Virus record (IMG/VR): IMGVR_UViG_651053023_000008
Strand: one strand, 5' to 3'
From: a virus
Lineage: Duplodnaviria; Heunggongvirae; Uroviricota; Caudoviricetes
Length of the DNA stretch: 32,525 nucleotides
In this document: in pieces, positions 1 to 32,525 of the stretch
How positions within the stretch are numbered: position 1 is the first letter of the stretch
Layout of the letters: each line of letters opens with the position of its first letter
The notes under the pieces: generated by a model
The model's database searches: none
Told to the model about the DNA's origin: nothing
The model's input: the letters and a program-made list of their open reading frames with translations, nothing else
Program-made: the position numbers and the translations under genes

Positions 1-1698
1 TTAAGGTGTGGGTTGTGCCTCTTTGGTTGAGGGTTGCGTCGTTGCTGACTTAACGGTCGGACGCGTCGCCGGAACATTGTCACACGGTTGCTCTTTCGGG
101 CAGATCAAATCCAGCATTTTCAGCGTCACGCCATTGGTCCAGCCAAAGCCATCCTGTAATGGATATTCGCCACCGCCGCCCTCCGTTCCGGTGGTGCTGA
201 CATCATATTTTTCCACCAGCTTTTTCTCCCGGTCATAGGTGTGCTGAACATTGGTCAGGAAGTGCCAGCTAATGTCCATCGCCACCTCTTTTTGCCCGTA
301 GTTTTGTAATCCTTCTGTCGCGACCCACTGTAACGGTGCCCAGCCATTTGGCGCATCCCATTGTTGCCCACTTTTCACCGACGTGGTGTTCAGGCCGCCG
401 GGTTGCAGCAGATGTGTTTTCGTCGCCGTCGCCATTTTGTTGGCGCGATCTTTCGCTGCCGCATTGACGTACAGCGGGAACAGGGCGGCCGCGGTTAACT
501 GATTGCGCACTTTATGACTTTTCAGGTCGTAATCGGCATACCAGCCTTGTTGATCGTTCCACAGGTATTTTTCGATCCCTTTTTGACGGGCATTTGCCAG
601 CGTTTCGTACTGGTTTGCCATCGCGTTATCTCCGGCAGCTTTGCTGGCGCGGGCGAGGATTTTTTCCATTTTAAACATCAGGCTGTTCAGATCGACCGGT
701 ACGATGCTGGTGGTGCGTAAGGTATTTAACTGCTGCGGGTTGTCCATCCAGCGCGAGCTGAAATCCCAGCCAGACGCAGCGGCAGAGCGCAGGTCGCGGT
801 AAATTTCAGTGGCAGGTCGATTCGGATTGCTTTTGGCGGTGGCAATATCTTCCACCCATGACTCTGGTCGTGGCGTATCGCGATCGTCCCAGTAGCGGTT
901 GAGAAGGGTACCATCCTGAAGTTTGACAACGCGTTTTTCCTGTTGTCCGGCTTGCAGGTTTTCAACACCGTCCATCCAGTAAGCATATTCTTTTTGCATT
1001 TGCGGCAGGTATTGCTTCAACGCGGCATCGCCTTCATGCTGCGCCAGTAACTCTACCATCAGGGCAAAGAAGGGCGGTTGCGAGCGGCTTAAATAGTAAC
1101 TGCGGTTGCCGTTGGGAATATGACCGTAAGTGTCTATTTCATGAGCAAAATTGGCCACCATATTCGCGACTTTATCCCAGTGACCGCTTTCGGCAAGTCC
1201 TAACATGGTGAAGTAACTGTCCCAGTAATATACCTCGCGAAAGCGTCCGCCCGGCACGACATAAGGTTCCGGCAGCGGTAACAGAGAATCCCATTTTTCG
1301 GTGTTTTCGGTAGAACGCGTTAATACCGGCCAAAGTCCGTCAATATGTTCGCGCAGTGACTGCCCCTCTGGCGGAACATATTTCTCGCCTTCTTTCGGCA
1401 GGGTGAAATTGACGTTAACGAAATGGCGCAGATCAAATCCGCTCTGGTTTTGCTGCATCCGATAATCAGCAAGGATCATCAGCGGATCGCTGTTCGGCAC
1501 GGCATCGGCAAAGGTTTTTTGGTCCGGAAAAAGTTTGGCGTTTTGCACATCATTAAACAGCGGCCCTAATAAAATATCAGGCGGCTGTGGTGTTACCGGT
1601 GTTTCTTCTGCCTGCACCGATAGCGCAGCGAAACACAAAAAGATACAGGCTGGAATTAACGCCATTTTTTGCGGGCGAGAAGGTGCGGGGGATTTCAT
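1..1698 (-). CDS. treA: periplasmic trehalase TreA (host gene)
   Basis: ORF 1..1701 (566 aa) with signal peptide ([20 protein letters not shown]) and family-37 trehalase length and sequence as I recall E. coli TreA. The first ORF codon is TTG per the sequence line; the second Met (ATG ending at 1698) is the likely start. Confidence 0.9.
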
Positions 1699-1826
1699 CA
1701 ATCATTCTCCTTTGGCGAAACCGAATAAAACGGTATTCAAGTATCAGAAAACCTTAGTTCAGGATCGCACTAGCTGCATGATCGAAATCTCATTCTGCGA
1801 ACTGTCAGGCATTTTAGAAAAGGGAA

Positions 1827-2010
1827 TGTATTGATTCACTTGAAGTACGAAAAAAACCGGGAGGACATTGGATTATTCGGGATTTGGCGGGATTAGATTT
1901 TGTGGGGCTTGCAAGCCTGTAGGACAGATTTTAGCCGTTACATCTTGAAACGCGAAAGATTGTTGGAAACAGCTTTTGATTCATTAAAGACACGAAAAGC
2001 AATTACTTCA
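1827..2010 (+). repeat. attL region with three candidate MuA end-binding sites (L1 about 1831-1853, L2 about 1944-1965, L3 about 1976-2000; approximate)
   Basis: Repeated ..TTCA..GAAG/AAAG..CGAAA(A/G) motifs (tgattcacttgaagtacgaaaaa; cttgaaacgcgaaagat; ttgattcattaaagacacgaaaag) resembling the MuA end-site consensus. Confidence 0.55.
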
Positions 2011-2165
2011 CGCATCATTTCAAGTACAGCTTCAAAAATGCTTCAAAAACGGTAACAACCAGGCTTTCAGCAAGTGATGTGTGTCAAAAATAATCATCAC
2101 TGTTTGGGTATCTTACATATGTAATTACCTGGAGTGAAGTTTATGTCTTAGCTATTACCTGGTTG

Positions 2166-2690
2166 TTATACAGCTTTCTTTACATCGTTTTCTCTTACAG
2201 GGAAATTATGTTCTTTGCCTTCATACTGAGACAAAATCTCTCTCACTTTTTCCGGTGGTAATGCCTGAAGAGTTTGCAGGGTTTTCTGTTGCTCCACAGT
2301 AATCCCTAATGCCTCTAATGCCTTATCTTTACTGACAATTGTAGGCATAAGTCCTTTAATCCCTGCTACACGAATGATCTCCACAGCTGCGGCCTGCTCA
2401 TCTGGTGTTAAGAAGCTCATTGCATAAATTAGCCTCTCATCAACTGTATGGGCGATTGATGTATGCACTGGTTTATCAGAAAGTGAGGCTCCTTTAATGG
2501 CCCTGCGTGTTTCTTCTGGCAGACTGTTGATGTGATACTCATAAGCGACACCTTTCCCACCGTGACGCTGACGTTTTACCCAATCTTCCGCCACAGCTTT
2601 CCTGGTAATGTTAGTCGCCAACTTTGGTACACCAGGCATCCCTTCCAGCTCTTTCGCATTAAACCATTCTTTGATTTCAAAAGACATCAT
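2166..2690 (-). CDS. c: Mu-type repressor (c-like)
   Basis: 174-aa ORF divergent from ner at the position of the Mu repressor. Its N-terminus ([34 protein letters not shown]) parallels the transposase N-terminus ([34 protein letters not shown]). Confidence 0.8.
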   Translation of the reverse strand: MMSFEIKEWFNAKELEGMPGVPKLATNITRKAVAEDWVKRQRHGGKGVAYEYHINSLPEETRRAIKGASLSDKPVHTSIAHTVDERLIYAMSFLTPDEQAAAVEIIRVAGIKGLMPTIVSKDKALEALGITVEQQKTLQTLQALPPEKVREILSQYEGKEHNFPVRENDVKKAV

Positions 2691-2875
2691 TTAAAATCCT
2701 AGTGATTTCAATAGAGACAAAATAAATTCATATAAAAATCATGCCGTTATATAAAATCATGGCAAATCATTTCAAATCACTATTGATTTGGAAGTGATTC
2801 CACACTACATTGCACGATATGCCGTGAGCTACTTTATAGCGTAGCTCACGGGGGAATCTGAAAGGATTACATGAA
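2691..2875. promoter_or_regulatory. operator and divergent promoter region between c and ner; candidate early promoter -35 TTGATT (2783-2788) and -10 TACATT (2806-2811)
   Basis: AT-rich intergenic region with many AAATCA/TGATTT half-site repeats; hexamers with 17-bp spacing upstream of ner. Confidence 0.5.
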
Positions 2876-3097
2876 ATGCATATGAATAAAAGAACTAACC
2901 GCCAAGATTGGCACAGAGCTGACATCGTTGCAGAGCTACGAAAACGCAATATGTCACTAGCTGAATTGGGAAGATCTAATCATCTTTCGTCTTCAACATT
3001 AAAAAATGCTTTGGATAAGAGATATCCGAAAGCGGAGAAAATCATTGCAGATGCACTGGGAATGACACCGCAAGATATTTGGCCGTCTCGATACTAG
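2876..3097 (+). CDS. ner: Ner-like DNA-binding regulator
   Basis: 73-aa ORF directly before the transposase with Ner-family motifs ([14 protein letters not shown]...LAELGR......STLKNAL...[24 protein letters not shown]). Confidence 0.85.
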
Positions 3098-3104
3098 GTG
3101 CGCT

Positions 3105-5093
3105 ATGAAAGAATGGTATACAGCAAAAGAGTTGCTCGGTTTGGCAGGTTTACCAAAGCAAGCCACTAACATTACACGTAAGGCACAAAGAGAAGGCTGG
3201 GAGTTCAGGCAGGTTGCAGGGACTAAAGGTGTATCATTTGAATTCAATATCAAATCATTCCCTGTCGCATTACGTGCTGAAATTCTGTTGCAACAAGGGA
3301 GAATTGAAACCAGTCAGGGGTATTTTGAAATCGCCCGCCCCACGCTGGAAGCCCATGATTATGATCGTGAGGCACTGTGGAGCAAATGGGATAACGCCAG
3401 CGATTCCCAGCGCAGACTTGCTGAAAAATGGTTGCCTGCGGTTCAGGCTGCAGACGAAATGCTGAACCAGGGGATTTCAACGAAAACGGCATTTGCGACC
3501 GTTGCAGGACATTACCAGGTCAGCGCATCCACTTTGCGAGACAAATATTACCAGGTACAGAAGTTTGCGAAGCCTGACTGGGCGGCTGCGCTTGTTGATG
3601 GACGTGGTGCATCCCGTCGCAACGTTCACAAAAGTGAATTTGACGAGGATGCCTGGCAGTTTCTGATTGCAGATTATCTGCGACCAGAAAAACCCGCCTT
3701 TCGCAAATGTTATGAGCGTCTGGAACTGGCAGCCCGCGAGCATGGCTGGAGTATTCCCTCCCGTGCCACGGCCTTTCGCCGGATTCAGCAACTGGACGAG
3801 GCAATGGTTGTTGCCTGCCGTGAAGGTGAACATGCACTGATGCATCTGATACCGGCACAGCAGCGAACTGTGGAACACCTGGACGCCATGCAGTGGATCA
3901 ACGGCGACGGTTATCTGCATAACGTCTTTGTACGCTGGTTTAACGGTGATGTGATCCGCCCGAAAACATGGTTCTGGCAGGATGTGAAAACCCGAAAAAT
4001 TCTGGGCTGGCGCTGCGATGTGAGCGAGAACATTGATTCAATTCGCCTCTCGTTCATGGATGTGGTGACACGCTACGGCATCCCGGAAGATTTTCACATC
4101 ACCATTGATAACACCCGTGGGGCAGCGAATAAATGGCTGACGGGGGGCGCGCCCAATCGTTACCGCTTTAAGGTGAAAGAGGACGATCCAAAGGGACTGT
4201 TTTTACTGATGGGCGCGAAAATGCACTGGACAAGCGTTGTTGCCGGTAAAGGCTGGGGCCAGGCAAAACCTGTTGAACGTGCTTTCGGTGTTGGTGGGCT
4301 TGAGGAATACGTTGATAAGCATCCGGCACTGGCTGGCGCATATACGGGGCCAAATCCGCAGGCAAAACCTGATAACTATGGCGACCGTGCTGTTGATGCA
4401 GAGCTGTTTCTGAAAACCCTTGCTGAAGGTGTGGCGATGTTCAATGCCAGAACAGGCCGTGAAACAGAAATGTGCGGGGGCAAACTCTCGTTTGATGATG
4501 TTTTCGAGCGTGAATACGCCAGAACGATTGTGCGTAAGCCAACCGAAGAACAAAAACGGATGCTGTTACTGCCTGCCGAAGCGGTGAACGTTTCACGCAA
4601 AGGCGAGTTTACGCTTAAAGTTGGCGGCTCCCTTAAAGGCGCGAAAAACGTTTATTACAACATGGCGTTAATGAATGCAGGCGTGAAAAAAGTTGTGGTC
4701 AGGTTTGATCCGCAGCAGCTACACAGCACAGTTTATTGCTACACCCTGGACGGTCGGTTTATCTGTGAAGCGGAATGTCTGGCACCTGTTGCATTTAATG
4801 ATGCTGCGGCAGGCCGTGAATATCGCCGCCGCCAGAAACAACTGAAATCTGCAACTAAAGCAGCCATTAAGGCGCAGAAACAAATGGACGCGCTGGAAGT
4901 TGCTGAACTGCTGCCGCAGATAGCCGAACCAGCAGCACCAGAATCAAGGGTTGTTGGTATTTTCCGGCCTGTGGGTAACACAGTACGGGTTAAATATCGC
5001 ACCCCCGATGATAAATACGAACCCGCTCGTGATGAATATCTGAATCAGTCACTGGATATTCTGGAACAGAAAAGACGTAAAAAAGCCATTTAA
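3105..5093 (+). CDS. A: Mu-type DDE transposase A
   Basis: 662 aa; N-terminal end and enhancer-binding domain, central catalytic core, C-terminal region, at the Mu A position; sequence closely matches MuA as I recall it. Confidence 0.95.
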
Positions 5094-5131
5094 TTAACGT
5101 TTAAACAAAATTTAATTACGAGGTTATTCAG

Positions 5132-6091
5132 ATGAATATTTCCGATATTCGCGCAGGACTGCGCACGCTTGTAGAAAATGGAGAAACCACGCTGACACGC
5201 ATCGCCAGTGAATCAGGCGTGGCCCTGAGCACAGTCAGTGGTTTTGTGAATGATAAATATAACGGCAACATGGAATCAGTCGGGCGCACACTGGAACGCT
5301 GGCTGGAAAACTATCACCGCGCAGAAGAACTGCCGGAACCCCCGCGTTTTGTGGAAACTGCAACAGCCCGTCAAATCTGGACAAGTATGCGTTTTGCTAA
5401 TCTGACCGGAACCATTGCTGTTATCTGCGGTAATCCAGGAGTGGGTAAAAGCGAAGCAGCCCGTGAATTTTGTCGCACTAATAATAATGTCTGGATGATC
5501 ACCATTGCGCCATCCCGTGCCAGTACGCTGGAATGTCTGACTGAACTTGCCGAAGAGTTGGGAATGAATAATGCACCATGTCGCAAAGGACCGCTTTCCC
5601 GTAACCTGCGTCGCCGCCTGAAAGGAACGCAGGGACTGGTCATTGTTGACGAAGCTGATCACCTTGACACCGAAGCGCTGGAAGAGCTCCGTCTGTTACA
5701 GGAGTCCGCCTGTATTGGTCTTGTTCTGATGGGGAATCACCGTGTTTATTCAAATATGACCGCTAATGGCGACAGAACAATTGAGTTTGCCCGTCTGTTT
5801 TCCCGTATTGCAAAGCGCACAGCAATTAATAAAACCAAAGAAGACGATGTAAACGCAATTGCGGATGCCTGGCAGATTACCGGGAAAAATGAACGGGAAT
5901 TATTACAGCAGATTGCACAAACGCCTGGTGCGCTCCGCATTATGAATCAAACGCTGCGCCTTGCTGTTATGAATGCCTTCGGTAAAGGCGAACGTGTTAA
6001 TGAGGATTATCTGCGTGAGGCTTACAAAGAGTTAGACCAGGACGTTGATGTTTCGATGCTGCTGGGTGTGCAAGGGGATGCTGAATCATGA
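5132..6091 (+). CDS. B: transposition ATPase and target-capture protein B
   Basis: 319 aa; Walker A motif GNPGVGKS; directly downstream of A. Confidence 0.9.
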
Positions 6092-6315
6092 TGTCACGGA
6101 ATATCAAAATGGCGACGGAAGTAAAGACCTGGTTACAGGAGCGCGGCAGCCACGTCAACGAATCCTGGCTGGGCGTGGCCCGCCCGGTGCTTGAAATTAC
6201 CTGCCCGCCACCGGAGCTGGTCAGAAACGCTGTCAGGATTATGGAGCATAAATCAGGGGTTGCCCGTTCCGTATGGACGGCCCGCCTTAATGGTTGCCAG
6301 ATTATCTGGCGTTAA
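6088..6315 (+). CDS. small early protein at the Mu kil position (Kil-like, unverified)
   Basis: 75-aa ORF; ATGA overlap with the B stop. Confidence 0.5.
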
Positions 6316-6347
6316 TAACGGCTTATTTATTTGTGAGGAATAACAAA

Positions 6348-6617
6348 ATGGCAAAAGTAATCTTTGAATTTAACAATACAAGAAATATTGAGTTTCAGGA
6401 AAATGGAGGTTTTGCCGTAAATATGAATGTGCGACTGGAAGAATCCTCACCTGAGGACCAGACCGGGCCACATGATGTAATGGCAGGCATCATCAAGAGC
6501 ATGGCTCCTGAAATCATTAAAAAAGCGACCGAGGATTTGTTGAAATCAGCCAGGGAGCTTGGGCTGGAAGCCGAAGGCGAGTTATTCCGGTATAACCCGG
6601 ATGCAGCTAAATATTAA
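6348..6617 (+). CDS. hypothetical early protein
   Basis: ATG 6348 preceded by a GAGGA ribosome-binding site; 89 aa. Confidence 0.5.
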   Translation: MAKVIFEFNNTRNIEFQENGGFAVNMNVRLEESSPEDQTGPHDVMAGIIKSMAPEIIKKATEDLLKSARELGLEAEGELFRYNPDAAKY

Positions 6618-6637
6618 TTCGCAAAGGAACGCTGACA

Positions 6638-7057
6638 ATGAAAGCCAAAATCAGAAACGAAATTCAGGCATTAATTCGGATTAAAGAGCGTAATAGCAAT
6701 GGTGGAGACTTGCGCGAATTTATTTGCGCGCGCGAAGTTGAGGGATATGGCGAAAAGACTTACCTGATTGCATTCGACCATTACAGCATTTGTGCGCGTT
6801 ATTGCGGGGAGGCGGTATTCCGCGCCATTACGTTTGGCAATGCCTTCAATGTGGATTTATGGGAATACGTCATGGACCGTGAATACATCAGCGCGTCAGA
6901 CCCGGACGCACGGGAGCAGTGGCAGAACATCTGGCGCGATTACCGGCAAATGGCGAAAGGCTGGACGCAGGGGACGTATTCTTCCCTTGCCCTGAAAGCG
7001 GTTCAGTTATCGCTGCGGCATGTTCCGTCAGTACGGTTTGAACTTGCGGTGCACTGA
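6638..7057 (+). CDS. hypothetical early protein
   Basis: 139-aa ORF in the co-oriented early operon. Confidence 0.5.
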   Translation: MKAKIRNEIQALIRIKERNSNGGDLREFICAREVEGYGEKTYLIAFDHYSICARYCGEAVFRAITFGNAFNVDLWEYVMDREYISASDPDAREQWQNIWRDYRQMAKGWTQGTYSSLALKAVQLSLRHVPSVRFELAVH

Positions 7058-7074
7058 TACAGGAGGGCGACATC

Positions 7075-7363
7075 ATGATACCCCCTCGTAAAAGATGGTC
7101 ACGTGAAGACCGGGAATTTATCGAAGCCAGTGTCGGGAAAATGACTGTTGAAGAAATGGCGAAAAAAACTGAACGTTGCCCCAACCGCCCTACAGGCACA
7201 TGCCAGAAGACACGGAATATCGTTGTGTGCATACCGGGTCAGTGAGCACGACAAATATTTGTGTCGTGAACTTTATAAAGAAGGGCTGGATATTCATGTC
7301 ATTACCCAAAAGATGGAATTAAGCAATCGTGCTGTATCCAGCATTGTATACAGCGAATATTAA
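7075..7363 (+). pseudogene. small HTH-like early gene split by a +1 frameshift in an A7 run (7162-7168)
   Basis: ATG 7075 with an AGGAGGG ribosome-binding site reads to a stop at 7245; ORF 7148..7363 continues in the next frame. Removing one A gives a single 95-aa product ...MTVEEMAKKLNVAPTALQAHARRHGISL.... Confidence 0.45.
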
Positions 7364-7383
7364 TTAACAGGAGCTTTATTTAT

Positions 7384-7908
7384 ATGGCTAAACCAGCAAA
7401 ACGAATCAAGAATGCAGCAGCGGCTTATGTTCCACAGTCCCGCGATGCCGTGGTATGTGATATCCGCCGGATTGGTGACCTGCAACGCGAAGCGGCACGA
7501 CTTGAAACGGAAATGAATGACGCTATCGCTGAAATTACAGAGAAATACGCCTCACAGATTGCGCCGCTAAAAACCAGTATCGAAACCCTTTCAAAAGGCG
7601 TTCAGGGATGGTGTGAAGCGAACCGTGACGAACTGACGAACGGCGGCAAGGTGAAGACGGCGAACCTGGTAACCGGCGATGTGTCATGGCGTCAGCGCCC
7701 ACCATCGGTAAGTATTCGCGGTGTGGATGCGGTGATGGAAACACTGGAGCGTCTTGGCCTGCAACGCTTTATTCGCACGAAACAGGAAATCAACAAGGAA
7801 GCGATTTTACTGGAACCGAAAGCGGTCGCAGGTGTTGCCGGAATTACAGTTAAATCAGGCATTGAAGATTTTTCTATTATTCCGTTTGAACAGGAAGCCG
7901 GTATTTAA
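7384..7908 (+). CDS. gam: Gam host-nuclease inhibitor (Mu Gam family)
   Basis: 174 aa, same length and sequence pattern as Mu Gam as I recall it. Confidence 0.9.
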   Translation: MAKPAKRIKNAAAAYVPQSRDAVVCDIRRIGDLQREAARLETEMNDAIAEITEKYASQIAPLKTSIETLSKGVQGWCEANRDELTNGGKVKTANLVTGDVSWRQRPPSVSIRGVDAVMETLERLGLQRFIRTKQEINKEAILLEPKAVAGVAGITVKSGIEDFSIIPFEQEAGI

Positions 7909-8006
7909 TATCACCATTAATATTTAATTAGTTCACTTTCTTTTAATTATGGCGCGATGCGTCAGGGGATTGCTCGCGCCTGAAACAGATTACTGAGGAA
8001 TAAAAA

Positions 8007-8546
8007 ATGGTTGATGCAAAAGTTCTGAACGGTGTCAGTACATTATTACGGGCTTACGGACGTCTGACCTGTGGCGTTCTGGCGGAAAAAATGAATATGC
8101 CACCTTCTTCAATGGTGTATTTCCTGCGTGATGCGGTTGATGCCGGAGTTCTCACTGAATGCAACGGATTTTATGACGTTCCGCGCCCTCGTCCGACGCC
8201 GCCAGTAAGACGAAACGCAACGGAGCACCCCGCTGTTGATGATGCTCAATGGTGCGCTTTCCGCCGCTCTTTGCCCTGGCTGGAAGGCAATGCCATTCCG
8301 GCACTGGCAAAAGAATTTGCGACAGGCGTACTGACCTGCGAGTCGGTTTACATCGTTGCTGAAGTGGATGACGAGATGTGCAAACAGGGGATGCCCCGTT
8401 TTGTGATGGCGTATATCGATATCCGACTGGGACGTTTTATTTGTGGCTCCAGTGGCTGGAATATCACCGACCACGTCCTGCGCTATCTCATTCTTGATTA
8501 TTCACCGGTTCCGGCGGCAACACAGGATGTCAGCGAGCATGGTTAA
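8007..8546 (+). CDS. hypothetical early protein with N-terminal winged-helix-like region
   Basis: 179-aa ORF; N-terminal LLRAYGRLTCGVLAEKMNMPPSSMVYFLRDAVDAGVL followed by a Pro-rich linker. Confidence 0.5.
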   Translation: MVDAKVLNGVSTLLRAYGRLTCGVLAEKMNMPPSSMVYFLRDAVDAGVLTECNGFYDVPRPRPTPPVRRNATEHPAVDDAQWCAFRRSLPWLEGNAIPALAKEFATGVLTCESVYIVAEVDDEMCKQGMPRFVMAYIDIRLGRFICGSSGWNITDHVLRYLILDYSPVPAATQDVSEHG

Positions 8547-8721
8547 GTCAATTGGCTTTGTCCTGCTGGTTGGTACTTGCGGGAATGATGCCTGTGATGC
8601 CATTCCGGTAACAGAAAAAATCTGGCCCACAGAACAGGCATGTATGCAGGTGATGGAGCGCATACAAAAACGTTATCCCAGTGAAATCTTTTATTGCGAA
8701 GAGGTATTAAGAAATGAATAA
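8539..8721 (+). CDS. small putative secreted protein or lipoprotein (moron)
   Basis: ATG overlaps the upstream stop. 60 aa; N-terminal hydrophobic segment ending ..LLVGTC (lipobox-like); GC content lower than the surrounding sequence. Confidence 0.4.
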   Translation: MVKSIGFVLLVGTCGNDACDAIPVTEKIWPTEQACMQVMERIQKRYPSEIFYCEEVLRNE

Positions 8722-9103
8722 CGCAGAGAAAAATGAAATTAAATCCGCATCCGCCAGCACCAGAAAGCATCTTCATGATTTTTATGTTGCCTATAACCAG
8801 TGGTTAAAAAATGGTGTACCAGAAACAGAGGGTGAAATATTTGTTCAATATTCAGGATTATGTACAAATGCTTGTCGTTATTTTGACGAAATCGGAGTGG
8901 ATACCGAAGATATATTAGAACAATTACGTGCAGATTTTATCGCGAACGAGTTGGATGAATTATTACCTTTCAATGAAAGTGGAACGCACTATCATGAGGA
9001 ATGCAGACTTGGCAGATGTCACCTGAATTCTGCTCGTGTGGCATGGGTCGAAAAACACTGCATTAAGGAGATGGGACATAATGAGCCGCACATCCCTGAT
9101 TAA
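8714..9103 (+). CDS. hypothetical protein (AT-rich moron)
   Basis: 129-aa ORF; visibly AT-rich compared with flanking phage genes; Cys and His rich C-terminal half. Confidence 0.5.
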   Translation: MNNAEKNEIKSASASTRKHLHDFYVAYNQWLKNGVPETEGEIFVQYSGLCTNACRYFDEIGVDTEDILEQLRADFIANELDELLPFNESGTHYHEECRLGRCHLNSARVAWVEKHCIKEMGHNEPHIPD

Positions 9104-9632
9104 ATTAATTCATGTCGCCCGTCGGGAATTGCAACTTGACGATGACACTTACCGCGCCTTTCTGGTGCAGTGCACGGGCAAAACCAGTTGCCGCGAGCTG
9201 TCCGTTGCACAACTGGAACGGGTGCTCGATGCCATGAAAGAGCGCGGTTTTAAGAAGCAGAAAAAACATCCCCGCCGTCGCTTTAAGGGGCATGTCACAC
9301 CACGCGAGAAGATTTACAAAATCTGGCAGCAGATGTTTCTTGATGGTTTCGTCTCCGATATCAGCGACGCCGCGCTGGACAAATACGTTGAACGCCTGAC
9401 GGCCAGACGTAATGGCGGTCAGGGTGTTTCCACGCTGGCCTGGTGTCACGGGGAATCGTTGCAGGTTGTGCTCGAAACGCTCAAACAGTGGCACATGCGC
9501 TGCATCCGTGAAGCCTTTGCCCGACATGGTGTGCCTTTACCTGTAAGCCCATCCGGGCGGGAACTGCGCGGCTATGATGCACTGACCAGTGCATATGCCC
9601 GCGCACGAAACAGCGGGAGAATTGCTGTATGA
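9081..9632 (+). CDS. gemA: GemA-like protein (Mu gp16 family)
   Basis: Internal ATG 9081 with an AAGGAG ribosome-binding site; 183 aa; position immediately upstream of mor; N-terminal LIHVARRELQLDDDTYRAFL motif. Confidence 0.65.
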   Translation: MSRTSLIKLIHVARRELQLDDDTYRAFLVQCTGKTSCRELSVAQLERVLDAMKERGFKKQKKHPRRRFKGHVTPREKIYKIWQQMFLDGFVSDISDAALDKYVERLTARRNGGQGVSTLAWCHGESLQVVLETLKQWHMRCIREAFARHGVPLPVSPSGRELRGYDALTSAYARARNSGRIAV

Positions 9633-10078
9633 AACAGATGAAAGAGCAGGATTTGTTCGAAGACCTTCGGGACGACAGCGTTCTGGAATATCTTCATGAT
9701 TACCAGGAAAACACCGCTTATCCGGCGTTACTTTCTGAACTGAACGCACTGCTGCGTAAAGAGCTGGCCCGGATTGGCGCAGACCCTGCCCATTCCCTTG
9801 AGCTGGTTGTGGCGATTTGTCGCCATATCGGCGGGATGCAGGTTTATGTTCCGAGGGGGAATATTCTGGAGAATCTTGTCCGGGATATGCGTATCTGGCG
9901 TGATTTTAACGGCCATAATATTCCTGAACTGGTTCAGCGTTACGGGGTGACGTATAAAACCGTCTACAAGGCCATCAAACGGATGCGACGTCTGGAGCGC
10001 AATAAATACCAGCCGGATTTGTTTTACCTCTCCCCGAACCTGCCTCACCCCGTTCGTCGTCCGCCACGACGCCCTTAA
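9629..10078 (+). CDS. mor: Mor/C-family transcriptional activator
   Basis: 149 aa with a Mor-family C-terminal HTH (VYVPRG...IWRDFNG.N..EL..RYGV....VYKAIKRMRR), located at the end of the early operon and followed by a terminator. Confidence 0.8.
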   Translation: MKQMKEQDLFEDLRDDSVLEYLHDYQENTAYPALLSELNALLRKELARIGADPAHSLELVVAICRHIGGMQVYVPRGNILENLVRDMRIWRDFNGHNIPELVQRYGVTYKTVYKAIKRMRRLERNKYQPDLFYLSPNLPHPVRRPPRRP

Positions 10079-10084
10079 TCAATG

Positions 10085-10108
10085 AAGCCGGTAAATCCGG
10101 CTTTTTTT
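10085..10108 (+). terminator. rho-independent terminator after mor (stem AGCCGG, loop TAAAT, stem CCGGCT, T7)
   Basis: Perfect 6-bp stem hairpin followed by seven T, 7 nt after the mor stop. Confidence 0.7.
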
Positions 10109-10122
10109 ATGCCTCCGGCACC

Positions 10123-10752
10123 ATGAAGCAGACCACGTTTAACTCTGCTTCACAGGTGCTTTTTATGGAAAATCTAAAATTATATCTGGCCTTTGAGCGT
10201 GCGCTGAATTTTATTCTGCGTCCTGATATCGAAGGCGTCTATGTCAATGACCCCACTGACCGTGGCGGAGAAACCAGGTACGGCATCTCTGACCGCCGCG
10301 ACGGTGTGATTGACGGCAAAACTGACGTCAACGGTGATGGTAAACCCGACACCCGCATTAAGGATTTTACCCGCGAACAGGTTGCGCAGATTTACTGGCG
10401 CGATTACTGGCTGCCTGCCGGGTGTGACCAGTGGCCTGACAGAGTGGCGCTTTTTGTGTTCGATGCGGCGGTTCAGCATGGTGTTAAAAAAGCCATCAAA
10501 CTTTTGCAGGAAGCCACTGATATCAATGCCGATGGCATCATCGGCCCGCGCACCCGCAGGGCCGTGAACCTGGCTGACCAGAACTGGTTGCTGACCCGCT
10601 GTATTGTCCGTCGTTCCCGCTTTTATGCCGAAATCATCAAATCAAAACCCGCCCAGGGCAAATACCTGAACGGCTGGTTTAACCGCATGGAAAAACTGAC
10701 CGACGCCTGTCTGGAAATCATCGACAACGCGCCGTCCACCACGCGGGGGTGA
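10123..10752 (+). CDS. endolysin, GH108-like N-terminal domain plus peptidoglycan-binding C-terminal domain
   Basis: EGVYVNDPTDRGGETRYGI motif typical of glycoside hydrolase family 108; no N-terminal transmembrane segment. Alternative start at ATG 10165 (MENLKL) has a better ribosome-binding site. Confidence 0.75.
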   Translation: MKQTTFNSASQVLFMENLKLYLAFERALNFILRPDIEGVYVNDPTDRGGETRYGISDRRDGVIDGKTDVNGDGKPDTRIKDFTREQVAQIYWRDYWLPAGCDQWPDRVALFVFDAAVQHGVKKAIKLLQEATDINADGIIGPRTRRAVNLADQNWLLTRCIVRRSRFYAEIIKSKPAQGKYLNGWFNRMEKLTDACLEIIDNAPSTTRG

Positions 10753-10753
10753 T

Positions 10754-11389
10754 ATGGGCAAAGGCTGGGATGCCTCACTGAAAGCCGGGCGGCGTGACCG
10801 CCTGCGTCAGGAGGTTCTGCACCGCATGGCCGGAGGTCCGCCCCCGAAACCGCTGGACTATACCGGCCATGACGGCACACACGCCAGCTACTACATGCGT
10901 GGCTGGAACTCCGTGGATACACGGGACATTTTCTGGCAGTGCCAGAAGTACAGGGAAAAATTCAATGTGGAAAAAGGTAATGAACAAAATTTTAAACTGT
11001 GTGACTGGCTGCTTTGTTCCCGACTGATGAGAACCCCATGGCCGCTGGCCGGACTGACACTCTGCATGTTCATCATCAGCATGTTATGTGGCTGGCGATC
11101 GTTCGTGTTGATGTTGTTGTCCTTTGCCGGGGTGGTGTTGTTTTCATACAGCGCAAGCCTCGGGAATGTGCCATTTCGCCTGCTGCCTGAGGTCCGTTAC
11201 CGGGCTTTTGGTCGCCACATCATCGTGTGGTCATGGGTGGTCTGGGCGCTGGGATATTTCTGCTGCGTCTTCAGCACGCTGATGATGGTGTCACCGGTGC
11301 ATCCGGTGTTCTGGCTGTGTGGTGGCTGTTGCGGCGGTCTGCTCTGTCTTCAGCGTTATCTGTATGGAGGTTTCCCGTGGATCCGTTAA
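10754..11389 (+). CDS. putative lysis-cassette membrane protein (soluble N-terminal part plus about four predicted TM helices); holin candidate
   Basis: 211-aa ORF immediately after the endolysin; the C-terminal 120 aa are strongly hydrophobic. Confidence 0.4.
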   Translation: MGKGWDASLKAGRRDRLRQEVLHRMAGGPPPKPLDYTGHDGTHASYYMRGWNSVDTRDIFWQCQKYREKFNVEKGNEQNFKLCDWLLCSRLMRTPWPLAGLTLCMFIISMLCGWRSFVLMLLSFAGVVLFSYSASLGNVPFRLLPEVRYRAFGRHIIVWSWVVWALGYFCCVFSTLMMVSPVHPVFWLCGGCCGGLLCLQRYLYGGFPWIR

Positions 11390-11985
11390 CCCTTTCAGGC
11401 ATCGCCTCTGTTCTGCTGAAAGCCGGGCCGGGGCTGATTCGTTCCGTCGGGCGCTGGTTTGGTGGCAGTACATCTGCCGCCGCTGACTCGGTGGCCGGTA
11501 TGGTGGAAAGCGTCCGGGAAAGCCTGCCGGTGGCTGAACAGCAACGCATTCTGGAACAAAAACTGGTGATGCTGTCACCGGAGCAACTGATGCAGCTGGA
11601 AACCCTGAAAGTTCAGCTGCAACAGCTGGAGGTGGAGCGGCAGAAGCTGGTGCTGGCTGACCAGCAGGCCGCACACCACGAACAGCAGGAAACCATCCGC
11701 AATGGTGACAACGCCACGGACAGCTATGTGCGCCAGACACGCCCGCTGCTGGCCCGCCTTTCCTGTTACAGCAGTCTGGCCTATGTGCTGTTGCTCTCCT
11801 GCGGCCAGATTGCCGGAGCCATTGCCGGTGCCAGAGGTATCACGCTGCATATGCCATCACCGGACTGGGATATCACGCTGATGTTGCTTACCCCGGCGCT
11901 GGGCTATCTCGGTGTAAGAACCCTTGACGGCTTTGCCCGTTACAGCAAATCAAGCCGTCACAAAATGTCTGCGGGGCCGAAATGA
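11377..11985 (+). CDS. putative membrane protein with central coiled coil and C-terminal TM segments (lysis-associated)
   Basis: GTG 11377 preceded by a GGAGG ribosome-binding site at 11366-11370; Leu/Gln-rich heptad region; two hydrophobic segments near the C-terminus. Confidence 0.5.
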   Translation: MDPLTLSGIASVLLKAGPGLIRSVGRWFGGSTSAAADSVAGMVESVRESLPVAEQQRILEQKLVMLSPEQLMQLETLKVQLQQLEVERQKLVLADQQAAHHEQQETIRNGDNATDSYVRQTRPLLARLSCYSSLAYVLLLSCGQIAGAIAGARGITLHMPSPDWDITLMLLTPALGYLGVRTLDGFARYSKSSRHKMSAGPK

Positions 11986-12209
11986 CCGACGAAATCGATC
12001 GCATCAGTGAAGTGGTTCTGAACGAGCGTCAGAGCGTCGTTAAAGCCTGGCAGACACGGACAAAAGAAGCGCCCCACAGCCGGGGCTTCTGCAATGACTG
12101 CGGGAACGTTATTCCGGCACAGCGCCTTGCGGCGCTGCCGGATGTGGTGACCTGTATTGACTGTCAGCAGATGCGGGAACGCAGGAGGAAATCGTGTCCT
12201 GGGAAATGA
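11982..12209 (+). CDS. TraR/DksA-type C4 zinc-finger protein
   Basis: 75 aa with CNDCGN...x17...CIDC four-cysteine motif. Confidence 0.7.
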   Translation: MTDEIDRISEVVLNERQSVVKAWQTRTKEAPHSRGFCNDCGNVIPAQRLAALPDVVTCIDCQQMRERRRKSCPGK

Positions 12210-12499
12210 TCCGGGCCAACTGGCCCATTCTGTGGGCATTGCTGATGACAGGAATAAACCTGCTTCAGCTGATTCTGGCGAAAACCTACGTCAAACGCGA
12301 AGAGTTTGATTCACTCCGTTCCCGCATGTCGGTGATGGAAAGCCAGGTACACCATTTACCCGACCGTGATGAGTTCCACCGCCTGCAACTGGATATCAGC
12401 AACCTGCGGGGAGAAATCAAAGAGCTGGGGCCATCCATCCGCCAGGTATCCCGCATCAGCGATTTGTTATTAGAGAACGAGTTAAAGGAAAAAAAATAA
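12194..12499 (+). CDS. small membrane-anchored coiled-coil protein
   Basis: 101 aa; N-terminal TM segment (WPILWALLMTGINLLQLIL) then a charged helical region. Confidence 0.55.
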   Translation: MSWEMIRANWPILWALLMTGINLLQLILAKTYVKREEFDSLRSRMSVMESQVHHLPDRDEFHRLQLDISNLRGEIKELGPSIRQVSRISDLLLENELKEKK

Positions 12500-12792
12500 T
12501 GGCGATGAAAGAGATCCTCACTGAAGACCGTCGTCTTGTGTTGCTGCGTTCCCTGCTGGACTGTGGCGACAGCGCGAATGAATCCGTGTTGCAGACCTGC
12601 CTTCAGGCCTACGGTCATAAGGTATCCCGTGATGTGGTGCGCACCCAGCTTGCATGGCTGCGCGAGCAGGGGCTGGTTCGTCTGTCTGATGTGGGCGGCT
12701 GTTACGTGGCTGAAATCACCGGCAGCGGTGAGGATGTGGCAAACGGCCTGTCCGGCGTTCCGGGCGTTAAAAAACCCCGTGCGAGGGACTGA
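12499..12792 (+). CDS. hypothetical protein (winged-helix-like)
   Basis: 97-aa ORF, translationally coupled to neighbours. Confidence 0.5.
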   Translation: MAMKEILTEDRRLVLLRSLLDCGDSANESVLQTCLQAYGHKVSRDVVRTQLAWLREQGLVRLSDVGGCYVAEITGSGEDVANGLSGVPGVKKPRARD

Positions 12793-12794
12793 GC

Positions 12795-13094
12795 ATGGCC
12801 CGAAAACTGAAGCCGTTAAGTCGCGGAGAACGGGCCGTCGTGCGGCAGCTAGCGTACTGTCTTGTGCTCGCGGATATTGAGCAAAACGCCATTGCCTGTG
12901 CATACGAACAACAGACCGGAAAGCCCTGGAACCCGGATGCACCGGATACCCCCATGAAACGTGCCCTGCGTTCATCACCGGCATGTGCGCGGCTGTGGAA
13001 GCTGCTGGGTAAGGATATCCGCTCCGTTCGCGAAGAAATATACGCCGGTCTGAAAACACCGGGAACTGAAGACGGGGGCCGTCGTGAACCGTAA
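12795..13094 (+). CDS. hypothetical protein
   Basis: 99-aa ORF upstream of the terminase genes. Confidence 0.45.
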   Translation: MARKLKPLSRGERAVVRQLAYCLVLADIEQNAIACAYEQQTGKPWNPDAPDTPMKRALRSSPACARLWKLLGKDIRSVREEIYAGLKTPGTEDGGRREP

Positions 13095-13231
13095 AAAGAA
13101 TCCGATAAGTAAAGCGTCCCGTGATGAACTCCGCCGTCTGGCGCACAACCTGACATGGCGGGAAATCCAGAGCGGCGCACTGAAATCTGCATACGAAAGT
13201 TTACAGCGTAGTGAGCAACAGGAGGGCACAC

Positions 13232-13813
13232 ATGGAAAATGAACAACGCCCCACCCGTGGCCGTCTTTCCAAAGTGGATTTACTCCCGGACAGCATCCGG
13301 GAGCAGTTGCATCAGATGCTGCGGGAAAAGCGGCACACGCAGGAAGAAATCCGCGAAGCCATCAACGCCCTGATTGACGAACACAACCTGCCGGAAGAGA
13401 TGCAGTTAAGCCGGACGGGCTTAAACCGCTATGCCATCCGCATGGAAAAAGTCGGGGCAAAAATCCGTGCCTCCCGCGAAATGGCCGAAGTCTGGGCGGC
13501 AAAGCTGGGTTCCGCGCCGACGTCAGACGTCGGCAAACTGCTGATGGAGTTTGTAAAAACGCTGGCTTTTGAAACGTCCATGTCGATGGCAGAAGACGAC
13601 AAGCCCGTTGCACCGAAGGCGCTGGGGCAACTGGCGCTGGTTGCCCAGCGTCTGGAAGCGGCAGCCATGACCAGCCATAAACGCGAGAAAGCGATCCGTG
13701 ATGCGTTTGCGCAGGAGATGGCAGAGAAAACCGAAGAACTGGTCAGAACGGGCGGTCTGTCAGGCGGTGCGGCTGACACCATCAAACGAGACATTCTGGG
13801 GATTAGCGTATGA
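13232..13813 (+). CDS. Mu gp27-like protein (putative terminase small subunit)
   Basis: ATG 13232 with an AGGAGG ribosome-binding site at 13220-13225; position immediately upstream of the large terminase. Confidence 0.6.
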   Translation: MENEQRPTRGRLSKVDLLPDSIREQLHQMLREKRHTQEEIREAINALIDEHNLPEEMQLSRTGLNRYAIRMEKVGAKIRASREMAEVWAAKLGSAPTSDVGKLLMEFVKTLAFETSMSMAEDDKPVAPKALGQLALVAQRLEAAAMTSHKREKAIRDAFAQEMAEKTEELVRTGGLSGGAADTIKRDILGISV

Positions 13814-15345
13814 CACAAATGGATACGTTCAGTGAATATGATGTTCTGCTGCCGTATCAGAAACGCTGGGTGGCGGATGATGCCGACCTGAAAATTGCCG
13901 AGAAATCCCGCCGTACCGGTTTAACCTGGGCGGAAGCGGCGGATGCGGCACTGACGGCATCACTGAAGAAGGAAGACGGCGGGCGCGATCACTTTTATAT
14001 CGGTTCGAATAAGGAGATGGCCCGCGAATTTATCGACGCCGTGGCGATGTGGGCGAAAGCGTTTAATGCGGCAGCGGAAGAAATCTGCGAGGAAGTGATC
14101 ACCGACGAAGACAAGGACATTCTGACGTTCGTCGTGTACTTCGCCAGCGGTTTTAAGGTCAAGGCATTGTCCAGCAACCCGAGCAACATTCGCGGGATGC
14201 AGGGGAATGTCACCATCGACGAGGCCGCGTTCCATGAAAAACTGGACGAGCTGCTGAAGGCTGTGCTGCCGCTGAAAACATGGGGCGGCAAAATTCGCCT
14301 TATTTCCACCCATGACGGCGTGGACAACCTGTTTAACCAGCTGATTCAGGAAAGCCGCGCGGGCAAAAAAGATTACAGCATTCACACCATCACGCTGGAT
14401 GACGCCTGCAATGACGGGCTGTACCGGCGTATCTGTCAGGTGCGCGGCATGGTGTGGTCACCGGAAGCCGAAGCGGAATGGAAAGAAGGTCTGCTGCGAA
14501 ATACCGCCACCCGCGAAGACGCACTGGAAGAATATTACTGCGTCCCGAAAAACGGCGGCGGCACGTATATCCCCCGCTCACTGCGTGAACGTGCGGCCTG
14601 TGGCACCGGGAAAGTGTTGCGCTTTACCGGCACACCGGAATTTAACGCACTGACGGAAAGCCAGCGCCGGGCAGATATCCGGGAATGGCTGGAAACAGTG
14701 GTGCGCCCTGAACTGGAAAAACTCCCGAAGAACCTGCGCCACTGTCTGGGGGAAGACTTTGCGCGTTCGGGTGACCTGACCGTACTGGCCCCGGTGACGG
14801 TGAACGATGACACCACCCGCGAGGTGCCGTTTCTGGTTGAGCTTGGCAATGTGCCGTTTAAACAGCAGGAGCAGGTGCTGTTCTGGCTTTGCGATCGTCT
14901 GCCCCGCCGTGACGGCATCAAAATGGATGCGCGGGGGAATGGTCAGTATCTGGCAGAACAGGCGGCGGAGCGGTACGGCGACGAAGTGGAACAGGTGATG
15001 CTGTCCGTGGCGTTCTACCGCGAAAACATGCCCCGTTTCCGTGCGGCGTTTGAAGATGATGAGCTGATCCTTCCGAAGCATGAAGACGTGATCAATGACC
15101 TCGGGGCCATTCAGTTACTGCGTGGCGTTCCCGGCATTGATGATTCACGAACCAGAGGCAGCGACGGTCACAAACGTCACGGCGACGCCGCTGTGGCCAT
15201 TTTCCTGGGCTTCCTTGCCAGCAAGGATGACTGCCACCGTTACGAGCTGCACCGCCTGAACCGCCCGGCGAAACCGGAAGAACGCAACGCGCGCCGCCAG
15301 ATGAAGCTGACGCGCGGCCTGAAAAATGAGGGAGGTTTACTGTGA
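13810..15345 (+). CDS. terminase large subunit (Mu gp28-like)
   Basis: 511 aa; overlapping start and stop with neighbours; position between gp27-like and portal. Confidence 0.8.
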   Translation: MTQMDTFSEYDVLLPYQKRWVADDADLKIAEKSRRTGLTWAEAADAALTASLKKEDGGRDHFYIGSNKEMAREFIDAVAMWAKAFNAAAEEICEEVITDEDKDILTFVVYFASGFKVKALSSNPSNIRGMQGNVTIDEAAFHEKLDELLKAVLPLKTWGGKIRLISTHDGVDNLFNQLIQESRAGKKDYSIHTITLDDACNDGLYRRICQVRGMVWSPEAEAEWKEGLLRNTATREDALEEYYCVPKNGGGTYIPRSLRERAACGTGKVLRFTGTPEFNALTESQRRADIREWLETVVRPELEKLPKNLRHCLGEDFARSGDLTVLAPVTVNDDTTREVPFLVELGNVPFKQQEQVLFWLCDRLPRRDGIKMDARGNGQYLAEQAAERYGDEVEQVMLSVAFYRENMPRFRAAFEDDELILPKHEDVINDLGAIQLLRGVPGIDDSRTRGSDGHKRHGDAAVAIFLGFLASKDDCHRYELHRLNRPAKPEERNARRQMKLTRGLKNEGGLL

Positions 15346-16913
15346 ACCTGAAACAACTGGCCGGGGCCGTTCGCCGTCTGCTGAACCCGGCAACCGGTGA
15401 GGAAGACACGCTGAAAAAAGAGGCGCTCAACGAAGCACAGGCACGTCCGCGTCATGCCAGTGTGCGTTCGGCCTCGCCGGGCGTCAGCATTGCTTCCGGG
15501 CTGAATCCCGGCAGGCTGGCAGGCATTCTGCGCAATGCTGCCGACGGCACCACGCGTGACTTTTTTATCCTTGCTGAAGAGATGGAAGAACGCGATTTGC
15601 ATTACGCCTCGGTGCTGCGCACCCGCAAGCTGACGGTGGCGGGTATCGAACCGGTGGTGGTGGCCGCCAGTGATGACGATGCTGACGTGCAGCTGGCGGA
15701 CGCCATCCGTGCACTGATGGAAGCACCGCAAATCCCTGAGCTGATGTTTGATCTGCTCGACGGGCTGGGAAAAGGCGTGGCGGTCTGTGAAATTTTGTGG
15801 AACACCCGCAACAACCACTGGGTGCCCCGTGATTATGAGTGGGTTGATCCCCGTTTTCTGAAAGCCGAAAAACCCACGCTGCGCCAGTTCCGCCTGCTGA
15901 CTGACGATGAACCGGTGGATGGCGTACCGCTGACACCGGGAAAATTCATTGTTCACCAGCCGCGCCTGAAATCCGGTCTGCCGCTGCGTAACGGTCTGGC
16001 CCGTCTGGTGGCGGTGATGTACATGCTGAAATCCTTTACCGTGCGTGACTGGTGGGCATTCGCGGAAAAGTTCGGCATTCCGGTTACGGTGGGGAAATAC
16101 GGTCCCAACGCCACGGAGGAGCAAATCCGCGTGCTGATTGACGCGATTGCGTCCATTGCCTCGGATGCCGGGTGTGCCATTCCGCAGTCCATGCAACTGG
16201 AGATGCAGGAAACTGCCAGCCGGAATAACGGCGGCGCACTGTTCTGTGAAATGGCGGAATGGTGTGATGCGCAAATCAGTAAGGCCGTGCTGGGGCAGAC
16301 CATGACCACGGATAACGGCAGTTCGCGCTCACAGGCGGACGTGCACAATCAGGTGCGCATGGACATTGTGCGCTGGGACGCGCGGCAGCTGGCTAACACG
16401 CTGAATGAATTTCTGGTGCGGCCCTACATCGAGGCCAACTACGGGCCACAGGCGCACTACCCCCGTGTTGTTCTGCGTATCAGTGAAGCCGAAGATCTGA
16501 AGGCGCTGACAGATGCTCTGGTGCCGCTGATTGACCGGGGGATGCGGGTTCAGGAATCGGAGCTGCGGGACCGGTTCGGCCTGGCTGAACCGGACGACGG
16601 GGCTGATGTTCTGCATCCGGTTTCTGCCGGAATGTCAGGTGATATGGCGATGAACCGCGAGCGCGTCGCCCTGAACCGTGAACACTCCGACGAACTGGCG
16701 CTGATGGTGGATGATGCCCTGCGTGACTGGCAGAAAACCGGCGAGGTGTTCACGAACCCGGTGCTGACACTGGCGCAGGAATGCGACAGTTTTGATGACT
16801 TTCTGAAACGCCTGCCTGAGCTTCAGGAAACGCTGAACGCGGACGACTTTGCCCTGCAACTGGCGGAGGTGTGCTTTAAGGCCCGTGCGCTGGGGGACAC
16901 TGCTCATGCGTGA
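15342..16913 (+). CDS. H: portal protein (Mu gp29 / H-like)
   Basis: 523-aa ORF following the terminase; Mu-like portal family by sequence pattern and position. Confidence 0.8.
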   Translation: MNLKQLAGAVRRLLNPATGEEDTLKKEALNEAQARPRHASVRSASPGVSIASGLNPGRLAGILRNAADGTTRDFFILAEEMEERDLHYASVLRTRKLTVAGIEPVVVAASDDDADVQLADAIRALMEAPQIPELMFDLLDGLGKGVAVCEILWNTRNNHWVPRDYEWVDPRFLKAEKPTLRQFRLLTDDEPVDGVPLTPGKFIVHQPRLKSGLPLRNGLARLVAVMYMLKSFTVRDWWAFAEKFGIPVTVGKYGPNATEEQIRVLIDAIASIASDAGCAIPQSMQLEMQETASRNNGGALFCEMAEWCDAQISKAVLGQTMTTDNGSSRSQADVHNQVRMDIVRWDARQLANTLNEFLVRPYIEANYGPQAHYPRVVLRISEAEDLKALTDALVPLIDRGMRVQESELRDRFGLAEPDDGADVLHPVSAGMSGDMAMNRERVALNREHSDELALMVDDALRDWQKTGEVFTNPVLTLAQECDSFDDFLKRLPELQETLNADDFALQLAEVCFKARALGDTAHA

Positions 16914-17670
16914 AACCTTCATCCCGAAAGAGGCGCTGGCGTGGCTGAAGGCGAAGAAGCTGCGCCCCGGTTTTGATTACCGGGATGTATGGCGGGAAGA
17001 ACACCGGAACAGCTTCACCGTGGCAAAAATGCTGCAACTGGATTTGTTGTCGGATGTGAAAGCCCTTGTGGAAGACGCCCTGCAAAGCGGGCAGACGTTC
17101 AGCGAGTTCCGGGAGATGCTGCAACCGTTGCTGATAAAACGCGGATGGTGGGGCGTACAGGAGATGGATGATCCGCTGACGGGTGAAACCCGCACCGTGC
17201 AACTGGGCAGCGACCGCCGCCTCCGCACGATTTTTGACACCAACATGCGCACCGCCCGCGCGGCGGGCCAGTGGGAACGCATTCAGCGGACAAAGCGGGC
17301 CATGCCGTATCTGATTTATGAGCTGGGGCCATCCCGTGAGCACCGGGCGGAGCATGTGAAATGGGCGCGTCTGTGTCTGCCGGTAGATCATCCGTTCTGG
17401 CAGACACATTTTGCCCCTAACGGCTGGGGCTGCAAATGCACCATCCGTCAGGTCAGCCGTGGTGAGTATGCGCAACTGGCGGCACAGGGCACCATTCACA
17501 CCGAAGCGCCGGAAATCAGAACTGTCCGCTGGGTGAACAAACGTACGGGCGAAGAGGAAGAGGTGCCGGAAGGGATTGATCCGGGCTGGAACTACAATCC
17601 CGGCATAAACCGTGAGCAGGAGCTGGCGCGCCAGCTGGCGACCAAACAGGCCCGTTTTGACAGTGAGTAG
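16906..17670 (+). CDS. F: head morphogenesis protein, Mu F family
   Basis: Internal ATG 16906 overlapping the portal stop; 254 aa. Confidence 0.7.
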   Translation: MRETFIPKEALAWLKAKKLRPGFDYRDVWREEHRNSFTVAKMLQLDLLSDVKALVEDALQSGQTFSEFREMLQPLLIKRGWWGVQEMDDPLTGETRTVQLGSDRRLRTIFDTNMRTARAAGQWERIQRTKRAMPYLIYELGPSREHRAEHVKWARLCLPVDHPFWQTHFAPNGWGCKCTIRQVSRGEYAQLAAQGTIHTEAPEIRTVRWVNKRTGEEEEVPEGIDPGWNYNPGINREQELARQLATKQARFDSE

Positions 17671-17812
17671 CCCTCCCGCCGTAAATCCCCCTGAAACGCA
17701 TCAGAAACGCGTTTTTTATTCTGATGGCGTGAATGTGCATTCTGACGTTTTTGAAGATGCTGTGGCGTTTTTGAAGGGGGTTTTGAAGGGGGTGTTTCCC
17801 CGTTTTCAGTGA

Positions 17813-17835
17813 AGCCGGTAAATCCGGCTTTTTTT
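17813..17835 (+). terminator. rho-independent terminator (second copy of the element found after mor)
   Basis: Stem AGCCGG 17813-17818, loop TAAAT, stem CCGGCT 17824-17829, T-run 17829-17835. Confidence 0.7.
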
Positions 17836-17884
17836 CTGCCTTCCGCATACTGACCGTCGGTAACCCCAAACGACGGAGACTGAC

Positions 17885-18847
17885 ATGCAACCGGAACTGC
17901 TGGCGCTGTGTTTTTCCCTGCCAGAACCCATCCCTGAGCTGACACCTGCTCAACTGCCGGAATGGCTTGAACTCGTCCCTGCGGGTGAGTTCACCGGGCG
18001 CGATGGCCGGACGTGGATTAACCGCAATCCGCATGAGGTGGTCACCCGCTCGTCCGACATCAAAATTCCGGTGGACATTGAACACGCCACCGAAATTAAA
18101 GGGCAACGCGGTGATGAAGCCCCGGCGTATGGCTGGGTGGAAGAACTGCGCGTGACGGACAGCGGCACCATTGAAGGCCGTGTTGTCTGGAGCGAGTACG
18201 CCCGGTGGATGCTGAGCGAACGCCGCTACCGCTATTACAGCCCGGCGTTTTTCTTTGACGCAGACGGTGTGGTGACGCGCCTGTCCAGCGTCGGGCTGAC
18301 CAACAAACCTAACCTGGACTTTCCTGCACTGAATACGGAGAAAAACCCGATGACAGTACCTGTGCAAATCACCGGCCTGCTTGGGCTGGCTGAATCTGCC
18401 ACGGTGGACGATACCGTGGCCGCCATTAAACAACTTCAGGAGAACGAACAGGTGGCGCTGAACCGCGCACAGACACCTGACCTGACGAAGTTTGTGCCGG
18501 TGGAAACCCACAATCTGGCACTGAACCGTGCCGAAACCGCAGAACAACGCCTTCAGCAACTGGAAGAGAAGGAAGCAGAAGCGCTTGTGGATGCGGCCAT
18601 CGAAGCCGGAAAAGTGGCCCCGGCAAACCGTGACATGTTCCTTGCCACCTGCCGCACGGAAGAAGGCCGCAAACAATTTGCGGAATACACCAAAGGTGCA
18701 CAGCCGCTGGTGAACAACGACAAGCCCAGCCAGGGCAAGGATAAACCCGCGCAGACACTGACCGACGCCGAACTGGCGATGTGCCACAGCATGGGTATTA
18801 CCGGGGAAGAGTTCCTCGCCGCTAAACCTAAACAGGAGAATAACTGA
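17885..18847 (+). CDS. I: head maturation protease and scaffold (Mu I family)
   Basis: 320 aa; N-terminal protease-like domain, C-terminal Ala/Glu/Gln-rich helical scaffold-like region; directly upstream of the major head gene. Confidence 0.8.
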   Translation: MQPELLALCFSLPEPIPELTPAQLPEWLELVPAGEFTGRDGRTWINRNPHEVVTRSSDIKIPVDIEHATEIKGQRGDEAPAYGWVEELRVTDSGTIEGRVVWSEYARWMLSERRYRYYSPAFFFDADGVVTRLSSVGLTNKPNLDFPALNTEKNPMTVPVQITGLLGLAESATVDDTVAAIKQLQENEQVALNRAQTPDLTKFVPVETHNLALNRAETAEQRLQQLEEKEAEALVDAAIEAGKVAPANRDMFLATCRTEEGRKQFAEYTKGAQPLVNNDKPSQGKDKPAQTLTDAELAMCHSMGITGEEFLAAKPKQENN

Positions 18848-19749
18848 TGGGAGCAGTCACTTCCGAAGTCCTTCACGCGCTGACCACCTGTCTGAGCGCC
18901 GCTTATACCCGTGGTCTGAGTGGTGTCACCCCACAATGGCAGCGCATCGCCTCTGAAATCCCGAGTTCGTCCGCTTCCAATACCTACGGCTGGATGAAAG
19001 ATTTACCGGAGATTAAGGAATGGGTCAGCGCCCGTCAGATGGCAACGCTGGACGGTTATGGTTACACCCTTGCGAACAAAACCTGGGAAAGTTCGATCCG
19101 CGTTAAACGCGAACACATTGAAGACGATCAGATTGGTCAGTACAGCATTATCGCTGAACGCTATGGCCGCCAGACGTCGGAGTTCCCGGACAAGCTGTGT
19201 TACCCCCTGCTGTGTGCCGGGTTTAACACCCTGTGTTTTGACGGTCAGAACTTCTTTGATGAAGACCACCCGCTGGGCGACGGCACCTGCAGCAACGTTG
19301 TCGGCACCCCGGCATCAGACCAGGGAGAACCGTGGTTCCTGATTGATGATTCTCAGGTACTGAAACCCATCATCTGGCAGACGCGACGCGCCTTTAAGTT
19401 TGAAGCCCTGGATGATCTGAACAGCGAGCACACCTTCAAGAATAACGAGTTCCTTTACGGGGTGGACGGTCGCTGCAATGCGGGCTTCGGCTTCTGGCAG
19501 ACCGCCGTCGGTTCCCGTGCGGCACTGACAGCGGAGAACTACGAGAAGGCCAGCAATCTGCTGCTGGGTATGAAGGCCACCAACGGTGAACCGCTGGGCA
19601 TCCGCCCGACCACCCTTGTGGTGGGGCCGAAAAACCGTGCAGCCGCGAAGCGCATCATTGACGCCATGCTGGTTAACGGCGGCGATTCCAACATCTGGTA
19701 CAAGGATGTGGACATCGTGGTCAGCCCGTTCATCACCACCCCGGCATAA
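18847..19749 (+). CDS. T: major head subunit (Mu T family)
   Basis: 300 aa, ATGA-coupled to I; matches the Mu-like major capsid protein family in length and position. Confidence 0.8.
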   Translation: MGAVTSEVLHALTTCLSAAYTRGLSGVTPQWQRIASEIPSSSASNTYGWMKDLPEIKEWVSARQMATLDGYGYTLANKTWESSIRVKREHIEDDQIGQYSIIAERYGRQTSEFPDKLCYPLLCAGFNTLCFDGQNFFDEDHPLGDGTCSNVVGTPASDQGEPWFLIDDSQVLKPIIWQTRRAFKFEALDDLNSEHTFKNNEFLYGVDGRCNAGFGFWQTAVGSRAALTAENYEKASNLLLGMKATNGEPLGIRPTTLVVGPKNRAAAKRIIDAMLVNGGDSNIWYKDVDIVVSPFITTPA

Positions 19750-19832
19750 CCCGTCATCCGTAATCTGTTGTAACCCGCAATGACTGGCTGATTAGCTGTA
19801 TCGGCACCAACCTGTCACCGCACCCGGCGTGG

Positions 19833-20426
19833 ATGTGGGCCGCGTCATACGGCGCAACGGCAGCGTATCACCTTGCCATTGACCCGGCGCGTCCGCTTCA
19901 GACGCTGGTCCTGACCGGCATTCTGCCGCCTGCGCGTAATGTTCGCTGGGATATGCCGGAACGTAACCTGCTGCTGCATGACGGCATTGCCACGCACATG
20001 GTGGACGCCGGGGATAACGTCTGCATAGAGCGTGAAATCACCATGTACCGGGTTAATCAGTACGGTGATGCGGATGTGTCGTACCTTGATGTGCAGTCAC
20101 CCGCCACGCTGGGCCGTATCCGTTACATCATCAAGAACCGTTTCACGAACCGTTATCCGCGCCACAAGCTGGCAGATGATGACGTGCTGGACTCACTGGA
20201 TGCCGGTCAGCCGGTGATGACGCCGAAGCTGTGCACCGCAGAGCTGCTGGATATCTGCCAGACCGAACTTATTCCTGCGGGCCTTGTGGAGAACTTCAGC
20301 GATTACAAGGACACGCTTCAGGTGACACGCGACAGCAGCGATAAAAACCGTCTGAACTTTATCTGTCACCCGAATCTGGTGAACCAGCTGCGTGTGCTGG
20401 CAGGCCTGATTCAGTTCAAGCTTTAA
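19833..20426 (+). CDS. hypothetical tail-region protein; possibly the C-terminal remnant of a contractile-sheath gene
   Basis: 197-aa ORF. The reading frame is open upstream to 19764 with no start codon and no ribosome-binding site before ATG 19833; it sits where the sheath gene would be in Mu. Confidence 0.4.
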   Translation: MWAASYGATAAYHLAIDPARPLQTLVLTGILPPARNVRWDMPERNLLLHDGIATHMVDAGDNVCIEREITMYRVNQYGDADVSYLDVQSPATLGRIRYIIKNRFTNRYPRHKLADDDVLDSLDAGQPVMTPKLCTAELLDICQTELIPAGLVENFSDYKDTLQVTRDSSDKNRLNFICHPNLVNQLRVLAGLIQFKL

Positions 20427-20435
20427 GGGGGCCGC

Positions 20436-20783
20436 ATGGCAAAAATTCTTGGCATGGCGACCATTCGCGTGAATGGCCGCGAAATTAAAACCGAGGGGAA
20501 ATCCACGCTGAATCCGGGCGGCTTCAGTCGCACCCAGCATATGGGCGGCGGCAAGGTCTGGGGTATCTCCAGCAAGATGGCCTCGCCGTCCATCAAGGTG
20601 ACCATTGCGGCGGCAGCGGATATGGACGTGATTGAAATCAGCAGCTGGGAAGACGTCACGGTGATGTTCTACGGCGACAACGGCCTGAACTACATGATGA
20701 CGGGTCCGCCACGGATAACCCGGCGGAGCTGGACGAGGATTCCGGCACCATCAGTGCGAACTTTATCGGTGAAAAATGCGTGA
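20436..20783 (+). CDS. tail tube protein (Mu M-like)
   Basis: 115 aa directly upstream of the chaperone and tape-measure genes. An alternative 3' end in another frame would stop at 20791. Confidence 0.55.
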   Translation: MAKILGMATIRVNGREIKTEGKSTLNPGGFSRTQHMGGGKVWGISSKMASPSIKVTIAAAADMDVIEISSWEDVTVMFYGDNGLNYMMTGPPRITRRSWTRIPAPSVRTLSVKNA

Positions 20784-20792
20784 AGGTGTGAC

Positions 20793-21288
20793 ATGGCTGA
20801 AATGGAATTTGAACTGAAACACGGGCTTCTGACCGGCAAAGGCACGGCAGATGAAACCCTGCATAAAACCGTGAAGCTGCGCGAACTGACCGCCAGTGAT
20901 GTGATTGATGCACAACTGGCCGCAGAACGCGTCGTCATGGGCGGGAACGGAAAGGCGGTGGCCTACTGCTCTGAAGTGCTGATGGGGCTGGAGATGATGC
21001 GCCGTCAGGTTGCGGCCATCGGCAGCATTCCCGGCCCGCTGGACATGAAACAGCTGCGAATGCTCCACCCGGCAGACCTTGAGCTTATCAGCACGAAAGC
21101 CGCTGCGCTGGATGACATGCTTGAGGAGGTGGCAACGCGGGGGCGAACTGATGCCGCTGGCGGCGGCACTGATGAACCTGCTGGTTAACCTGTCCCAGCG
21201 ATTCAGCATTCAGTACCTGGAACAGCTGCCCCTGCGGCAGCTGTTCCGCCTGATAAAGCAACTGGAGAAACAGCATGGCAACAGGTAA
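20793..21288 (+). CDS. tail assembly chaperone with a putative programmed frameshift (short product 20793-21188; extended product to 21288)
   Basis: Two overlapping frames; the second frame has no independent ribosome-binding site and ends at the tape-measure start. G5 run at 21139-21143. Confidence 0.6.
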
Positions 21289-23122
21289 CCGTCTCAGCAC
21301 GGAAATCATGATCAACCTTGCCGGGAACCTGACCGCCAAAGCCCGGCAATACGGCGCAAATATGTCGCAGTTCGCCCGGAATCATCAGAAGGCCATGCGC
21401 CTTGTCAAAGCCACAACGGAGGCCGCAGGACGCGGCCTTGATACGCTGGGTAACCGCTACACGGCGATGATTGCCGGGTTCGGTGGTGGTATGACCCTTA
21501 AAGGCCTGACAGATTTTGATGCACAAATCCGCCGTGCGGGTACAAATGCAAAACTGACCGATGAGCAGGTATCCCGTTTAAGAAAAAACATCCGGGAAAC
21601 AGCCAGAATGTCAGACATTCGCCTCAGTGCGCAGGTTTTACTGGAAGGCCAGGATGCACTGTATGGCCTGACAGGTAAGCCGGAATTTGTTGAAAAAAAT
21701 ATCCGCAATCAGGGGCTGGCCACGCAGGCATTCGGGACTGCGCCACAGGATGTCGCGGCACTGATGGCACAGATGTCCGAAAAACAGATTGAAGATCCTC
21801 AGGAAGTTGAAGACATGTTCGACCGCTTCTACCACCAGTTTTCCATTGGTTCGGTTGGTGTGGATCAACTGGCGCGCGTATCAGCAAAACTGTTTTCGAT
21901 TTATACCGGTGGTGGCAAAGAGGCGATGGCCCAGTTGGGGGCACTTGAGCAGATGCTGGCGAAAACAACCGGTTCTGCAGATGAAGCGGTAACCGCGCTG
22001 AACAGTATCTGGAGTGAAGTCACCCGAAAAGACAACATCAAGTTTCTGAAAAGAAACGGTGTTGATGTGCTTGATCCAGTCACAGGGAAACCCCGTCTGC
22101 CCTATGACGTGATCAGAGACGTTGTCAGGCGGGCAAAATTTAATGAGCAGAATTTGCAGGATGTTTTCGGGGACACCTCCATGCGGGGATTAAGGGCGCT
22201 GTCCAGTGAAGAAGCCCTTCAGTTAACAGAAAAAATGATTTACGCCCCGGTTGAATCCGGTGCCATGAAAAAAGCCGCGGAGAAAAACGCCCAGAGTTTT
22301 CAGTCTGCGATGCAGTCCCTGAAGAATGAATATGAGGTTTTTGCTGAAAAAAATCTGGCAAAACCCGTTCAGGACCTGGCGGATGCGCTCAACAGCGTGG
22401 ACCAGAACACCGTCCAGAACTGGTTGCAGGTCGGTAAATATATGGCGATTGCTGTGGGCGGCATTATCGCCATCCGAAAAACGTACCAGTTAGGTAAAAC
22501 CCTCCACGACATCATGAATCCCAAAGGGAAAGGCAAAGGAATACCCGGTGGCATTACAGATGTTTTCGGCTCCGGTGTGATGCCGGTTTATGTGGTTAAT
22601 ATGGGCAGTGGCGGGATGAATGGTAATACCGGCGGTCTGCCGGATACACCAGATTCATCGCGCAATCCCCGCAATCCTCGGGGGCCGGGTAACCGTGGAG
22701 GAAAGGCAGGTAAAGGCGCTGGCATCATTGCCGGTGCTCTGGAGTTTTACGATTTTCTGACCACACAATACGCCCTGCCGGGTGAGGTTGACAGTCTCAC
22801 TAAATCCGTTGCCGGTGATGCCAGCGCCAGCCCGCGGGAGCGCGAGTTCGCGCAACAGAGTCAGGACAACCAGAAAGCGCTCGAGTCCGTCTGGCGTAAG
22901 GTAACGGACTGGTTTGACTCGCTGAACGGGAAGAACATCGGCGGGATGCCGTCATGGGGTGGAATGCAACCCTCGCAGCTTGCACCGTTTCTTTCTCAAC
23001 AATTGCAGGGGGAAATCCGCGTGGTGGTGGAAGGTGACGCCCGCGTGAAAAGTGTCAGAGTGGATCAACCCGGCGTCAGACTCAGTGCGCAGGCTGGCGT
23101 CACCAGCGTGGAGCAAGGGTAA
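21275..23122 (+). CDS. tail tape measure protein
   Basis: 615 aa; helical with a Gly-rich hydrophobic segment; preceded by the frameshifted chaperone. Confidence 0.75.
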   Translation: MATGNRLSTEIMINLAGNLTAKARQYGANMSQFARNHQKAMRLVKATTEAAGRGLDTLGNRYTAMIAGFGGGMTLKGLTDFDAQIRRAGTNAKLTDEQVSRLRKNIRETARMSDIRLSAQVLLEGQDALYGLTGKPEFVEKNIRNQGLATQAFGTAPQDVAALMAQMSEKQIEDPQEVEDMFDRFYHQFSIGSVGVDQLARVSAKLFSIYTGGGKEAMAQLGALEQMLAKTTGSADEAVTALNSIWSEVTRKDNIKFLKRNGVDVLDPVTGKPRLPYDVIRDVVRRAKFNEQNLQDVFGDTSMRGLRALSSEEALQLTEKMIYAPVESGAMKKAAEKNAQSFQSAMQSLKNEYEVFAEKNLAKPVQDLADALNSVDQNTVQNWLQVGKYMAIAVGGIIAIRKTYQLGKTLHDIMNPKGKGKGIPGGITDVFGSGVMPVYVVNMGSGGMNGNTGGLPDTPDSSRNPRNPRGPGNRGGKAGKGAGIIAGALEFYDFLTTQYALPGEVDSLTKSVAGDASASPREREFAQQSQDNQKALESVWRKVTDWFDSLNGKNIGGMPSWGGMQPSQLAPFLSQQLQGEIRVVVEGDARVKSVRVDQPGVRLSAQAGVTSVEQG

Positions 23123-24396
23123 TGACAACAGGCAATGGCAAATGGGACGGGCTGCGCGACGCCTCGTTTCGCGGCGTTCCCTTCTTTCTGGTGGATACAG
23201 AAGGCACCGGTGGCCGCAGGGCTATTCCCCGTGCTTACCCCCGGCGTGAAACCGCCTGGACGGATGATAACGGGGCCGTTCCCGGTCAACAACAGATTAA
23301 CGCAAAGCTGCCAGGTAAAAACTTCCGGGATGATTTAAACGCCCTTTTAGACGCGCTCAATACCCCAGGCCCCGGCGAGCTTATCCACCCGTGGTTCGGG
23401 ATACAGACCGTACAGGTTGGCAAGGTCACTCATCGCCTCAGCACGGAGGAAGACGGCATTGCGTATGTCACCTTTGAAGTGTTTGAGGCAGGCGAGCGCC
23501 TGTTCCCGTCTGCGGCGGATAACACGCAGCAGGAAGTGCTAACGGGCATTGATGCGGTGAAAGCCGCCATTGACGATGGCGACTGGTTCGGCGCACTCGA
23601 CGGGCTGGGTGAGATGGCCGACAGCTTTCTGGCCGATATGGAAAACCTTGTGGCTAACCTGCCCACGCTACCGGCAGCACTGAATCAGTGGATGGACAGG
23701 CTGAACCATTTTAAGGAGATGGCCGGAACCATCATTGCCACGCCGGGGCGTCTGGTCAGTGAGTTGTCCTCGTTCATCGACGGCGTGGTTGATCTGGTGA
23801 CGGAACCACCCGAAGCACTCGCGGTTTACACGACATTACGCAACCAGTGGGTCGGAGAACGCGCCCGACAGGTTGCCACCGGCGCACTGCCGGAAGATAT
23901 CACCGTGAAGCCAGGCAGCGTGGCAGACGGCGAAATCGGCTTTGCCATCGGTCTGTCACCGGGTTATCAGCCGGTATCTGACAGCCTGCAAAAGAACATT
24001 GATGACTTCCGCCAGGTGGTTGTGCTGGAAACCCTGCTGGGACAGGCAAATGCCGTGGCCTCGATGACGTTCGATACCAGTGATGCGGCATTATCTGCTG
24101 GTGACACGCTGGCGGCTGAACTGCATGAGCAGGCGGTGGCGGCGGTGGAAAATAACCAGCGGGCATTATGGCGAACGCTGCGCGATTTACGGCAGGCCGT
24201 GATTACGGATGCCCGCGAGCGTGCCGCCCGTCTGCCGGAAACCCGACAGGTGACGCTGACCACAACCACATCTGCCGCATTGCTGGCATGGCGCGAACAT
24301 GGTGACACAAGCCGACGGGATGAAATCGTGCAGCGTAACCGCCTGCGCCATCCGTCATTCATCCTGCCAACGCAACCAGTGGAGATTACCGACTGA
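23122..24396 (+). CDS. P: DNA circularisation protein-like tail protein (Mu P family)
   Basis: 424 aa; N-terminal region resembles the Mu gp43 N-terminal domain; position after the tape measure. Confidence 0.65.
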   Translation: MTTGNGKWDGLRDASFRGVPFFLVDTEGTGGRRAIPRAYPRRETAWTDDNGAVPGQQQINAKLPGKNFRDDLNALLDALNTPGPGELIHPWFGIQTVQVGKVTHRLSTEEDGIAYVTFEVFEAGERLFPSAADNTQQEVLTGIDAVKAAIDDGDWFGALDGLGEMADSFLADMENLVANLPTLPAALNQWMDRLNHFKEMAGTIIATPGRLVSELSSFIDGVVDLVTEPPEALAVYTTLRNQWVGERARQVATGALPEDITVKPGSVADGEIGFAIGLSPGYQPVSDSLQKNIDDFRQVVVLETLLGQANAVASMTFDTSDAALSAGDTLAAELHEQAVAAVENNQRALWRTLRDLRQAVITDARERAARLPETRQVTLTTTTSAALLAWREHGDTSRRDEIVQRNRLRHPSFILPTQPVEITD

Positions 24397-25467
24397 TGGA
24401 ATCCGTGATTCTTACCGTTGACGGCAAATTGTGGGAAGGCTGGACGGAAATGTCCGTCAGCCGTTCCCTGAAGGCGATTGCCGGTGAGTTTGATCTCAGT
24501 GTGACAACCCGCTGGTCAGCGGCGGCACCGCGCGTGATACGTGAGGGGCAACCCTGCACGGTCAGGCTGGGTGCGGATACCGTGCTGACAGGGTATATCG
24601 ATGATTTTATCCCCAGCTATGACGCAGATAACGTGGAGATTCGCGTCATGGGGCGCGACAAAAACCGGCGACCTGGTGGACTGCTCTGTGGTGCATTCAT
24701 CCGGGAAATGGAAAGGCGTGCGGCTGGAACAGGTAGCGGCTGATGTCTGCCGCCCGTTCGGGATAGCCGTCATCACGGAAACCCCGACCGGGGAGGCGTT
24801 TGCGTCCGTTGTTCTGGAACAGGGTGAAACGGGCTTTGAACTGCTCGACCGGCTGGCAAAACAGCGCGGCGTTCTGCTGACGTCTGACGGCGCAGGTAAC
24901 CTGATTATCACCCGCGCCTCTTCCGTTCGCGCGGGCGTGTCACTGGTGCTGGGGAAAAATATCCTCGCCGCCCGTGGGCGCTTCAGCTGGCGGGAGCGTA
25001 ACAGCCAGTACATCATCAAGGGCACCACCAGTGCCGGTGGCAAACTGTGGGACAGCCAGCCTGCCTCGATGGTGGGTGGTCGCCAGTACATCACCGAAGA
25101 CCCGGAAATTAACCGTTACCGCCCGCGCATTCTGGTCAATGAAGACAGCCTGACCGTGGGCGGGGCCAGCATTCGCGGGGAATGGTACAAAGCCCGGATG
25201 CTGGGGGAATCCCGCACGACGGAAATCACGGTGGCAGGCTGGCGCGAACAGGGCGACAGCGGCCCGCTGTGGCAGACCAACCGCCTTGTCGATATCGACG
25301 ACAGCATTCAGAACCTGAAAACCACCTGGCTGATATCCGGGGTGACCTGGACGGATGGCGCACAGGGGCGGATGACGGTTCTGGCGCTGGTTCCGCCTGA
25401 ATCACTGGATATGCCGGAAATGAAAGCGAAGACGAAGAAAACAAAGGCGGTGGCCACATGGGATTAA
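24396..25467 (+). pseudogene. baseplate hub protein (Mu Q-like) with a +1 frameshift in an A5 run (24660-24664)
   Basis: ORFs 24396..24743 and 24601..25467 join into one 357-aa product (..VMGRDKTGDLVDCSVV..) if one A is removed. Confidence 0.6.
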
Positions 25468-25994
25468 ACGCAATTGCCCGCCGTCTGCGGCTGCTGGTTG
25501 ACCGTGCCGTTGTGCGCATGGTGTCTGACAGTCTGGAGCGGCAGAACCTGCAAATCCAGACGCTGGCTGATGCCACCGACGACGACGTGGAACGCTTCCA
25601 GAACTACGGGTTTACTTCCGTTCCGCCGGAAGGTTCTGAAGCCATCGTGCTGGCCGTGGGCGGACGGCGTGACGGGCTGGTTGCCATCGCGGTGGAGGAC
25701 AAGCGATGTCGCCCGAAAGGCCTGTCCCCCGGTGATGTCCGGCTGTATCACCAGGACGGTAAATCGCATATCACGTTAAAGAAAGGCGGAATTATTGAAA
25801 TCACAGGAGAACAATTAAACGTTTCAGGGAAAACGGTAAATCTCACCGCCGACGAATTGCTGAATATTATCGGTAAACAAATGAAATTCGTCGGTCCCTG
25901 TGAATTTACTGCAGATGCCACAATCAACGGTAAATCTTTCATCAAACACATTCATAAGGACGGCGACAATGAGAAGACATCACCGCCCATATGA
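25458..25994 (+). CDS. baseplate spike protein (gpV-like)
   Basis: 178 aa, overlapping the end of the Q-like gene; position in baseplate cluster. Confidence 0.55.
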   Translation: MGLNAIARRLRLLVDRAVVRMVSDSLERQNLQIQTLADATDDDVERFQNYGFTSVPPEGSEAIVLAVGGRRDGLVAIAVEDKRCRPKGLSPGDVRLYHQDGKSHITLKKGGIIEITGEQLNVSGKTVNLTADELLNIIGKQMKFVGPCEFTADATINGKSFIKHIHKDGDNEKTSPPI

Positions 25995-26443
25995 CGACCG
26001 GAATCCGCTGGAATAATACTCTCTCACGGGGTGACATCACCGTCACCCATAACGGCCTCTCACTGGATGAGGGGCTGGTCACTCAGGTTCTTATCTGCCT
26101 TTTCACTGATGCCCGTGCTGATGACGATGATGTCATTCCAGATGGTTCCGGCGACCCGCGCGGCTGGCCGGGCGACACGTACAGCGATTTTTCGTGGGGT
26201 TCCCGCCTGTGGCTGCTTGAGCGCGAAAAACTGACGGAAGATGTCCGCCTGCGCGTGGAGGATTACGCGCGACTGTCCATGCAACCGCTGCTGCGGGCCG
26301 GTTACGCCCGTAACGCCACCGTCACGGCCAGAATCATCGTCCCTGACCGTATTGCCTTTCAGGTGGTGTTAACCCGCCCGGACAAAACCACGCTCACAAT
26401 CGAAATCACCCGCCGATGGGAGGCCACCATTAATGCCGTATGA
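25991..26443 (+). CDS. baseplate protein (Mu gp46-like)
   Basis: 150 aa, translationally coupled between the spike and J-like genes. Confidence 0.55.
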   Translation: MTTGIRWNNTLSRGDITVTHNGLSLDEGLVTQVLICLFTDARADDDDVIPDGSGDPRGWPGDTYSDFSWGSRLWLLEREKLTEDVRLRVEDYARLSMQPLLRAGYARNATVTARIIVPDRIAFQVVLTRPDKTTLTIEITRRWEATINAV

Positions 26444-27510
26444 AATCCCCACGCTGGGCAAACTGATTGCCGACGGCGAAAAAGATATTGCGTATGAACT
26501 CGGCCTGCAAAAGCTGCCGCCTGTCAGTGTTGAGCAGGCGCTGAATGTGTCATTCAGCAGTCAGGTCCGGGATTTATACGACCATCAGAGCTGGATCAAG
26601 GACCAGATAATTCCGTCCACTACGTCTGATGATGAAACCATTATCAAAAACAGCAACGTATGAAGGGGTTATCCGCAAGCAGGCCACCTTTGCCAGCGGG
26701 CCGGTGACCTTCACCAGTCAGTCCCCCATTCCGGCAGAAACCCGGATGCAGTCCGACACGAATCAGGTGTATCAGGTACTCACATCCGGCGAGGTACAGG
26801 ACGGCGAGGTCACTGTCATCGTGCAGGCTGAAGAAGCCGGTGTGGCGGGCAATCTTGCTGCCGGTGCCGTGCTGACCCTGTTATCCCCGCTACCCGGAAC
26901 GGGCAGCACAGGCGCGGTGACTGAAAGTGGCATCACCGGTGGCGCAGACATCGAATCCATCGCAGAGCTGCTGGACCGTCTGCTGTATGTGCGCCGCAAT
27001 CCCCCGGTGGGCGGTGCACTGCATGATTACGTCATCTGGGCGCGTGAAGTGCCGGGTGTCAGCCGCGCGTGGGCATGGGATGCGTGGCACGGCCCCGGCA
27101 CGGTCGGGCTGGCATGGCTTTATGATGACCGTGAAGACATTATCCCCACACGGGACGACCTGAAGACAATGGAGCAGTATCTGTTCTGCCACAAACACCC
27201 TGCCACCGGCGTGATGGTGGGCAAACCGGGCGGCATCGAGGTCTGGCCGGTGCAGGTCAGGCTGAAGAAGCTCGACCTGTCCATCCGTCTGACACCGGAC
27301 AGCCAGGCGAACAGGAACGCCGTCCGGGCAAACCTGACCGCATTGCAGAAAACGCTGGCCCCCGGTCAGATGCTGCCGGTGTCCTCGCTGCGCACGGCCA
27401 TCGGTATGACGTCCGGTATCACGGATTACTTCCTCAACATCGGGGAGGACACCACCAGTGATGTGGATGAGCTTATCACCATCGGGGAGGTGACATGGCT
27501 CACAGCGTGA
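26433..27510 (+). pseudogene. baseplate J-like protein (Mu gp47-like) with a +1 frameshift in an A5 run (26646-26650)
   Basis: ORFs 26433..26663 and 26629..27510 join into one 359-aa product (..DDETIIKTATYEGVIRKQATFASG..) if one A is removed. Confidence 0.6.
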
Positions 27511-28079
27511 CGGAATGGCTGACCGCACTGCAACAGGTCATGCCACGGGGTAAGGCATGGCCGCGTGATAACGACGCGGATTTAAACCGTTTTTTAAGGG
27601 CGCTTGCAGAGCGTTTAACCCGCGTTGAATACGACGCCTCGCGTCTGCATGTGGAGATGCGACCGGAAACCACGCTCCAGTTGCTGCCGGAGTGGGAGCA
27701 ATATCTGGCGCTGCCGGAATGCGGAATTGCCGCCACCACAACGGAAGCCCGCCGCCGGGCCGTGGTGGAGAAATACCGCCGCAAAGGCGGGCTGGCCACC
27801 TGGCAGATTGAAGCCGCTGCGGCGGCGCTGGGATTCACTATTAAGGTGACGGCCGTTCTGCCGCACCACTGCCTGCGTGACTGCATGTACCCGCTACATC
27901 CGGCGCGGTATCGCTGGCTGCTGAAAGTGGAAGTCCCGGACAAAGATGCCGGGCGGTTTACCTGTATTGATGACGTCATGACGCCATTAATCAGCGAACG
28001 GACCCGCGAGCTGGAATGCCTGCTGAAGCATTACCGGCTGGCGGGCACGGAATATGAATATTATTACACCGGAGAATAA
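27495..28079 (+). CDS. tail protein (Mu gp48-like)
   Basis: 194 aa following the J-like gene. Confidence 0.55.
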   Translation: MAHSVTEWLTALQQVMPRGKAWPRDNDADLNRFLRALAERLTRVEYDASRLHVEMRPETTLQLLPEWEQYLALPECGIAATTTEARRRAVVEKYRRKGGLATWQIEAAAAALGFTIKVTAVLPHHCLRDCMYPLHPARYRWLLKVEVPDKDAGRFTCIDDVMTPLISERTRELECLLKHYRLAGTEYEYYYTGE

Positions 28080-28082
28080 TTT

Positions 28083-28970
28083 ATGTTTCATGTGGATAAT
28101 CCGACGGGTGTGCCAGTGATGCCACCTGTCGCGGCTGAATTAAGCAAAACAACGCTTTATTTTACCGAAGGCGGGAACGGTATTCCGCCCACTTATCCGG
28201 GGCCGGACTGGTTTAATATTATTCAGTCTGAACTGCTGGAAATTCTCCGGCAGGCAAATATCAAACCGGATAAAAACACAACCGACCAGATTATGACAGC
28301 GCTGAAAAAAACTGTTTATTACGAACAGTGGTTCAGCCGGAGCTATTGCCGGATTAACCGGTCAGAATAATACGTTCCCGTATTTTACGGCGAAGACACA
28401 ATGGCATTAACGCCGCTCAGTGCTTTTGTGCGCGGTATTCTCGGGAAAAACACAGCCGGTGAAATTATCGACGCGCTTTTATTACGTGACACGGTAAATA
28501 AAGCTAATAGTGCTGTACCGAATACCCGCAGGGTCAACGGCATGGCTCTGTCTTCGGATATCACCATCAGCAACATCAGCGGCAACGCCGGAACGGCAAC
28601 CCGACTTCAGACGGCCCGCAGGATTAACAATGTGCTGTTTGATGGCAGCCGCGATATCACGATTTCTGCGGGAATGTCACAAACTGAAGGTGACAACCGT
28701 TACCAGCAAAAAAACACGGCGTCAAAAGCCGGTAATGGCTGGTTTAAGGACACGTCCACCGGGGTGATTATTCAGTGGGGGTATCTCGGCAATGCCAGTG
28801 CCGGGCTGACGTTTCCGATATCATTTCCGTCAGCATGTACCAGCATCACTATTACCAACGCATACACCCGTGCTGATTACTCTATTTCCCTGAAATCGTT
28901 ATCAGCAGCAGGTGCGACATTCAACAGCGAGAATAACGGCGTTATGTACTGGACAGCGATAGGGTATTAA
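28083..28970 (+). pseudogene. tail fibre gene (S-like) interrupted by two compensating indels (extra A in the A7 run 28305-28311; likely missing G at 28389-28390)
   Basis: Conserved fibre N-terminus (MFHVDNPTGVPVMPPVAAELSKTTLYFTEGGNGIPP). The fibre motif GLTGQNNTFPYFT is encoded in frame +1 between the two ORFs; the C-terminal ORF 28401..28970 continues with MALTPLSAFVRGILGK. Confidence 0.55.
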
Positions 28971-29410
28971 TGATGACTATTTATTTCAGCCCATCAACAA
29001 ACGGTTTTTATCATTCTGGCCTTCAGGGTGATTATGAAAATGCGGGAACGTGGCCGAATGATTTACAGGAAATCACGGATGAAGAATATCAGAGACTGTT
29101 ACAGGGCCAGACTGACGGTTTTATTATTGTATCTGGCGAAAACGGATATCCGGTATTAAAAGAACCCGTAATTAACTGGCAGCAGAAAGCGGAAACGCAA
29201 CGCCAGCACCTGCTGGCTGAAGCAAGGGAAATCACCTCCGACTGGAAAACCGAGCTGGAGCTGGGCACCATCAGCGACGATGATAAAGCCCGTCTTACGC
29301 AGTGGATGGCATATATCAAAGCGGTAAAGGCACTGGATTTAAGCACCGTTACTGACGAAGACTCCTTTTATTCCATCAACTGGCCGGAGCGTCCCGATGC
29401 CGCAGCTTAA
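28970..29410 (+). CDS. tail fibre assembly chaperone (Tfa-like)
   Basis: 146 aa immediately after the fibre gene; Tfa-like sequence. Confidence 0.7.
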   Translation: MMTIYFSPSTNGFYHSGLQGDYENAGTWPNDLQEITDEEYQRLLQGQTDGFIIVSGENGYPVLKEPVINWQQKAETQRQHLLAEAREITSDWKTELELGTISDDDKARLTQWMAYIKAVKALDLSTVTDEDSFYSINWPERPDAAA

Positions 29411-31004
29411 AGGTGTGATTAAAACGCCCACGGGAGAACCGCTGGGCGGCGCAACCATTACATTGACCTCCCTGCACAACCGCGCAGGGATTCTGAAAAG
29501 TGTTTTCAGCCATGTCACCACACAGAACGGGGAATATGACTTCCCCGTTCTGCCGGGTGTGTACAGCGTTCGCCTGACACAAAGCACACAGCGCCTTTCA
29601 GAAATCGGTGTCATCCGCGTTTATGAAGATTCAGCGGACGGTTCGTTGAATGATTTTCTGGGTGCAACCGATATTGACCTGCGCCCGGAAGCCCTGAAGA
29701 AATTCGAAGAGCTGGCGCAACAGGCGCAGCAAAGCGCAGAAGCCGCAGCGGAAAGCGAGCGACAGGCCGGGCAACATGTCGCTGATGCGCAGAAGATAAA
29801 GAAAGACTGTCAGACGCTGGCGGATAACGTACAGCAGAACGCAGAAGCCGTAGCGGCCAGCAAACAGCACGTTGAACAGCTGGCCTCAGAAGTTGAGCTG
29901 AACGCCGGGCAGGTGCAGCAGGGCGTGCAGAATGTTACTGATGCGGTAAAAAAGGCGCAGCAGGCAGCAAAGGATTCTGCTGACAGTGCCACAGATTCGA
30001 AAAACAGTGCTGACAATGCGGCACTGAGCGAACAGAACGCACAAAAACACGCGCAGAAAGCTGAACAACACGAGCAGCAGACTAAACAATATGCGCAGGA
30101 TGCAGCGACCGCCGCAGAATCAGCAGAGAACGCCAAAGGCGAAATTGACGAAATTCTGGAAGGTGGCTATCTCAAGATAAAAAACAACTTTCAGGAAATT
30201 GTTGATGCTGGCCCGTCAGCACTGGCTCAGGCCCAATGGAATTTACAGATTTCCGGGGTGAAAAATAAACAGGTAATTGCCACCCCTTATACATGGCCAT
30301 CCAGAACTGAGTATGAACAAAGGGTGCATCTGCCACTCGCCGGGGCTTACGGATTTGGCTACACATTTGAAGACCAAAGCCAGGGGCGAATAAATTTTAA
30401 TGAGGGCTATACGGCGTCGTGGTGGTCACAGTGGGCGAAACCTGGTCGTTATTACGTCAGCGCCAGTGATAAAGAATACCTCGCACCTGAAGGAGAAAGG
30501 TGGGGGATTGTTGATTTGCTGTGGCTTAATGGCAGCGGATATAACGATGCTTCGAAGGTTCTGAAGATACTGGCTTTTTACGACTCAGACGGGCACTTAC
30601 ACATAGGCAAGCGCGTTGGTCAGAGCGACTGGTCAATAAGCTGGCGCAAGCTGGCATCGCTCTCTGATGTCAGGGCCATGCTGTATTCATATATTTATAA
30701 TAATTACAACAGAGAATGGCGAGACCCGGAACTGGGAGGTTTAATTCTGGCGTCATACCAGGGAACCGCAGACGGCGACACAAATATAAAAGTATCCCGT
30801 GGTCAGACTTATCCCGGCTCGCGACTCGCTCCTGTGGCGATAGAATGCCAGTTCACCCCATCCGGCACGTATGCTGCAACACCGCGATTCTACATTACCG
30901 GCTGCAAGAGCAAATCACTCCCCGGAACTTATATTTCATTGTCTGGCGCGCCAACAACATACAGCGACCAGGCATTTGTTGCGCTATTCATGAGGATTGT
31001 ATGA
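29397..31004 (+). CDS. side tail fibre protein (lambda Stf-like N-terminus, coiled-coil shaft, C-terminal receptor-binding region)
   Basis: 535 aa; N-terminus parallels lambda Stf (..TITL......VYSV.L......IRVYEDS.DGSLNDFL); long Ala/Gln/Glu-rich helical shaft; AT-richer 3' third. Confidence 0.75.
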   Translation: MPQLKGVIKTPTGEPLGGATITLTSLHNRAGILKSVFSHVTTQNGEYDFPVLPGVYSVRLTQSTQRLSEIGVIRVYEDSADGSLNDFLGATDIDLRPEALKKFEELAQQAQQSAEAAAESERQAGQHVADAQKIKKDCQTLADNVQQNAEAVAASKQHVEQLASEVELNAGQVQQGVQNVTDAVKKAQQAAKDSADSATDSKNSADNAALSEQNAQKHAQKAEQHEQQTKQYAQDAATAAESAENAKGEIDEILEGGYLKIKNNFQEIVDAGPSALAQAQWNLQISGVKNKQVIATPYTWPSRTEYEQRVHLPLAGAYGFGYTFEDQSQGRINFNEGYTASWWSQWAKPGRYYVSASDKEYLAPEGERWGIVDLLWLNGSGYNDASKVLKILAFYDSDGHLHIGKRVGQSDWSISWRKLASLSDVRAMLYSYIYNNYNREWRDPELGGLILASYQGTADGDTNIKVSRGQTYPGSRLAPVAIECQFTPSGTYAATPRFYITGCKSKSLPGTYISLSGAPTTYSDQAFVALFMRIV

Positions 31005-31570
31005 TGCAGATTAAAGAAATCACCAGCCCCCGTTATACCGAATCCGGTGCGATTGACTGCGACGTTCTGTTTGAGGAAATGGAAGCCCCTGTTCCCTACA
31101 CTGCCACGCCGGACGATACAGCGAAAACCGGTCAGCAAATCTGGCAGGAACTGCAAAGCGGAAAATGGGGTGAAATAACCCCGTTTGCCGTCACGCCGGA
31201 ACTTATCGCAGCGGCGAAGGATGCCAAAAAACGGGAGATTGAGGCATGGCGCACAGAACAGGAGGCGCAGCCATTCACGTTCGAATGGAACGGTCGTACC
31301 TGGAATGCTGGTCCCGATTCGATGGCTCGCATTGCGCCCGTGGCAATGGCCGCAAAAGTGGCAGGTGCACGGGCAACGCTGGGGTGGGGGGATGCAGCAA
31401 ACAGCCTTGTCACCATGACAATGGCGCAGCTTCAGGAGCTGGCAGCAACAATGGCGCAGGCGCAAACCGAGCGCAATACTGTGATTTATCGTCGTCAGCG
31501 TGAGATGAAAGAGCAGCTTTCCCTGTTGACCACACTGAACGAAATAAGAGCATTCACACCCGGCGATTAA
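31001..31570 (+). CDS. tail fibre assembly protein or chaperone
   Basis: 189 aa; ATG overlaps the fibre stop. Confidence 0.55.
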   Translation: MMQIKEITSPRYTESGAIDCDVLFEEMEAPVPYTATPDDTAKTGQQIWQELQSGKWGEITPFAVTPELIAAAKDAKKREIEAWRTEQEAQPFTFEWNGRTWNAGPDSMARIAPVAMAAKVAGARATLGWGDAANSLVTMTMAQLQELAATMAQAQTERNTVIYRRQREMKEQLSLLTTLNEIRAFTPGD

Positions 31571-31693
31571 ATAATCATTTTGTATAGTTTATGACGATCG
31601 ATAACATCATATCGATCGTCGGTTTGCATCATATGTGATTAAATACCCCCAGCCCTCCGGGCGGTCATGTCTGGTTATTACACAGGGGGAATC
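31571..31693 (+). promoter_or_regulatory. com and mom promoter region with Dam GATC sites (31596-31599, 31614-31617) inside 7-bp inverted repeats
   Basis: GATCGAT ... ATCGATC arrangement directly upstream of com, consistent with the methylation-sensitive upstream region of the Mu mom operon. Confidence 0.55.
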
Positions 31694-31879
31694 ATGGACT
31701 CTGTTCGCTGTAAAAACTGCAATAAATTACTGTTTAAAGGAGGTTTTAAGCATATAGAAATTAAATGCCCTCGCTGTAAACGTTACATTGTCATATCGAA
31801 TGCCAAAGAGCATCCCACGGAGCTGTATTGTGGGAAAAGAGAAGAAATCACGCATTCTGACAAAACCCTGCGTTATTGA
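31694..31879 (+). CDS. com: Com zinc-finger translational activator of mom
   Basis: 61 aa from ATG 31694 (AGGGGGA ribosome-binding site); CKNC...x16...CPRC zinc finger; overlaps the mom start. Confidence 0.85.
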
Positions 31880-32525
31880 GTATGAAGGTCGTATTGTCGG
31901 CTATGGTTCAAAGGAGCTACGTGTTGAAACCATATCCTGCTGGCTGGCCCGCACAATCATTCAGACAAAACACTATTCCCGCCGTTTTGTGAATAACTCC
32001 TACCTGCATCTTGGCGTATTCAGCGGACGTGATCTGGTTGGCGTTCTTCAGTGGGGATATGCCCTTAACCCCAACTCAGGGCGTCGGGTCGTGCTTGAAA
32101 CGGATAACCGGGGCTATATGGAACTGAACCGCATGTGGCTACACGACGACATGCCCCGCAACTCTGAATCACGGGCTATCAGCTACGCGCTGAAAGTTAT
32201 CAGGTTACTGTATCCGTCAGTTGAGTGGGTTCAGTCTTTTGCAGACGAACGCTGCGGACGTGCTGGCGTGGTATATCAGGCGTCGAATTTTGATTTTATT
32301 GGTAGCCATGAAAGCACGTTCTACGAGCTGGACGGCGAGTGGTATCACGAGATAGCGATGAACGCGATTAAGCGCGGAGGGCAACGAGGCGAGTATTTGC
32401 GGGCTAATAAGGAGCGGGCCGTGGTACACAAATTTAATCAGTATCGCTACATCAGGTTCCTGAACAAGCGCGCAAAAAAGCGCCTAAACACCAAGCTATT
32501 CAGGATTCAGCCATACCCGAAGTGA
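31800..32525 (+). CDS. mom: Mom DNA modification protein
   Basis: ORF overlapping the 3' end of com and ending at the window edge; sequence matches Mu Mom as I recall it. Start uncertain (ATG 31800 or GTG 31830). Confidence 0.85.

Follow-up and report, generated by a model that had tools for sequence, protein, structure and literature searches.

A D108-immunity, Mu-like prophage in the treA–dhaM intergenic region and its probably small effect on treA

A Mu-like prophage begins at position 1827 of the window (the entire 32,525-nucleotide stretch of DNA analyzed here), between the periplasmic trehalase gene treA and dhaM. Taken as a whole, the evidence described below is very probably best explained by a Mu-family phage of the D108 immunity type that was inserted into the treA–dhaM intergenic region and resides there as a tail-defective prophage, with a near-neutral effect on treA.

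Results

Left end of the prophage and its host flank

The treA gene (565 amino acids, complete coding sequence) occupies 1–1698 on the minus strand, as identified from the MG1655 annotation and by Pfam (Trehalase, E = 1e-179). Transfer of the MG1655 annotation with an offset of +1179 places its start at the ATG at 1698, which is invariant in an alignment of the upstream regions of ten Enterobacteriaceae from several genera, the in-frame TTG at 1701 being variable. The phage end and this ATG are separated by 128 bases. The distance of 126 bp from the treA start codon given in the preliminary description was wrong, because the TTG at 1701 had been taken as the start instead of the ATG at 1698, as it also was in the mechanical list of open reading frames. 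Positions 1–1826, consisting of treA and part of the treA–dhaM intergenic region, are 99.9% identical to many Escherichia coli genomes. In the two complete genomes NZ_CP147059.1 and NZ_AP043606.1, the match to this segment falls into two pieces ~1.36 kb apart, with an IS110-like ISSfl8 transposase annotated under the match, representing another mobile-element insertion at or near treA. The first base of the window belongs to the treA stop codon and the last (32525) to the mom stop codon; because the window was cut at these gene boundaries, the right end of the prophage, 115 bp further on, is missing from it.

Within the window, the prophage extends on the plus strand from its left (c) end at 1827 to the mom stop at 32525, as defined by homology to D108, the ends of related prophages, the right junction found in another assembly (L014, see below), and in-silico excision. 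The left end opens with TGTATTGATTCACTTGAAGTACGAAAAAAACCGGGAGGAC (TGTATTGATTCAC...). In a megablast search of 1827–8000 against phage records, base 1 of D108 aligned with position 1827, with 91% identity over 6.2 kb (E = 0), and SfMu and then Mu ranked after D108. The phage half of the junction, used as a query against 5,426 complete E. coli genomes, matched dozens of them; the homology began at the equivalent of 1827 in most of the matches listed, and one to three bases earlier in a few. The host genes adjoining the left end are unrelated between genomes (potE, pduA, ygfK, ssuA, nrdE, yehR, and others) and the flanks differ in every genome examined, which places these ends at many unrelated chromosomal sites. 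With base 1 of D108 aligning at 1827 and the ends of the relatives being identical, the earlier proposal that a Mu-type prophage starts here, upstream of treA, is confirmed.

The transposase-binding region of the left end spans 1831–1998 (plus strand), as delineated by matches to the consensus core, a family of direct repeats, and the D108 annotation. It comprises L1 (1831–1853, with its core GAAGTACGAAAA at 1842–1853), L2 (core GAAACGCGAAAG at 1947–1958), and L3 (1976–1998, a 74% repeat of L1); the core RAARYRCGAAAR is matched exactly twice, at 1842–1853 and 1947–1958. The positions of the L sites correspond to those annotated in D108 (bases 11–27 and 156–172), and the L-site blocks are invariant across an alignment of five related left ends.

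Right end, empty site, and target-site duplication

The right junction was taken from a draft assembly located by an exact-protein look-up of the tail-fiber protein encoded at 29397–31004. At one of the ten places found, L014 (GCA_011938085.1, contig AARFWK010000021.1), the genes dhaM, dhaL, dhaK, and dhaR come after mom, and L014 is identical to window positions 28410–32525 (4116/4116). Thus, the junction was read in an assembly other than the window's own record, one in which a contig break falls within the stretch covered by the window; from the 100% identity and the exactly matching target, we infer that the insertion in the window is presumably the same as that in L014. There, the right end finishes with ...GCGCCGCTTCA (...GCTTCA), followed by GGGAA (in the window's own genome, ...GCGCCGCTTCA, GGGAA, and TTAAAGGG would be expected in this order); around the junction, ...CGTGCGCCGCTTCA, GGGAA, and TTAAAGGGATAAATAACGG stand in succession, the host continuation reading TTAAAGGGATAAATAACGGCG. 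The transposase-binding sites of the right end were recognized by eye in the same contig. The end lies 115 bp beyond the mom stop codon, corresponding to an estimated position of 32640 and a total prophage length of ~30,814 bp. The right end of the related prophage in STEC346, ...GTGCGCCGCTTCA, is likewise located 115 bp past the mom stop.

The empty treA–dhaM intergenic region is 319 bp long in MG1655 and in strain 300709, the closest prophage-free strain (99.9% identical), and at the switch point both read ...AGAAAAGGGAA directly continued by TTAAAGGGATAAATAACGG. The sequence after GGGAA in L014 is the exact continuation of this prophage-free site. The pentamer GGGAA at 1822–1826 (plus strand), which the preliminary description had taken as a possible target-site duplication, is indeed repeated after the right end in L014 and is single in the empty site, being the left copy of the duplication. 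Inspection of the right end for a terminal CA followed by GGGAA and comparison with a prophage-free strain had also been suggested; the CA and the pentamer are found in L014, just outside the window, and the empty site is restored without a gap upon removal of one GGGAA. In the in-silico excision, window positions 1–1826 were joined to the L014 sequence following GGGAA, and the construct aligned with strain 300709 gaplessly over 4326 bp with one mismatch, and also gaplessly with MG1655. Since the join is gapless, the prophage represents a simple insertion, in which GGGAA was duplicated and no host DNA was lost.

The phage ends, TG at 1827–1828 and ...CA in L014, are joined directly to host DNA, and the relatives in which both ends are visible (n = 3) also have TG...CA ends, with the 5-bp duplications CTCAG, ACGGA, and TCCGG. 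The reported target consensus is CYSRG, with a preference of only about 7-fold (PMC7350765). GGGAA fits this consensus at 2 of 5 positions, which is not a contradiction because the preference is so small. A phage with an integrase targeting an att site or a tRNA gene was considered and rejected, since the host sequences at the two junctions are the treA side and the dhaM side of a single intergenic region, and both the ends and the duplication are of the Mu type. In the empty site, the target pentamer sits within the direct repeat AAAGGGAATTAAAGGGA (L001 2996–3016; 1816–1826 on the window side), and the insertion splits two copies of AAAGGGA lying 11 bp apart; conservation of the upstream copy does not extend to other Escherichia species.

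Early genes, com–mom, and late region

A divergent arrangement of the c repressor gene and the ner–A–B early operon adjoins the left end. The c gene (2166–2690, minus strand) encodes a repressor of the D108 immunity type with 174 amino acids, 172 of which are identical to those of D108 c (Pfam HTH_Tnp_Mu_1, E = 3e-51). On the plus strand, ner (2876–3097, 73 amino acids) was assigned from its open translation and its position, which corresponds to D108 ner at 1050–1271; the gene for transposase A (3105–5093, 662 amino acids) contains the Pfam domains DDE_2 (E = 2e-136), HTH_Tnp_Mu_1, HTH_Tnp_Mu_2, and Mu-transpos_C, and that for the transposition ATPase B (5132–6091, 319 amino acids) contains Phage-MuB_C and AAA_22. 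All Pfam scores for MuA and MuB are far above the curated cut-offs. The exact 174-residue c sequence occurs in 4,190 blocks of a large assembly collection, with neighboring host genes that differ at nearly every place shown; in view of this number and these varied neighbors, D108-type immunity is very widespread among the Mu-like prophages carried by E. coli and related bacteria. When the c repressor was looked up to find a contig with the left junction, treA was a neighbor in 0 of the 10 places shown.

At the opposite end, com (31694–31879) and mom (31830–32525) are the last genes before the right end (31694–32525, plus strand), with 89% nucleotide identity to Mu, D108, and SfMu, a Pfam Mom match with an E-value of 9e-76, and 100% identity to the L005 proteins in tblastn. 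Over its last 822 bases, the window matches com–mom of these three phages. The intervening lysis/head/tail region (8001–31700) does not resemble Mu or D108 at the DNA level: of 24.5 kb, at most 8% is covered in the phage collection, in which no close match of the late region was found among the sequenced phage isolates. The late region is 94–97% identical to Mu-like prophages in E. coli chromosomes; it is matched in 199 of the 5,426 complete E. coli genomes and covered to at least 80% in 45 of the 5,426, each at its own site. Neither gin nor the invertible G segment gave a match.

The TG...CA ends, the 5-bp duplication, MuA and MuB, the L sites, the varied targets, and the c/ner–A–B layout are all those of the Mu/D108 group. 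The high identity over most of the genome that characterizes the species Muvirus mu (Mu, D108, and SfMu) is not found; because only the ends, the early region, and com–mom match and the rest is covered to 8% or less, the prophage is not a member of this species. Judged from its sequence, the prophage belongs to the Mu-like group as a mosaic, in which D108-type ends, immunity, transposition genes, and com–mom are combined with a non-Mu late region.

Deletion and frame breaks in the head and tail genes

In comparison with the STEC346 prophage (L004), the blastn segments break at 19766–19779 (plus strand), the junction of a ~2.9-kb deletion spanning from the major head gene to the middle of the sheath gene. 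Four head–tail genes and the first 274 amino acids of the sheath are gone: the four genes have no tblastn matches in the window, and only residues 275–491 of the sheath remain by tblastn, in an open reading frame at 19833–20426 in which Pfam finds only C-terminal sheath parts. An independent assembly that is 98.75% identical (L025) shows the identical deletion junction, and the deletion is therefore real and common to diverged copies.

Additional frame breaks were called against the intact homologs in L005. The tail tube frame is broken at ~20702 by the loss of 1 bp from a G-run, as judged against L025, the baseplate hub (gpP-like) at ~24652–24665, and baseplate J at ~26647–26657, and the open reading frame of a Gp53-like fiber is split at ~28370–28401. 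These breaks could mark true pseudogenes or stem from sequencing errors in homopolymers, the latter being illustrated by the location of the 20702 break in a G-run. The genes c, ner, A, and B and both prophage ends appear to be intact. Because head–tail connector genes and the sheath N-terminus are lost and the tail genes are frame-broken, the prophage is predicted to be defective for tail formation, yet it is probably still capable of transposition. Internal deletions are also found in a Mu-like element in AP027411.1 (~2.81–2.85 Mb), where two deleted copies of the same element (L009 and L010) lie ~14 kb apart in opposite orientation and flank the ygeW–yqeC region. Both ends of L010 are visible with the ACGGA duplication, and the pair is laid out as intramolecular replicative transposition, or an inversion between copies, might leave it.

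The treA upstream region retained next to the prophage

The treA promoter has been described as a –35 hexamer ATGCAG and a –10 hexamer TAAGGT with a 17-bp spacer (PMC5650638, in a table citing Repoila & Gutierrez 1991). All of these elements are present, with ATGCAG at 1779–1774, TAAGGT at 1756–1751, and a 17-bp spacer, so that the 128 bp of upstream DNA still joined to treA (1699–1826, minus strand) carries both promoter hexamers. The phage end is located 47 bp upstream of the –35 hexamer; with the transcription start derived from the hexamer positions, it would lie at roughly –83. Among seven Escherichia lineages, the mean pairwise identity is 0.85 in the retained 128 bp versus 0.38 in the 191 bp displaced by the prophage, and the latter segment is replaced by unrelated sequence in three of the lineages. 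The block conserved among Escherichia starts at about –115 from the ATG, and the insertion lies ~13 bp outside of it. As the promoter and the whole Escherichia-conserved block stay with treA, loss of treA regulatory sequence by the insertion appears unlikely, although E. coli-specific upstream elements may lie within the displaced 191 bp. No Rfam family was detected in the window or in the MG1655 locus.

Discussion

The insertion conforms to the standard mechanism of Mu transposition with its 5-bp stagger (PMC7350765). The MuA transpososome assembles on the sites of the L and R ends, and the 3' ends of the phage (5'-TG...CA-3') are joined to target phosphates 5 bp apart; the ensuing repair copies the pentamer, here GGGAA. 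Host DNA was not lost, and the left (c) end faces treA at 128 bp from the ATG and 47 bp from the –35 hexamer. Since the core promoter and the whole Escherichia-conserved block remain with treA, the prophage is most likely carried almost neutrally and hardly affects the RpoS- and osmolarity-dependent expression of treA. Any read-through from dhaKLM into treA would be blocked by it.

An error in the junction itself has to be weighed against this reading. The treA–phage junction was found in 0 of the 5,426 complete E. coli genomes, as would be the case if it were an assembly artefact or if the phage ended elsewhere; D108 at its base 1 and the relatives with verified duplications all begin with TGTATTGATTCAC, and an independent assembly contains the reciprocal junction with the predicted duplication. 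We therefore consider such an error extremely improbable, and misassembly was rejected on the basis of the reciprocal junction in L014, its GGGAA, and the gapless excision. A different question is whether an authentic insertion alters the expression of treA by read-out from the repressor promoter Pc through c and the left end, which would give lysogens an additional, constitutive level of treA expression depending on neither RpoS nor osmolarity. The c gene is transcribed toward the left end and treA, both genes being on the minus strand, with only 468 nt between the c stop codon and the treA ATG; no canonical intrinsic terminator was detected between them either by a consensus scan or by a scan for hairpins followed by U-tracts, and the D108 annotation lists no terminator after c. 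However, a conserved inverted repeat (2053–2168, minus strand; arms 2053–2063 and 2158–2168), the 11–12-bp arms of which are 100% complementary and invariant in five relatives, brackets ~94 nt and closes an RNA structure starting at the stop codon of c (c-strand fold, –31.9 kcal/mol; z = –3.4) and is followed, here and in D108, by the U-run CCGUUUUUG. This structure might be a non-canonical terminator of the c transcripts; alternatively, it may be another conserved left-end element, common to phages with different repressors. In addition, the ~470 nt are untranslated and thus exposed to Rho, and repressor transcription in Mu lysogens is weak, strong polarity being a classical property of Mu insertions. 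Read-out from Pc may occur, but a measurable effect of it on treA is judged unlikely.

The insertion could also lower or deregulate treA expression by moving cis elements beyond –83, such as sites for nucleoid proteins, ~31 kb away, or by changing the local topology. In favor of such a displacement, 191 bp of A/T-rich intergenic DNA now stand apart from treA and the AAAGGGA pair is split; as for topology, the two ends of a Mu prophage have been reported to come together and set up a chromosomal domain of their own (PMC3820752). Against it, the displaced DNA is the poorly conserved and, in three lineages, replaced segment described above, the insertion leaves the core promoter and the –40 to –60 region untouched, and the papers searched yielded no site for a regulator in this region. 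An effect of this kind is thus improbable. It is still less probable that the left end rewires treA, through Pc read-through or a change in DNA context or topology at about –83, to such an extent that trehalase expression has become uncoupled in part from RpoS and osmolarity in this lineage. If true, this rewiring would represent regulation of a host gene by a domesticated Mu-type element, which is tail-defective and has kept its transposition genes.

As far as can be read from the DNA, the prophage upstream of treA is an ordinary strain-specific Mu-type insertion with probably small consequences for treA. Its exact boundaries are fixed, from 1827 to ~32640 with the duplication GGGAA, although their importance goes little beyond annotation. 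The locus provides a clean example of a transposable-phage insertion that could be checked even though its far end is outside the window, and a lineage in which D108-type immunity and transposition go with a late region unlike that of Mu holds modest interest for the cataloguing of prophages.

Comparison with known phages and prophages

The prophage resembles D108 (NC_013594 / GQ357916) in its terminal sequence, which is identical from base 1, in its TG...CA ends, in the c repressor (172/174 amino acids), in ner, A, B, and the early region (91% DNA identity over 6.2 kb), and in com–mom (~89%). In contrast, the DNA for lysis, head, and tail of D108 is almost without similarity to that of the prophage; gene 56, which follows mom in D108, is absent, since the right end of the prophage is located 115 bp after mom as in the STEC346 prophage; and the D108 genome is 37.2 kb long, compared with ~30.8 kb. 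With Mu (NC_000929), the prophage shares the MuA and MuB domains, the 5-bp target duplication, the near-random targets, and the gene order from c–ner–A–B to com–mom, whereas the immunity regions are different, the megablast similarity starting only at query base 1467 inside gene A, and the late genes of Mu also differ from those of the prophage.

SfMu (KP010268), which has a D108-type repressor and Ner (PMC4406740), shows a Mu-like early region with 88.6% DNA identity over 92% of 1827–8000, but its late region is Mu-like, unlike that of the prophage. The late part of the prophage is closely related to that of the STEC346 prophage (L004, NZ_CP091044.1 1923461–1958880), with 96.5% identity over 90% of 8001–32525, and the two have the same ends, the STEC346 prophage being flanked by the 5-bp duplication CTCAG. 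They differ in that the STEC346 prophage encodes a 196-residue repressor, only about 29% identical to c of the prophage studied here, and keeps the 2.9-kb head–tail/sheath segment that is deleted in the window.

Follow-up and report, generated by a model that had tools for sequence, protein, structure and literature searches.

The closest described counterpart of the element analysed here is the Ner operator of phage D108. In work by Tolias & DuBow (EMBO J 1985), Kukolj et al. (EMBO J 1989) and Benevides et al. (Biochemistry 1994), D108 Ner reportedly protects an operator of ~50-60 bp in which two perfect 11-bp inverted repeats have 8 bp between them. The protein is said to be a monomer that assembles on operator DNA, as announced in the title of Kukolj et al. 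1989, 'DNA-directed oligomerization of the monomeric Ner repressor...'. Transcription of c, the gene of the lysogenic repressor, is the second target of Ner in Mu and D108. A functional parallel is lambda Cro at OR3, which is likewise a small helix-turn-helix (HTH) protein encoded by the first lytic gene and lowers the early and repressor promoters. Cro is a dimer and has its operators in common with CI, whereas Ner is monomeric and has an operator separate from those of c, and the two protein families are unrelated in sequence. A further relative is EnrR, which resembles Ner in being an HTH_35 protein of the Ner family that is monomeric and paired on a palindrome; in the crystal structures (PDB 7F9H/7F9I) two copies are packed side by side on palindromic DNA (PMC9023278).

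The DNA analysed here, called the window throughout, is a stretch of 32,525 nucleotides that includes the left end of a Mu-like prophage of Escherichia coli. A sequence-only reading had pointed to a perfect 11-bp inverted repeat with an 8-nt spacer at 2822-2851, in the predicted early leader just upstream of ner, and had offered two explanations, an operator for the Ner-like protein or a 5' hairpin in the early transcript. Our analysis makes it very probable that the phage's own Ner, a counterpart of Cro that serves Mu-like transposable phages as repressor in the lytic phase, has its operator in this palindrome. The features of the region are as follows.

1-1701, minus strand: gene of a host trehalase-like protein, adjoining the prophage
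2166-2690, minus strand: c repressor gene, 174 aa, Pfam HTH_Tnp_Mu_1, 172/174 residues (99%) identical to D108 c
2672-2793, no strand: seven AAATCA/TGATTT hexamers, likely c-repressor operators, unlike the Ner palindrome in sequence
2783-2788, plus strand: predicted -35 hexamer of the early promoter Pe, TTGATT, from a loose promoter scan, overlapped by a palindrome at 2770-2793
2806-2811, plus strand: predicted -10 hexamer of Pe, TACATT, from the same loose scan, with a 17-nt spacer from the -35 hexamer
2822-2832, no strand: left half-site of the putative Ner operator, CCGTGAGCTAC, whose inner GCTAC (2828-2832) is invariant in 7/7 lineages
2833-2840, no strand: 8-nt spacer, TTTATAGC, invariant in length and free in sequence across lineages
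2841-2851, no strand: right half-site, GTAGCTCACGG, whose inner GTAGCT (2841-2846) is invariant
2876-3097, plus strand: ner, 73 aa, Pfam HTH_35 (E = 1.2e-28), expected to bind the palindrome

The palindrome between c and ner

A repeat search returned two arms (2822-2832 and 2841-2851) of 11 nt each that are 100% complementary and lie 8 nt apart, reproducing the coordinates and complementarity of the sequence-only reading. The palindrome sits between the divergent genes c (2166-2690, minus strand) and ner (2876-3097, plus strand), 24 nt before the ner ATG at 2876 and 10 nt past the predicted -10 hexamer, so that its earlier placement in the early leader directly 5' of ner was accurate. To set the chance level for inverted repeats, the 32.5-kb window was shuffled 200 times under a first-order Markov model. 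Perfect inverted repeats with 11-nt arms and a spacer of 0-20 nt occurred at a mean of 0.24 per shuffled window, and ~0.001 are expected by chance within the 185-bp c-ner intergenic region; the repeat described by the sequence-only reading is thus far from chance. The window has a single copy of the core of this repeat, AGCTAC-N8-GTAGCT, where 0.01 would be expected.

These values bear on the reading of the element as a chance palindrome or an intrinsic terminator. The window contains three perfect 11-nt inverted repeats besides 2822-2851, which favours chance; the figure of ~0.001 for the intergenic region and the conservation of the element across genera argue against it. A terminator is excluded since neither strand has a T-run after the stem, where the plus strand reads GGGGGAATCT and the minus strand CATATCGTGC, and a terminator scan did not call the palindrome. 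We therefore assign next to no probability to this pair of explanations.

A perfect inverted repeat at 31593-31620, GACGATCGATA-acatca-TATCGATCGTC, has 11-nt arms with GATC in each. A small ORF (31667-31879) follows ~50 nt downstream of it, and the com/mom homology begins shortly after the repeat; by analogy with the site upstream of Mu mom, it may be a Dam-methylation-sensitive control site. Two more, at 21219-21247 (GGAACAGCTGCC...) and 29523-29552 (CAGAACGGGGAA...), are perfect inverted repeats of 11-12 nt without a T-run, the latter falling inside an ORF at 29397-31004.

The predicted Pe matches the consensus at only 8/12 positions, which is why a stricter promoter scan did not call it. 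Phage SfMu keeps both hexamers, while the spacer between them has diverged. From the -10 hexamer at 2806-2811 transcription would start at ~2817-2819, a position predicted from the hexamers, which would place the palindrome at about +4 to +34. When a leftward repressor promoter was sought on the right-hand side of the palindrome, the top candidates on the minus strand fell within the ner coding sequence, where conservation is uninformative.

The AAATCA/TGATTT hexamer is found 46 times in the whole window against 21.6 expected, and its cluster between the c start and the -35 hexamer of Pe probably represents the c-repressor operators O1/O2. Within this cluster, TTTCAAATCA-ctat-TGATTTGGAA at 2770-2793 is an AAATCA/TGATTT palindrome, which in three relatives (L006, L007 and L010) forms a perfect 11-nt inverted repeat. 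Nowhere does the window match the strict IHF consensus WATCAANNNNTTR.

The position of the 2822-2851 element in the c-ner control region would also suit binding by c, the lysogenic repressor, at a counterpart of Mu O3; the third repressor operator of Mu overlaps its Ner region. Against such a c operator, the expected hexamer is confined to 2672-2789; it is absent from 2790-2875, the Ner palindrome included. Moreover, the palindrome and the recognition helix of Ner occur together in lineages that have otherwise diverged in their upstream control regions, and D108 is reported to have only two c operators. A c operator at this site is highly improbable, and an operator for Ner remains the preferred reading.

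Identity with D108 and differences from Mu and EnrR

The prophage begins at ~1827, where its left end reads TGTATTGATTCACTTGAAGTACG. Over the first 1281 bp of the prophage, identity is 98.8% with phage D108 and 85.8% with SfMu, and the transposase genes A and B come after ner. From 2797 to past the ner start the sequence is base-for-base that of D108, which includes the 30-bp element and ~70 bp around it. The palindrome corresponds exactly to D108 996-1025, and SfMu shares both arms unchanged. Ner is identical to D108 Ner at 73/73 residues (100%) and matches the solved structures of Mu Ner (1NEQ/1NER) and EnrR (7F9H; E = 1.5e-22); its gene is preceded by a Shine-Dalgarno sequence, AGGA, at 2863-2866.

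Thus, the locus has the same 30 bp, the same flanks, the same Ner and the same position between c and ner as the D108 Ner operator, with no difference within the element. From the published descriptions and the full identity of site and protein, we take the 11/8/11 palindrome to be the footprinted D108 Ner operator. The element is, in other words, an already known one, the D108 Ner operator within a D108-immunity prophage, and an operator for the Ner-like protein, one of the two explanations first offered, is the best-supported reading.

The sequence-only reading had also suggested a comparison with the leaders of D108 and Mu, and the two give different pictures: identity with D108, and in Mu a different, imperfect palindrome at the equivalent place. 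Mu is alike in that its Ner-binding region (~1023-1064) also lies between Pe and ner and is served by a protein of the same family in the same role; in the Mu record, the promoters annotated at 991-1028 and 1063-1101 are described as 'part of the Ner binding region'. The Mu palindrome, which is situated between these two promoters, differs in having 18-nt arms that are 78% complementary and a 6-nt spacer. This fits with Mu Ner being only 53% identical to the Ner of this prophage, its recognition helix reading TLANALER where TLKNALDK is found here. Mu Ner and D108 Ner are not known to cross-react. An architecture common to Mu with a different specificity is as expected for heteroimmune relatives.

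EnrR differs from the site described here in its targets: it acts as a genome-wide H-NS antagonist on AT-rich palindromes with little or no spacer (PMC9023278), whereas the prophage presents a single GC-containing palindrome with a fixed 8-bp spacer. Expression of EnrR in E. coli BL21 led to lysis and the release of 'Mu D108-like' phage (PMC9023278), which hints at cross-talk between Ner-family proteins and D108-type switches.

Beyond its left end the prophage is a mosaic. While the left end is D108-like (98.8%), the late region departs from D108, and megablast against the phage collection found no Mu-like phage matching ~6.7 kb of it (25000-31700); com/mom (31704-32525) is the only late part that matches Mu, D108 and SfMu, at ~89%. 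In E. coli STEC383 (L075) the c-ner region is 100% identical over 185 bp, but it is located inside potE. The different insertion sites, adjoining the trehalase gene here and in potE in STEC383, fit random transposition of the Mu type.

Conservation across Ner lineages

We searched the viral and genome collections with the Ner protein and found relatives down to ~45% identity. Seven lineages were aligned, with Ner identities of 61-100% and the recognition helix TLKNALDK in all of them: the window together with D108; SfMu; L015/L057, from an Enterobacteriaceae isolate; L041; L058, from Parashewanella; L026/L061, from Pantoea; and L025. The 30-bp element aligns without gaps and at the same place in all seven, from E. 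coli to Pantoea and Parashewanella. Columns 7-11 (GCTAC) and 20-25 (GTAGCT) are invariant throughout, and the spacer is 8 nt long in 7/7 lineages with a sequence that differs in every one; the flanks diverge too. The outer 3-4 arm positions are variable, with pairing lost in 3/7 lineages. In each of the seven, the element is preceded by a sigma-70-like promoter whose end lies 9-12 nt before it, and the distance from the end of the element to the ner start is 22-32 nt in the six lineages measured (L058 excluded).

Among 5426 complete E. coli genomes the region is present in 44 (~0.8%). Of these 44 genomes, 39 show at least 99% identity over the 61 bp that surround the palindrome; the whole 185-bp intergenic region reaches at least 99% in only two of them and mostly shows 95-99% identity. 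A scan of viral contigs for TGAGCTAC-N8-GTAGCTCA returned 13 sites, nine of them on contigs with a D108-type ner. The other four, which have no ner or c match and one of which resembles a tRNA D-arm, were taken as chance occurrences.

Five further relatives with Ner proteins 68-74% identical (L017, L021, L022, L024 and L060) were left out of the seven-lineage alignment. They carry a related site, G[CG]TAC-N8-CTA[GC]C, together with an extra upstream (G)TAGCTAG, a sequence arrangement that points to at least three half-sites and to a change in specificity. A copy from Sodalis (L059) has a decayed site beside a ner pseudogene.

The comparative data also bear on the second explanation of the sequence-only reading, a 5' RNA hairpin. 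As a rival to the operator, the element would act mainly as RNA, either as a 5'-terminal stem-loop that shields the early transcript from 5'-end-dependent decay (an ompA-type stabiliser) or as a modulator of ner translation. In its favour, the computed folding energy of the 30-nt RNA is -19.4 kcal/mol (z = -5.85 versus shuffles), the hairpin is the dominant structure when folded in the context of the leader, and its stem would start ~4 nt from the 5' end predicted from Pe (2817-2819). Folding potential is present in 7/7 lineages (-9.6 to -21.5 kcal/mol), 87% of the alignment cells are paired, and 5/11 pairs have changed on both sides, so that on this count the comparative signatures of an operator and of an RNA stem overlap.

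The pattern of conservation fits an RNA role less well. Covariation would be expected of a purely structural stem, but the five inner pairs are invariant in sequence, and compensatory change along the full length of the stem was not found across the seven lineages. The outer 3-4 pairs are broken in up to three lineages, and an 11-bp stem is thus not kept. The spacer is fixed at 8 nt although a loop would need no fixed length, and the stem leaves the Shine-Dalgarno sequence (2863-2866) free, at a distance of 11 nt. An Rfam search of 2600-3150 gave no meaningful match. In addition, any palindromic operator located 3' of +1 yields such a hairpin automatically. An element that works mainly as RNA is therefore quite unlikely; the hairpin may have a secondary role in the early transcript. 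The invariant core and fixed spacing, combined with a free spacer and free outer arms, fit sequence-specific recognition by a protein better than an RNA stem.

Proposed mechanism and significance

By analogy with Mu and D108 and from the literature on these phages, we infer that Ner binds the palindrome and represses both Pe and the repressor promoter Pc. After infection or induction Pe would fire, with ner as the first gene transcribed, and Ner, a small helix-turn-helix protein that is monomeric in solution, would accumulate. It would then fill the two inverted 11-bp half-sites (core GCTAC/GTAGC at a fixed 8-bp spacing), which cover approximately +4 to +34 relative to the predicted Pe start. 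The adjacent placement of EnrR monomers on a palindrome, in structures that match Ner, supports this recognition of half-sites by HTH monomers. Bound Ner would impede RNA polymerase at Pe, resulting in autoregulation and in less transposase A/B, and it would also hinder leftward transcription towards c, keeping the phage lytic.

It is conceivable, if doubtful, that the sequence has a double duty, serving as the Ner operator in DNA and, as a stem-loop in RNA, shielding the early mRNA (and the c mRNA too, if Pc starts rightward of the element) from 5'-end-dependent decay. If so, one sequence would set both the synthesis and the lifetime of the transcripts of the switch.

As a discovery the element carries little weight because the D108 site was characterised in the 1980s and 1990s. 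RefSeq labels c a 'MerR family transcriptional regulator' and ner only a 'helix-turn-helix domain-containing protein'. For annotation, the site marks the lysis/lysogeny switch of a Mu-like prophage with D108 immunity. The modest addition made here is that the core conserved across genera is narrowed to GCTAC-N8-GTAGCT, which could aid the annotation of Ner operators in uncharacterised Mu-like prophages.

Follow-up and report, generated by a model that had tools for sequence, protein, structure and literature searches.

The ORFs in the semi-essential early region of bacteriophage Mu are mostly uncharacterised (PMC3325207, PMC3820752), and Mu deleted for the whole region still lysogenises (PMC3325207). 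One of them encodes gp9 (Mup09, old name E8; NP_050613.1), which in Mu, D108 and SfMu falls in PHROG 323, "transcriptional regulator, D5-like". The 32,525-nt stretch of DNA analysed here, referred to as the window, consists of host DNA (positions 1-1826) ending in treA (periplasmic trehalase; Pfam E=1e-179), followed by a Mu-like prophage adjoining treA, with the Mu left end TGTATTGATTCACTTGAAGTACGAAAAAAACC beginning at 1827. In its early (Pe) operon, flanked by the gp8 homologue and gam and in complete synteny with Mu and SfMu, the prophage carries a frameshifted (pseudogene) allele of the Mu gp9/E8 family (Table 1). The position and the predicted two-HTH architecture are those of gp9 in Mu, D108 and SfMu, but the window allele has A7 rather than A6 or GA5, encodes only the first 31 native residues, and carries Thr77 in place of Ala.

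The initial annotation of this locus had described two ORFs overlapping at an A7 run, which one A fewer would fuse into a single 95-aa protein. The exact AAAAAAA is present in the sequence, and removal of one A reproduced the fusion, identical to the protein quoted there; with an A6 run the gp9 copy would encode 95 aa. The 56-aa ORF is in frame 1 and the 71-aa ORF in frame 2, and bases 7169-7360 of the latter encode native residues 32-95, comprising the putative recognition helix of the first HTH and all of the second. The extra A thus interrupts what in the gp9 family is a single open frame of 95-99 codons. The AGGAGG upstream of the ATG is conserved among the closest prophages (alignment A1). 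No convincing Shine-Dalgarno sequence was found in the sequence before the TTG at 7148, and the downstream part of gp9 is probably untranslated.

Table 1. Coordinates of the gp9 locus, its early-operon neighbours and other lesions of the prophage (positions within the window)
Feature	Positions	Strand	Basis or remarks
c	2166-2690	minus	early operon; ner next
A	3105-5093		early operon
MuB (B)	5132-6091		early operon; followed by kil and an 89-aa ORF
gp8 homologue	6638-7057		directly before gp9
Shine-Dalgarno AGGAGG	7061-7066	+	read from sequence; 8 nt upstream of gp9 start codon
Whole gp9 (Mup09/E8) homologue, frameshifted allele	7075-7363	+	tblastn, PHROG 323, synteny
N-terminal ORF, 56 aa, ATG	7075-7245	+	31 native residues (helices 1 and 2 of the first HTH), then 25 out-of-frame residues and stop
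Downstream ORF, 71 aa from TTG, +1 frame	7148-7363	+	
A7 run, frameshift site	7162-7168	+	alignments A1, A2; one A more than A6/GA5 intact alleles
gam	7384-7908		directly after gp9
T4-to-T5	~10160		just upstream of lysozyme start
Two ORFs overlapping by ~160 nt	10754-11389 and 11227-11985		
A4-to-A3	~10994		private versus other A7 carriers
G4-to-G5	~13074		private versus other A7 carriers
G4-to-G5	~17776		private
Deletion of ~2.9 kb	19766-19779		versus 9 related prophages
Sheath remnant ORF, 197 aa	19833-20426		
T2-to-T1	~20705		near 3' end of tail-tube gene; 115 aa versus 118 aa
gpP-like baseplate gene, split	24396-24743 and 24601-25467		A4-to-A5 at ~24660, derived versus 9/9 comparators; 357 aa elsewhere
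Baseplate J/gp47, split	26433-26663 and 26629-27510		A4-to-A5 at ~26646, derived versus 9/9 comparators; 358 aa elsewhere
Tail-fibre gene, broken	28083-28370 and 28401-28970		A6-to-A7 at 28305-28311, then C2-to-C1 at ~28388 (83 nt on); both called against STEC346 alone

When the fused protein was compared with gp9 of Mu, D108 and SfMu by tblastn, identity was 86-90% at 100% coverage (E 1e-48 to 4e-51); with five Yersinia Mu-type phages included, full-length matches were obtained at 83-90% identity. PHROG 323 matched residues 4-94 (E=1.2e-26). By sequence similarity the fused ORF is a homologue of Mu gp9, and the matches to gp9 and PHROG 323 exclude a chance pair of ORFs. An AlphaFold model of gp9 (24 homologues, pLDDT 79.5) contains two three-helix bundles joined by a linker, with helices at residues 10-19, 25-32 and 36-45 in the first and 57-68, 73-80 and 84-93 in the second. 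Pfam HTH matches fall on residues 22-49, all below the gathering score (the best being RWP-RK at 20 bits and HTH_Tnp_1 at 19 bits), and the best Foldseek matches in the PDB are bipartite HTH domains, none at E 0.001 or better. The top PDB match, the Tc3/mariner-type bipartite HTH of 1u78, likewise consists of two linked three-helix HTH bundles, but the likeness is weak (E=0.04, TM about 0.4, 15% identity) and concerns the fold only, with no homology claimed. Intact gp9 is predicted from the model to be a two-HTH (bipartite) DNA-binding protein. The "HTH-like" label of the initial annotation is therefore reasonable at the level of the fold, with Pfam support below threshold, and is not proven. 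Conservation across the family is highest in the C-terminal HTH. The frame is lost after residue 31, where helix 2 of the first HTH ends and the putative recognition helix is about to begin.

In alignment A1 the window's A7 stands against A6 in six relatives and GA5 in Mu, and all seven relatives have single intact ORFs. An A6 or GA5 run together with one protein of 95-99 aa was found in 14/14 Mu-type GenBank phage records, in five E. coli prophages, in 46 of the 48 gp9 loci recovered by an unbiased pattern scan of IMG/VR (27 GA5, 19 A6, 1 A7 and 1 A5; 46 in frame), and in all 17 true gp9 loci (9 GA5, 8 A6; all in frame) kept from 42 metagenome pattern matches, about 25 of which were chance matches. 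Each of these 14 records aligns colinearly with the fused protein from end to end. A pattern scan of genome contigs gave only chance matches in unrelated taxa, none of which aligned to gp9. A protein search returned homologues of 95-99 aa in E. coli, E. albertii, Salmonella and Citrobacter; more distant homologues have no run, with AEKL, AKEL or AKHL instead. Intact alleles are under purifying selection, with dN/dS of about 0.17-0.3 in the more diverged pairs, and such low values indicate that the single 95-aa frame is the selected frame. Since the homologues are intact single ORFs with A6 or GA5, the split is, from these alignments, derived, and is not the organisation of the gp9 family. The comparison with homologues had been proposed in the initial annotation, where two separate short proteins were expected if the fusion was mistaken; single proteins of 95-99 aa were found.

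The A7 allele is heritable and shared. At least 11 contigs, drawn from independent assemblies, encode exactly the truncated 56-aa protein of the window, and the carrier set comprises k-mer assemblies of four Logan runs (SRR18572853, SRR18572800, SRR18572793 and SRR18572839), four NCBI assemblies of differing contiguity (GCA_036681295.1, GCA_002516985.1, GCA_002231075.1 and GCA_047262285.1, the last with the product in two different prophages) and one IMG/VR contig. All of them have A7, and their gp9 DNA is 99.4-100% identical to that of the window. The host genes flanking these prophages are btuR-like, ydhT, the eut operon and an HSP70-like region, and treA in the window, giving at least five insertion sites; the different flanks indicate that the allele was carried through transposition or lysogenisation. 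On one 70-kb Logan contig (SRR18572853; 20 kb recovered), all called Mu genes except gp9 are full length (c, ner, A, B, kil, gam, gemA, mor, lysis, terminase and portal genes); the recovered stretch ends in an F-like gene, the tail and baseplate half lying outside it.

Several features of the carriers concern recombination and mosaicism. The two Mu-like prophages of E. coli GCA_047262285.1 have different c-ner-A-B modules, one with a 195-aa HTH_3-type repressor and a 695-aa transposase, the other with a 174-aa Mu-type repressor and a 662-aa transposase, and their gp9 A7 segments are identical over 320/320 nt. These sequences suggest that a stretch of the early region was exchanged by recombination between the co-resident prophages. 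The IMG/VR contig, of 10,722 bp, is 99.98% identical to window positions 1-10722 and begins at the same base, so the window probably comes from that E. coli genome or a sister of it, of the UMNF18 type (porcine ETEC) to judge by exact protein matches. Window segments 10967-11378, 21477-22355 and 28468-30991 gave no alignment to STEC346, a pattern that indicates mosaic replacement of modules, namely lysis-region ORFs, the central tape-measure gene and the tail-fibre/assembly region.

The gp9 run has been struck repeatedly. Two other gp9 haplotypes gained the extra A independently, as A7 on contigs L018-L020 from three assemblies and as GA6 in the Mu-type haplotype of L021; a fourth haplotype (P0031) has an A8 allele with a 32-aa product ending in ...AKKN, and an A5 allele occurs in IMG/VR (L046). 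The independent +1A events, with the A8 and A5 alleles, mark the run as a slipped-strand mutational hotspot. In L046 an extra A about 60 nt upstream of the A5 compensates for it, with about 20 codons between the two read out of frame; the N-terminus of P0021, MIPLVKDGHVKTGNLSKPVSGK..., is the +1-frame reading of the same DNA, which is in frame again before MTVEE. At residue 77 the window allele has Thr where 23/23 aligned homologues have Ala. Another A7 carrier (L014) retains the ancestral bases, so the Thr77 change arose after the frameshift; it would fit drift after inactivation of gp9, a small hint that rests on only two changes.

Similar lesions are seen in neighbouring early genes. The gp7-like and gp8-like genes are flagged "frameshifted" in several complete E. 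coli genomes (L008 8427-8697 in STEC346, L004 739-1159 and L007 740-1158), and the STEC346 lesion is at an A7 run where the window has GGAAAATGG. From these flags, homopolymer frameshifts appear to be common throughout the semi-essential region of Mu-like prophages.

The late genes of the window prophage are damaged as well. As a result of the deletion of about 2.9 kb, the sequence just past the major head gene runs straight into the part of the tail sheath gene that encodes its C-terminus; the gp36-like, gp436/virion-morphogenesis and DUF2635 genes are gone, together with about 60% of the sheath. The 197-aa sheath remnant is annotated twice in E. coli UMNF18 and is also found in Logan contigs, with a one-residue variant on five further contigs; this recurrence indicates that the deletion is real and the prophage tail-defective. 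The truncated baseplate products are known only from single RefSeq entries (WP_244422674, WP_244422676 and WP_244422677), and the two baseplate splits could be either real decay or homopolymer sequencing errors. The 95-aa tail-fibre product is AEJ56152.1 of E. coli UMNF18. So many homopolymer indels suggest either that the source assembly is error-prone or that the prophage is decaying.

Were the seventh A a sequencing or assembly error, the true sequence would be A6 and the gene intact in the organism. Several other private one-base homopolymer indels distinguish the window from nine comparators, and its truncated late-gene products match only entries of E. coli UMNF18, a genome reportedly sequenced by 454 pyrosequencing, a method prone to homopolymer errors. 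However, the gp9 A7 is the one indel common to every carrier in the Logan k-mer, NCBI and IMG/VR data, and the other carriers lack the private indels of the window, so the A7 is not an artefact even if the source assembly of the window is error-prone. An identical error across independent data sets and platforms is very unlikely, and we rejected this reading, which we hold to be exceedingly improbable, because the identical allele occurs in many independent assemblies. The initial annotation had favoured mutation or sequencing error; mutation stands, and error falls on the contigs and insertion sites counted above. Programmed recoding would instead yield regulated full-length gp9 from the A7 allele, by transcriptional slippage or +1 ribosomal frameshifting, giving short and long products. 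The two frames meet exactly at the homopolymer, tRNA-Lys could re-pair from AAA to AAA perfectly in the +1 frame (AAA-AAA-A), the allele persists in several prophages, and there are precedents with longer runs, such as 11 A in C. rodentium tssM (PMC4256274) and 9A in IS elements and dnaX (PMC1088944). Yet the split is not conserved: 63 of the 65 loci from IMG/VR and the metagenomes keep the frame, the split alleles represent identical haplotypes of recent origin, and the run itself is missing from the more distant homologues. According to PMC6260861, slippage of E. coli RNA polymerase is detectable from at least 7 T and A runs must be longer still, which places A7 below the detectable length; genome-wide selection against runs appears at about 9 nt (PMC1088944), and A7 also falls short of the 8-9 or more A/T, approximately, needed for efficient slippage in bacteria (PMC1088944, PMC6260861). 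The initial annotation had rightly called the run short in this respect. Folding of the RNA at 7110-7240 gave less structure than in shuffled controls (z=+1.7). The 15 nt preceding the run contain no SD-like stimulator (GGAGG or AGGGGG), and ACU, the codon in the A site of the 0 frame, is neither stop nor rare; among the features of prfB-type +1 frameshifting, P-site re-pairing is present and a slow A site and an SD-like stimulator are absent. The frame would be restored by loss of one A in the mRNA or by a +1 shift, with EEMAKKLNVAPTALQAHAR as the trans-frame junction peptide of the restored gp9, a -1 shift leading to AAC UGA (stop). Programmed slippage or frameshifting was rejected on the unconserved split, the absent RNA structure and the short run, and we regard it as highly improbable; the slippage-regulated early gene that the initial annotation had kept in reserve finds no support.

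The run could also be thought of as a phase-variable contingency locus, switched ON and OFF by replication slippage during replicative transposition, each state being useful somewhere, for example where gp9 is costly or sensed by host defence. Variants A5, A6, A7, A8, GA5 and GA6 occur among close relatives and do switch the frame, +1 events recur in at least three haplotypes, and the tract is in the 5' third of the ORF. Against this, typical phase-variable tracts are longer than A6 or A7, only about 3% of the IMG/VR and metagenome loci are out of frame, and the run is a by-product of Lys-Lys codons, other homologues having non-run codons there. An exact A6 counterpart of the window haplotype gave no match in a collection of 15 billion proteins, so no ON/OFF pair was seen within the haplotype, where both states at appreciable frequency would be expected of such a locus. 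We judge this switch very improbable. A wider version, in which the Lys-Lys run acts either as a switch (OFF in A7, GA6 and A8, returning to ON by slippage) or as a leak through +1 slippage, with OFF favoured in some hosts because gp9 would be costly or sensed there, is very improbable too. Least probable of all the readings weighed is that the locus makes two functional small proteins, a 56-aa N-terminal peptide and a 71-aa C-terminal HTH protein from the TTG. Both ORFs are open, the 71-aa sequence (P0020) is annotated "gp9 (Protein E8)" in E. coli UMNF18, and it contains the HTH that is best conserved in the family; but the TTG lies inside the upstream ORF and has no good Shine-Dalgarno sequence, the last 25 residues of the 56-aa product are out-of-frame sequence, and intact alleles are selected as one frame. 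A search for contigs encoding the 71-aa ORF returned none. We rejected two independent small genes on the ground that a two-ORF arrangement is not the natural one in any homologue.

Very probably the locus holds a loss-of-function allele of the Mu gp9/E8 homologue that arose naturally by gain of one A (+1A), is heritable and has recurred. Slipped-strand mispairing as the DNA was replicated would have turned the A6 of the two Lys codons (AAA-AAA) into A7. A ribosome starting at the usual ATG would then lose the frame past residue 31 and reach a stop after 25 foreign residues, so that neither the recognition helix of the first HTH nor any of the second HTH would be made, save for a trace arising from spontaneous transcriptional or ribosomal +1 slips. 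A low percentage or trace of full-length gp9 from such slips is possible but unproven, and some full-length product may be made from the A7 allele; we infer that the broken allele gives no functional gp9. The lesion would be tolerated by the phage because gp9 belongs to the dispensable semi-essential early region of Mu; dispensability is documented for that region as a block, and by extension gp9 itself would be dispensable. Transposition, lysogenisation and recombination may then have passed the allele on and spread it among E. coli Mu-like prophages. That one identical A7 haplotype is so widespread could mean that the OFF state is advantageous and the loss adaptive rather than neutral.

The finding is an ordinary one and has little weight for biology at large. 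It does show cleanly how a frameshift allele can be tolerated in an accessory gene of a phage: loss of Mu gp9/E8 in nature does not stop prophage spread. The A-run is a recurrent mutational hotspot. For annotation, the 56-aa and 71-aa ORFs are to be treated as one frameshifted gp9 pseudogene. The predicted two-HTH DNA binder is a small lead for work on the uncharacterised semi-essential region of Mu.

Two kinds of known system offer themselves for comparison. In slippage genes (Thermus dnaX with A9, Shigella mxiE with T9, C. rodentium tssM with A11, and IS elements with A9 or A8), overlapping ORFs are joined at a homopolymeric run, as the two gp9 ORFs would be; in contrast to these genes, the gp9 run is only 7 nt long, the split is not conserved, no stimulatory structure accompanies it, and the ancestral state is in frame. 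The homopolymer frameshift pseudogenes that PGAP flags in prophages likewise arise from a one-base insertion in a short A-run of a non-essential accessory gene. Unlike those, the gp9 allele of the window is common to many prophages and insertion sites, and its site has been struck independently elsewhere.

Follow-up and report, generated by a model that had tools for sequence, protein, structure and literature searches.

Probable exchangeable accessory-gene cassettes in the early-region gp11-gemA slot of a Mu-like Escherichia coli prophage

The block at positions 8539 to 9103 of the 32,525-nucleotide stretch of viral DNA analyzed here (IMG/VR record IMGVR_UViG_651053023_000008, hereafter the window) is best explained, with a probability that we place at about 0.6, as two independently exchangeable accessory-gene cassettes in the hypervariable slot between gp11 and gemA, in the early region of a Mu-like E. 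coli prophage. This estimate applies to the joint explanation, including expression within the early operon and the roles of the two genes. We regard the find as a fairly ordinary one.

Layout and borders of the block

The block consists of two overlapping open reading frames on the + strand, encoding 60 and 129 amino acids and located between a homologue of Mu gp11 and gemA. The features of the locus are as follows.

8007 to 8546, + strand: homologue of Mu gp11, conserved and bounding the slot on the left (PF25754 Gp11_C, E value of 3e-39; phrog_1949)
8519 to 9077, no strand assigned: replaced segment in the position of Mu gp12-gp15, unmatched in Mu, D108, and SfMu (blastn breakpoints; GC of 0.407 versus 0.537 in the window)
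8539 to 8721, + strand: gene 1, 60 amino acids, phrog_16556, four invariant Cys, predicted beta-beta-alpha-beta (profile, conservation, AlphaFold2, dN/dS of 0.12)
8714 to 8744, + strand: cassette junction, formed by the ATGAATAA start/stop overlap and a common MNN..E.K leader (blastn; junction comparison)
8714 to 9103, + strand: gene 2, 129 amino acids, acidic, predicted all-helical, with a domain at residues ~18 to 116 (phrog_6418/phrog_2510, including N4 gp3; profiles, AlphaFold2, dN/dS of 0.30)
9081 to 9632, + strand: gemA (gp16 family), conserved and bounding the slot on the right (PF06252, E value of 9e-33; RefSeq annotation in STEC346)
10084 to 10104, + strand: first intrinsic-terminator-like site on this strand downstream of the block, directly past mor (terminator scan)

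The initial annotation had described two tightly packed genes at 8539 to 9103, and the open reading frames indeed lie at these coordinates with overlapping starts and stops. An overlap of 8 nt joins the ATG of gene 1 to the stop of gp11, and another of 8 nt, in the sequence ATGAATAA, joins the ATG of gene 2 to the stop of gene 1. The ATG of gemA, at 9081, falls 23 nt inside gene 2, whose residues 1 to 17 (MNNAEKNE...) constitute the junction leader. An alternative in-frame ATG for gene 1 is found at 8527, which would add the residues MSAS and which is missing in the RIVM_C019217 relative. The pair had also been placed between gam and a GemA-like gene; this is correct on the gemA side, but the left neighbor is gp11 (PF25754), and gam (7384 to 7908) lies one gene further upstream. 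The same gene pair is annotated in the RefSeq genome of E. coli STEC346 (WP_000240903 and WP_001057678), with 99.9% identity over the block.

The region from 7301 to 8518 shares 88% nucleotide identity with Mu. In blastn comparisons with Mu, D108, and SfMu, homology ends at 8518 and restarts at 9078, and the block has no counterpart in any of the three; the two window genes take the place of Mu gp12-gp15 exactly, at gene borders. Furthermore, both proteins proved unrelated to Mu gp12-gp15 in protein comparisons, which upholds the earlier remark that nothing in canonical Mu corresponds to them. Mu gp13, of equal length and position, was considered as the equivalent of gene 1 and rejected, the two sequences being unrelated. 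Within the block, neither an Rfam scan nor a search for repeats yielded anything.

Base composition and selection

The block had been described as richer in AT than the surrounding phage DNA, and the sliding GC profile agrees, with 40.7% in the block against 53.7% in the window, a value as low being reached in only 2.4% of windows of the same size. The only comparable low-GC region is 1528 to 3335, at the repressor end. GC at third codon positions is 0.41 in gene 1 and 0.33 in gene 2, versus 0.46 to 0.61 in the neighboring genes. The block is foreign DNA, taken up from elsewhere. The dN/dS ratios (0.12 for gene 1 and 0.30 for gene 2) indicate purifying selection, and both are therefore genuine coding genes; the ratio for gp11 was dropped because indels shift the simple codon alignment out of register. 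Between two prophages, dS reaches 0.48 in gene 2, while it ranges from 0.13 to 0.22 in the flanking genes.

Variation of the gp11-gemA slot

Across 65 complete gp11-gemA intervals (64 from IMG/VR relatives plus the window), we found 14 arrangements, ranging from 62 to about 2,900 bp. With at least 14 arrangements, and with the slot empty in one relative, the interval behaves as a hotspot of exchangeable genes, in line with the earlier view of the semi-essential region as a typical site for cargo. Gene 1 occurs in 17 and gene 2 in 9 of the 65 intervals, and each may occur without the other: RIVM_C019217 carries gene 1 without gene 2, TD225-C4 carries gene 2 without gene 1, and each is also found in unrelated phages. 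Among 5,426 complete E. coli genomes, 48 carry gene 1 and 13 carry gene 2.

In a relative with a different downstream cassette, homology runs up to the junction at 8714 to 8744. The ATGAATAA / MNN junction is common to unrelated cassettes, as is the ATGAA(T/C)AA start, which we could recognize in Mu gp14, in both SfMu gp14-like genes, and in D108 gp14.

Gene 1: family, predicted fold, and possible relation to YebW

The gene 1 protein matches PHROG 16556 with an E value of 1.2e-28. Throughout the family (117 members), four Cys residues are invariant and the N terminus is highly conserved, the mean frequency of the top residue being 0.91 for the hydrophobic residues 4 to 13 and 0.56 to 0.72 for residues 27 to 60. 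The AlphaFold2 model (pLDDT of 87) contains a strand at residues 3 to 12, with a mean pLDDT of 88 over residues 1 to 10. The model is consistent with a tiny alpha/beta protein, in which the hydrophobic N terminus would form a core strand and the four invariant Cys may hold a metal or form disulfides.

Aeromonas and Serratia prophages have homologues of gene 1 between RecT and xis/int, and a Yersinia phage has one in the corresponding early-left region, at a distance of six genes upstream of xis/int; family members are also present on the chromosomes of the enterobacteria Yersinia, Mixta, and Winslowiella. For both window proteins, searches of Pfam, NCBIfam, and PADLOC gave nothing significant, and single-sequence and profile searches against PDB chains gave no match. 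PHROG lists both families as being of unknown function, and a literature search on the accessions, the PHROG identifiers, DUF1482, N4 gp3, and the Mu semi-essential region retrieved no functional study.

Judging from sequence features, the gene 1 family may be distantly related to YebW (DUF1482). Like gene 1, E. coli YebW (PF07358) comprises about 60 amino acids, with a hydrophobic N terminus running into the first of four Cys, and it shares with the gene 1 family the pattern C...C[DE]..V..[YF].TEQ.C. In addition, one of the Serratia prophages with a homologue of gene 1 has inserted beside yebY-yebZ-yobA-holE, the neighborhood of yebW in E. coli K-12. The scores are low: the window protein has no Pfam match to PF07358, two family members scored individually reached 13.6 to 14.3 bits (E values of 0.04 to 0.07), below the 25-bit cutoff, and a match at an E value of ≤1 was obtained for 3 of the 117 members. 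An hhalign comparison of the 117-member family with 67 YebW sequences gave a P value of 0.0088 and a probability of 4.6%; the first three Cys and Y.TEQ.C align, but the fourth Cys does not. YebW also differs from the gene 1 family in its Cys spacing, and the C-terminal halves do not align. Gene 1 would most likely encode a cytoplasmic modulator, related to small integrase-end genes of other temperate phages and perhaps also to the host protein YebW.

Gene 2: a widespread phage domain

Residues ~18 to 116 of gene 2 match the profiles of PHROG 6418 (E value of 8.2e-41) and PHROG 2510 (E value of 5.4e-31), of which, at about 220 to 230 positions, gene 2 covers approximately half. At an E value of ≤1e-3, 443 representative clusters match the domain, and 240 phage records contain a match. 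This region of about 100 residues occurs in the early or accessory regions of N4 (gp3), of phAPEC8-like phages (two to four copies), and of Rhizobium, Achromobacter, and Burkholderia phages, as well as in lambdoid prophages, at whose integrase end it forms part of modular proteins and where one copy adjoins the integrase gene. Five residues are invariant in the family (W30, C50, P85, F86, and R108), and the conserved polar residues are Cys50, Asn52, Glu96, His103, Asn105, and Arg108. The AlphaFold2 model (pLDDT of 87) consists of five helices, the second of which starts at residue 49, with Cys50 just inside it. The pattern of conservation suggests that the polar residues could form the pocket of a small enzyme or ligand binder, whose target would be common to many bacteria, and gene 2 would act as a cytoplasmic module for host takeover or counter-defence.

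Among 46 multidomain members, we noticed fusions with a Lar restriction alleviation domain, with a dATP/dGTP pyrophosphohydrolase together with DUF7415, and with DUF551. We considered these partners as a functional clue to gene 2 and set them aside, as they are single cases, too few to carry weight. A Pfam scan of all family members for recurrent weak matches found none.

Alternative readings of the genes and of their expression

Gene 1 had been called lipoprotein-like, and it could be a small secreted envelope lipoprotein that excludes superinfecting phage or masks a receptor, as do T5 Llp and the Cor proteins of phi80 and N15. Such a product would explain the hydrophobic N terminus followed by an invariant Cys, the Lys3 of the window protein, and the canonical lipobox LVSAC of 59 of the 117 family members (81 of 117 show the simple pattern [LVI][ASTVI][GAS]C), and T5 Llp is a precedent for a biologically meaningful lipoprotein made early in lytic growth. 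However, we consider this reading fairly unlikely. The PROSITE PS51257-type rule calls for a lipobox with A, G, or S at position -1, a Cys at positions 15 to 35, and at least one Lys or Arg among the first seven residues. In the window protein, the box reads LVGTC, with Thr at -1, so that both lipobox regular expressions failed, and the Cys is at position 14; all three features coincide in 2 of the 117 members. The remaining boxes include LVSPC (24 members, with Pro at -1) and LVSSC (15 members), LVGTC being found in five. Of the 117 members, 84 have the Cys at position 12, 103 have no net charge before it, and 7 have a Lys or Arg among the first seven residues. Most members begin with MLIGFVLLVSxC, without a charged n-region, and in a Yersinia member this start is fixed by a stop three codons upstream and by an AAGGAG Shine-Dalgarno site. 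Moreover, conservation is highest in the hydrophobic stretch, unlike in signal peptides, and this stretch is modeled within a beta-sheet; the best 19-residue hydropathy value, 1.22, indicates no membrane helix; and cleavage would leave three free Cys, an odd number. It can be added that Mu adsorbs to lipopolysaccharide and not to a protein receptor. The product of gene 1 is thus probably cytoplasmic and not a lipoprotein, and if it is not exported, the proposal of superinfection exclusion or receptor blocking loses its main support. We judge it improbable as well that the gene 1 product is a small peptide that is toxic or acts on membranes, causing Kil-type killing or a division block through its hydrophobic N terminus. 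Small toxic proteins are common in the early regions of Mu and lambda, and the hydrophobic face IGFVLLV is strongly conserved, but a stretch of eight to nine residues is too short to span a membrane, the globular AlphaFold2 model is confident, and the stable presence of the gene on the chromosomes of Yersinia, Mixta, and Winslowiella, where no antitoxin partner is visible, speaks against strong toxicity. In a gain-of-function screen, overexpression of yebW was reported to raise the resistance of E. coli to three antibiotics (PMC9676061), which hints at an effect on the envelope; the relation of gene 1 to yebW is only possible, however, given the low scores described above.

Gene 2, in turn, had been described as a 129-residue Cys/His-rich protein, and it could bind zinc, for example as a zinc-finger protein that regulates transcription of the phage or of the host. 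The composition of the window protein (5 Cys and 8 His) fits this description, and the Cys102-His103 motif is common in the family. On the other hand, Cys50 alone is invariant, with Cys102 in 60% and His103 in 80% of the members, Cys54, Cys97, and Cys116 not conserved, and family medians of 3 Cys and 3 His; the sequence has no zinc-finger ligand pattern and no CxxC or HxxH pairs, and the predicted five-helix bundle shows no zinc-ribbon or treble-clef element, so that we hold a zinc protein to be very unlikely. Finally, the initial annotation had labeled the block a moron. A true moron would be transcribed autonomously while the prophage is repressed and would alter the lysogen (lysogenic conversion). 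Two features of a moron are present, deviant GC, below that of the backbone, and a patchy distribution among E. coli genomes, but the scans gave no sign of a promoter or terminator of its own. In a scan limited to the sigma-70 consensus, which could miss a weak or factor-dependent internal promoter, the segment from 7300 to 10300 contains 0 promoter-like sites, versus 4.0 expected from shuffles, and the terminator scan detected none on the + strand before 10084; at the corresponding position, a rho-independent terminator is annotated in D108. The Mu repressor, transposase A, and B genes precede the block on the strands expected of them, and more than 5 kb of the early operon, on the same strand as the block, comes before it. 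Since its genes overlap their neighbors on both sides, the block is an in-operon cassette, and homologues of both genes in other phages likewise lie within early operons; an autonomous moron therefore appears highly improbable. From the lack of a promoter and a terminator of its own, together with the overlaps with the adjoining early genes, it follows that expression should be confined to the lytic phase: the block would be read within the long early transcript, produced during lytic growth only, and silent in the lysogen.

Role and significance

For the two exchangeable in-operon cassettes preferred here, the most likely role would be that of dispensable early cargo for host takeover or counter-defence. 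A more specific proposal, which we offer as tentative and rather doubtful, is that gene 2 is one of a large and unnamed family of small enzymes or ligand binders encoded by phages, with a center made up of Cys50, His103, Asn105, and Arg108 and a helical fold without a counterpart among solved structures, used early by N4-like, phAPEC8-like, lambdoid, Mu-like, Rhizobium, and Burkholderia phages to disable a conserved bacterial target or immune signal, and that the gene 1 product would be the phage's own copy of a YebW-related four-Cys protein, serving to mimic or override the host version.

Many genes for counter-defence or host modification have come from the variable stretches of phage early operons. 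The gp11-gemA slot acts as a hotspot of this kind, and both of its occupants in the window are now placed in wider families. In particular, the gene 2 domain is found in hundreds of phage protein clusters and has neither a Pfam entry nor a solved structure; one functional assay of this domain, in Mu or N4, which are easily handled, would annotate many phage genes together. For the window itself, the result is mainly corrective, in that the block appears to be neither a lipoprotein nor a zinc protein nor a moron.

Comparison with known systems

Genes gp12-gp15 (E13-E15) of Mu, D108, and SfMu resemble the window genes in occupying the same gp11-gemA slot on the same strand, in their tight packing, and in encoding small proteins of no known function. 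As in the block, the GC of Mu gp13 (0.475) and gp14 (0.455) is below that of the flanks, and the downstream cassettes of the three phages share with gene 2 the ATGAATAA / MNN start. Unlike Mu, the window has neither gp12 nor the reverse-strand gp15, and Mu gp13, also of 60 amino acids, is cysteine rich of the CxxC type and unrelated to gene 1. Another gene of the Mu early region, E6/Mup07, has been reported as the host-modifying accessory gene gnarl2 (bioRxiv 10.1101/2023.04.06.535777). No PADLOC model or solved-fold match connects either window protein with known defence or counter-defence proteins.

T5 Llp and Cor of phi80 and N15, which block FhuA, resemble gene 1 in their small size and in being early-expressed phage genes. 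They carry ordinary charged lipoprotein signal peptides, whereas gene 1 fails the signal-peptide rule and is modeled as a soluble fold.

The recombination-xis/int region of lambdoid phages, represented in lambda by the exo-xis segment (orf60a, orf61, orf63, ea22), is, like the Mu early region, a dispensable stretch of an early operon with many exchangeable small genes, and such regions hold homologues of both window genes in other temperate phages. The products of lambda orf60a, orf61, orf63, ea8.5, and ea22 showed no similarity to the two window proteins when the translations were compared by eye only.

For gene 2, the comparison extends to N4 gp3, which is likewise located in an early region and is 34% identical to it by tblastn. 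N4 gp3 and the PHROG members share with gene 2 the motifs FY.AY..W...GA, GLC.N, PFN, and CHLN..R..WV. Many members of PHROG 6418 and PHROG 2510 possess extra domains or a second copy, whereas gene 2 consists of a single copy and is preceded, unlike N4 gp3 and the PHROG families, by the Mu-specific leader of 17 residues.

Early-operon setting of the two genes

The window carries a Mu-like prophage of E. coli. The 23-nt Mu left-end sequence was matched exactly at 1827 to 1849, 126 bp from a host trehalase ORF, so that the prophage-host junction falls inside the window. E. coli STEC346 carries the same stretch at 99.9% identity, and both genes of interest are hypothetical proteins in RefSeq.

Features of the window (coordinates, strand where assigned, description)
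1-1701, minus, host trehalase ORF, full-length
2166-2690, minus, Mu-type repressor gene
3105-5093, transposase A
5132-6091, transposase B
7384-7908, gam
8007-8546, gp11
8539-8721, plus, gene 1 (60 aa)
8714-9103, plus, gene 2 (129 aa)
9081-9632, gemA
9629-10078, mor
10123-10752, GH108 endolysin gene

The initial annotation had proposed an AT-rich block of two genes between gam and a GemA-like gene, and we confirmed both ORFs, at 8539 to 8721 (60 aa) and 8714 to 9103 (129 aa); gemA is indeed the right border, but the left neighbor is gp11 rather than gam. The ATG of gene 1 overlaps gp11 by 8 nt, that of gene 2 overlaps gene 1 by 8 nt (ATGAATAA), and that of gemA overlaps gene 2 by 23 nt. Values of dN/dS among prophage alleles (0.12 for gene 1 and 0.30 for gene 2) indicate that both are genuine genes. 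The block has a GC content of 40.7%, compared to 53.7% for the window, a value as low occurring in only 2.4% of equal-length windows, and third-position GC is 0.41 in gene 1 and 0.33 in gene 2, versus 0.46 to 0.61 in neighboring genes. The only other region as AT rich (1528 to 3335, down to 38% GC) takes in the early control region together with the repressor gene. Against Mu, D108, and SfMu, homology ends at 8518 and restarts at 9078; thus, the block stands in place of Mu gp12 to gp15 (about 1.3 kb). As had been supposed, it has no Mu counterpart, its proteins being unrelated to those of gp12 to gp15; Mu gp13 is likewise 60 aa long but is CxxC rich and distinct from gene 1.

The term moron, applied to the block by the initial annotation, does not hold in its strict sense, given that a consensus scan of 7300 to 10300 returned no promoter-like sites (shuffle average, 4.0), that the first plus-strand terminator-like site (10084 to 10104) lies downstream of mor, and that starts and stops overlap. 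An annotated terminator occupies the equivalent place in D108. Because of the overlapping start and stop codons, the block genes are most simply read within the early transcript. Mu early genes are not expressed in the lysogen but are switched on early in lytic growth; it would follow from this placement that gene 1 and gene 2 likewise stay silent in the lysogen and are expressed in the lytic phase only, from its early stage.

A second homology break occurs at the end of mor (9999 to 10076), which looks like another variable spot. The window Mor ORF encodes 149 aa and is directly followed by the terminator and the endolysin gene; in the related prophages of strains STEC346, RIVM_C019217, and TD225-C4, Mor has 136 aa and an additional gene (159 to 165 aa) precedes the endolysin gene.

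Cassette exchange between gp11 and gemA

Known cassettes were mapped from gp11 to gemA, hereafter the slot, in 80 IMG/VR gp11 relatives. Complete intervals, 65 in all (64 from relatives and the window's own), presented 14 arrangements, ranging from 62 bp (empty) to about 2,900 bp. Gene 1 and gene 2 were present in 17 and 9 of these intervals, respectively, and gene 2 was found ahead of gp13 as well. Of 5,426 complete E. coli genomes, 48 had gene 1 and 13 had gene 2. The two genes also separate: in RIVM_C019217, a gp14-like gene and a gp15-like gene on the reverse strand come after gene 1, in place of gene 2, and in TD225-C4 gp11 is directly followed by gene 2, gene 1 being reduced to its last 44 nt. 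In one relative (IMGVR_UViG_3300045988_125570), only 62 gene-free bp separate gp11 from gemA, and the entire slot is therefore dispensable.

Unrelated downstream cassettes share the start ATGAA(T/C)AA, encoding MNN and often then E.K.

Cassettes with the MNN start, directly after or overlapping the preceding stop codon
Window, 8714-8744
L001, 2437
L002, 2981 and 3286
L003, 2438
(L001 to L003, loci of the Mu-type phages Mu, SfMu, and D108 with gp14-like genes)

Furthermore, homology between the window and RIVM_C019217 breaks 30 nt inside gene 2. These common starts, together with homology reaching into gene 2, suggest short shared junctions as recombination sites, at which cassettes may be exchanged. 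Between two prophages, dS was 0.48 for the gene 2 alleles versus 0.13 to 0.22 for the flanking genes of that pair, which fits a separate history of gene 2. Three E. coli copies of gene 1 (P0016, P0017, and P0018) are frameshifted after about residue 27, suggesting decay in some prophages. Altogether, the block is shown to be a pair of cassettes that move independently of each other, within a stretch of the early operon that is both dispensable and hypervariable.

Gene 1

A profile search retrieved 255 gene 1 relatives of about 56 to 69 aa across Enterobacterales, and 117 members were analyzed. All 117 have exactly four cysteines at invariant positions (C14, C19, C35, and C53, window numbering). 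In 84 of them, the first cysteine occupies position 12, and 103 have zero net charge ahead of it. This short uncharged N terminus is real, since a stop codon three codons 5' and an AAGGAG site define the start of a Yersinia chromosomal copy.

The start of gene 1, MVKSIGFVLLVGTC, had been read as lipoprotein-like, and half of the family does carry the canonical LVSAC box (59 of 117, followed by LVSPC in 24, LVSSC in 15, and LVGTC in 5). However, under a PROSITE-type lipoprotein rule, the window protein failed in both pattern and cysteine position, and only 2 of the 117 members passed in every respect. Moreover, conservation reaches 0.91 in the hydrophobic segment, versus 0.56 to 0.72 in residues 27 to 60, the opposite of the trend in signal peptides. 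A lipoprotein is thus quite improbable, though the LVSAC box speaks for it, and the evidence does not favor the proposed lipoprotein-and-exclusion role; gene 1 would rather encode a small cytoplasmic four-cysteine modulator.

Outside Mu-like phages, gene 1 homologues lie between RecT and xis/int in Aeromonas phage pAEv1818 and a Serratia prophage, and in the same early-left region of Yersinia phages, beside a holE-like gene and six genes upstream of xis/int. Copies at apparently nonprophage chromosomal sites were found in Yersinia, Mixta, Winslowiella, and Erwinia. Pfam DUF1482 weakly matched three family members (E about 0.04), and YebW, its E. coli member, is built similarly (MFALVLFVC, five residues, then CEDIVVDVYNTEQQC). 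The comparison of the family profile with 67 YebW sequences aligned the first three cysteines (P = 0.009, not significant), a result no more than suggestive of a relationship. In the Serratia prophage (L178, 5001 to 10032), the order RecT, gene 1 homologue, xis, int lies beside yebY-yebZ-yobA-ftn-holE, and in E. coli K-12 (L017, 4781 to 8339) yebV-yebW-pphA adjoins yebY-yebZ-yobA-holE. Because the neighborhood is the same, an old prophage may once have occupied this site and left yebW and the lambda-phosphatase-like pphA as its remnants. The one functional lead on YebW is a report of increased resistance to three antibiotics upon its overexpression (PMC9676061).

Gene 2

An exhaustive search assigned 443 representative clusters to the gene 2 family (E ≤ 1e-3), mostly stand-alone proteins of 95 to 130 aa, some with two or three domain copies and some fused to other modules; single cases involve Lar restriction alleviation, dATP/dGTP pyrophosphohydrolase, and DUF551. 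By tblastn, the domain matched 240 phage records. In phage N4 it corresponds to gp3 of the early region, two to four copies each are carried by phAPEC8-like phages and related large E. coli phages, and it further occurs in phages of Achromobacter, Rhizobium, Erwinia, Klebsiella, Campylobacter, and Burkholderia. One lambdoid copy lies directly upstream of an integrase gene. P0022, a lambdoid protein with this domain, has a C-terminal tail (...AHADVTNILIEELKEHQTA) very similar to the small ORF that lambda carries between xis and ea8.5 (L016, 319 to 486; NP_597778), an instance of module shuffling among early-region proteins.

The domain spans residues about 18 to 116, after a junction leader (1 to 17). 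W30, C50, P85, F86, and R108 are invariant; L20, F23, Y24, Y27, G34, F43, G48, L49, Y93, N105, and W111 are nearly so; and N52, E70, N87, E96, H103 (80%), and C102 (60%) are common. The protein had been described as Cys/His rich, and it does contain five cysteines and eight histidines, but these form no conserved ligand set; a zinc protein was rejected on this ground. In the predicted structure, Cys50 falls just inside helix 2 (from residue 49), and His103, Asn105, and Arg108 just before or inside helix 5. Given how many polar residues are conserved in so small a domain, their placement, and hosts ranging from Rhizobium to Campylobacter, it is possible to hypothesize a cytoplasmic domain, either a small enzyme or a ligand pocket, acting on a widely conserved target and serving host takeover or counter-defense.

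Comparison with known systems

The cassette and operon description appears highly likely, and the functional proposals for both genes are tentative; for the explanation as a whole, we estimate a probability of roughly 0.6. Both genes were already annotated as hypothetical, both belong to PHROG families of unknown function (phrog_16556 for gene 1; phrog_6418/phrog_2510 for gene 2), and this type of region is familiar. The wider interest lies in the gene 2 domain family, which is large and without a Pfam entry, solved structure, or known role. In the Mu early region itself, at least one host-modifying accessory gene, E6/Mup07 (gnarl2), has been reported (bioRxiv 10.1101/2023.04.06.535777), a precedent in keeping with the overall picture drawn here.

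Follow-up and report, generated by a model that had tools for sequence, protein, structure and literature searches.

The stretch of DNA analysed here (the window; 32,525 nucleotides) spans a Mu-like prophage of E. coli from its left end (~1828, beside treA) to a point within mom, and thus covers nearly the whole prophage. The plus-strand open reading frame at 9629-10078 encodes a 149-aa transcription activator of the Mor family, which matched Pfam Mor (PF08765) with an E-value of 3.6e-30 (104.6 bits; cut-off 24.9) over profile positions 3-107 of 107, including the dimerisation and HTH domains, and which shares 99% identity with a 118-member cluster of E. coli sequences. Immediately upstream, a homologue of GemA (Mu gp16) is encoded on the same strand at 9036-9632 (alternative start 9081; Pfam GemA, E 1e-32), and Mu GemA aligned there by tblastn with 82% identity over 9081-9626. 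The gemA stop codon and the mor ATG overlap as ATGA at 9629-9632, and the two genes overlap likewise in Mu (gemA 8233-8784, mor 8781-9170). Downstream of mor, the next open reading frame encodes a GH108 endolysin with a PG-binding domain (10165-10752, plus strand; Glyco_hydro_108, E 7e-23; PG_binding_3, E 2.5e-17), and no C gene stands between mor and this lysis gene, as the original prediction had proposed.

The alignment suggested in that prediction was performed, and the 149-aa protein was found to be 63% identical to Mu Mor (aa 7-132 against 3-129; 176 bits) and 32% identical to Mu C (64 bits). Residues G68, G69, Q71, Y73, P75 and G77, which make up the beta-strand linker GGxQxYxPxG, were invariant in this protein alignment (A1), and the HTH block VTYKTVYKAIKRMRR was kept; the roles of the linker and the HTH in Mu C and Mor have been described (PMC2582627 and a 2025 cryo-EM preprint). 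Because the protein is nearer to Mor than to C, because its gene closes the early operon and overlaps gemA, and because a cognate Pm-type operator is predicted beside it, the protein is, to judge from its sequence, an orthologue of Mu Mor and not of Mu C. The predicted target promoter does not drive a C-encoding middle operon, however; the endolysin gene and a homologue of Mu gp18 follow it.

The C-terminal part of the activator was compared with both Mu proteins. Codons 10010-10024 (plus strand) specify QPDLF (aa 128-132 in A1), which exactly matches the beta-clamp-binding motif at the C-terminus of MuC; this motif has been defined and tested, and such motifs are required for MuC function (PMC12867686). 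Mu Mor ends in QPSLL, whereas the window protein has QPDLF at this place, plus a 17-aa tail. Within the N-terminal EQDLF of the 149-aa protein, DLF alone fits the consensus Qx[DE][LM]F, and the same is true of Mu Mor. With its N-terminal DLF and C-terminal QPDLF, the activator carries matches to the clamp-binding motif at both ends and is a putative clamp-binding protein. The Pro/Arg-rich tail, YLSPNLPHPVRRPPRRP, follows QPDLF directly (aa 133-149; 10025-10075, plus strand) and is confined to the E. coli and Salmonella versions of the protein (146-151 aa), among which its length is constant and substitutions occur; versions from other genera are 127-136 aa long. The tail singled out in the original prediction is therefore real, but it is unusual just in the sense of being specific to the E. 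coli/Salmonella lineage. The idea that the tail is the scar of a deleted small gene, of the kind found between mor and the downstream operator in other genera, was rejected, as no DNA similarity was found past the 10 nt adjoining the operator.

[quoted passage not shown] One homologue was recovered and nothing else scored better than an E-value of about 1 (next match, E > 1), so that the expectation of a single activator held. No second homologue was found in the complete sister prophage of E. coli STEC388, com-mom included, in the complete genome of Klebsiella phage Kp4866-3, or in any of the 10 related loci examined elsewhere in the Enterobacterales (Pluralibacter, Raoultella, Klebsiella, Serratia, Kluyvera and Brenneria); the pair of paralogous Mor/C activators per genome that defines a Mu-type cascade was absent from all of these and from the window. 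The order of mor followed by the lysis gene, without C, was observed in 45-55 E. coli genomes, in the 10 loci from six other genera, and in the one complete phage genome. Two Mor/C places were present in 14 of 50 matching phage records; among the matches listed, the two-place records (11 of 40) all belonged to the Mu/D108/SfMu/Yersinia YpM group, and the listed records outside that group had one place each. Remnants of Mu C, gp19 or gp20 were not found in the window. C was probably never present in this prophage lineage, and the C-less layout is probably the usual one for relatives of Mu.

The gap between mor and the lysis gene reads as a near copy of the Mor-dependent middle promoter Pm of Mu, with the element, the T-tract and a -10-like hexamer at the Mu spacing (window, CAATGAAGCCGGTAAATCCGGCTTTTTTTATGCCTCCGGCACCAT; Mu, CAGTAAAGCCGGTTAATCCGGCTTTTTTTACGTCCTCAATATCCT). 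The predicted 16-bp Mor-binding element at this site (S1), recognised by its likeness to Pm, is AATGA-AGCCGG-TAAAT at 10081-10096 (plus strand), and its counterpart in Pm is AGTAA-AGCCGG-TTAAT at -51 to -36. The Mor element of Mu has been defined as 5+6+5 bp centred at -43.5, with GTAAA at -57 to -53 (PMC4390567), and both Mor binding at this element and Mor-dependent activation have been established experimentally in Mu (PMC4390567, PMC4287176); by this definition, the arms of the hairpin described below were rejected as Mor half-sites. As in Pm, 5-bp half-sites flank AGCCGG within a hairpin of terminator type, and a T-tract, a G+C-rich spacer and an equally distant -10 hexamer come after it; the left half-site, ANKGA, differs from AGTAA of Mu at one conserved position, and the loop reads TAAAT here and TTAAT in Mu. 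The hairpin has an 8-bp stem and a run of seven T residues (10084-10108, plus strand; terminator scan; RNA fold -12.6 kcal/mol, z -3.8) and resembles an intrinsic terminator, embedded in the promoter, at which the early transcript would end; a terminator is likewise annotated inside Pm in the Mu record. The -10-like hexamer, CACCAT (10119-10124, plus strand), has the spacing from the operator that TATCCT has in Pm and places the predicted transcription start near 10132. All 20 aligned sites had a NANNNT hexamer whose offset varied by no more than 1 nt; the hexamer [CG]A[CT]ACT was retained, at a distance constant to within 1 nt, although the sequence that separates it from the T-tract has diverged freely. 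The CACCAT hexamer of the window is itself weak.

The endolysin frame was called as 10123-10752; however, ATG 10123 is doubtful as a start because it lies inside the conserved -10-like hexamer (CACCAT here; CACTAT, CAAAAT and others in relatives). The start is likely ATG 10165, which is preceded by AGGTG at 10154-10158, or else GTG 10156, the endolysin start annotated by PGAP in STEC388, and is probably not ATG 10123; for annotation, the gene should not be called at ATG 10123. From the corrected start, the gap of about 45 bp given in the original prediction becomes about 78-87 bp, and it holds a complete promoter/terminator module. Behind the endolysin gene, the N-terminal part of the open reading frame at 10754-11389 is a homologue of Mu gp18 (10754-10969, plus strand; tblastn, 69% identity over 72 of 72 aa); in Mu, gp18 is the first gene of the middle operon, whereas here it follows the endolysin gene in the same predicted operon. 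This operon also contains a TraR/DksA-like zinc-finger gene at 11982-12209.

The operator is present a second time in the window. The exact 19-mer AAGCCGGTAAATCCGGCTT occurred at 10085 and 17812 only, with 0 occurrences expected by chance, and a profile built from 20 sites (nhmmer) detected S1 and the second site (S2) only, at E-values of about 5e-17 (7e-17 for S2); the same profile found just two sites each in STEC388 and Kp4866-3. The S2 element is AGTGA-AGCCGG-TAAAT at 17808-17823 (plus strand), and it is accompanied on this strand by a terminator-like hairpin with a T7 run (17811-17835; fold -12.8 kcal/mol) and a -10-like hexamer, CATACT (17846-17851), with a predicted transcription start near 17859. 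In a MAFFT alignment (A2), the S2 core CCGCATACTGAC aligned with the Mu late promoter PI, CCGCAAACTGAC, with A.ACTG invariant; PI is colinear with the S2 sites, and its C box, GCATAACCCC, stands where S2 has GGTAAATCCGG. The predicted S2 core promoter is thus orthologous to the C-dependent PI of Mu, with a Mor-type operator replacing the C box. The first gene downstream, at 17885-18847 (plus strand), encodes a head protease/scaffold protein homologous to Mu I (tblastn), and its counterparts in relatives are annotated as phage proteases. S1 was present in all 10 related loci and S2 before the I-like gene in seven of these, S2 not being found in L007, L009 and L012 at up to 4 mismatches. The central pentamer was identical at both sites in each phage compared, being TAAAT in the window, STEC388, L004, L005 and L010, and TTAAT in L006, L008, L011 and L013. 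Among the Mor translations of the related loci and in A1, no difference in HTH residues between TAAAT and TTAAT phages was seen by eye, and so the concordance of sites within a phage may reflect homogenisation as much as selection.

The observed gene content, operator copies, conservation and spacing are most consistent with a two-tier cascade, from early directly to late, in which the Mor orthologue would itself activate late operons and C would be absent for want of a middle step; we give this reading a probability of roughly 0.78. Under this reading, two tiers (early and late) would take the place of the three of Mu (early, middle and late), where, as correctly stated in the original prediction, Mor acts at Pm to produce C, and C activates the late promoters. 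The gene for the single activator would be expressed at the close of the early operon, directly behind gemA, and its product would bind A(A/G)TGA-AGCCGG-TAAAT at S1, behind mor itself, and at S2, before the head protease gene. The putative Mor-binding sites with the right architecture, a dyad and a promoter without a -35, extend over 10081-10124 and 17808-17851, and sigma-70 RNA polymerase would be recruited there to promoters with a -10-like hexamer and no -35, as by Mor at Pm of Mu. The operon predicted to start at S1 would begin with the endolysin gene, continue with the gp18-like, terminase and portal genes and end with the F homologue; transcription from S2 would cover the head genes and probably those of the tail. 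As the operators lie within a terminator-like hairpin and T-run, transcripts from upstream would stop there, and transcription would restart only with the activator present. C would be missing since the lineage has no middle step, and not through recent loss.

Further late promoters were sought across the window. Mismatch scans and the 20-site nhmmer profile gave no significant operator copies beyond S1 and S2; two weak candidates, one in a tail-fibre coding sequence (28348-28362; E 0.013; matching in the dyad core alone) and one in a baseplate gene (25822-25842; E 0.065), were rejected as probable chance matches, about two such 1-mismatch dyads being expected by chance. No Mor-type site was found ahead of the baseplate and tail genes (the place of PP in Mu; the N/P region) or ahead of com-mom, and no separate tail promoter was found in the window. 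The C-box pattern (TTAT-N5-6-ATAA / CCATAACCCC, ~31 bp upstream of the -10 at late promoters) recovers Plys, PI and PP in Mu, but had no match at any promoter position in the window; its match was inside the mom coding sequence alone, and TTAT-N5-6-ATAA occurred in the early region only, at 6239 and 6582. In a consensus scan, neither the lysis nor the head genes had a -35/-10 sigma-70 promoter nearby, and an Rfam scan of the whole window returned no known RNA families. In STEC388, there is no obvious gap between head and tail genes, save one hairpin after the major head gene.

The com-mom region differs from the two operator sites. The gene com lies at 31694-31879 (plus strand; Pfam Zn_ribbon_Com), and mom runs on the same strand from about 31788/31830 past the window end at 32525 (Pfam Mom, E 1e-75), its product being 97% identical to Mu Mom. 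Upstream, at 31590-31693 (plus strand), the GATC cluster is kept as in Pmom of Mu, and a family-specific conserved element, GTGATTAAATACCCCCAGCCCTCCGGGC, stands in place of the C box; this upstream element is made up of GTGATTAAATACCCCC with the dyad GCCCTCCGGGC behind it and does not match the consensus of either the Mor or the C sites. A Mor element, a C box and spacings to candidate -10s were all tried here and gave no consistent register. The proposal that one activator drives all late promoters is thus supported for the lysis and head operons, which have a Pm-type operator and a hexamer at the Mu spacing, but finds no such support at mom, ahead of which no Mor-type site was found; for the tail genes, activation by the Mor orthologue would require that a single long operon extend from S2. 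It is conceivable, if rather unlikely, that the Mor orthologue serves the lysis and head operons while a second regulator from outside the Mor/C family governs com-mom, and perhaps the tail genes, as a hidden further tier. Such a regulator would account for the lack of a Mor-type element upstream of com and in the N/P region and for the family-specific com upstream element, and the TraR/DksA-type gene of the S1 operon also speaks for it; however, a candidate DNA-binding regulator was not identified, the tail genes of the sister prophage follow on from the head genes, but for the hairpin mentioned above, so that co-transcription from S2 is plausible, and the element upstream of com contains a TAAAT core reminiscent of the right half-site of Mor.

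S1 and S2 could also be mere intrinsic terminators, with the late promoters and their activator elsewhere (for example, the TraR/DksA-like protein of 11982-12209 or a host factor) and with the Mor homologue acting on another target. Both sites do fold into an 8-bp hairpin with a U7 run behind it, the stem's right arm falls outside the Mor element by the Mu definition (PMC4390567), and the hairpin and T-run, together with the symmetric, stem-preserving substitutions in L004 and L013, could reflect selection for termination only. Nevertheless, two stretches that a terminator can do without, the TWAAT loop and the 5-nt flank on the left (ANKGA), are conserved, and their positions are those of the Mor half-sites mapped in Mu; moreover, the distance to the -10-like hexamer is nearly fixed while the spacer diverges, S1 is homologous along its length to Pm, which is proven to be Mor-dependent and itself overlaps a predicted terminator, and no -35/-10 sigma-70 promoter turned up in the consensus scan around the lysis and head genes. 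Both roles can coexist, and the two-tier cascade includes termination; sites that act as terminators and nothing more are quite improbable. Least probable, and largely refuted, is the suggestion that C was deleted from a Mu-type ancestor, orphaning the late promoters so that late expression fails: Mu does have C between mor and lys, the prophage is degraded at other places, and parts very close to Mu (gp11, 87% nucleotide identity; Mom) mean that exchange with Mu-type phages has happened, but the arrangement is conserved throughout the E. coli genomes, loci and phage genome counted above, the promoter orthologous to PI carries a Mor-type operator, which mere deletion of C would not yield, C boxes are absent at promoter positions, and C, gp19 and gp20 have left no remnant while gp18 is intact, though located after lys. 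The E. coli prophage is defective, for reasons other than the missing C.

Compared with Mu, the two-tier cascade would combine features of both activators. Pm occurs once in Mu and drives gp18-gp19-gp20-C, whereas its counterpart occurs twice here, before the predicted direct targets, the lysis and head operons. The predicted role is that of Mu C, an activator of the morphogenesis and lysis operons at promoters without a -35, and the site centred near -43.5, the PI core and the C-terminal QPDLF are shared with the C system; however, the protein is only 32% identical to C, the operators are not C boxes, and there are two sites here and four in Mu, where Mor and C do not activate each other's promoters. 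One Mor/C member per genome is also found in BcepMu (gp01), SuMu (Mor), Mu-like phages of Vibrio, Pasteurella and Shewanella, and Kp4866-3, and the SuMu gene order of gp16, Mor and a peptidoglycan-recognition (lysis) protein is the same as in the window (PMC3447690). Most of these other single activators are 30-39% identical to the window protein, whereas the lineage of the window is near enough to Mu to show orthology promoter by promoter. It may be, though we hold this tentatively, that the lineage keeps an ancestral two-tier programme, with one Mor-type activator, bearing the C-type QPDLF motif, that fires late operons from promoters set within terminators, that the middle phase of Mu arose later through a duplication of mor that gave rise to C, with operators refashioned at orthologous core promoters such as PI, and that mom is under another operator-regulator pair in this lineage.

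Taken together, these data indicate that the absence of a C gene does not amount to a lesion, and that a middle-regulator role should not be assumed for Mor-family genes in Mu-like prophages. The single activator joins a predicted Mor-like DNA specificity with a C-type clamp-binding motif, and the prophage offers a close natural comparison for the Mu regulatory cascade, in which the PI core has a Mor-type operator here and a C-type operator in Mu. This comparison makes testable how activator and operator diverged after duplication, and what Mu gained in timing from its middle tier.

The single mor gene of this Mu-like E. coli prophage (149 aa, 9629-10078; Pfam Mor, E 3.6e-30) is preceded by a repressor gene, ner, A and B (approximately 2166-6091), a gp11 homologue (87% nucleotide identity to Mu) and a GemA homologue (9036/9081-9632; Pfam E 1e-32; 82% to Mu GemA); the next ORF after mor encodes a GH108/PG_binding_3 endolysin, and the lysis module differs in this from that of Mu, which has a SAR endolysin. 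All six reading frames were cut into stop-to-stop segments, and every segment of 25 aa or more was searched for homologues of the activator, both by phmmer with three queries (the 149-aa protein, Mu Mor and Mu C) and with a small profile built on these three. The sole match was at 9578-10075, and the next matches had E>1, in a window that holds all of the prophage but the extreme end of mom and the right terminus; this confirms the original prediction of only one Mor/C-family activator, with no C gene between mor and the lysis gene. One homologue each was likewise found in the complete sister prophage of E. coli STEC388 (96-97% identical across the mor region; com-mom included), in the complete 33-kb genome of Klebsiella phage Kp4866-3, and in ten related loci from Pluralibacter, Raoultella, Klebsiella, Serratia, Kluyvera and Brenneria, whose Mor proteins are 66-71% identical to window Mor, closer to it than Mu Mor is. 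Two Mor/C places were present in 14 of the 50 matching records of a phage collection; among the matches listed, all two-place records came from the Mu/D108/SfMu/Yersinia YpM group, and records outside this group had one place each. The published gene order of SuMu is gp16, Mor and a peptidoglycan-recognition protein (PMC3447690).

The 149-aa protein proved to be a Mor orthologue, with 63% identity to Mu Mor (aa 7-132) and 32% to Mu C. MuC requires two beta-clamp-binding motifs, QHDLF and QPDLF, and Mu Mor has the N-terminal DLF only (PMC12867686). In window Mor the N-terminal motif is EQDLF, and aa 128-132 read QPDLF against QPSLL in Mu Mor, a point of resemblance to C, the late activator of Mu. 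The Pro/Arg tail comes after QPDLF and is found only in the E. coli and Salmonella versions, with its length kept and its sequence variable; its origin was sought and could not be traced.

The mor-endolysin gap of the window (CAATGAAGCCGGTAAATCCGGCTTTTTTTATGCCTCCGGCACCAT) was aligned to Pm, the Mor-dependent middle promoter of Mu (CAGTAAAGCCGGTTAATCCGGCTTTTTTTACGTCCTCAATATCCT). According to the Howe laboratory, the Mor site is centred at -43.5 and consists of a G/C-rich hexamer between inverted repeats of 5 bp each, with GTAAA at Pm positions -57 to -53 (PMC4390567); the Mu site is therefore AGTAA-AGCCGG-TTAAT, with TATCCT at -13 to -8. In the same register, the window has a predicted Mor element, AATGA-AGCCGG-TAAAT (S1, 10081-10096), followed by a T7 tract, a G+C-rich spacer and a -10-like hexamer, CACCAT (10119-10124), and transcription is predicted to start near 10132. 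The S1 element sits within an 8-bp hairpin followed by U7 (-12.6 kcal/mol), and in the Mu record a terminator is similarly annotated inside Pm. The endolysin had been placed within about 45 bp of mor; the gene order stands, but the start probably does not, since ATG 10123 falls within the conserved hexamer (CACTATG or CAAAATG at the same position in relatives) and the gene in relatives begins further downstream, behind an AGGTG-type ribosome-binding site. The endolysin start is therefore most likely ATG 10165, or GTG 10156 as annotated in STEC388. Immediately after the endolysin, a Mu gp18 homologue (69% identity) is fused with a multi-pass membrane segment in one 211-aa ORF (10754-11389); STEC388 has two overlapping annotated ORFs here (83 and 136 aa), and a 1-nt indel thus separates the two sequences. 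The lysis cassette of the window lineage holds a gene belonging to the middle operon of Mu.

The window holds two exact copies of the 19-mer AAGCCGGTAAATCCGGCTT, at 10085 and 17812, and no more, against a chance expectation of none. The second copy lies in a second predicted operator (S2, 17808-17823; left flank AGTGA, T7 run) in a 214-bp gap just ahead of the I-like protease gene (ATG 17885), and a -10-like hexamer, CATACT, is found at the same distance from the element as at S1. In a MAFFT alignment, the C-dependent PI promoter of Mu and the S2 sequences from seven phages are colinear and share an invariant -10 block, A.ACTG, and the place of GGTAAATCCGG is taken in Mu PI by the C box GCATAACCCC. 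What differs is therefore the operator, on an orthologous core promoter. The rest of this gap, upstream of S2 (17671-17807), occupies the position at which the Mu record marks the central gyrase cut site, between G and I; it contains TTTTGAAG(G) motifs in tandem as well as a hairpin (CATCAGAA..TTCTGATG). An inverted repeat directly follows each predicted promoter (10126-10152 and 17854-17876; CTGTCCGTC...GACGGACAG in relatives), with a left arm that begins in the -10 hexamer or just past it and a right arm adjoining the ribosome-binding site, and Mu PI also has such a repeat (CTGCTCA..TGAGCAG). Speculatively, it could fold in read-through RNA and mask translation, whereas promoter-initiated RNA, lacking the left arm, could not do so.

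With a profile of 20 sites, the only significant matches in the window were S1 (E 5e-17) and S2 (E 7e-17), and likewise only these two were matched in STEC388 and in Kp4866-3; the Mu genome has the Mor element at Pm only. Among complete E. coli genomes, the S2 region was found in 45 and the mor-lys region in 55. S1 is present in 10/10 loci from other genera, separated from mor by 340-540 nt that hold one small gene for a membrane or secreted protein, and S2 in seven of the ten as well as in Kp4866-3, 7.6-8.7 kb beyond S1 and ahead of an I-like gene. The loop pentamer is identical at S1 and S2 within every phage compared (TAAAT in the window, STEC388, L004, L005 and L010; TTAAT in L006, L008, L011 and L013), a concordance that is suggestive and not a statistic, because the lineages are not all independent. 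The S2 spacer between T-tract and hexamer is freely divergent, and [CG]A[CT]ACT and the spacing are conserved within 1 nt. Furthermore, symmetric stem substitutions (L004, AAaCCGG..CCGGtTT; L013, AAGgCGG..CCGcCTT) argue that the hairpin, and thereby termination, is under selection too. The gene between mor and S1 encodes a ~107-aa membrane protein or a ~165-aa signal-peptide protein (e.g., L006 10390-10710 and L004 7768-8283), and this interval has the look of a cargo (moron) slot with interchangeable contents, empty in the E. coli lineage. A minus-strand dyad at 28348-28362 (GCCGGATTAACCGGT; 14/15 match to the Mu Pm dyad; nhmmer E 0.013), with TATTTT after it at roughly promoter spacing, lies within coding sequence where a tail-fibre-region gene is split, and is probably a chance match.

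These findings lead us to reject the suggestion that C was deleted: the PI-orthologous promoter carries a Mor-type operator, a search pattern for the C box, which does find Plys, PI and PP in Mu, had no match at any promoter position in the window, and the C-less mor-lys layout is conserved in relatives. The prophage is defective and cannot make particles, but through lesions other than a loss of C. Compared to STEC388, about 2.95 kb are missing directly after the major head gene (19749-19833, junction near 19763), comprising the connector and virion-morphogenesis genes and ~280 N-terminal aa of the tail sheath, of which only the C-terminus remains (19833-20426; Pfam Phage_sheath_1 positions 103-168 and sheath_1C). 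The homologue of the Mu baseplate hub P/gp44 is split, by either a frameshift or a sequencing error, into two overlapping ORFs (24396-24743 and 24601-25467), such that Mu P aa 1-89 and aa 75-342 match different frames. The tail-fibre-region gene is divided (28083-28370 and 28401-28970) where STEC388 has a single 270-aa ORF. The left-end region with the immunity genes (1-5004; repressor, ner and the N-terminal transposase part) shows no DNA-level relationship to its STEC388 (L002) counterpart, unlike the rest of that prophage, which is 92-97% identical; the window prophage adjoins treA (bases 1-1827, 99.9% identity) and that of STEC388 lies inside yihF/DUF945, differences that reflect the mosaicism expected for transposable phages.

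The alternative offered with C deletion, that one activator drives all late promoters, is supported for the lysis and head operons with their Mor-type operators; however, no Mor-type site was found before the baseplate genes or com-mom. Window Mom is 97% identical to Mu Mom, and near-identical mom genes (97-100% aa; IMG/VR loci L014-L051) are accompanied by two alternative com and promoter modules. One is a Mu-type Pmom with a C box; the other (window 31590-31693) keeps the Dam/OxyR-type GATC cluster but carries GTGATTAAATACCCCC and the dyad GCCCTCCGGGC in place of the C box, with a compensatory change in L035 (GCCCTCAGGGC). This window-type upstream module matches neither the Mor nor the C consensus in a consistent register, and recombination between the modules apparently had its boundary inside com.

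One ORF of the lysis/late operon (11982-12209) codes for a TraR/DksA C4 zinc-finger protein (Pfam E 7e-11) and had no tblastn match from Mu proteins gp13 to Mom. TraR/DksA-family proteins act on RNA polymerase, and this one is possibly an extra layer of late regulation. In Mu, there is no cross-activation between Mor and C promoters (PMC4287176), which is why Mor-type operators at late positions are meaningful. From sequence, we infer Mor binding, activation, start sites and operon extents at S1 and S2, and propose a two-tier cascade. The Mor orthologue would be made late in the early transcript and would activate S1 for the endolysin, the gp18-like gene, the lysis/TraR/gp25/gp26 genes, terminase, portal and F homologue, and S2 for the head genes and probably the tail genes too, while the terminators embedded in S1 and S2 would shield both operons against read-through. 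Outside the Mu group a lone Mor/C activator is the norm, so that the arrangement will not surprise specialists; it offers a useful promoter-level comparison with Mu.

Follow-up and report, generated by a model that had tools for sequence, protein, structure and literature searches.

A Mu Pm-type promoter with an embedded terminator, predicted at two operon junctions of a Mu-like prophage

Each copy of a sequence element that is repeated at two operon junctions of a Mu-like prophage is probably a Mor-dependent sigma-70 promoter of the Mu Pm type, with an intrinsic terminator encoded in its operator region. The element was analyzed in a window of 32,525 nucleotides, which is the whole stretch of DNA under study (IMG/VR record IMGVR_UViG_651053023_000008). 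One copy lies between the early operon, which ends with the gene of the activator Mor, and the lysis genes; the other separates the minor head gene F from gene I.

A repeated element at two operon junctions

The 26-nt sequence TGAAGCCGGTAAATCCGGCTTTTTTT occurs exactly twice on the plus strand of the window, at 10083-10108 (copy A) and 17810-17835 (copy B), and gave zero matches in 100 dinucleotide-preserving shuffles with up to three mismatches allowed. A preliminary description of this DNA had claimed a 38-bp element at two operon junctions. The exact repeat bore out this claim, and the size proved too small: conservation runs from about 5 nt upstream (10079 and 17806) to the -10 hexamer described below. 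The trailing (A/C)TGCCT..CG(G)CA of that description is indeed present and is refined here as a spacer running into this hexamer. When the two copies were aligned, as had been suggested, an ungapped similarity of 49 nt at 86% was obtained (10072-10120 versus 17799-17847), which ranks among the longest direct repeats of the window.

Gene calls agreed with the positions first proposed, after mor and before the endolysin, and after F and before I. Copy A is preceded by genes encoding GemA (9036-9632) and a Mor-family protein (9629-10078) and followed by the gene of a GH108 endolysin; its hairpin begins 5 nt past the mor stop codon. Copy B is preceded by the portal gene (15342-16913) and an F-like minor head gene (16849-17670), and is followed by the I protease/scaffold gene (17885-18847); its hairpin lies 140 nt past the F stop codon. 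A profile HMM was built from the 52 distinct listed versions of the element, 51 of them in a Mu-like context plus the outlier L086, and found no third full site in the window. No Rfam family reached its gathering threshold anywhere in the window.

The 140-nt spacer between F and copy B (17671-17809) contains a hairpin with a run of T (CATCAGAAACGCGTTTTTTATTCTGATG) and three TTTTGAAG repeats in phase, and phased TTTTAAAC repeats are found at the equivalent position in relatives. In the Mu record, a strong gyrase site lies in the corresponding G-I intergenic region (cut site 17879-17880), of which the spacer may, by analogy of position, be the counterpart.

Homology to Mu Pm

In the Mu record, Pm lies directly past mor (9163-9233) and has inside it a terminator predicted by TransTermHP (9179-9200), which we take to be the early-transcript terminator t9.2. 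Mu Pm has the form AGTAAAGCCGGTTAATCCGGCTTTTTTT, 10 nt, TATCCT, and reads in full GTAAAGCCGGTTAATCCGGCTTTTTTT-ACGTCCTCAA-TATCCT; copy A reads ATGAAGCCGGTAAATCCGGCTTTTTTT-ATGCCTCCGG-CACCAT and copy B GTGAAGCCGGTAAATCCGGCTTTTTTT-CTGCCTTCCG-CATACT. Common to Mu Pm and the window are a nearly equal operator, the right arm CCGGC, a T7 tract, a 10-nt spacer and a -10 hexamer 22 nt on with no -35, as well as a site directly after an early operon that ends in mor, an orthologous activator and an embedded predicted terminator. This near base-for-base match, with a predicted terminator inside Mu Pm too, supports the terminator-plus-late-promoter unit that the preliminary description had offered as one option.

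In the Mor operator, which is centred at -43.5, a G/C-rich hexanucleotide stands between two A/T-rich inverted repeats of 5 bp (PMC4390567), and the Mu site has been footprinted and mutationally defined in published work. The Mu Pm operator, AGTAA-AGCCGG-TTAAT, differs at three positions from the predicted 16-bp operator of copy A (AATGA-AGCCGG-TAAAT, plus strand, 10081-10096) and at two from that of copy B (AGTGA-AGCCGG-TAAAT, plus strand, 17808-17823). Symmetry of the arms holds at 3/5 positions in both window copies versus 4/5 in Mu. Mu numbering was taken from published open-access work on permanganate-reactive bottom-strand T residues of Pm (-12, -4, -1, +1, +3 and +4), which are compatible only with a +1 at position 725 of L003; -57G and -54A, also published (PMC4390567), give matching numbering. 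Both window operators are accordingly numbered, as a prediction, -51 to -36. An A/T-rich TTAATC precedes that of copy A on the plus strand (10075-10080, predicted -57 to -52) and may correspond, by analogy, to the proximal UP (alpha-CTD) subsite of Mu Pm; a T-rich GTTTTC occupies 17802-17807 on the plus strand before the operator of copy B.

The -10 hexamers of both copies are on the plus strand, 22 nt past the operator. That of copy A, CACCAT (10119-10124), is weak, with 3/6 positions matched, and the TCCGGC at its -35 position has 1/6 consensus matches and does not constitute a -35 element. That of copy B is CATACT (17846-17851). No consensus sigma-70 promoter was called at either copy. Extrapolation from Mu geometry predicts transcript starts at about 10132 for copy A and about 17859 for copy B. 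The element therefore shows the sequence features of a promoter of the Mu Pm type, namely a 16-bp operator, a -10 hexamer 22 nt from it with neither a -35 nor an extended -10, and a mor gene in the early operon.

Superposition of hairpin and operator showed that the left arm of the hairpin coincides with the AGCCGG region of the operator spacer, the loop with the right half-site, and the right arm, CCGGC, with the -35 region. The G+C palindrome was also considered as the Mor dyad centred at -43.5 and was rejected: the operator is made of the A/T-rich arms around AGCCGG, and the palindrome is centred at about -38. What the preliminary description had missed is that the left arm and loop of the hairpin belong to the operator of the activator and are not merely beside a promoter.

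Mu Pm and the window also differ. Mu has one such site, which drives the middle operon (E18-E20 and C), whereas the window has two, proposed to drive the lysis/packaging and head operons directly, and has no C gene. In position, the window copies match Mu Plys and PI, which lie before the endolysin and before I, lack a -35, have a predicted terminator just upstream in the Mu record, and carry an activator element 22 nt upstream of the -10 hexamer; Pmom and PI of Mu, whose C-type sites have the right half-site ATAACC, share this spacing. Copy B has CCGCATACTGAC as its -10 region, identical at 11/12 positions to that of Mu PI, CCGCAAACTGAC, and looks like a PI core promoter with a Mor-type operator in place of the C-type one. 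The Mu promoters have the C-type right half-site ATAAC and require C, and their terminator hairpin stands apart, upstream of the C site; in the window the half-site is of the Mor type and terminator and operator overlap. Classification as a C-dependent late promoter of the Plys/PI type was rejected, the right half-site being TAAAT and not ATAAC and a C homologue being absent from the window.

A single Mor protein and its recognition helix

Gene mor (plus strand, 9629-10078), downstream of gemA, encodes a protein of 149 amino acids that matches the Pfam family Mor (PF08765, E 3.6e-30). Identity is 63% to Mu Mor and 32% to Mu C, and the helix-turn-helix region is nearly identical to that of Mu Mor (TVYKAIKRMRR versus TVYKAIRRMRR). 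No second Mor/C homologue was detected in the window by tblastn with Mu Mor, Mu C or the window's own Mor, and this protein is the presumed trans-acting factor for both copies. Mor is without activity on the C-type sites of Mu, which need C. With a single Mor orthologue and no C in the window, Mor most likely activates the lysis and head (I) operons directly. No Mor-type site was found in the window before the tail genes or com/mom.

Two variants of the hairpin loop, TAAAT and TTAAT, occur in nature, and in each genome examined the variant is identical at both copies. The variable base is the second of the right half-site (10093 and 17820; predicted -39), which is A in the window and T in Mu. 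Its best predictor in the protein is a column of the recognition helix, K117 in the window and R114 in Mu. A lysine was present at this column in 31/31 distinct listed Mor sequences linked to TAAAT and an arginine in 27/31 of those linked to TTAAT, and arginine never occurred with TAAAT. The K/R residue may be a specificity determinant for the right half-site. The correlation is only suggestive, with lineages that are not independent and K also occurring with TTAAT.

Termination signals and conservation of pairing

Both copies were returned by a terminator scan of the window, in line with the preliminary view of each as a plus-strand terminator hairpin. The predicted intrinsic terminator of the early (mor) transcript in copy A (plus strand, 10084-10108) consists of an 8-bp stem (GAAGCCGG/CCGGCUUU), the 5-nt loop UAAAU and a U7 tract (10102-10108), at -12.6 kcal/mol and z -3.2. 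The one predicted for the lysis/packaging transcript in copy B (plus strand, 17811-17835) has an identical 8-bp stem and 5-nt loop, with U7 at 17829-17835, at -12.8 kcal/mol and z -3.9. In its G+C-rich stem, short loop, U tract, energy and location after the last gene of an operon, the element is like canonical intrinsic terminators. It is unlike them in that its loop and 5' flank are conserved and a -10 hexamer stands at a fixed distance, because a predicted protein-binding function overlaps the terminator.

A stable G+C-rich hairpin with a U tract thus stands at the end of a transcription unit, and its pairing has been maintained in evolution. In 21 sites collected through the Mor protein, independently of the element, 97.6% of stem cells are paired, and the stem register outscores all slid registers. 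Stem cells with double changes number 8 versus 1.9 in shuffles, none of 500 shuffles reaching 8, and involve two pairs. The element-independent set includes 13 sites at early-operon ends before the endolysin (the 10 loci of the Mor search, L001, L002 and the window), and at all 13 a perfect stem is followed by T7-T8. Compensatory stems were found in several relatives, at the I copy as AAGGCGG..CCGCCTT in L013 and AAACCGG..CCGGTTT in L004, and as variants in L007 and L009; the other copy of these genomes, lys in L013 and L004, has the canonical stem, and each has one Mor. A compensated stem beside a canonical copy, with one Mor per genome, argues that pairing itself is under selection. The sites are related, and part of this signal could arise at the DNA level, the right arm lying in promoter-critical DNA.

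The double changes at two stem pairs, in genomes where the other copy is canonical and Mor is single, bear on the alternative that the element is a promoter only, with a self-complementarity imposed by the needs of Mor and polymerase on DNA and a hairpin and T tract that have no role in RNA termination. So do the 13 perfect early-operon-end sites, an energy and tail typical of intrinsic terminators, and the TransTermHP call on the Mu homologue, and together they make this alternative unlikely. In its favour, bases immediately downstream of the Mor operator have been reported to be critical for activation, which could explain conservation of the right arm, and the T7 tract falls inside the promoter spacer (-30 to -24 by Mu numbering). 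Moreover, several relatives have a degraded U tract, TTTCTTC, at the F-I junction beside an operator and a GACACT or CACACT hexamer that are kept, indicating that termination is not maintained universally at that junction.

Promoter signals conserved around the hairpin

A combined promoter and terminator, the reading preferred here, is also supported by conservation outside the needs of a terminator. In 51/51 distinct listed versions from a Mu-like context, a hexamer of the form nAnnnT follows the right half-site, at 22 nt in 49 and at 23 nt in 2; its A2 and T6 are invariant, and G comes next in 49/51. Listed versions further share CA[AG]TGA upstream of the hairpin and the loop T[AT]AAT. Among the 21 sites collected through Mor, 10/14 invariant columns lie inside the 16-mer, the onset of conservation coincides with the published operator boundary, and the loop is invariant except for one A/T position. 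Since the CA[AG]TGA motif, the invariant loop and the fixed nAnnnT hexamer are unneeded by a terminator, these features support a promoter function.

Were the element a terminator only, duplication or gene conversion would account for the identity of its two copies, and promoters for the late genes would lie elsewhere or be independent of Mor. Both copies are textbook terminators at operon ends and CACCAT is a poor -10, as this explanation would have it. It is nevertheless very unlikely: the conserved features just listed would be superfluous, the sequence is that of the footprinted Mu Mor site, the loop variant is concordant between copies and correlated with a residue of the Mor recognition helix, and no other promoter-like site was found before lys or I.

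Distribution among relatives

A search of other Mu-like genomes, proposed in the preliminary description, showed that the element is present in relatives. An exact-pattern scan of IMG/VR found it in at least 120 contigs, and the Mor-protein search, with one genome per species, yielded 10 loci from six genera (Pluralibacter, Raoultella, Klebsiella, Serratia, Kluyvera and Brenneria). Close relatives of the prophage are present in about 45-49 of 5,426 complete E. coli genomes. Records of the E. coli relatives annotate coding genes alone in these regions, and none of the 46 records with the window's F-I junction, among which the O157 Sakai genome does not figure, carries an annotation of these intergenic regions. 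When positions 9000-19000 of the window were compared by megablast with deposited phages, the sole match was Klebsiella phage Kp4866-3 (74% over portal/F), whose deposited, unannotated genome has both sites; a 65-nt blastn query with copy A, too short for the size of the database, found nothing among phages.

Among 145 listed occurrences in other contigs, 144 have a recognizable Mu-like context and one (L086) is unrelated. Ninety-eight lie upstream of a GH108 lysin gene: 85 of them directly after Mor, 5 with an upstream flank too short to tell and 8 in D108-like contigs. The F-I junction accounts for about 30 more. A further 14 are Pm sites of the Mu-like kind, where the next genes belong to the middle operon (E18, E19 or C), and 2 follow Mor in contigs that end before any downstream gene. 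Most listed contigs have an insert of 350-600 nt after mor. Where an additional gene follows mor, as in L002, this gene separates mor from the element, which stays directly before the endolysin, indicating that the element tracks the downstream gene.

In the eight D108-like contigs (loci L015, L022, L051, L073, L075, L111, L116 and L119), the order is Pm, a GH108 lysin gene whose product is about 71% identical to that of the window, E18 and C; in seven of these contigs the C protein shares 99% identity with Mu C. A lysin gene thus belongs to the Mor-dependent middle operon in phages that have C as well. Judged by gene order, the D108-like arrangement appears intermediate between that of the window and that of Mu.

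That the repeat is a recombination scar, a mobile repeat or a module joint with no regulatory role of its own is hardly credible: homology between the window and L002 does break within mor and resume at 10076, just upstream of the element, variable accessory genes between mor and the element mark a mosaic boundary, and the two identical 26-nt stretches might in principle allow loss of the intervening 7.7 kb, but the two copies stand alone in 32.5 kb at equivalent regulatory junctions, 144/145 listed occurrences either separate the Mor gene from endolysin or middle-operon genes or stand at the F-I junction, and a fixed internal geometry is conserved in at least 120 viral contigs and across the six genera. 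The scar offered as the other option in the preliminary description is therefore unsupported. No deletion product joining mor directly to I through the repeat was seen among the contigs examined. Assignment to a dispersed repeat, a mobile element or a curated RNA family was likewise rejected, given two copies in the window, no Rfam match and Mu-like contexts elsewhere.

An inverted repeat downstream of the -10 hexamer

Between the -10 hexamer of copy A and the Shine-Dalgarno sequence of the endolysin gene (AGGTG, plus strand, 10154-10158; start codon GTG 10156 or ATG 10165) lies an inverted repeat, GAAGCAGA..TCTGCTTC (plus strand, 10125-10151; -10.7 kcal/mol, z -5.3). Copy B has CCGTCG..CGACGG at the corresponding place (plus strand, 17854-17876; -9.7 kcal/mol), the 3' arm of which overlaps the Shine-Dalgarno GGAG of gene I (17875-17878; ATG 17885). 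Similar repeats follow the -10 hexamer in lys and I promoters across L001-L133 and in Mu PI (L003 9527-9550). They begin at the first base past the hexamer in 51/61 distinct listed relatives and end 1 nt before the Shine-Dalgarno sequence in 37/77 scored. The stem varies in sequence between phages, Mu PI included, and is fixed in position.

By Mu geometry the 5' arm would occupy -7 to +1 and be absent from RNA initiated at the promoter, so that the hairpin would form only in read-through RNA. No G-U strand bias was found that would indicate which strand's RNA folds (35 versus 39). Fold-back inhibition of translation is known from IS10 and IS50. By analogy, translational insulation of this kind is a possible role for the hairpin, as is stabilization of a processed 5' end.

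State of the prophage and other features of the window

The Mu-like prophage lies beside treA of E. coli: the flank (1-1800) shares 99.9% identity with E. coli DNA and the left end of the prophage is near 1826. Insertion sites differ among relatives: STEC1575 has the prophage beside pduA, and STEC346 has it in yhfX-like DNA. The window ceases to match the E. coli relatives L001 and L002 at 19779, just past the major head gene (region 19750-20426), and the ORF at 19833-20426 matches residues 300-493 alone of a tail-sheath profile of 493 positions. Together these indicate that the prophage is deleted and lacks head-completion genes, a G-like gene and the sequence for the N-terminal portion of the sheath. 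The element may in consequence be out of use in this strain.

The tail-fibre gene (28083-28970) is split, 28083-28370 corresponding to positions 1-78 of phrog_1833 and 28401-28970 to positions 171-312. The break (28348-28362) holds GCCGGATTAACCGGT. On the minus strand, CCGGTTAATCCGGC at 28348-28361 matches 14/14 positions of the Mu Pm palindrome core; it was rejected as a site, having no left half-site or T tract. Past it on the same strand come CACTGT, 22 nt on, and a hairpin plus T7 (about 28303-28330). The sequence CCGGATTAACCGG, as at the tail-fibre break, also occurs inside the hairpin downstream of the -10 hexamer in the lys promoters of L018, L023 and L077.

Genes com (start probably ATG 31694) and mom are present (window 31540-31700). 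The region upstream of them has a GATC-containing palindrome, GACGATCGATAACATCATATCGATCGTC, reminiscent of the Dam/OxyR-controlled GATC cluster of Mu Pmom. Neither a Mor-type nor an obvious C-type operator was found upstream of com/mom.

Discussion

As a control element, the repeat is of a largely understood type, represented by Mu Pm, where a Mor operator and an embedded terminator are combined. How it would work can be outlined on two levels. On DNA, Mor would bind A(A/G)TGA-AGCCGG-TAAAT, with a predicted centre at about -43.5, and would recruit RNA polymerase to a promoter with a -10 and no -35. On RNA started upstream, the G/C-rich spacer of the operator would pair with the CCGGC of the -35 region, and the resulting 8-bp hairpin followed by U7 would release the polymerase. 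Mor binding and termination in vivo are taken here from homology, conservation and covariation.

Early transcription from the left end would accordingly be expected to stop at copy A, past mor. Mor, the last or next-to-last early product, would bind copy A DNA and switch on the lysis/packaging operon, with transcription beginning about 24 nt beyond the U tract; this transcript would end at copy B, past F, where Mor would start the head operon at I. Combined in this way, the signals would insulate late genes from early read-through and may shield the operator from incoming polymerases. With no C gene in the prophage, two tiers of expression, early and Mor-dependent late, would replace the three of Mu. 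The combination of terminator and promoter already exists in Mu Pm; the window differs in using it twice and in lacking a C tier.

A broader scheme, possible but on balance doubtful, would have the 19-bp palindrome act at both junctions as Mor operator in DNA and terminator in RNA, with Mor as the sole late activator of widespread C-less enterobacterial Mu-like phages, the C tier of Mu as a later addition to which D108-like phages are intermediate, and the covarying repeat past the -10 hexamer as a further, translational insulator of late genes, formed only in read-through RNA.

Two intergenic repeats are hereby identified as regulatory elements, and start and end coordinates are predicted where annotation is blank. 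Natural operator variants, namely TAAAT and TTAAT with K and R, and spacers with compensating right arms, are usable for dissecting Mor specificity and could separate promoter function from terminator function. The results extend known biology and do not overturn it. They suggest that Mor, not C, is the late activator in most enterobacterial Mu-like phages, in which case the three-tier cascade of Mu would be exceptional.

Follow-up and report, generated by a model that had tools for sequence, protein, structure and literature searches.

Known lysis systems of Mu and other phages

Bacteriophage Mu has been reported to lack a holin. Its releasin (gp25) acts on the membrane-tethered SAR domain of the endolysin gp22 through Lys6/Lys7, and gp25 shows no holin-like lethality (PMC9239132). 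Chamblee et al. surveyed 34 phages, in each of which a DUF2730 gene is located within five genes downstream of the endolysin gene, and the authors state that their own models are not applicable to endolysins without SAR domains (PMC9239132). As cited in the same paper, Samanta et al. proposed that Mu gp19 and gp20 form a holin/antiholin pair; when Mu gp19 was tested, no DNP-triggered lethality was seen, and its inactivation had no significant effect on lysis (PMC9239132). Phage ICP1 encodes the antiholin ArrA and the holin TeaA; the latter causes collapse of the PMF and can be triggered with DNP (Hays & Seed, 2020, eLife; PMC7182436). Lysis and release of RcGTA require rcc00555 (endolysin) and rcc00556 (holin) (PMC5026251), and the endolysin of phage T5 (EndoT5) is described as calcium-activated (PMC10487532).

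The window analyzed here (the whole stretch of DNA, 32,525 nt) contains an interval (10123-11985) that a first-pass annotation had interpreted as an unusual lysis cassette with three ORFs. The interpretation as a lysis cassette is supported, and all three ORFs (10123-10752, 10754-11389 and 11227-11985) are indeed open. The cassette is nevertheless ordinary for its lineage, and pairs of GH108 and DUF2730 genes have already been tabulated for Mu-like phages (PMC9239132). We consider that the interval as a whole is best explained as the lysis part of a Mor-activated operon in a decaying Mu-like transposable prophage of E. coli (probability of about 0.72).

General organization of the prophage

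The window carries Mu-type genes in a Mu-like order, including those for transposase A/B, Kil, Gam, GemA, Mor, gp27, TerL, portal and F, among others. A megablast search of the cassette against a phage collection gave no match. The following features were distinguished in the lysis region and its surroundings:

9629..10078, + strand: Mor/C-family transcription activator (PF08765, E 3.6e-30; phrog_532 "late transcriptional activator", E 6.5e-41)
10084..10111, + strand: GC-rich hairpin followed by a T-run, core AAGCCGGTaAATCCGGCTTTTTTT (scan for terminator-like elements; alignment with the Mu mor-gp18 intergenic region)
10165..10752 (most likely extent), + strand: soluble endolysin, 195 aa, GH108 + PG_binding_3 (Pfam, PHROG and PDB matches, hydropathy)
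10300..10350, + strand: Asp/Gly-rich loop of the endolysin, D46-D62, DGVIDGKTDVNGDGKPD (gap of about 10 residues relative to 2IKB; conservation in homologues)
10754..10996, + strand: homologue of Mu gp18, soluble, 83 aa in intact relatives (tblastn against Mu); stop codon lost by frameshift
10980..11389, + strand: membrane protein with four TMDs, 136 aa in relatives, in the position of Mu gp19 (hydropathy, position)
10994..10996, + strand: frameshift site, AAA in the window and AAAA in every relative examined (alignments)
11377..11985, + strand: probable holin, 202 aa, TeaA-like (phrog_1544, remote PF11351; profiles, hydropathy, gene neighborhoods)
11982..12209, + strand: TraR/DksA C4 zinc-finger protein (PF01258, E 7e-11)
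12194..12499, + strand: DUF2730 protein, homologue of the Mu gp25 "releasin" (PF10805, E 1e-30, 106 bits, threshold 24.9)

The gene at 9629..10078 is the only Mor/C-family activator gene of the window, and its product presumably drives the operon containing the lysis genes. The hairpin between this gene and the endolysin gene is near-identical to an element of the Mor-dependent middle promoter region of Mu, in whose mor-gp18 intergenic region the Mu annotation places both a promoter and a terminator.

Several lesions were identified in this prophage copy. A 2.9-kb deletion in the tail region has removed four genes and the N-terminal (approximately 295 residues) part of the tail sheath protein. 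The deletion is clean and ends in a short shared sequence; the rearrangement is real and of a kind often seen in decaying prophages. The same copy also carries a frameshift in the tail-tube gene at 20705.

The endolysin and its Asp/Gly-rich loop

The endolysin ORF is open from the ATG at 10123; gene callers and RefSeq begin the relatives at the Met equivalent to 10165. The protein matches PF05838 (E 7e-23; 81.4 bits against a gathering score of 21.2) and PF09374 (E 2.5e-17; 63.2 bits against 24.6), as well as the GH108 proteins 2IKB/2IS5 in the PDB (E 5e-20). It contains the motif typical of the GH108 family (E23-G-V-Y ... D32-R-G-G-E-T-R-Y-G-I), with E23, G34, G35, E36, T37 and G40 invariant in 42 homologues. 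E23 (10231-10233) is presumably the catalytic Glu of the E-G-x-Y motif, as we assume from the family. By these domain matches the protein is classified as a standard GH108 + PG_binding_3 muramidase. No hydrophobic segment was detected even at a lax threshold, and whichever of the two start codons is used, all 19-residue stretches stay below 1.0 on the Kyte-Doolittle scale. The earlier description of a soluble GH108 endolysin devoid of a signal-anchor segment was thus confirmed by profile search and hydropathy. Because it has no export signal, the endolysin would have to accumulate in the cytoplasm.

An inserted Asp-rich loop resembling a calcium-binding loop had also been pointed out (DGKTDVNGDGKPD, residues D50-D62 of the 195-aa protein, nt 10312-10350). 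The insertion itself is real: located between the catalytic motif and the next helix of the GH108 domain, the stretch exceeds its counterpart in 2IKB, a GH108 protein of solved structure, by about 10 residues, and it is retained in 120/120 enterobacterial homologues (58-84% identity). D46, G47, D50, G51, D54, G57, D58 and P61 are invariant in these 120 proteins, and D62 is nearly so (at least 90%), whereas the GH108 lysin of Shewanella MuM16-2 lacks the loop. Judged by alignment, the loop is a genuine lineage-specific conserved insertion in the GH108 domain. It contains a DxNxDG motif (D54-V-N-G-D58-G), which fits the D-x-[DN]-x-[DN]-G core with conserved acidic residues; the complete EF-hand pattern PS00018 of PROSITE does not match the loop, as positions 8 (Pro) and 12 (Ile) violate it. 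In the AF2 model of the endolysin the loop is poorly resolved (pLDDT below 50 at residues 33-49), and the model says nothing on metal-binding geometry. The assignment of the loop as a putative calcium-binding site is neither supported nor excluded by its sequence or by the model.

The 211-aa ORF is a frameshift fusion of two genes

The second ORF of the cassette (10754-11389) had been described as a 211-aa protein with a soluble N-terminal half and a hydrophobic half with four helices. The ORF is open in the window, and hydropathy places four hydrophobic segments in its C-terminal half, the N-terminal half being soluble. The description of its topology therefore stands, but not its status as a genuine protein: the ORF is a one-base frameshift fusion of two neighboring genes, which are separate in every relative examined. 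In alignments of the window with four plus four relatives, one A is missing at 10994-10996, and this joins the frames of a gp18-like gene (83 aa) and a gp19-like gene (136 aa). One contig (L011) shares 99.94% identity with the window over 6588 nt, and the missing A is the only gap. In complete E. coli genomes, all 12 of 12 places span 82 nt for 81 query nt and contain two CDSs. All contigs encoding an identical endolysin have separate 83- and 136-aa genes, and the two genes are also kept in the diverged alleles of strain XJ34 and of Klebsiella. The possibility, raised in the first-pass annotation, that the hydrophobic ORFs are out-of-frame artefacts is thus what was found for the 211-aa ORF, with one A lost from an A4 run.

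That the ORF might still encode a genuine two-domain membrane protein, acting as an atypical holin or lysis factor, is barely credible. Apart from the open frame with its four hydrophobic segments, such a protein would agree with phrog_2121, a single profile that covers both halves. However, this profile matches the gp18-like, the 4-TMD and the 202-aa sequences alike, and its breadth hints at at least one fused annotation in PHROGs. The relatives, from 99.9%-identical contigs to diverged alleles, all carry the two genes separately and in different frames, no record of the exact 211-aa product exists in a collection of 153 billion gene positions, and the halves correspond to Mu gp18 and to the position of Mu gp19, which are separate genes in Mu; other lesions occur in the same prophage. 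Programmed frameshifting at the A/T run was also considered and was rejected, as in the diverged alleles, which do not share this sequence, the overlapping genes are still separate.

A different explanation is that the deletion at 10994 is a homopolymer error of sequencing or assembly, in which case the source carried intact gp18-like and 4-TMD genes. We regard this as possible, though rather unlikely. The window differs from its closest relative by three 1-nt differences (A4/A3 at 10994, G4/G5 at 17776 and TT/T at 20705), all of which fall in short homopolymers, but these runs are very short for a systematic homopolymer error. The clean 2.9-kb deletion in the same copy is a real rearrangement, and 40 or more substitutions separate the window from the closest relative, which makes it an independent lineage. 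Whether mutation or sequencing error, the 211-aa protein is in either case not a natural design, and the ORF should be flagged in annotations as a frameshifted pseudogene fusion.

The gp18-like and 4-TMD genes

The product of the first gene shares 69% identity over 72 residues with gp18 of Mu and D108 (tblastn, E 3e-27), and its intact 83-aa form in relatives has a precomputed match to PF26867 (Phage_Mu_gp18). Homologues of gp18 occupy the same position in Mu-like phages of Shewanella, Vibrio and Klebsiella. The 83- and 136-aa proteins, alone or fused, gave no match in a local Pfam copy, which did not contain the PF26867 model, and neither these two nor the 202-aa protein matched NCBIfam or PADLOC.

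The 4-TMD gene lies directly downstream of the gp18-like gene and overlaps it in relatives. In the window its native ATG (10980) is out of frame with the gene body, and an internal ATG (11027) would give a product of 120 aa. In Mu, the gene directly after gp18 is gp19, whose product carries the annotation of a 4-TMD protein with N-in C-in topology. The sequence match between the 136-aa protein and Mu gp19 is weak (BLASTP E 0.01 over only 22 residues, comprising an S-x-x-CGWR motif), and the two belong to different PHROGs (phrog_12596 and phrog_4975, respectively). Only four clusters of the 4-TMD protein were found among 5.8 billion proteins, those of full length having 136 aa, and its alleles share just 40% identity between prophages whose flanking genes are 97-100% identical. 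The gene evolves very fast, as holins do. By analogy with ArrA, which is likewise encoded directly upstream of a holin gene, the protein is tentatively considered most likely to have an accessory or regulatory role in the membrane, rather than to be the holin itself. Since it shows no detectable sequence similarity to ArrA (E 15), the antiholin idea draws on position and topology only. For annotation, the 83- and 136-aa genes can be linked to Mu gp18 and to the gp19 position, respectively.

A TeaA-like holin candidate

The third ORF (11227-11985, 252 aa) had been read as a coiled-coil protein with C-terminal TM segments. The helical/coiled-coil middle part and the hairpin were recovered, but the first 50 residues lie outside the real gene, which starts at GTG 11377, preceded by GGAGG; strain XJ34 has ATG at this position. 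In the resulting 202-aa protein, an amphipathic helix at the N-terminus is followed by an all-helical domain (about 100 residues), a two-TMD hairpin and a basic C-terminal tail, and its AF2 model is all-helical (pLDDT 91.5). The hydropathy segments (approximately 124-152 and 165-183) have basic flanks on both sides, with R119, R122 and R127 before the hairpin and a tail of about +5 net charge after it, so that by the positive-inside rule the helical N-terminal domain is predicted to be cytoplasmic. An internal LLLSC sequence was considered as a lipobox and rejected, its Cys not being conserved in the Klebsiella homologue.

The 202-aa protein matches phrog_1544 over nearly its whole length (E 1.3e-59; residues 1-199 on positions 1-192 of the 200-position profile). 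The same profile is matched by TeaA of ICP1 (YP_004251079; E 1.7e-53, residues 5-181 on positions 6-199), whose identity was confirmed from the supplement of the original paper, where it is listed with two TMDs. A profile built from 90 relatives of the 202-aa protein also finds TeaA (hmmsearch, 24 bits; hhalign, 83% probability, E 8e-6), the match spanning the N-terminal part only, and the pairwise similarity is weak (about 23% identity over the N-terminal 71 residues, E 0.004). PF11351 (GTA_holin_3TM), the family of the RcGTA holin, is matched by 40 of the 90 relatives at E <= 0.01 (best E 8.4e-9). The 202-aa protein itself scores under the gathering threshold (20.4 vs. 24.8 bits; E 7.8e-4) and is for this reason termed a remote relative and not a member of the family. 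TeaA gave no match to PF11351 in hmmscan, the link between the two running through the PHROG and the profile searches. A Foldseek search of the 202-aa model against BFVD returned a protein named "Holin of 3TMs", after the PF11351 family, as the top match (E 1.7e-7), while none was found in the PDB at E <= 0.001, i.e. there is no solved relative.

Relatives of the 202-aa gene directly follow genes for at least six types of endolysin (GH108, DUF5675, CwlK-type LD-endopeptidase, amidase, GH19-like and M15_3), and such a neighborhood with an endolysin gene occurs both within the Mu-like clade and in six other, unrelated contexts. In the Mu-like phages of Shewanella and Vibrio, the cassette encodes no membrane proteins other than DUF2730 and a homologue of the 202-aa protein. 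These profile and neighborhood data point to the 202-aa protein as a probable TeaA-like holin. It had been called atypical, which is valid only in comparison with lambda-type holins, as it shares a PHROG with the characterized ICP1 holin. The family bears no functional name in any of the sources that returned it: it is a "hypothetical protein" wherever protein sources name it (over 100 clusters from Klebsiella, Citrobacter and Escherichia among them), of "unknown function" in PHROGs and simply a transmembrane-segment protein in one phage record. It can be named TeaA-like putative holin.

The roles might also be reversed, with the 4-TMD protein as the holin and the 202-aa protein as an antiholin, a regulator or a substitute for an outer-membrane spanin; we find this improbable. 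The very fast evolution of the 4-TMD gene (alleles 40% identical) would suit a holin, the proposal of Samanta et al. for Mu gp19/gp20, as cited in PMC9239132, points in the same direction, and no spanin was found. In three non-Mu phages, moreover, the endolysin gene is flanked by a small ORF with one or two TMDs on its upstream side and by a 202-aa-like gene on its downstream side, the latter in the usual spanin position, and because of this position a non-holin role of the 202-aa protein in lysis is possible. Against such a reversal, Mu gp19 caused neither DNP-triggered lethality nor a significant effect on lysis (PMC9239132), the Shewanella and Vibrio phages, which have soluble endolysins, lack the 4-TMD gene and keep the 202-aa homologue, and the PHROG of the 202-aa protein includes a tested holin, TeaA. 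A helical domain that is cytoplasmic by the positive-inside rule could not reach the outer membrane as a spanin substitute would.

The DUF2730 gene and the search for spanins and small holins

The zinc-finger gene downstream of the holin candidate is conserved in this phage clade, between the holin candidate and the DUF2730 gene. The DUF2730 protein has an N-terminal TMD (residues 11-29) followed by a helical domain, is covered by PF10805 over its whole length, and shares 27% identity with Mu gp25 (E 5e-12). Two lipobox scans of all six frames revealed no plausible spanin candidate on the coding strand, and the annotation of an intact relative shows no spanin at its right end. In the window, no small canonical holin (about 60-150 aa, 1-3 TMDs) was found either: the coding-strand genes with TMDs are limited to the 4-TMD gene, the 202-aa gene and the DUF2730 gene, in agreement with the earlier remark that neither hydrophobic ORF looks like a canonical small holin.

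Holin-independent lysis, in which the DUF2730 protein would release the endolysin as in holin-less Mu, is very improbable. The strong PF10805 match (E 1e-30) and the location of the gene within five genes downstream of the endolysin gene, as in 34/34 surveyed phages (PMC9239132), would favor it. Yet the Mu releasin acts on the SAR domain of gp22, and a SAR partner with a basic cytoplasmic N-terminus is not available in the window, where the endolysin has neither a SAR domain nor a TMD. Because the endolysin is of the non-SAR type, the DUF2730 protein cannot act as described for Mu. The Mu models are stated not to cover such endolysins, and gp25 lacks holin-like lethality (PMC9239132).

Proposed lysis pathway

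In the pathway that we favor, the GH108/PG_binding_3 muramidase, identified by homology, is made without an export signal and must accumulate in the cytoplasm. The two-TMD hairpin at its C-terminus would anchor the 202-aa protein in the inner membrane, the helical N-terminal domain remaining cytoplasmic, and on triggering the protein would form holes through which the endolysin could reach the murein, as its homology to TeaA suggests. In intact relatives the 4-TMD protein, encoded directly upstream of the holin gene, might be a counterpart of the antiholin ArrA of ICP1; in this prophage copy the loss of one A, among several lesions, has fused its gene to the gp18-like gene as the 211-aa ORF. 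The gene for the DUF2730 homologue follows, a releasin action of the Mu type being excluded with a non-SAR endolysin. There is no recognizable spanin that would account for the outer-membrane step of lysis.

It is doubtful, although conceivable, that intact relatives combine a Ca2+-switch loop in the endolysin, a TeaA-type holin with a fast-evolving 4-TMD regulator and a role of DUF2730 other than SAR release. Under such a combination the loop would keep the endolysin inactive in the cytoplasm, and DUF2730, since no spanin is encoded, might take the outer-membrane step. If it were true, E. coli hosts would make the role of DUF2730 with non-SAR endolysins, the question of Chamblee et al. (2022), directly testable.

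Comparison with known systems

The endolysin shares its two-domain architecture with NMB1012 (2IKB), 7DNP and proteins similar to the typhoid-toxin secretion muramidase TtsA (6V3Z/6V40), along with the conserved E-G-x-Y...D-x-G-G-x-T-x-x-G-I motif. The founding member of the GH108 muramidases is gp61 of coliphage N4. The Asp/Gly insertion of about 10 residues distinguishes the window endolysin from the solved GH108 structures. EndoT5 offers, by analogy, a precedent for an endolysin that accumulates in the cytoplasm and needs Ca2+, a role that the loop could have, but it is an M15 L-alanoyl-D-glutamate peptidase, with a fold and chemistry other than those of GH108. The endolysin subfamily with this invariant loop is widespread in enterobacteria, and the loop lends itself readily to a test of metal dependence.

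The 202-aa protein and TeaA of ICP1 fall into one PHROG over their full length, and in each an N-terminal amphipathic segment with WFGG precedes a helical domain (about 100 residues) and a pair of TMDs near the C-terminus. The gene just before the holin gene codes in both systems for a multi-TMD protein, namely ArrA in ICP1 and the 136-aa protein in the window's intact relatives. ICP1 is a large virulent Vibrio myovirus, whereas the window carries a temperate transposable E. coli prophage; lysis inhibition belongs to the ICP1 side of the comparison. The Rhodobacter capsulatus GTA likewise has an endolysin gene followed by a gene for a PF11351-type membrane protein, a likeness drawn through the family profile. 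We take rcc00555 to be GH108-like as well.

With Mu, the window has in common the order of the genes for the gp18 homologue, the 4-TMD protein after it, DUF2730/gp25, the gp26-like protein and gp27, as well as the near-identical hairpin after the Mor-family gene. The endolysins are of different types (a SAR lysozyme of the PF00959 type, gp22, in Mu; a soluble GH108 protein in the window) and are encoded at different places, after C in Mu and before the gp18-like gene in the window. Mu has gp20, the spanins gp23/23.1 and a second Mor/C paralogue, none of which is present in the window, while the TeaA-like holin candidate and the TraR-type zinc finger of the window are absent from Mu. The window is an E. 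coli representative of Mu-like phages that pair a cytoplasmic endolysin with DUF2730, outside the Mu releasin model. Prophages of this type also carry no recognizable spanin, which raises the question of how Mu-like phages with a soluble endolysin, DUF2730 and no spanin lyse their hosts. In comparison with all these systems, the cassette is a further case of known gene families, and nothing in it overturns current understanding.

Organization of the prophage and its lysis interval

The genes of the window lie on the plus strand and form a Mu-like transposable prophage, in which the gene order of Mu is kept.

Genes surrounding the lysis interval
3105-5093, plus strand: transposase A
5132-6091, plus strand: transposase B
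Between transposase B and the Mor-family activator, plus strand: Kil, Gam, gp11-like and GemA
9629-10078, plus strand: Mor-family activator, directly before the lysis interval
3' of the lysis interval, plus strand, in order: TraR-type zinc finger, DUF2730, gp26-like, gp27 and large terminase
After the large terminase, plus strand: portal, F, protease, major head and tail genes

About 50 related prophages (90-97% identity) were found by megablast in complete genomes of E. coli, and contigs of draft assemblies match the window at 99.7-99.9% identity. In the early region, outside the lysis cassette, a 60-aa ORF (8539-8721; MSASMVKSIGFVLLVGTCGNDAC...), called as a gene in relatives, occupies approximately the position of the equal-sized Mu gp13. 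It encodes a signal-like hydrophobic segment leading to an imperfect lipobox (V-G-T-C), along with another four Cys residues, and may represent a small secreted protein or lipoprotein.

The first-pass annotation distinguished an unusual lysis cassette at 10123-11985, composed of a soluble endolysin with an Asp-rich loop and two atypical membrane proteins. The observation is real, but it was partly misread.

A frameshift fusion of two genes

The 211-aa ORF (10754-11389) had been taken for one atypical membrane protein, which did not hold: in RefSeq, three related E. coli prophages carry two overlapping genes, of 83 (or 75) and 136 aa, in place of the single ORF of the window. At the fusion site the window reads ...ACAAAATTTTAAACTG..., versus ...TTTTAAAACTG... 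in the relatives, i.e., one A is missing from the run at 10994-10996. The first gene of the relatives ends with ...N-F-K-T-V-stop, while the second starts in the +1 frame from the ATG equivalent to 10980 (M-N-K-I-L-K-L-C-D-W...). The AAAA run and the 83/136-aa gene pair are present in each of five contigs that encode the identical endolysin; for one of the five (L011), the 6588 nt shared with the window are 99.94% identical and differ by three substitutions and a single gap, at the 10994 run. In complete E. coli genomes, 12 of 12 matching places have 82 nt against the 81-nt query and contain two CDSs. The fused product is absent from the gene collection searched, and the clusters retrieved with its hydrophobic half have representatives of 136 aa. 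Both genes are also kept in the strongly diverged XJ34 allele and in Klebsiella phage Kp4866-3. By sequence comparison, the 211-aa ORF is thus a fused pseudogene, in which a Mu gp18-type gene is joined to a gp19-type one.

Further lesions were scored against the closest relative (L022). Approximately 2.9 kb (L022 15966-18897) is absent at the 19766-19779 junction. Lost with it are the gp36-like, tail-completion (Phage_tail_S), 203-aa and DUF2635 genes, together with ~295 residues from the N-terminus of the tail sheath, of which the ORF at 19833-20426 (197 aa) is the C-terminus; this prophage copy is therefore unable to build a tail. In the tail tube gene (20436-20783), a 1-nt deletion at 20705 shifts the frame of the C-terminal ~26 residues, and a 1-nt insertion is located in an intergenic G-run at 17776. 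The single-base changes at 10994, 17776 and 20705 all lie within short homopolymers, and homopolymer sequencing error is a possible source of the three. Given the damage elsewhere, the most likely reading of the fusion is as one lesion among several in a prophage undergoing decay.

The 83-aa protein shares 69% identity with Mu gp18, and the corresponding protein of the relatives has a precomputed match to PF26867 (Phage_Mu_gp18); homologues occupy the same position in Mu-like phages of Shewanella, Vibrio, Pseudoalteromonas and Klebsiella. In Mu, gp18 is overlapped and followed by gp19, for which the Mu record gives 120 aa, four TMDs and an N-in C-in topology. The 136-aa protein occupies the gp19 position and contains four hydrophobic segments; its similarity to Mu gp19 is marginal (E 0.01, S-x-x-CGWR motif in both), and the two belong to different PHROGs. 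Mu gp19 and gp20 were put to the test by Chamblee et al. (PMC9239132).

The 136-aa protein is represented by only four 90%-identity clusters within 5.8 billion proteins. Its gene lies in a sharply bounded hypervariable cassette (10968-11377), at whose borders BLAST alignments with XJ34 and two other relatives (L023 and L024) break exactly; the flanking genes share 92-98% DNA identity and the 4-TMD proteins ~40%. For XJ34, the 4-TMD alleles are 40% identical, as against ~97% for the gp18-like and ~100% for the 202-aa flanking proteins. The pattern suggests either allelic replacement or diversifying selection. The Cys/Trp richness noted for the hydrophobic half is particular to this allele.

The profile of phrog_2121 (284 positions) has matches in window 10754-11389 and 11377-11985: it aligns with the gp18-like protein at positions 3-85 and, on overlapping positions, with the 4-TMD and 202-aa proteins. 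This suggests that one or more fused or wrongly called sequences link the families within this PHROG.

The endolysin and its conserved loop

The ORF at 10123-10752 exceeds the threshold for two Pfam domains, GH108 (E 7e-23) and PG_binding_3 (E 2.5e-17), and also matches phrog_315 ("endolysin"). In the relatives, gene callers and RefSeq set the start at the Met corresponding to 10165. With this start the window protein has 195 aa, and at least 23 contigs encode it unchanged. Its nearest solved structures are GH108 enzymes (2IKB/2IS5, 5e-20, followed by 7DNP, 2NR7 and the TtsA-like 6V3Z/6V40). The description of the enzyme as soluble was borne out: no 19-residue window of its Kyte-Doolittle profile is as high as 1.0, and it is therefore without a signal, signal-anchor or SAR segment. 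At the C-terminus (10715-10752), a 9-nt indel and substitutions distinguish the window (...IIDNAPSTTRG), together with its closest draft-genome relatives, from the KFu019, XJ34 and RM9088 alleles (...IIDTPLGIMSATRG).

The stretch from the D-x-G-G-x-T-x-x-G-I motif to the next helix is ~10 residues longer than in 2IKB. The Asp-rich loop is present in 120 of 120 database homologues (58-84% identity; Escherichia, Klebsiella, Citrobacter, Serratia, Yersinia and others), with the consensus R-D-G-x-A-D-G-x-T-D-V-[DN]-G-D-G-K-P-D-T. It is missing from the GH108 lysin of MuM16-2, a related Shewanella phage. Residues D46, G47, D50, G51, D54, G57, D58 and P61 are invariant in an alignment of 42 sequences. 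Given this presence and invariance, the loop is a genuine feature under selection in an enterobacterial subfamily. It has a DxNxDG core at D54 and gave no match to the PROSITE EF-hand pattern; AlphaFold2 returned the fold (pTM 0.81), with residues 33-49 at pLDDT <50. That the loop may bind calcium is a reasonable hypothesis, and EndoT5, a calcium-activated endolysin of different fold, offers a precedent (PMC10487532). Except for the conserved loop, the endolysin is ordinary.

A probable holin

Of the two proposed membrane proteins, the second corresponds to a real gene, with its start moved to GTG 11377; the other is the fusion. The gene (11377-11985, 202 aa) begins six bases 3' of GGAGG, at the RefSeq start of the relatives (ATG in XJ34). 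Hydropathy analysis revealed a weak N-terminal amphipathic segment (residues 3-21) and a hairpin (~124-152 and 165-183), preceded by basic residues (R119, R122 and R127) and followed by a strongly basic tail. From these basic flanks, an N-in/C-in hairpin with a cytoplasmic long helical domain is predicted. The AlphaFold2 model (90-sequence alignment) is all-helical, with a mean pLDDT of 91.5.

An exhaustive HMMER search placed the family at 134 clusters (50% identity), with the motifs AGP-x-L-I-R-x-x-G-x-L-F-G-G near the N-terminus and Q-x-T-I-R-x-G-D-x-x-x-D-x-Y-V-R-x-T-R-P before the first TMD. The window protein is sub-threshold for PF11351 (GTA_holin_3TM; 20.4 vs. 24.8 bits), and 40 of 90 relatives match it at E <= 0.01 (best 8.4e-9). 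Among predicted viral structures, the top Foldseek match was "Holin of 3TMs, for gene-transfer release" (E 1.7e-7); nothing resembling the model was found in the PDB. Both the window protein (E 1.3e-59) and TeaA (E 1.7e-53), the tested holin of Vibrio phage ICP1 (YP_004251079/ORF137, identity checked against the supplement and primers of the paper), match phrog_1544 over the full length, and a profile built from the 90 relatives also detects TeaA. Dinitrophenol triggers TeaA, which causes collapse of the proton motive force (PMC7182436), and lysis in the RcGTA system depends on the rcc00555/rcc00556 pair (PMC5026251).

Relatives of the 202-aa protein are encoded directly 3' of endolysins of at least six types.

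Endolysins followed by a 202-aa relative
GH108: window, Shewanella MuM16-2, Vibrio LP.1
DUF5675: Vibrio Martha 12B12, ZX4290
CwlK-type LD-endopeptidase: Janthinobacterium phage Donnerlittchen
Amidase: Vibrio D65
GH19-like and M15_3: two metagenomic contigs

In Shewanella and Vibrio Mu-like phages, the only membrane proteins of the cassette are the 202-aa homologue and DUF2730. Three non-Mu phages have a small TMD ORF 5' of the endolysin and the 202-aa relative 3' of it, in the usual spanin position; some other lysis role retains a small likelihood. Based on the family matches, the roles of TeaA and RcGTA, and the genomic context, the protein was assigned as a probable holin; it belongs to the TeaA/GTA holin lineage and had so far lacked annotation.

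DUF2730, spanins and regulation in comparison with Mu

The coding strand contains three TMD genes only: the 4-TMD, 202-aa and DUF2730 genes. Two six-frame lipobox scans of the window gave no plausible spanin lipoprotein on this strand, and neither a two-component nor a unimolecular spanin candidate was found in the whole window or at the right end of the intact KFu019 prophage, which holds baseplate, tail-fibre, com and mom genes only. Mu, in contrast, has the spanins gp23/gp23.1, none being recognised in this lineage.

A hairpin (AAGCCGGTAAATCCGGC) with a T-run is located at 10084-10111, 3' of the Mor-family gene, with the endolysin directly behind. In Mu, the Mor-dependent middle promoter region, from which gp18-gp19-gp20-C are expressed, contains a nearly identical element. 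The window encodes one Mor/C paralogue only, and the Mu-like element suggests that this lone activator switches on an operon starting with the endolysin.

Three points retain interest: the conserved loop, the part that DUF2730 may play alongside a soluble endolysin, and the spanin absence in this E. coli-hosted lineage. Homology to the Mu gp25 releasin is clear for the DUF2730 protein encoded at 12194-12499, which matches PF10805 (E 1e-30), shares 27% identity with gp25 and has an N-terminal TMD. [quoted passage not shown] The combination of a soluble GH108 endolysin with DUF2730 is known already: Chamblee et al. (PMC9239132) declare the releasin models not applicable to endolysins without SAR domains, and list Mu-like phages in which DUF2730 is paired with PF05838 and PF09374 endolysins.

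Follow-up and report, generated by a model that had tools for sequence, protein, structure and literature searches.

[quoted passage not shown] Few substitutes for this site have been found, and what makes a gyrase site strong has been left open in the Mu field. Oram and Pato reportedly found in 2004 that the SGS of a close Mu relative alone could substitute for that of Mu, and resemblance in sequence is therefore no guarantee of strong-site function. In the Mu genome record, the 196-bp gap between genes G and I holds the gyrase cut (17879/17880), a terminator (17908-17953) and the late promoter PI (17977-18043). The 133-bp SGS fragment of Topo-Seq corresponds to Mu 17812-17944, and the repeats of the right arm stand at +11, +32 and +45 from the cut. 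[quoted passage not shown]

The second system of relevance is the pair of related Mu activators, Mor and C. The middle promoter Pm (Mu 9163-9233) drives an operon that ends in C, and PI is C-dependent. Mor binds a dyad in Pm that spans -51 to -36, and neither Mor nor C activates the promoters of the other in Mu (PMC4287176).

Here we compare with these systems the spacer between genes F and I of a Mu-like Escherichia coli prophage, contained in IMG/VR record IMGVR_UViG_651053023_000008 (32,525 nucleotides, hereafter the window); the prophage is defective, for reasons other than the spacer. Homology, conservation, position and the co-occurrence of its elements make it probable that the spacer is a central cis-acting control region, which would combine a Mu-type SGS with a Mor-activated late promoter PI for the head genes.

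The F-I spacer and the position of G

The spacer extends from the stop codon of F to the start codon of I (17671-17884, 214 bp). To its left, the plus-strand gene F (16906-17670, stop TAG at 17668-17670) encodes a gp30-like minor head or head morphogenesis protein of 254 aa, which matches Pfam Phage_Mu_F (E = 1.2e-14) and PHROG 220 and shares 98.8% identity with the CDS that RefSeq annotates in the ETEC1732 prophage. To its right, the plus-strand gene I (17885-18847, ATG at 17885), first of the operon served by the spacer, encodes a head maturation protease or scaffold that matches Pfam Mu-like_Pro (E = 2.8e-44) and PHROG 328; its Shine-Dalgarno sequence, GGAG, can be read at 17875-17878 on the plus strand and is kept in relatives as CGGA[GC]. 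Every feature coordinate given for this region in the initial annotation was verified in the sequence.

That a small RNA or small protein is encoded in the spacer has negligible probability. Its fold as a whole has a z of -2.15 relative to shuffled sequences, and ORFs of 66 aa (plus strand) and 117 aa (minus strand) overlap with it, but Rfam returned only sub-threshold matches for the spacer (sroD at 22 bits against a gathering score of 50), neither ORF matches Pfam or PHROG, and conservation tracks DNA motifs rather than a reading frame or paired structure.

The initial annotation had remarked that no G gene lies between F and I, which is borne out and extends to the entire window, where no G-family gene is found; it had offered as explanations a deletion scar or a regulatory region for the I operon. 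For the spacer to be a scar, an ancestor must have had G between F and I as in Mu, the spacer being the leftover after loss of G. Indeed, G occupies that place in Mu, D108, SfMu and SE11-type prophages, and a short match, CATCAGAAA plus AAACGCGT, ties a palindrome in the spacer to the last codons of Mu G. The short DNA matches, however, have E values of 0.15-0.6, tblastn with three G proteins found nothing credible in the spacer, close and mid-distance relatives all lack G at this place, and the spacer aligns with the G-I intergenic DNA of Mu and not with G. Moreover, comparison with Mu-like phages, plaque-isolated ones included, revealed the same F-gap-I layout, the very finding that the initial annotation had named as making the spacer an ordinary intergenic region. 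The order TerL-portal-F-gap-I-T occurs in 45 of 5426 complete E. coli genomes and in relatives from Klebsiella, Brenneria, Shewanella and Vibrio, and a portal gene, a short F, a non-coding gap of 209-343 bp and I follow one another in the plaque-isolated Vibrio phages martha 12B12 and 1.028.O, in Klebsiella phage Kp4866-3, in a Brenneria prophage and in the 45 E. coli prophages. The I proteins of this deep G-less clade are 44-60% identical to that of the window (a search of contigs with the I protein gave a single locus, in Brenneria), and every member retains a G homologue after gp36, adjoining the tail genes. The G-less F-I arrangement is the normal one for a whole clade of Mu-like myoviruses.

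That the window has no G anywhere is due to a private deletion of 2.9 kb downstream of T, separate from the spacer. Its junction at 19766-19779 carries the microhomology AACCCGCA and is present in none of the 5426 complete E. coli genomes; lost were the G homologue, the gp35-like, gp36, gp37-like and gp38 genes, and sheath residues 1-276. A scar of G loss is thus a very improbable origin for the spacer of the window, whereas the regulatory half of the original suggestion is upheld by the signals found there.

Four of the relatives, martha 12B12, 1.028.O, Shewanella MuM16-2 and Kp4866-3, share with the lineage of the window the gene order, a non-coding gap at the genome centre (233-343 bp, longer than in the window), a triple TTTAAAC-type repeat, a hairpin or box upstream of I, and the G homologue after gp36. 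In the marine phages two hairpins lie between the repeats and I, and the box of MuM16-2, AGAGCAACCG..., differs in sequence from that of the window. MuM16-2 has been reported to be apparently inactive (PMC8541194).

A probable counterpart of the Mu strong gyrase site

As in Mu, the proposed site is near-central in the genome and directly precedes the late promoter of I, with three T-rich repeats at matching spacing to the right of the presumed cut, followed by a weak hairpin with GTTTT. The phased repeats, which occupy 17747-17797 on the plus strand, are GTTTTTGAAG (17747), GTTTTTGAAG (17767) and GTTTTGAAG (17780), and align with Mu TTTTTTAAAA, ATTTTTAAA and TATTTAAC; successive copies are 20 and 13 bp apart in the window and 21 and 13 bp apart in Mu. 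The repeat sequence differs between the two, being TTTTTGAAG(GGGG) in the window and TTTTTAAA in Mu. Repeated motifs had already been noticed in the spacer, and copies are indeed found at 17747 and 17767 (GTTTTTGAAG) and at 17779 (GGTTTTGAAG); nowhere else in the window does TTT[GA]AA[CGA] cluster three times on one strand as it does at 17747-17797.

The spacer can be aligned to the Mu G-I gap over its length, both directly and through the Mu-type SE11 prophage, which is 84% identical to Mu over 1 kb. BLAST against 28 Gb matched 46 bp of the spacer to the G-I gap of the SE11 prophage at 93.5% identity (E = 7e-8). With an nhmmer profile made from the G-less relatives alone, the top match in the whole Mu genome is the SGS arm (E = 9e-6), and the reverse profile, made from Mu, SE11 and the window, matched Kp4866-3 (4e-10), relative L033 (2e-7) and Brenneria (9e-5). 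Because this same profile ranked the Shewanella site third only (E = 0.66) and missed the site of Vibrio phage martha, the link of the SGS repeats to the marine phages is one of visual alignment. When both the window and SE11 were left out of the profile, the top match was the common E. coli variant (E = 0.0026), and the window itself came second at E = 0.27, because an extra G shifts its register.

This extra G bears on what had been described as a perfect 12-bp tandem duplication, which lies within the repeat region. The sequence TTTTGAAGGGGG is present twice in tandem at 17769-17780 and 17781-17792 with a 100% match, such a repeat arose in 0 of 5000 dinucleotide shuffles, and the window has no other. 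In each of the 16 distinct close relatives, however, the sequence is TTTTGAA-GGGG TTTTGAAGGGGG, the window having one extra G in the G-run. Between the window and a relative of 97-99% identity there are 13 indels, 11 of them of 1 nt and nearly all in homopolymer runs, the extra G among them. The window also has frameshifted tail genes. Since this G has no counterpart in close relatives, the perfection of the repeat reflects a private slip or a sequencing error and not a recent duplication; the repeat is present as described, but the duplication proper reduces to a one-base homopolymer difference.

The location of the gap is central, at 45% of the intact 35,259-bp ETEC1732 prophage, which represents the lineage of the window, compared with 48.7% (about 49%) for the Mu site; for Kp4866-3, martha 12B12, MuM16-2 and 1.028.O the figure runs from about 48% to slightly above 50%. 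Central location and homology to the Mu right arm, both expected of a Mu-type SGS, are found in the spacer. In register with Mu, where the cut lies 11 bp before the first repeat, the gyrase cleavage region is predicted at 17732-17742, about 11 bp to the left of where the T-rich repeats begin, inside a near-symmetric GAAT-GTGC-ATTC. By homology, the DNA from about 17671 to 17800 would be this lineage's version of the SGS, cut by gyrase near 17736, and the DNA to the right, with its phased T-rich and G-rich repeats, would wrap around the GyrA C-terminal domain. As has been shown in Mu, processive supercoiling from the near-central site may then pair the prophage ends so that the transpososome can assemble once the prophage is induced.

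The repeats are conserved in enteric relatives, including those with about 60% I-protein identity, and inspection by eye shows a like triplet in the phages of Vibrio and Shewanella. In 17 distinct spacer sequences of close relatives the repeat cores are invariant except for the extra G of the window, and the bases between them vary. Conservation of TTT[GA]AA[CG] as sequence, beyond AT/GC phasing, together with the location of the repeats 60-110 bp upstream of the predicted I start, could suggest a purely transcriptional region in which the GAAG repeats and the tandem pair bind a Mor/C-type or other regulator of the I operon, with no gyrase site. We regard this as unlikely: the activator-type dyad of the spacer is a separate element that is shared with lys, upstream of which there are no GAAG repeats; the homologous Mu DNA is the mapped right arm of the SGS; and it is strand transfer, not transcription, that suffers when Mu lacks its SGS (PMC10052514).

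Fourier analysis of AT/GC periodicity at about 10.5-11 bp, a sign of anisotropic bendability in the arm, is suggestive only: the repeat region of the window lies about 3.4 sd above the mean and ranks 5-15 among the non-overlapping peaks in the window, compared with ranks of 3-12 for the Mu SGS arm, depending on the window size of the analysis; at the sites of Kp4866-3 and MuM16-2 the periodicity is unremarkable. Matching of strong and weak bases in 133-bp windows to the gyrase consensus, as taken from the supplement of Sutormin et al. (2019), gave the Mu SGS a score of 79 against a genome maximum of 92, and because this known site, the positive control, failed, the proxy is uninformative either way. 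A periodicity that is not outstanding, in a prophage that is defective, would also suit a spacer that holds a terminator and a promoter only, where the SGS-like repeats are a non-functional relic, the hairpin at 17811-17831 is the terminator of the lys operon and its resemblance to a Mor site is incidental. Against a relic stand the invariance of the repeat cores among close relatives and their retention at about 60% I-protein identity.

Many Mu-like prophages and marine Mu-like phages have unannotated F-I gaps, to which the label of a putative central gyrase site with late promoter can be given. These gaps also provide a natural series of diverged right arms (a TTTRAAS triplet with spacings of about 21 and about 12 bp) that bears on the question of what makes a gyrase site strong.

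It is conceivable, though doubtful, that the heptamer TTT[GA]AA[CG] is a sequence-specific site, read by a phage or host protein or by a sequence-reading surface of GyrA, and so more than a passive signal for gyrase wrapping. About 200 bp inside the left end, at 204-223 in Mu and at 2030-2050 in this prophage, the heptamer occurs as two inverted copies, 11 bp apart, which could help to bring the centre together with the L end; in published work, the SGS and the L end were both needed for the Mu prophage domain. The left-end copies are not independent evidence, because the ends of Mu and of the window lineage are homologous and the copies are absent from Kp4866-3.

A proposed Mor-type late promoter upstream of I

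To the right of the repeats, at 17806-17841 on the plus strand, lies an element that the initial annotation had called a terminator hairpin. The sequence GAAGCCGGTAAATCCGGCTTT followed by a T-run, at 17811-17831, folds at -12.8 kcal/mol (z = -3.9) and does have the form of a rho-independent terminator, with a GC-rich stem and a U-tract, as do its counterparts in close relatives and in Mu Pm. What that description missed is its likely identity as a Mor-box, that is, a binding site for an activator. The dyad AAGCCGG-TAAAT-CCGGCTT (17812-17830), followed by a run of seven T (17829-17835), is near-identical to the middle promoter Pm of Mu, AAAGCCGGTTAATCCGGCTTTTTTT; the two dyads, AAGCCGGTAAATCCGGCTT in the window and AAGCCGGTTAATCCGGCTT in Mu Pm, each followed by T7, agree in 17 of 19 bases, and both differences fall inside the 5-bp spacer (TAAAT in the window, TTAAT in Mu Pm). 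TransTermHP calls the Mor dyad of Mu Pm a terminator as well, so that a Mor dyad doubling as a terminator is not peculiar to the window.

Exactly two copies of the Mor-box are present in the window, against an expectation of 0, one ahead of lys and one ahead of I. The second, the proposed Plys (10083-10114, plus strand), is identical in 31 of 32 bases and stands a short distance before the lysis gene, which is annotated to start at ATG 10165. Immediately before it, at 9629-10078 on the plus strand, is the only Mor/C-family gene found, a Mor orthologue that in a phmmer search of PDB matched Mu Mor (1RR7) at E = 4.2e-52 and Mu C at E = 1.4e-13; in Mu, too, Mor is encoded just upstream of a copy of the box. 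An intact relative has one annotated Mor-family CDS (Pfam Mor), and this phage has no C gene. The Mor orthologue is presumed to act as activator on both boxes. No further Mor-box turned up in the intact relative ahead of its tail genes or of com/mom. On the minus strand, 28348-28362 resembles a Mor-box, but it lacks a T-run and falls inside an ORF, and the resemblance was put down to chance.

With a diversity of 0.0155, compared with 0.075 at third codon positions, the Mor-box is the most constrained part of the spacer. Its left half is kept in all enteric relatives that were aligned, including relatives L033-L040, with about 60% I-protein identity, in which the right arm with its pairing and the T-run have been lost. 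An RNA terminator would not give conservation of the left half without pairing, which counts against a plain terminator. Kp4866-3 carries a box exactly of the Mu type at L010 8309, presumably upstream of lys, and a diverged box before I, and Shewanella MuM16-2 carries AGAGCAACCGNCGTTA, which differs from the Mor-box sequence, both before lys and before I. The hairpin and T7 of the window would by themselves suit an intrinsic terminator, as required if the spacer held a terminator and a promoter only; but with the same 32 bp standing before lys, a match to the experimentally defined Mor dyad of Mu Pm and retention of the left half where pairing and T-run are gone, that reading is improbable, and we retain the Mor-activated promoter.

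In the proposed promoter, PI, a candidate -10 hexamer, CATACT (17846-17851, plus strand), aligns with CAAACT of Mu PI and with CACACT or GACACT of relatives. Likewise, a hexamer whose second base is A and whose sixth is T stands 10 nt from the T7 run in Mu Pm (TATCCT), in Plys of the window (CACCAT) and in Plys of Kp4866-3 (CAAAAT). No sigma-70 -35/-10 pair was found at PI, and Mu Pm also lacks a -35 hexamer. Transcription is predicted, by homology, to start somewhere in 17858-17865. With CATACT as the -10 element, the dyad is centred about 37 bp ahead of the expected start, as compared with the reported -43.5 in Mu Pm; therefore either the -10 assignment or the geometry differs from Mu Pm. 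The locus shows the characters of a Pm-type promoter, namely the dyad match, an inferred -10 without a -35, an encoded activator and a second copy of the box at lys. Mu PI is similar in its location relative to I, in its -10 region (CGCA[A/T]ACTGAC) and in having an activator site over the -35 region; this site is of the Mor type in the window and of the C type in Mu, with ...GCATAACCCC....

Taken together, the segment 17806-17884 may act as PI, at which the Mor orthologue would bind AAGCCGG-N5-CCGGCTT and recruit sigma-70 RNA polymerase to a promoter without a -35 and with a weak -10, CATACT. Transcription from roughly 17858-17865 would then read I, T and the downstream genes. The Mor-box and T7, which in the E. 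coli lineage have the form of an intrinsic terminator, and the hairpin at 17788-17809 probably end the lys-to-F transcript just before PI.

In Mu the box drives the middle operon, whereas in the window the boxes front the late operons lys and I. Since the same box precedes lys, a phage of this type, lacking C, would run a two-step cascade, from early genes to Mor to late genes. Pm-type Mor-boxes placed directly before lys and I suggest a simpler cascade in the C-less relatives, and C-less Mu-like phages may more generally follow a two-tier scheme in which a single Mor-box both terminates one operon and serves as activator site for the following one.

Other elements of the spacer

The left arm of the proposed gyrase site is non-coding in the window, whereas that of Mu falls within the 3' end of G. 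In the window this presumed arm contains a lineage-specific palindrome or stem-loop (17696-17730, plus strand), and the 8-bp stem recorded in the initial annotation, CATCAGAA-N12-TTCTGATG, is present with its halves at 17699-17706 and 17719-17726. A palindrome of this size is unexceptional: about 6% of shuffled spacers (293 of 5000) contain one, and the window has about 15 comparable loci. It folds at -11.5 kcal/mol (z = -2.2) and is not kept in the relatives whose I proteins are about 60% identical. The element, for which no specific function is supported, could form a 3' stem-loop on the F mRNA.

The weak hairpin to the right of the repeats, GGGGG-TGTT-TCCCC (17788-17801) followed by GTTTTCAG (to 17809, plus strand), folds at -9.4 kcal/mol, and its stem is partly broken in several close relatives. 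It occupies the place of the predicted lys-operon terminator of Mu and aligns with Mu AATCCCGTTTTAT, on the 3' side of the terminator that TransTermHP calls at Mu 17908-17953.

Prophage organization and the absence of G

The window contains a Mu-like transposable prophage, whose left end (TGTATTGATTCAC... at 1827) is 85% identical to Mu attL and whose genes follow a Mu-like order, namely repressor, ner, A, B, ..., gam, gp16, Mor, lys, ..., TerL (13810-15345), portal (15342-16913), F (16906-17670), a 214-bp gap, I (17885-18847), the major head gene T (18847-19749), tail genes and com/mom. The F-I region is 92-99% identical in 45 of 5426 complete E. coli genomes. The best-annotated relative, the prophage of E. 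coli ETEC1732 (35,259 bp, L001 4916-40174), lies within flhA, flanked by a 5-bp target duplication (GCTAT). The flagellar export gene flhA is split in ETEC1732 by this insertion.

Relative to the ETEC1732 prophage, to which it is 97-99% identical, the window has 13 indels, of which 11 are of a single nucleotide (window 10160, 10993, 12489, 17776, 20704, 21035, 24544, 24660, 26646, 28305 and 28388), nearly all within homopolymer runs. Several of them frameshift conserved genes, namely those for the tail tube (20704), a P-like baseplate protein (24544/24660) and gp47/J (26646). The pattern resembles either sequencing error in homopolymers or decay at an early stage. A 165-aa hypothetical gene that lies between Mor and the lys Mor-box of ETEC1732 is also missing from the window (window 9999-10073 versus L001 12633-13176), and the Mor C-terminus differs (149 aa in the window, 133 aa in ETEC1732).

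The initial annotation found no G gene between F and I, and indeed none is present there or elsewhere in the window. Its suggestion that the F-I spacer is a deletion scar does not hold, because related phages, isolates among them, show the same gap, the very outcome that the initial annotation had set as refuting it, and a tblastn search of the spacer yields no trace of G; loss of G from this position is thus very unlikely. ETEC1732 has the same F-I gap (20772-20984), and its prophage encodes, after its gp36 homologue, a Phage_tail_S protein (PF05069, PHROG 26) of the Mu G family, with 24% identity to Mu G (E = 2e-5) and 58% to the Shewanella counterpart. The arrangement portal, short F, 209-343 bp gap, I, T, ..., gp36, G, gp37, gp38, sheath is found in Vibrio phages martha 12B12 and 1.028.O, both isolates (1.028.O being derived from a virus concentrate of seawater), in Klebsiella phage Kp4866-3 and in Shewanella prophage MuM16-2, which its authors consider apparently inactive (PMC8541194). 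A Brenneria prophage matches over the part identified in it, from portal through short F and gap to I. F itself is 254-265 aa in this clade (window 16906-17670) versus 439 aa in Mu (Mu 16073-17392), so the difference from Mu at the F-I locus exceeds the position of G alone.

The window lacks G altogether because of a separate 2.9-kb deletion directly after T, with 8-bp microhomology AACCCGCA at its junction (window 19766-19779; L001 22880-25809 missing), which took the gp35-like, gp36 (adaptor), G-like tail-completion, gp37-like and gp38 genes together with sheath codons 1-276. This junction occurs in none of 5426 complete E. coli genomes, and the window prophage is thus a private defective variant.

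A putative gyrase site in the F-I gap

The strong gyrase site (SGS) and the Mor/C-dependent promoters are well-studied elements of Mu, and Oram and Pato reportedly examined, in 2004, the SGS-like sites of some Mu-like prophages. Slightly past this textbook picture are a putative gyrase site in the G-less clade, a specific TTTRAAS triplet conserved among enteric relatives, of which marine phages show a similar form on visual inspection, and predicted Pm-type Mor-boxes directly before the late operons of phages without C.

A search with the spacer alone returned a 46-bp match of 93.5% (window 17748-17793) to three E. coli genomes without this prophage; in E. coli SE11 it falls inside the 200-bp G-I gap of a true Mu-type prophage, which in this region shares 84% identity with phage Mu across 1 kb. 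Within the 196-bp G-I gap, the Mu GenBank record places the gyrase cut at 17879/17880, predicts a terminator at 17908-17953 and locates the late promoter PI at 17977-18043; the window spacer can be aligned with this gap over its length. To validate Topo-Seq, Sutormin et al. (2019, supplement) used a 133-bp "Mu SGS" fragment, which corresponds to Mu 17812-17944. The right arm of the Mu SGS carries repeats TTTTTTAAAA, ATTTTTAAA and TATTTAAC at +11, +32 and +45 from the cut; the window carries GTTTTTGAAG at 17747, GTTTTTGAAG at 17767 and GTTTTGAAG at 17780, spaced by 20 and 13 bp as compared to 21 and 13 in Mu. By register with Mu, gyrase is predicted to cut near 17736.

A similar triplet is found in SE11, Kp4866-3, Brenneria, the IMG/VR relatives L033-L040, MuM16-2 and martha. 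Leave-out profiles back these matches statistically. A profile built from G-less relatives only has the Mu SGS arm as its top match in the entire Mu genome (E = 9e-6), and one built from Mu, SE11 and the window matches Kp4866-3 (4e-10), L033 (2e-7) and Brenneria (9e-5). With the latter profile, the Shewanella site comes only third (E = 0.66) and the Vibrio martha site goes undetected, so that the triplet of the marine phages rests on visual alignment. With neither window nor SE11 in the profile, the common E. coli variant comes top (E = 0.0026) and the window only second (E = 0.27), because an extra G in the window breaks the repeat register.

That G also bears on the spacer features described in the initial annotation, all of which are present at the positions given there. 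The 12-bp tandem pair, the sole such pair in the window and seen in 0 of 5000 shuffles, is non-random, and its perfection is restricted to the window: the locus reads TTTTGAA-GGGG TTTTGAAGGGGG in 16 of 16 distinct close relatives from IMG/VR and in ETEC1732. The extra G is one of the 11 single-nucleotide indels (17776), and the GGGG of the relatives, together with the homopolymer indels elsewhere, marks it as a private slip or a sequencing error rather than the product of a recent duplication. The 8-bp palindrome, matched in about 6% of shuffles and at about 15 comparable loci in the window, is not unusual.

The Mu SGS requires a central position; its right arm, whose repeat motifs bend DNA around GyrA, is essential and its left arm dispensable, and when the site is lost the prophage ends synapse late, with normal transcription (PMC10052514, PMC3820752). 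The F-I gap, where measurable, lies at 45% to just over 50% of the genome (Mu, 48.7%), and the left portion of the spacer, which is variable and contains the lineage-specific palindrome, is consistent with such a dispensable arm.

The SGS heptamer also occurs twice in inverted orientation (CTTCAAA, 11 bp apart), about 200 bp inward of the left end of both the prophage (window 2030-2050, minus strand) and Mu (204-223), and within the window same-strand clusters of the heptamer occur only there and in the F-I spacer. Since these left ends share homology and no such cluster exists in Kp4866-3, the pair may be an inherited coincidence.

Putative Mor-boxes before lys and I

A 32-bp sequence at 17810-17841 has a second copy, differing at one base, at 10083-10114, shortly before the lysis gene; a T7 run is present in both copies. 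Its core, AAGCCGG-TAAAT-CCGGCTT followed by T7, is almost that of the Mu middle promoter Pm (AAAGCCGG-TTAAT-CCGGCTTTTTTT), where a Mor dimer on the dyad from -51 to -36 activates a promoter without a -35 hexamer (PMC4287176). The window encodes a close Mor orthologue (9629-10078; E = 4e-52 against PDB 1RR7, only 1e-13 against Mu C); a second Mor/C family member is absent from the window, and there is no C gene. In Kp4866-3, an exact Mu-type box is located at L010 8309, presumably upstream of lys, and a diverged box before I, and MuM16-2 has a different 22-nt element before both lys and I. In L033-L040 (about 60% I-protein identity) the left half of the box, AGTGAAGCCGGTTAATCC, is kept and the right arm and T-run are lost, which argues for selection on a DNA site rather than on an RNA hairpin. 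Among close relatives, diversity of the box-to-ATG stretch is 0.0155 versus 0.075 at F and I third codon positions.

A hexamer whose second base is A and whose sixth is T lies 10 nt past the T7 run in Mu Pm (TATCCT), window PI (CATACT, 17846-17851), window Plys (CACCAT) and Kp4866-3 Plys (CAAAAT), and the CATACT of the window aligns with CAAACT of Mu PI. The I transcript is predicted to start near 17864-17865 by the reported -43.5 geometry, or near 17858 by the hexamer. The annotated start of the lysis gene is ATG 10165, with the Mor-box copy directly upstream; ATG 10123 lies upstream of the predicted transcription start, and the longer reading frame that it opens is probably not used. Elsewhere, ACCGGTTAATCCGGC (28348-28362, minus strand) agrees with the core of the Mu Pm dyad at 14 of 15 bases. 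Located within an ORF of the tail region and not followed by a T-run, it is probably a chance occurrence.

From the observed homology, conservation, position and co-occurrence of the spacer elements, we infer that the spacer is cleaved by gyrase and bound by Mor, and that transcripts start and end there. Gyrase would bind the central site and supercoil processively, helping the prophage ends to synapse at induction; Mor from the early transcript would bind the boxes before lys and I, switching on the late genes directly, and each box would also halt read-through from the operon upstream. The initial view of the spacer as a regulatory region for the I operon is supported, with the roles of its elements reassigned: the repeats belong to the candidate gyrase site, and the hairpin is the putative Mor-box.

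Predicted termination and the com/mom region

TransTermHP calls the Mor dyad of Mu's own Pm a terminator, so the dual appearance of the Mor-box is a family trait. In the window lineage the box hairpin has a predicted -12.8 kcal/mol and is followed by U7, and a weaker hairpin at 17788-17809 can be aligned with the 3' side of the terminator predicted in Mu; together they plausibly end the lys-to-F transcript. Upstream of com/mom, a GATC-rich palindrome (31580-31625) with 11-bp arms GACGATCGATA...TATCGATCGTC and no Mor-box is homologous to the GATC cluster of the Mu mom regulatory region.

Follow-up and report, generated by a model that had tools for sequence, protein, structure and literature searches.

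Defective (cryptic) prophages and laboratory mini-Mu (Mud) derivatives have lost morphogenesis genes by internal deletion and have kept their ends and transposition genes. Short direct repeats at the endpoints of a deletion are the classic signature of illegitimate recombination. From what is known about myovirus assembly, tails and heads are not expected to be joined when the adaptor, the terminator and the sheath are lost.

Phage Mu (NC_000929) carries the genes for its head and tail in the order T-gp35-gp36-gp37-gp38-L-M-gp41-Y. By cryo-EM of Mu, the head-tail adaptor was assigned to gp36, the tail terminator to gp37 and the sheath to gp39; the sheath protein consists of an N-arm, domains I-III and a C-arm and contacts the tube by a domain-I helix (residues 72-86) (PMC11915804).

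We analyzed a stretch of viral DNA of 32,525 nucleotides (IMG/VR record IMGVR_UViG_651053023_000008), in the following called the window. Its overall architecture is like that of Mu: the families of transposase A/B, head, tail and baseplate are common to both, and the left ends are identical over the first 56 nt. Unlike in Mu, everything from the gp35 position to the middle of L is missing. In addition, gene G lies between F and I in Mu, whereas the G-type gene of the window's lineage is located 3' of gp36, and Mu gp35 has no detectable homology to the ORF found at the gp35 position in the relatives of the window. Megablast of positions 18800-21300 against the phage collection gave no match, the window being too distant from Mu, D108 and SfMu in DNA. 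DNA alignment to Mu or D108 was impossible, and Mu was compared at the protein level.

Much closer are the intact Mu-like prophages of E. coli RM11911 (NZ_CP044313) and SA53-3 (NZ_CP076279). They agree with the window in gene order, and the retained C-terminus of the sheath and the tube proteins are identical. Unlike the window, both keep 2,944 bp that reach from a 103-aa ORF to codon 274 of the sheath gene; they also differ in the repressor region (41% identical) and in the tape measure allele (60% identical).

A Mu-like prophage of E. coli near treA

Positions 1-1826 of the window are E. coli chromosome (99.9% identity to thousands of genomes) and include treA on the minus strand. From position 1827 onward, the window aligned to Mu bases 1-359 with 80% identity, and its first 56 nt correspond to Mu bases 1-56 with no mismatch. 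Mu-type terminal sequence directly adjoins host DNA at this left end; the right end is located beyond the window. The treA start codon is about 130 bp away from the insertion, which lies upstream of it and may affect treA expression.

1826/1827: boundary between the host treA flank and the prophage; the treA ATG reads from 1698 on the minus strand
3105-5093: transposase A, 662 aa, full length; 92.7% identical to the annotated SA53-3 transposase
5132-6091: B (AAA+ protein), 319 aa, full length; 81% identical to the SA53-3 AAA ATPase

The left end is followed by repressor/ner, A, B, a semi-essential region, a lysis region, terminase, portal, F, protease I and T. Past T, we found tail and baseplate genes and, at the right edge of the window, com and mom, whose annotation falls under the right-end match. 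Pfam searches recovered the Mu-type head and baseplate families Portal_Mu, Phage_Mu_F, Mu-like_Pro, Mu-like_gpT, DNA_circ_N, GpP, Mu_Gp45, GP46, Baseplate_J and Mu_Gp48. Exact-sequence look-ups showed that the window proteins carry GenBank accessions of E. coli UMNF18. Because of the treA flank, the Mu left end, the Mu-type genes and the UMNF18 protein accessions, we assign the window to a Mu-like transposable prophage of E. coli that is inserted near treA, and we place it in strain UMNF18. The terminal sequence, A and B, and the head, baseplate, com and mom genes of such a prophage are all present.

The window lacks the neck genes and the first part of the sheath gene

The region between the major head gene and the end of the baseplate block contains the following features.

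18847-19749, + strand: major head gene T, 300 aa, intact (Pfam Mu-like_gpT, E 4e-111, profile positions 1-289/289)
19761-19763, + strand: TAA stop in the spacer 3' of T, closing the frame of the sheath remnant on its upstream side
19772-19779: deletion junction, with the sole kept copy of the 8-bp direct repeat AACCCGCA
19773-20426, + strand: remnant of the tail sheath gene, codons 275-491 of 491 plus stop; the 197-aa ORF is 19833-20426
20436-20791, + strand: tail tube gene, 118 codons in relatives; reads here as 20436-20783, 115 aa (Tail_tube, E 3e-29)
20793-21188, + strand: gp41-like tail assembly chaperone, intact (Pfam Gp41_Mu, E 4e-37; 98.5% identical to the SA53-3 protein)
21275-23122, + strand: tape measure gene, 615 aa, intact (full length by tblastn; annotated as tape measure in relatives)
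23122-28079, + strand: Mu-type baseplate block gp43/N, gp44/P, gp45, gp46, gp47 and gp48 (Pfam, tblastn and DNA alignments)

The initial annotation, made from the sequence without database searches, had claimed that too little DNA for neck and sheath genes is present between the major head gene and the tape measure. This was borne out by comparison: T ends 1,525 bp ahead of the tape measure gene in the window, in contrast to 4,467 and 4,470 bp in the two intact relatives and 4,075 bp in Mu. For the DNA separating T from the chaperone, our ORF survey and Pfam likewise left as plausible on the + strand only the two ORFs that it had named (19833-20426, 197 aa, and 20436-20783, 115 aa). It had further read the baseplate genes as those of a contractile tail, in agreement with the families detected by Pfam (DNA_circ_N, Gp44-like/GpP, Mu_Gp45, GP46, Baseplate_J and Mu_Gp48, corresponding to Mu-type gp43-gp48). 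Its description of the second ORF as tube-like and 115 aa long needs correction in one part: the identity as tube protein stands, while the native length is 118 aa, with one base lost from a run of four G (20702-20704).

As intact relatives we used the RM11911 (L001) and SA53-3 (L002) prophages, which share 96-99% DNA identity with the window from terminase to baseplate. Among 5,426 complete E. coli genomes, 47 contained related prophages by megablast. In every one of these 47 the matches split into two places at window positions 19766-19775, and none of these related prophages covers the deletion junction. T is the last gene ahead of the deletion, and collinearity between the window and its relatives extends to 19779. 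In the interval from T to the tube gene, the relatives carry the 103-aa ORF, proteins of 145, 180, 203 and 61 aa, and a sheath of 491 aa. Four of these products have counterparts in Mu.

145-aa protein: counterpart of Mu gp36 (common family Pfam Phage_Mu_Gp36)
180-aa Phage_tail_S "virion morphogenesis" protein: counterpart of Mu G (common family phrog_26)
203-aa ORF: counterpart of Mu gp37 (common family phrog_490)
61-aa DUF2635 protein: counterpart of Mu gp38 (common family phrog_208)

BLASTP of the 203-aa ORF against Mu gp37 was not significant, and its link to gp37 rests on the PHROG family; BLASTP of the 103-aa ORF against Mu gp35 was not significant either, and this link is positional only. 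None of the five deleted genes gave a tblastn match anywhere in the window. The prophage has thus lost the 103-aa ORF, the gp36 adaptor, the G-type tail-completion/Neck1 protein, the gp37 terminator, the gp38-type gene and sheath codons 1-274 (56% of the gene).

Two observations concern the annotation and position of these genes. Mu gp37 (L007 3955-4503) and its RM11911 counterpart (L001 7403-8014) are labeled "portal protein" by phrog_490, and so is gp37 in the Mu RefSeq record. As the Mu structure shows gp37 to be the tail terminator (PMC11915804), the label seems to be a mistake in annotation that databases have passed on. In addition, there is no G-type gene between F and I in the window (17670-17885), and the lone G homologue of this lineage is located 3' of gp36, within the deleted segment.

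The 197-aa ORF corresponds to the C-terminal end of a tail sheath protein

The frame of the 197-aa ORF is open from 19764 onward and comprises 220 codons, with no ATG, GTG or TTG in 19764-19832. The first possible start is the ATG at 19833, where the 20 nt upstream pair with the 16S 3' end at -1.7 kcal/mol. This is the weakest Shine-Dalgarno pairing among the 17 window genes tested, with values of -2.7 to -12.3 for the rest, and even the median over all 642 ATGs in the window (-3.2) is stronger. Translation and pairing energy therefore agree with the earlier statement that the frame is open upstream to 19764 with neither a start codon nor a ribosome-binding site at its head.

By tblastn, window positions 19773-20423 encode residues 275-491 of the 491-residue SA53-3 sheath, with 217 of 217 residues identical. 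The open frame (19764-20423) covers only profile positions 92-168 of 168 of the subtilisin-like Pfam domain Phage_sheath_1, whereas the sheath of the intact relative covers positions 1-168. The C-terminal domain Phage_sheath_1C is present (profile positions 2-104 of 104, E 1e-13). A match to the PHROG tail sheath family phrog_165 is confined to positions 300-493 of 493. On the solved structure of the Mu sheath (PDB 9khy, 495 residues), the remnant aligned to residues 281-494. The full-length sheath of the intact relative aligned to residues 5-494 of this structure and, over its residues 1-491, to Mu gpL with 40.9% identity. The window hence does not encode a full-length sheath of the Mu gpL/gp39 type (about 490 aa, with N-arm, domains I-III and C-arm; PF04984 and PF17482), and the N-arm and the tube-contact helix 72-86 are absent from the remnant.

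All of these matches identify the 197-aa ORF as the C-terminal end of a sheath gene. The initial annotation had proposed just this, a truncated sheath gene left by an internal deletion, and had suggested a profile search against sheath C-terminal domains; that search returned a complete Phage_sheath_1C and only the second half of Phage_sheath_1, and Pfam, PHROG, 9khy, the 217 identical residues and the 2,944-bp gap all agree. The protein is a partial sheath and not a complete known protein, and the intact relatives carry more genes at this position than the window does. Because the N-arm and the domain-I tube-contact helix are missing, the remnant should not polymerize, and it would be unable to join the sheath mesh.

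A search for homologues of the 197-aa ORF yielded chiefly sheath fragments at contig edges and added little. Three metagenome contigs (L004-L006) were considered as carriers of the deletion and rejected: they start 1 base before the ATG, contain partial genes and are uninformative on the deletion. In other E. coli genomes we observed N-terminally truncated sheath ORFs of 239 aa (P0013) and 280 aa (P0010) that begin upstream of the junction. Going by their start positions, these ORFs must come from different lesions, so that decay of the sheath gene would recur in this prophage family.

The deletion is bounded by short direct repeats

BLAST alignment to the RM11911 prophage placed window positions 13712-19779 collinear with L001 1-6064 and positions 19766-21534 with L001 8995-10764; the SA53-3 prophage gave the same pattern. 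The two segments overlap at window positions 19766-19779. They are separated by a single gap of 2,944 bp, which is bounded by 8-bp direct repeats AACCCGCA. Both copies are found in the relatives, 2,944 bp apart (RM11911, 6057-6064 and 9001-9008; SA53-3, 6063-6070 and 9007-9014), one of them 23 bp past the stop codon of T and the other at sheath codon 274, and one copy is left in the window. Together with the 6 upstream bases, the repeat extends over 14 nt (19766-19779), in which the two copies agree at 12 of 14 positions. The left-flank variant CTGTTGTAACCCGCA of the window is also present in SA53-3. The 8-mer AACCCGCA occurs only twice on the + strand of the 32.5-kb window.

We propose that one 2,944-bp deletion occurred between the two copies of AACCCGCA and connected the spacer past T with sheath codon 274. 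Replication slippage or another form of RecA-independent illegitimate recombination would have joined the repeats. While the endpoints can be read directly from the alignments, we infer this mechanism from the anatomy of the junction; eight base pairs are short for it and only one junction is at hand, and the extended match of 12 of 14 helps. The event would have left behind a promoterless 3' fragment of the sheath gene that lacks its start, and the 197-aa ORF is the part of this fragment that begins at the first internal ATG. We dropped the suggestion that a terminator was deleted as well, since a + strand scan of the spacer downstream of T in an intact relative found none.

The deletion is seen in independent sequence data

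A contig from another sequencing run (Logan SRR26621191; L003) contains a junction that is identical to that of the window base for base. Compared over window positions 19700-20800, the two sequences differ at one position, a base of the G-run in the tube gene, which reads GGGG and is intact in L003 and reads GGG in the window. Over 7.5 kb we counted 95 differences, 81 of which are located in five 500-bp bins at 15332-17831 (portal and F; L003 1500-4000). This cluster suggests a recombination tract that was acquired after the deletion, on an otherwise common backbone.

Further, at least four other E. coli isolates at NCBI carry a variant of the 197-aa protein, changed from Gln to Pro at one residue, that is annotated as complete. 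To judge from a run of EEQ2016xxx accessions, one of these isolates matches the window exactly in its A, B and N proteins too. For this ORF to be called complete, an in-frame stop is needed upstream, and it is the junction that supplies this stop. Scans for the exact junction gave no match in GTDB species representatives, JGI metagenomes and IMG/VR. We regard the deletion as genuine, rare and inherited within a small group of strains.

Apart from the deletion, the window differs from the relatives by six single-base indels, every one of them in a homopolymer run.

7162-7168: small early ORF, A7 for A6
20702-20704: tube gene, G3 for G4, resulting in an ORF of 115 aa instead of 118 aa
24660-24664: baseplate gene P, A5 for A4 (+1 base), frame split by tblastn
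26646-26650: baseplate gene gp47, A5 for A4 (+1 base), frame split by tblastn
28305-28311 and 28388-28389: tail-fibre gene, a pair of indels by which the frame is shifted and then restored

In the tube gene, tblastn detected residues 1-90 in frame 3 and residues 90-118 in frame 2, both 100% identical to SA53-3, and the Pfam Tail_tube match was confined to positions 1-90 of 117. Records of the frameshifted P and gp47 fragments exist for UMNF18 only, and the exact A, tape measure and fibre proteins are found on 67-71 contigs, the tape measure protein on 71. These small indels may be sequencing errors, and we did not count them as evidence of decay. The window comes from one assembly whose small indels look error-prone, while the large deletion is corroborated independently.

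Each of the late proteins examined between terminase and fibre (window 13810-31004) has two accessions in UMNF18, at a near-constant offset. A and B have one accession each, and the tape measure, N and fibre proteins are paired in the same way as those listed here.

T: AEJ56143 and AEJ57799
sheath remnant: AEJ56144 and AEJ57800
tube: AEJ56145 and AEJ57801

From these pairs, the UMNF18 record seems to contain a second prophage, whose late region is identical and carries the deletion and whose early region differs or is absent. The doubling may stem from duplication, from gene conversion or from an assembly that collapsed repeats. Among the papers found to mention both UMNF18 and the word prophage, no title or abstract concerns this prophage.

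Predicted consequences and alternative explanations

Compared to its intact relatives, the prophage lacks five morphogenesis genes and 56% of the sheath gene, a loss of essential functions by which it qualifies as defective. Without the adaptor, the terminator, the G-type protein and the sheath, it would at best form DNA-filled heads and parts of baseplate and tube. Because gp36, gp37, the G-type protein and the sheath are missing, and judging by their roles in Mu (PMC11915804) and in myovirus assembly, we infer that it can neither join heads to tails nor build a contractile tail. Taken together, this is almost certainly a Mu-like prophage in which a 2,944-bp deletion between short repeats removed the neck genes and the front of the sheath gene and rendered it defective (cryptic).

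Two readings would dispense with a real deletion. The 2.9 kb could be present in the actual genome and have been lost on assembly or sequencing, an idea to which the six homopolymer indels lend some color, as they look like sequencing errors, and so do the two apparently identical copies of the late region in the source record, which a collapsed-repeat assembly could yield. We nevertheless consider such an artefact extremely unlikely: L003 was assembled independently and has the same junction together with the flanking TGT variant, the one-residue variant of the 197-aa ORF was called complete in several other isolates, and a repeat of 8 bp is far too short to mislead an assembler. That the compact layout is native, with a 197-aa protein complete in its own right and a tail that has no sheath or neck genes in this lineage, can be set aside with still greater assurance, although a tube, a chaperone and a tape measure by themselves resemble a non-contractile tail module. 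The ORF begins in the middle of a domain (Phage_sheath_1 position 92 of 168) and matches the last 217 residues of a 491-aa sheath with 100% identity, the full gene set is found in relatives at 97-99% DNA identity, and there is neither a start codon at the head of the frame nor a ribosome-binding site at 19833. Moreover, the baseplate genes are of the Mu type, gp43-gp48, which serve the contractile tail of Mu (PMC11915804). The truncation in mid-domain contradicts the reverse order of events, in which an insertion into a deleted ancestor gave rise to the lineages with the full set.

A different question is whether the deleted prophage has kept a function. In principle, the missing proteins could be provided in trans by a helper prophage. 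With A, B and the left end intact, the prophage is still a candidate for transposition. In contrast to mini-Mu (Mud) constructs, it is a natural derivative that still has most of its head, tail and baseplate genes. Whether it acts as a natural mini-Mu-like transposing element, or its sheath fragment interferes with the tail assembly of related superinfecting phages, we can only offer as an improbable speculation. Even less probable, in our view, is that such a role accounts for what is seen here, be it a sheath fragment retained as a dominant-negative factor against superinfecting phages or a prophage that persists as a helper-dependent, transposition-proficient element. The 220-codon open frame lies within the late operon and, by analogy with the organisation of that operon in Mu, would be transcribed on induction; the deleted allele is found in several isolates, and twice in UMNF18 by accession pairs; and A, B and the left end are intact. 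However, the putative start of the fragment has the weakest ribosome-binding match in the window, and the PADLOC defense models gave no match for it. The protein is identical to intact sheaths, the lone known variant being Gln-to-Pro, and nothing shows selection after the deletion; recency fully explains the open frame, and the duplication in UMNF18 may be an effect of assembly. The defective state by deletion is ordinary prophage decay, a fresh instance of a known phenomenon that answers no open question.

For annotation, this means that the deposited 197-aa "tail sheath domain protein" and 115-aa "tail tube protein" are gene remnants and not proteins of a new kind, and that inventories of prophages in porcine ETEC should list this one as defective. 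The junction is a clean, textbook case of deletion between short repeats, and it could be used to mark the lineage of the isolates in which it is found.

Mosaic patches in the prophage genome

The repressor (174 aa, minus strand, within 2166-3097) shares 41% identity with the repressor of the SA53-3 prophage, and the ner-like gene 65%. The late genes, unlike this region, are 94-100% identical to those of the SA53-3 prophage. As the repressor region is only 41% identical, the immunity type probably differs between the two prophages, which suggests that the genome is a mosaic.

In protein sequence, the tape measure allele shares 59.6% identity with its SA53-3 counterpart, and in DNA it matches RM11911 only in parts, with flanks at about 98%. 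Since the divergent allele sits between flanking genes that are about 98% identical, we interpret the tape measure gene as another mosaic patch.
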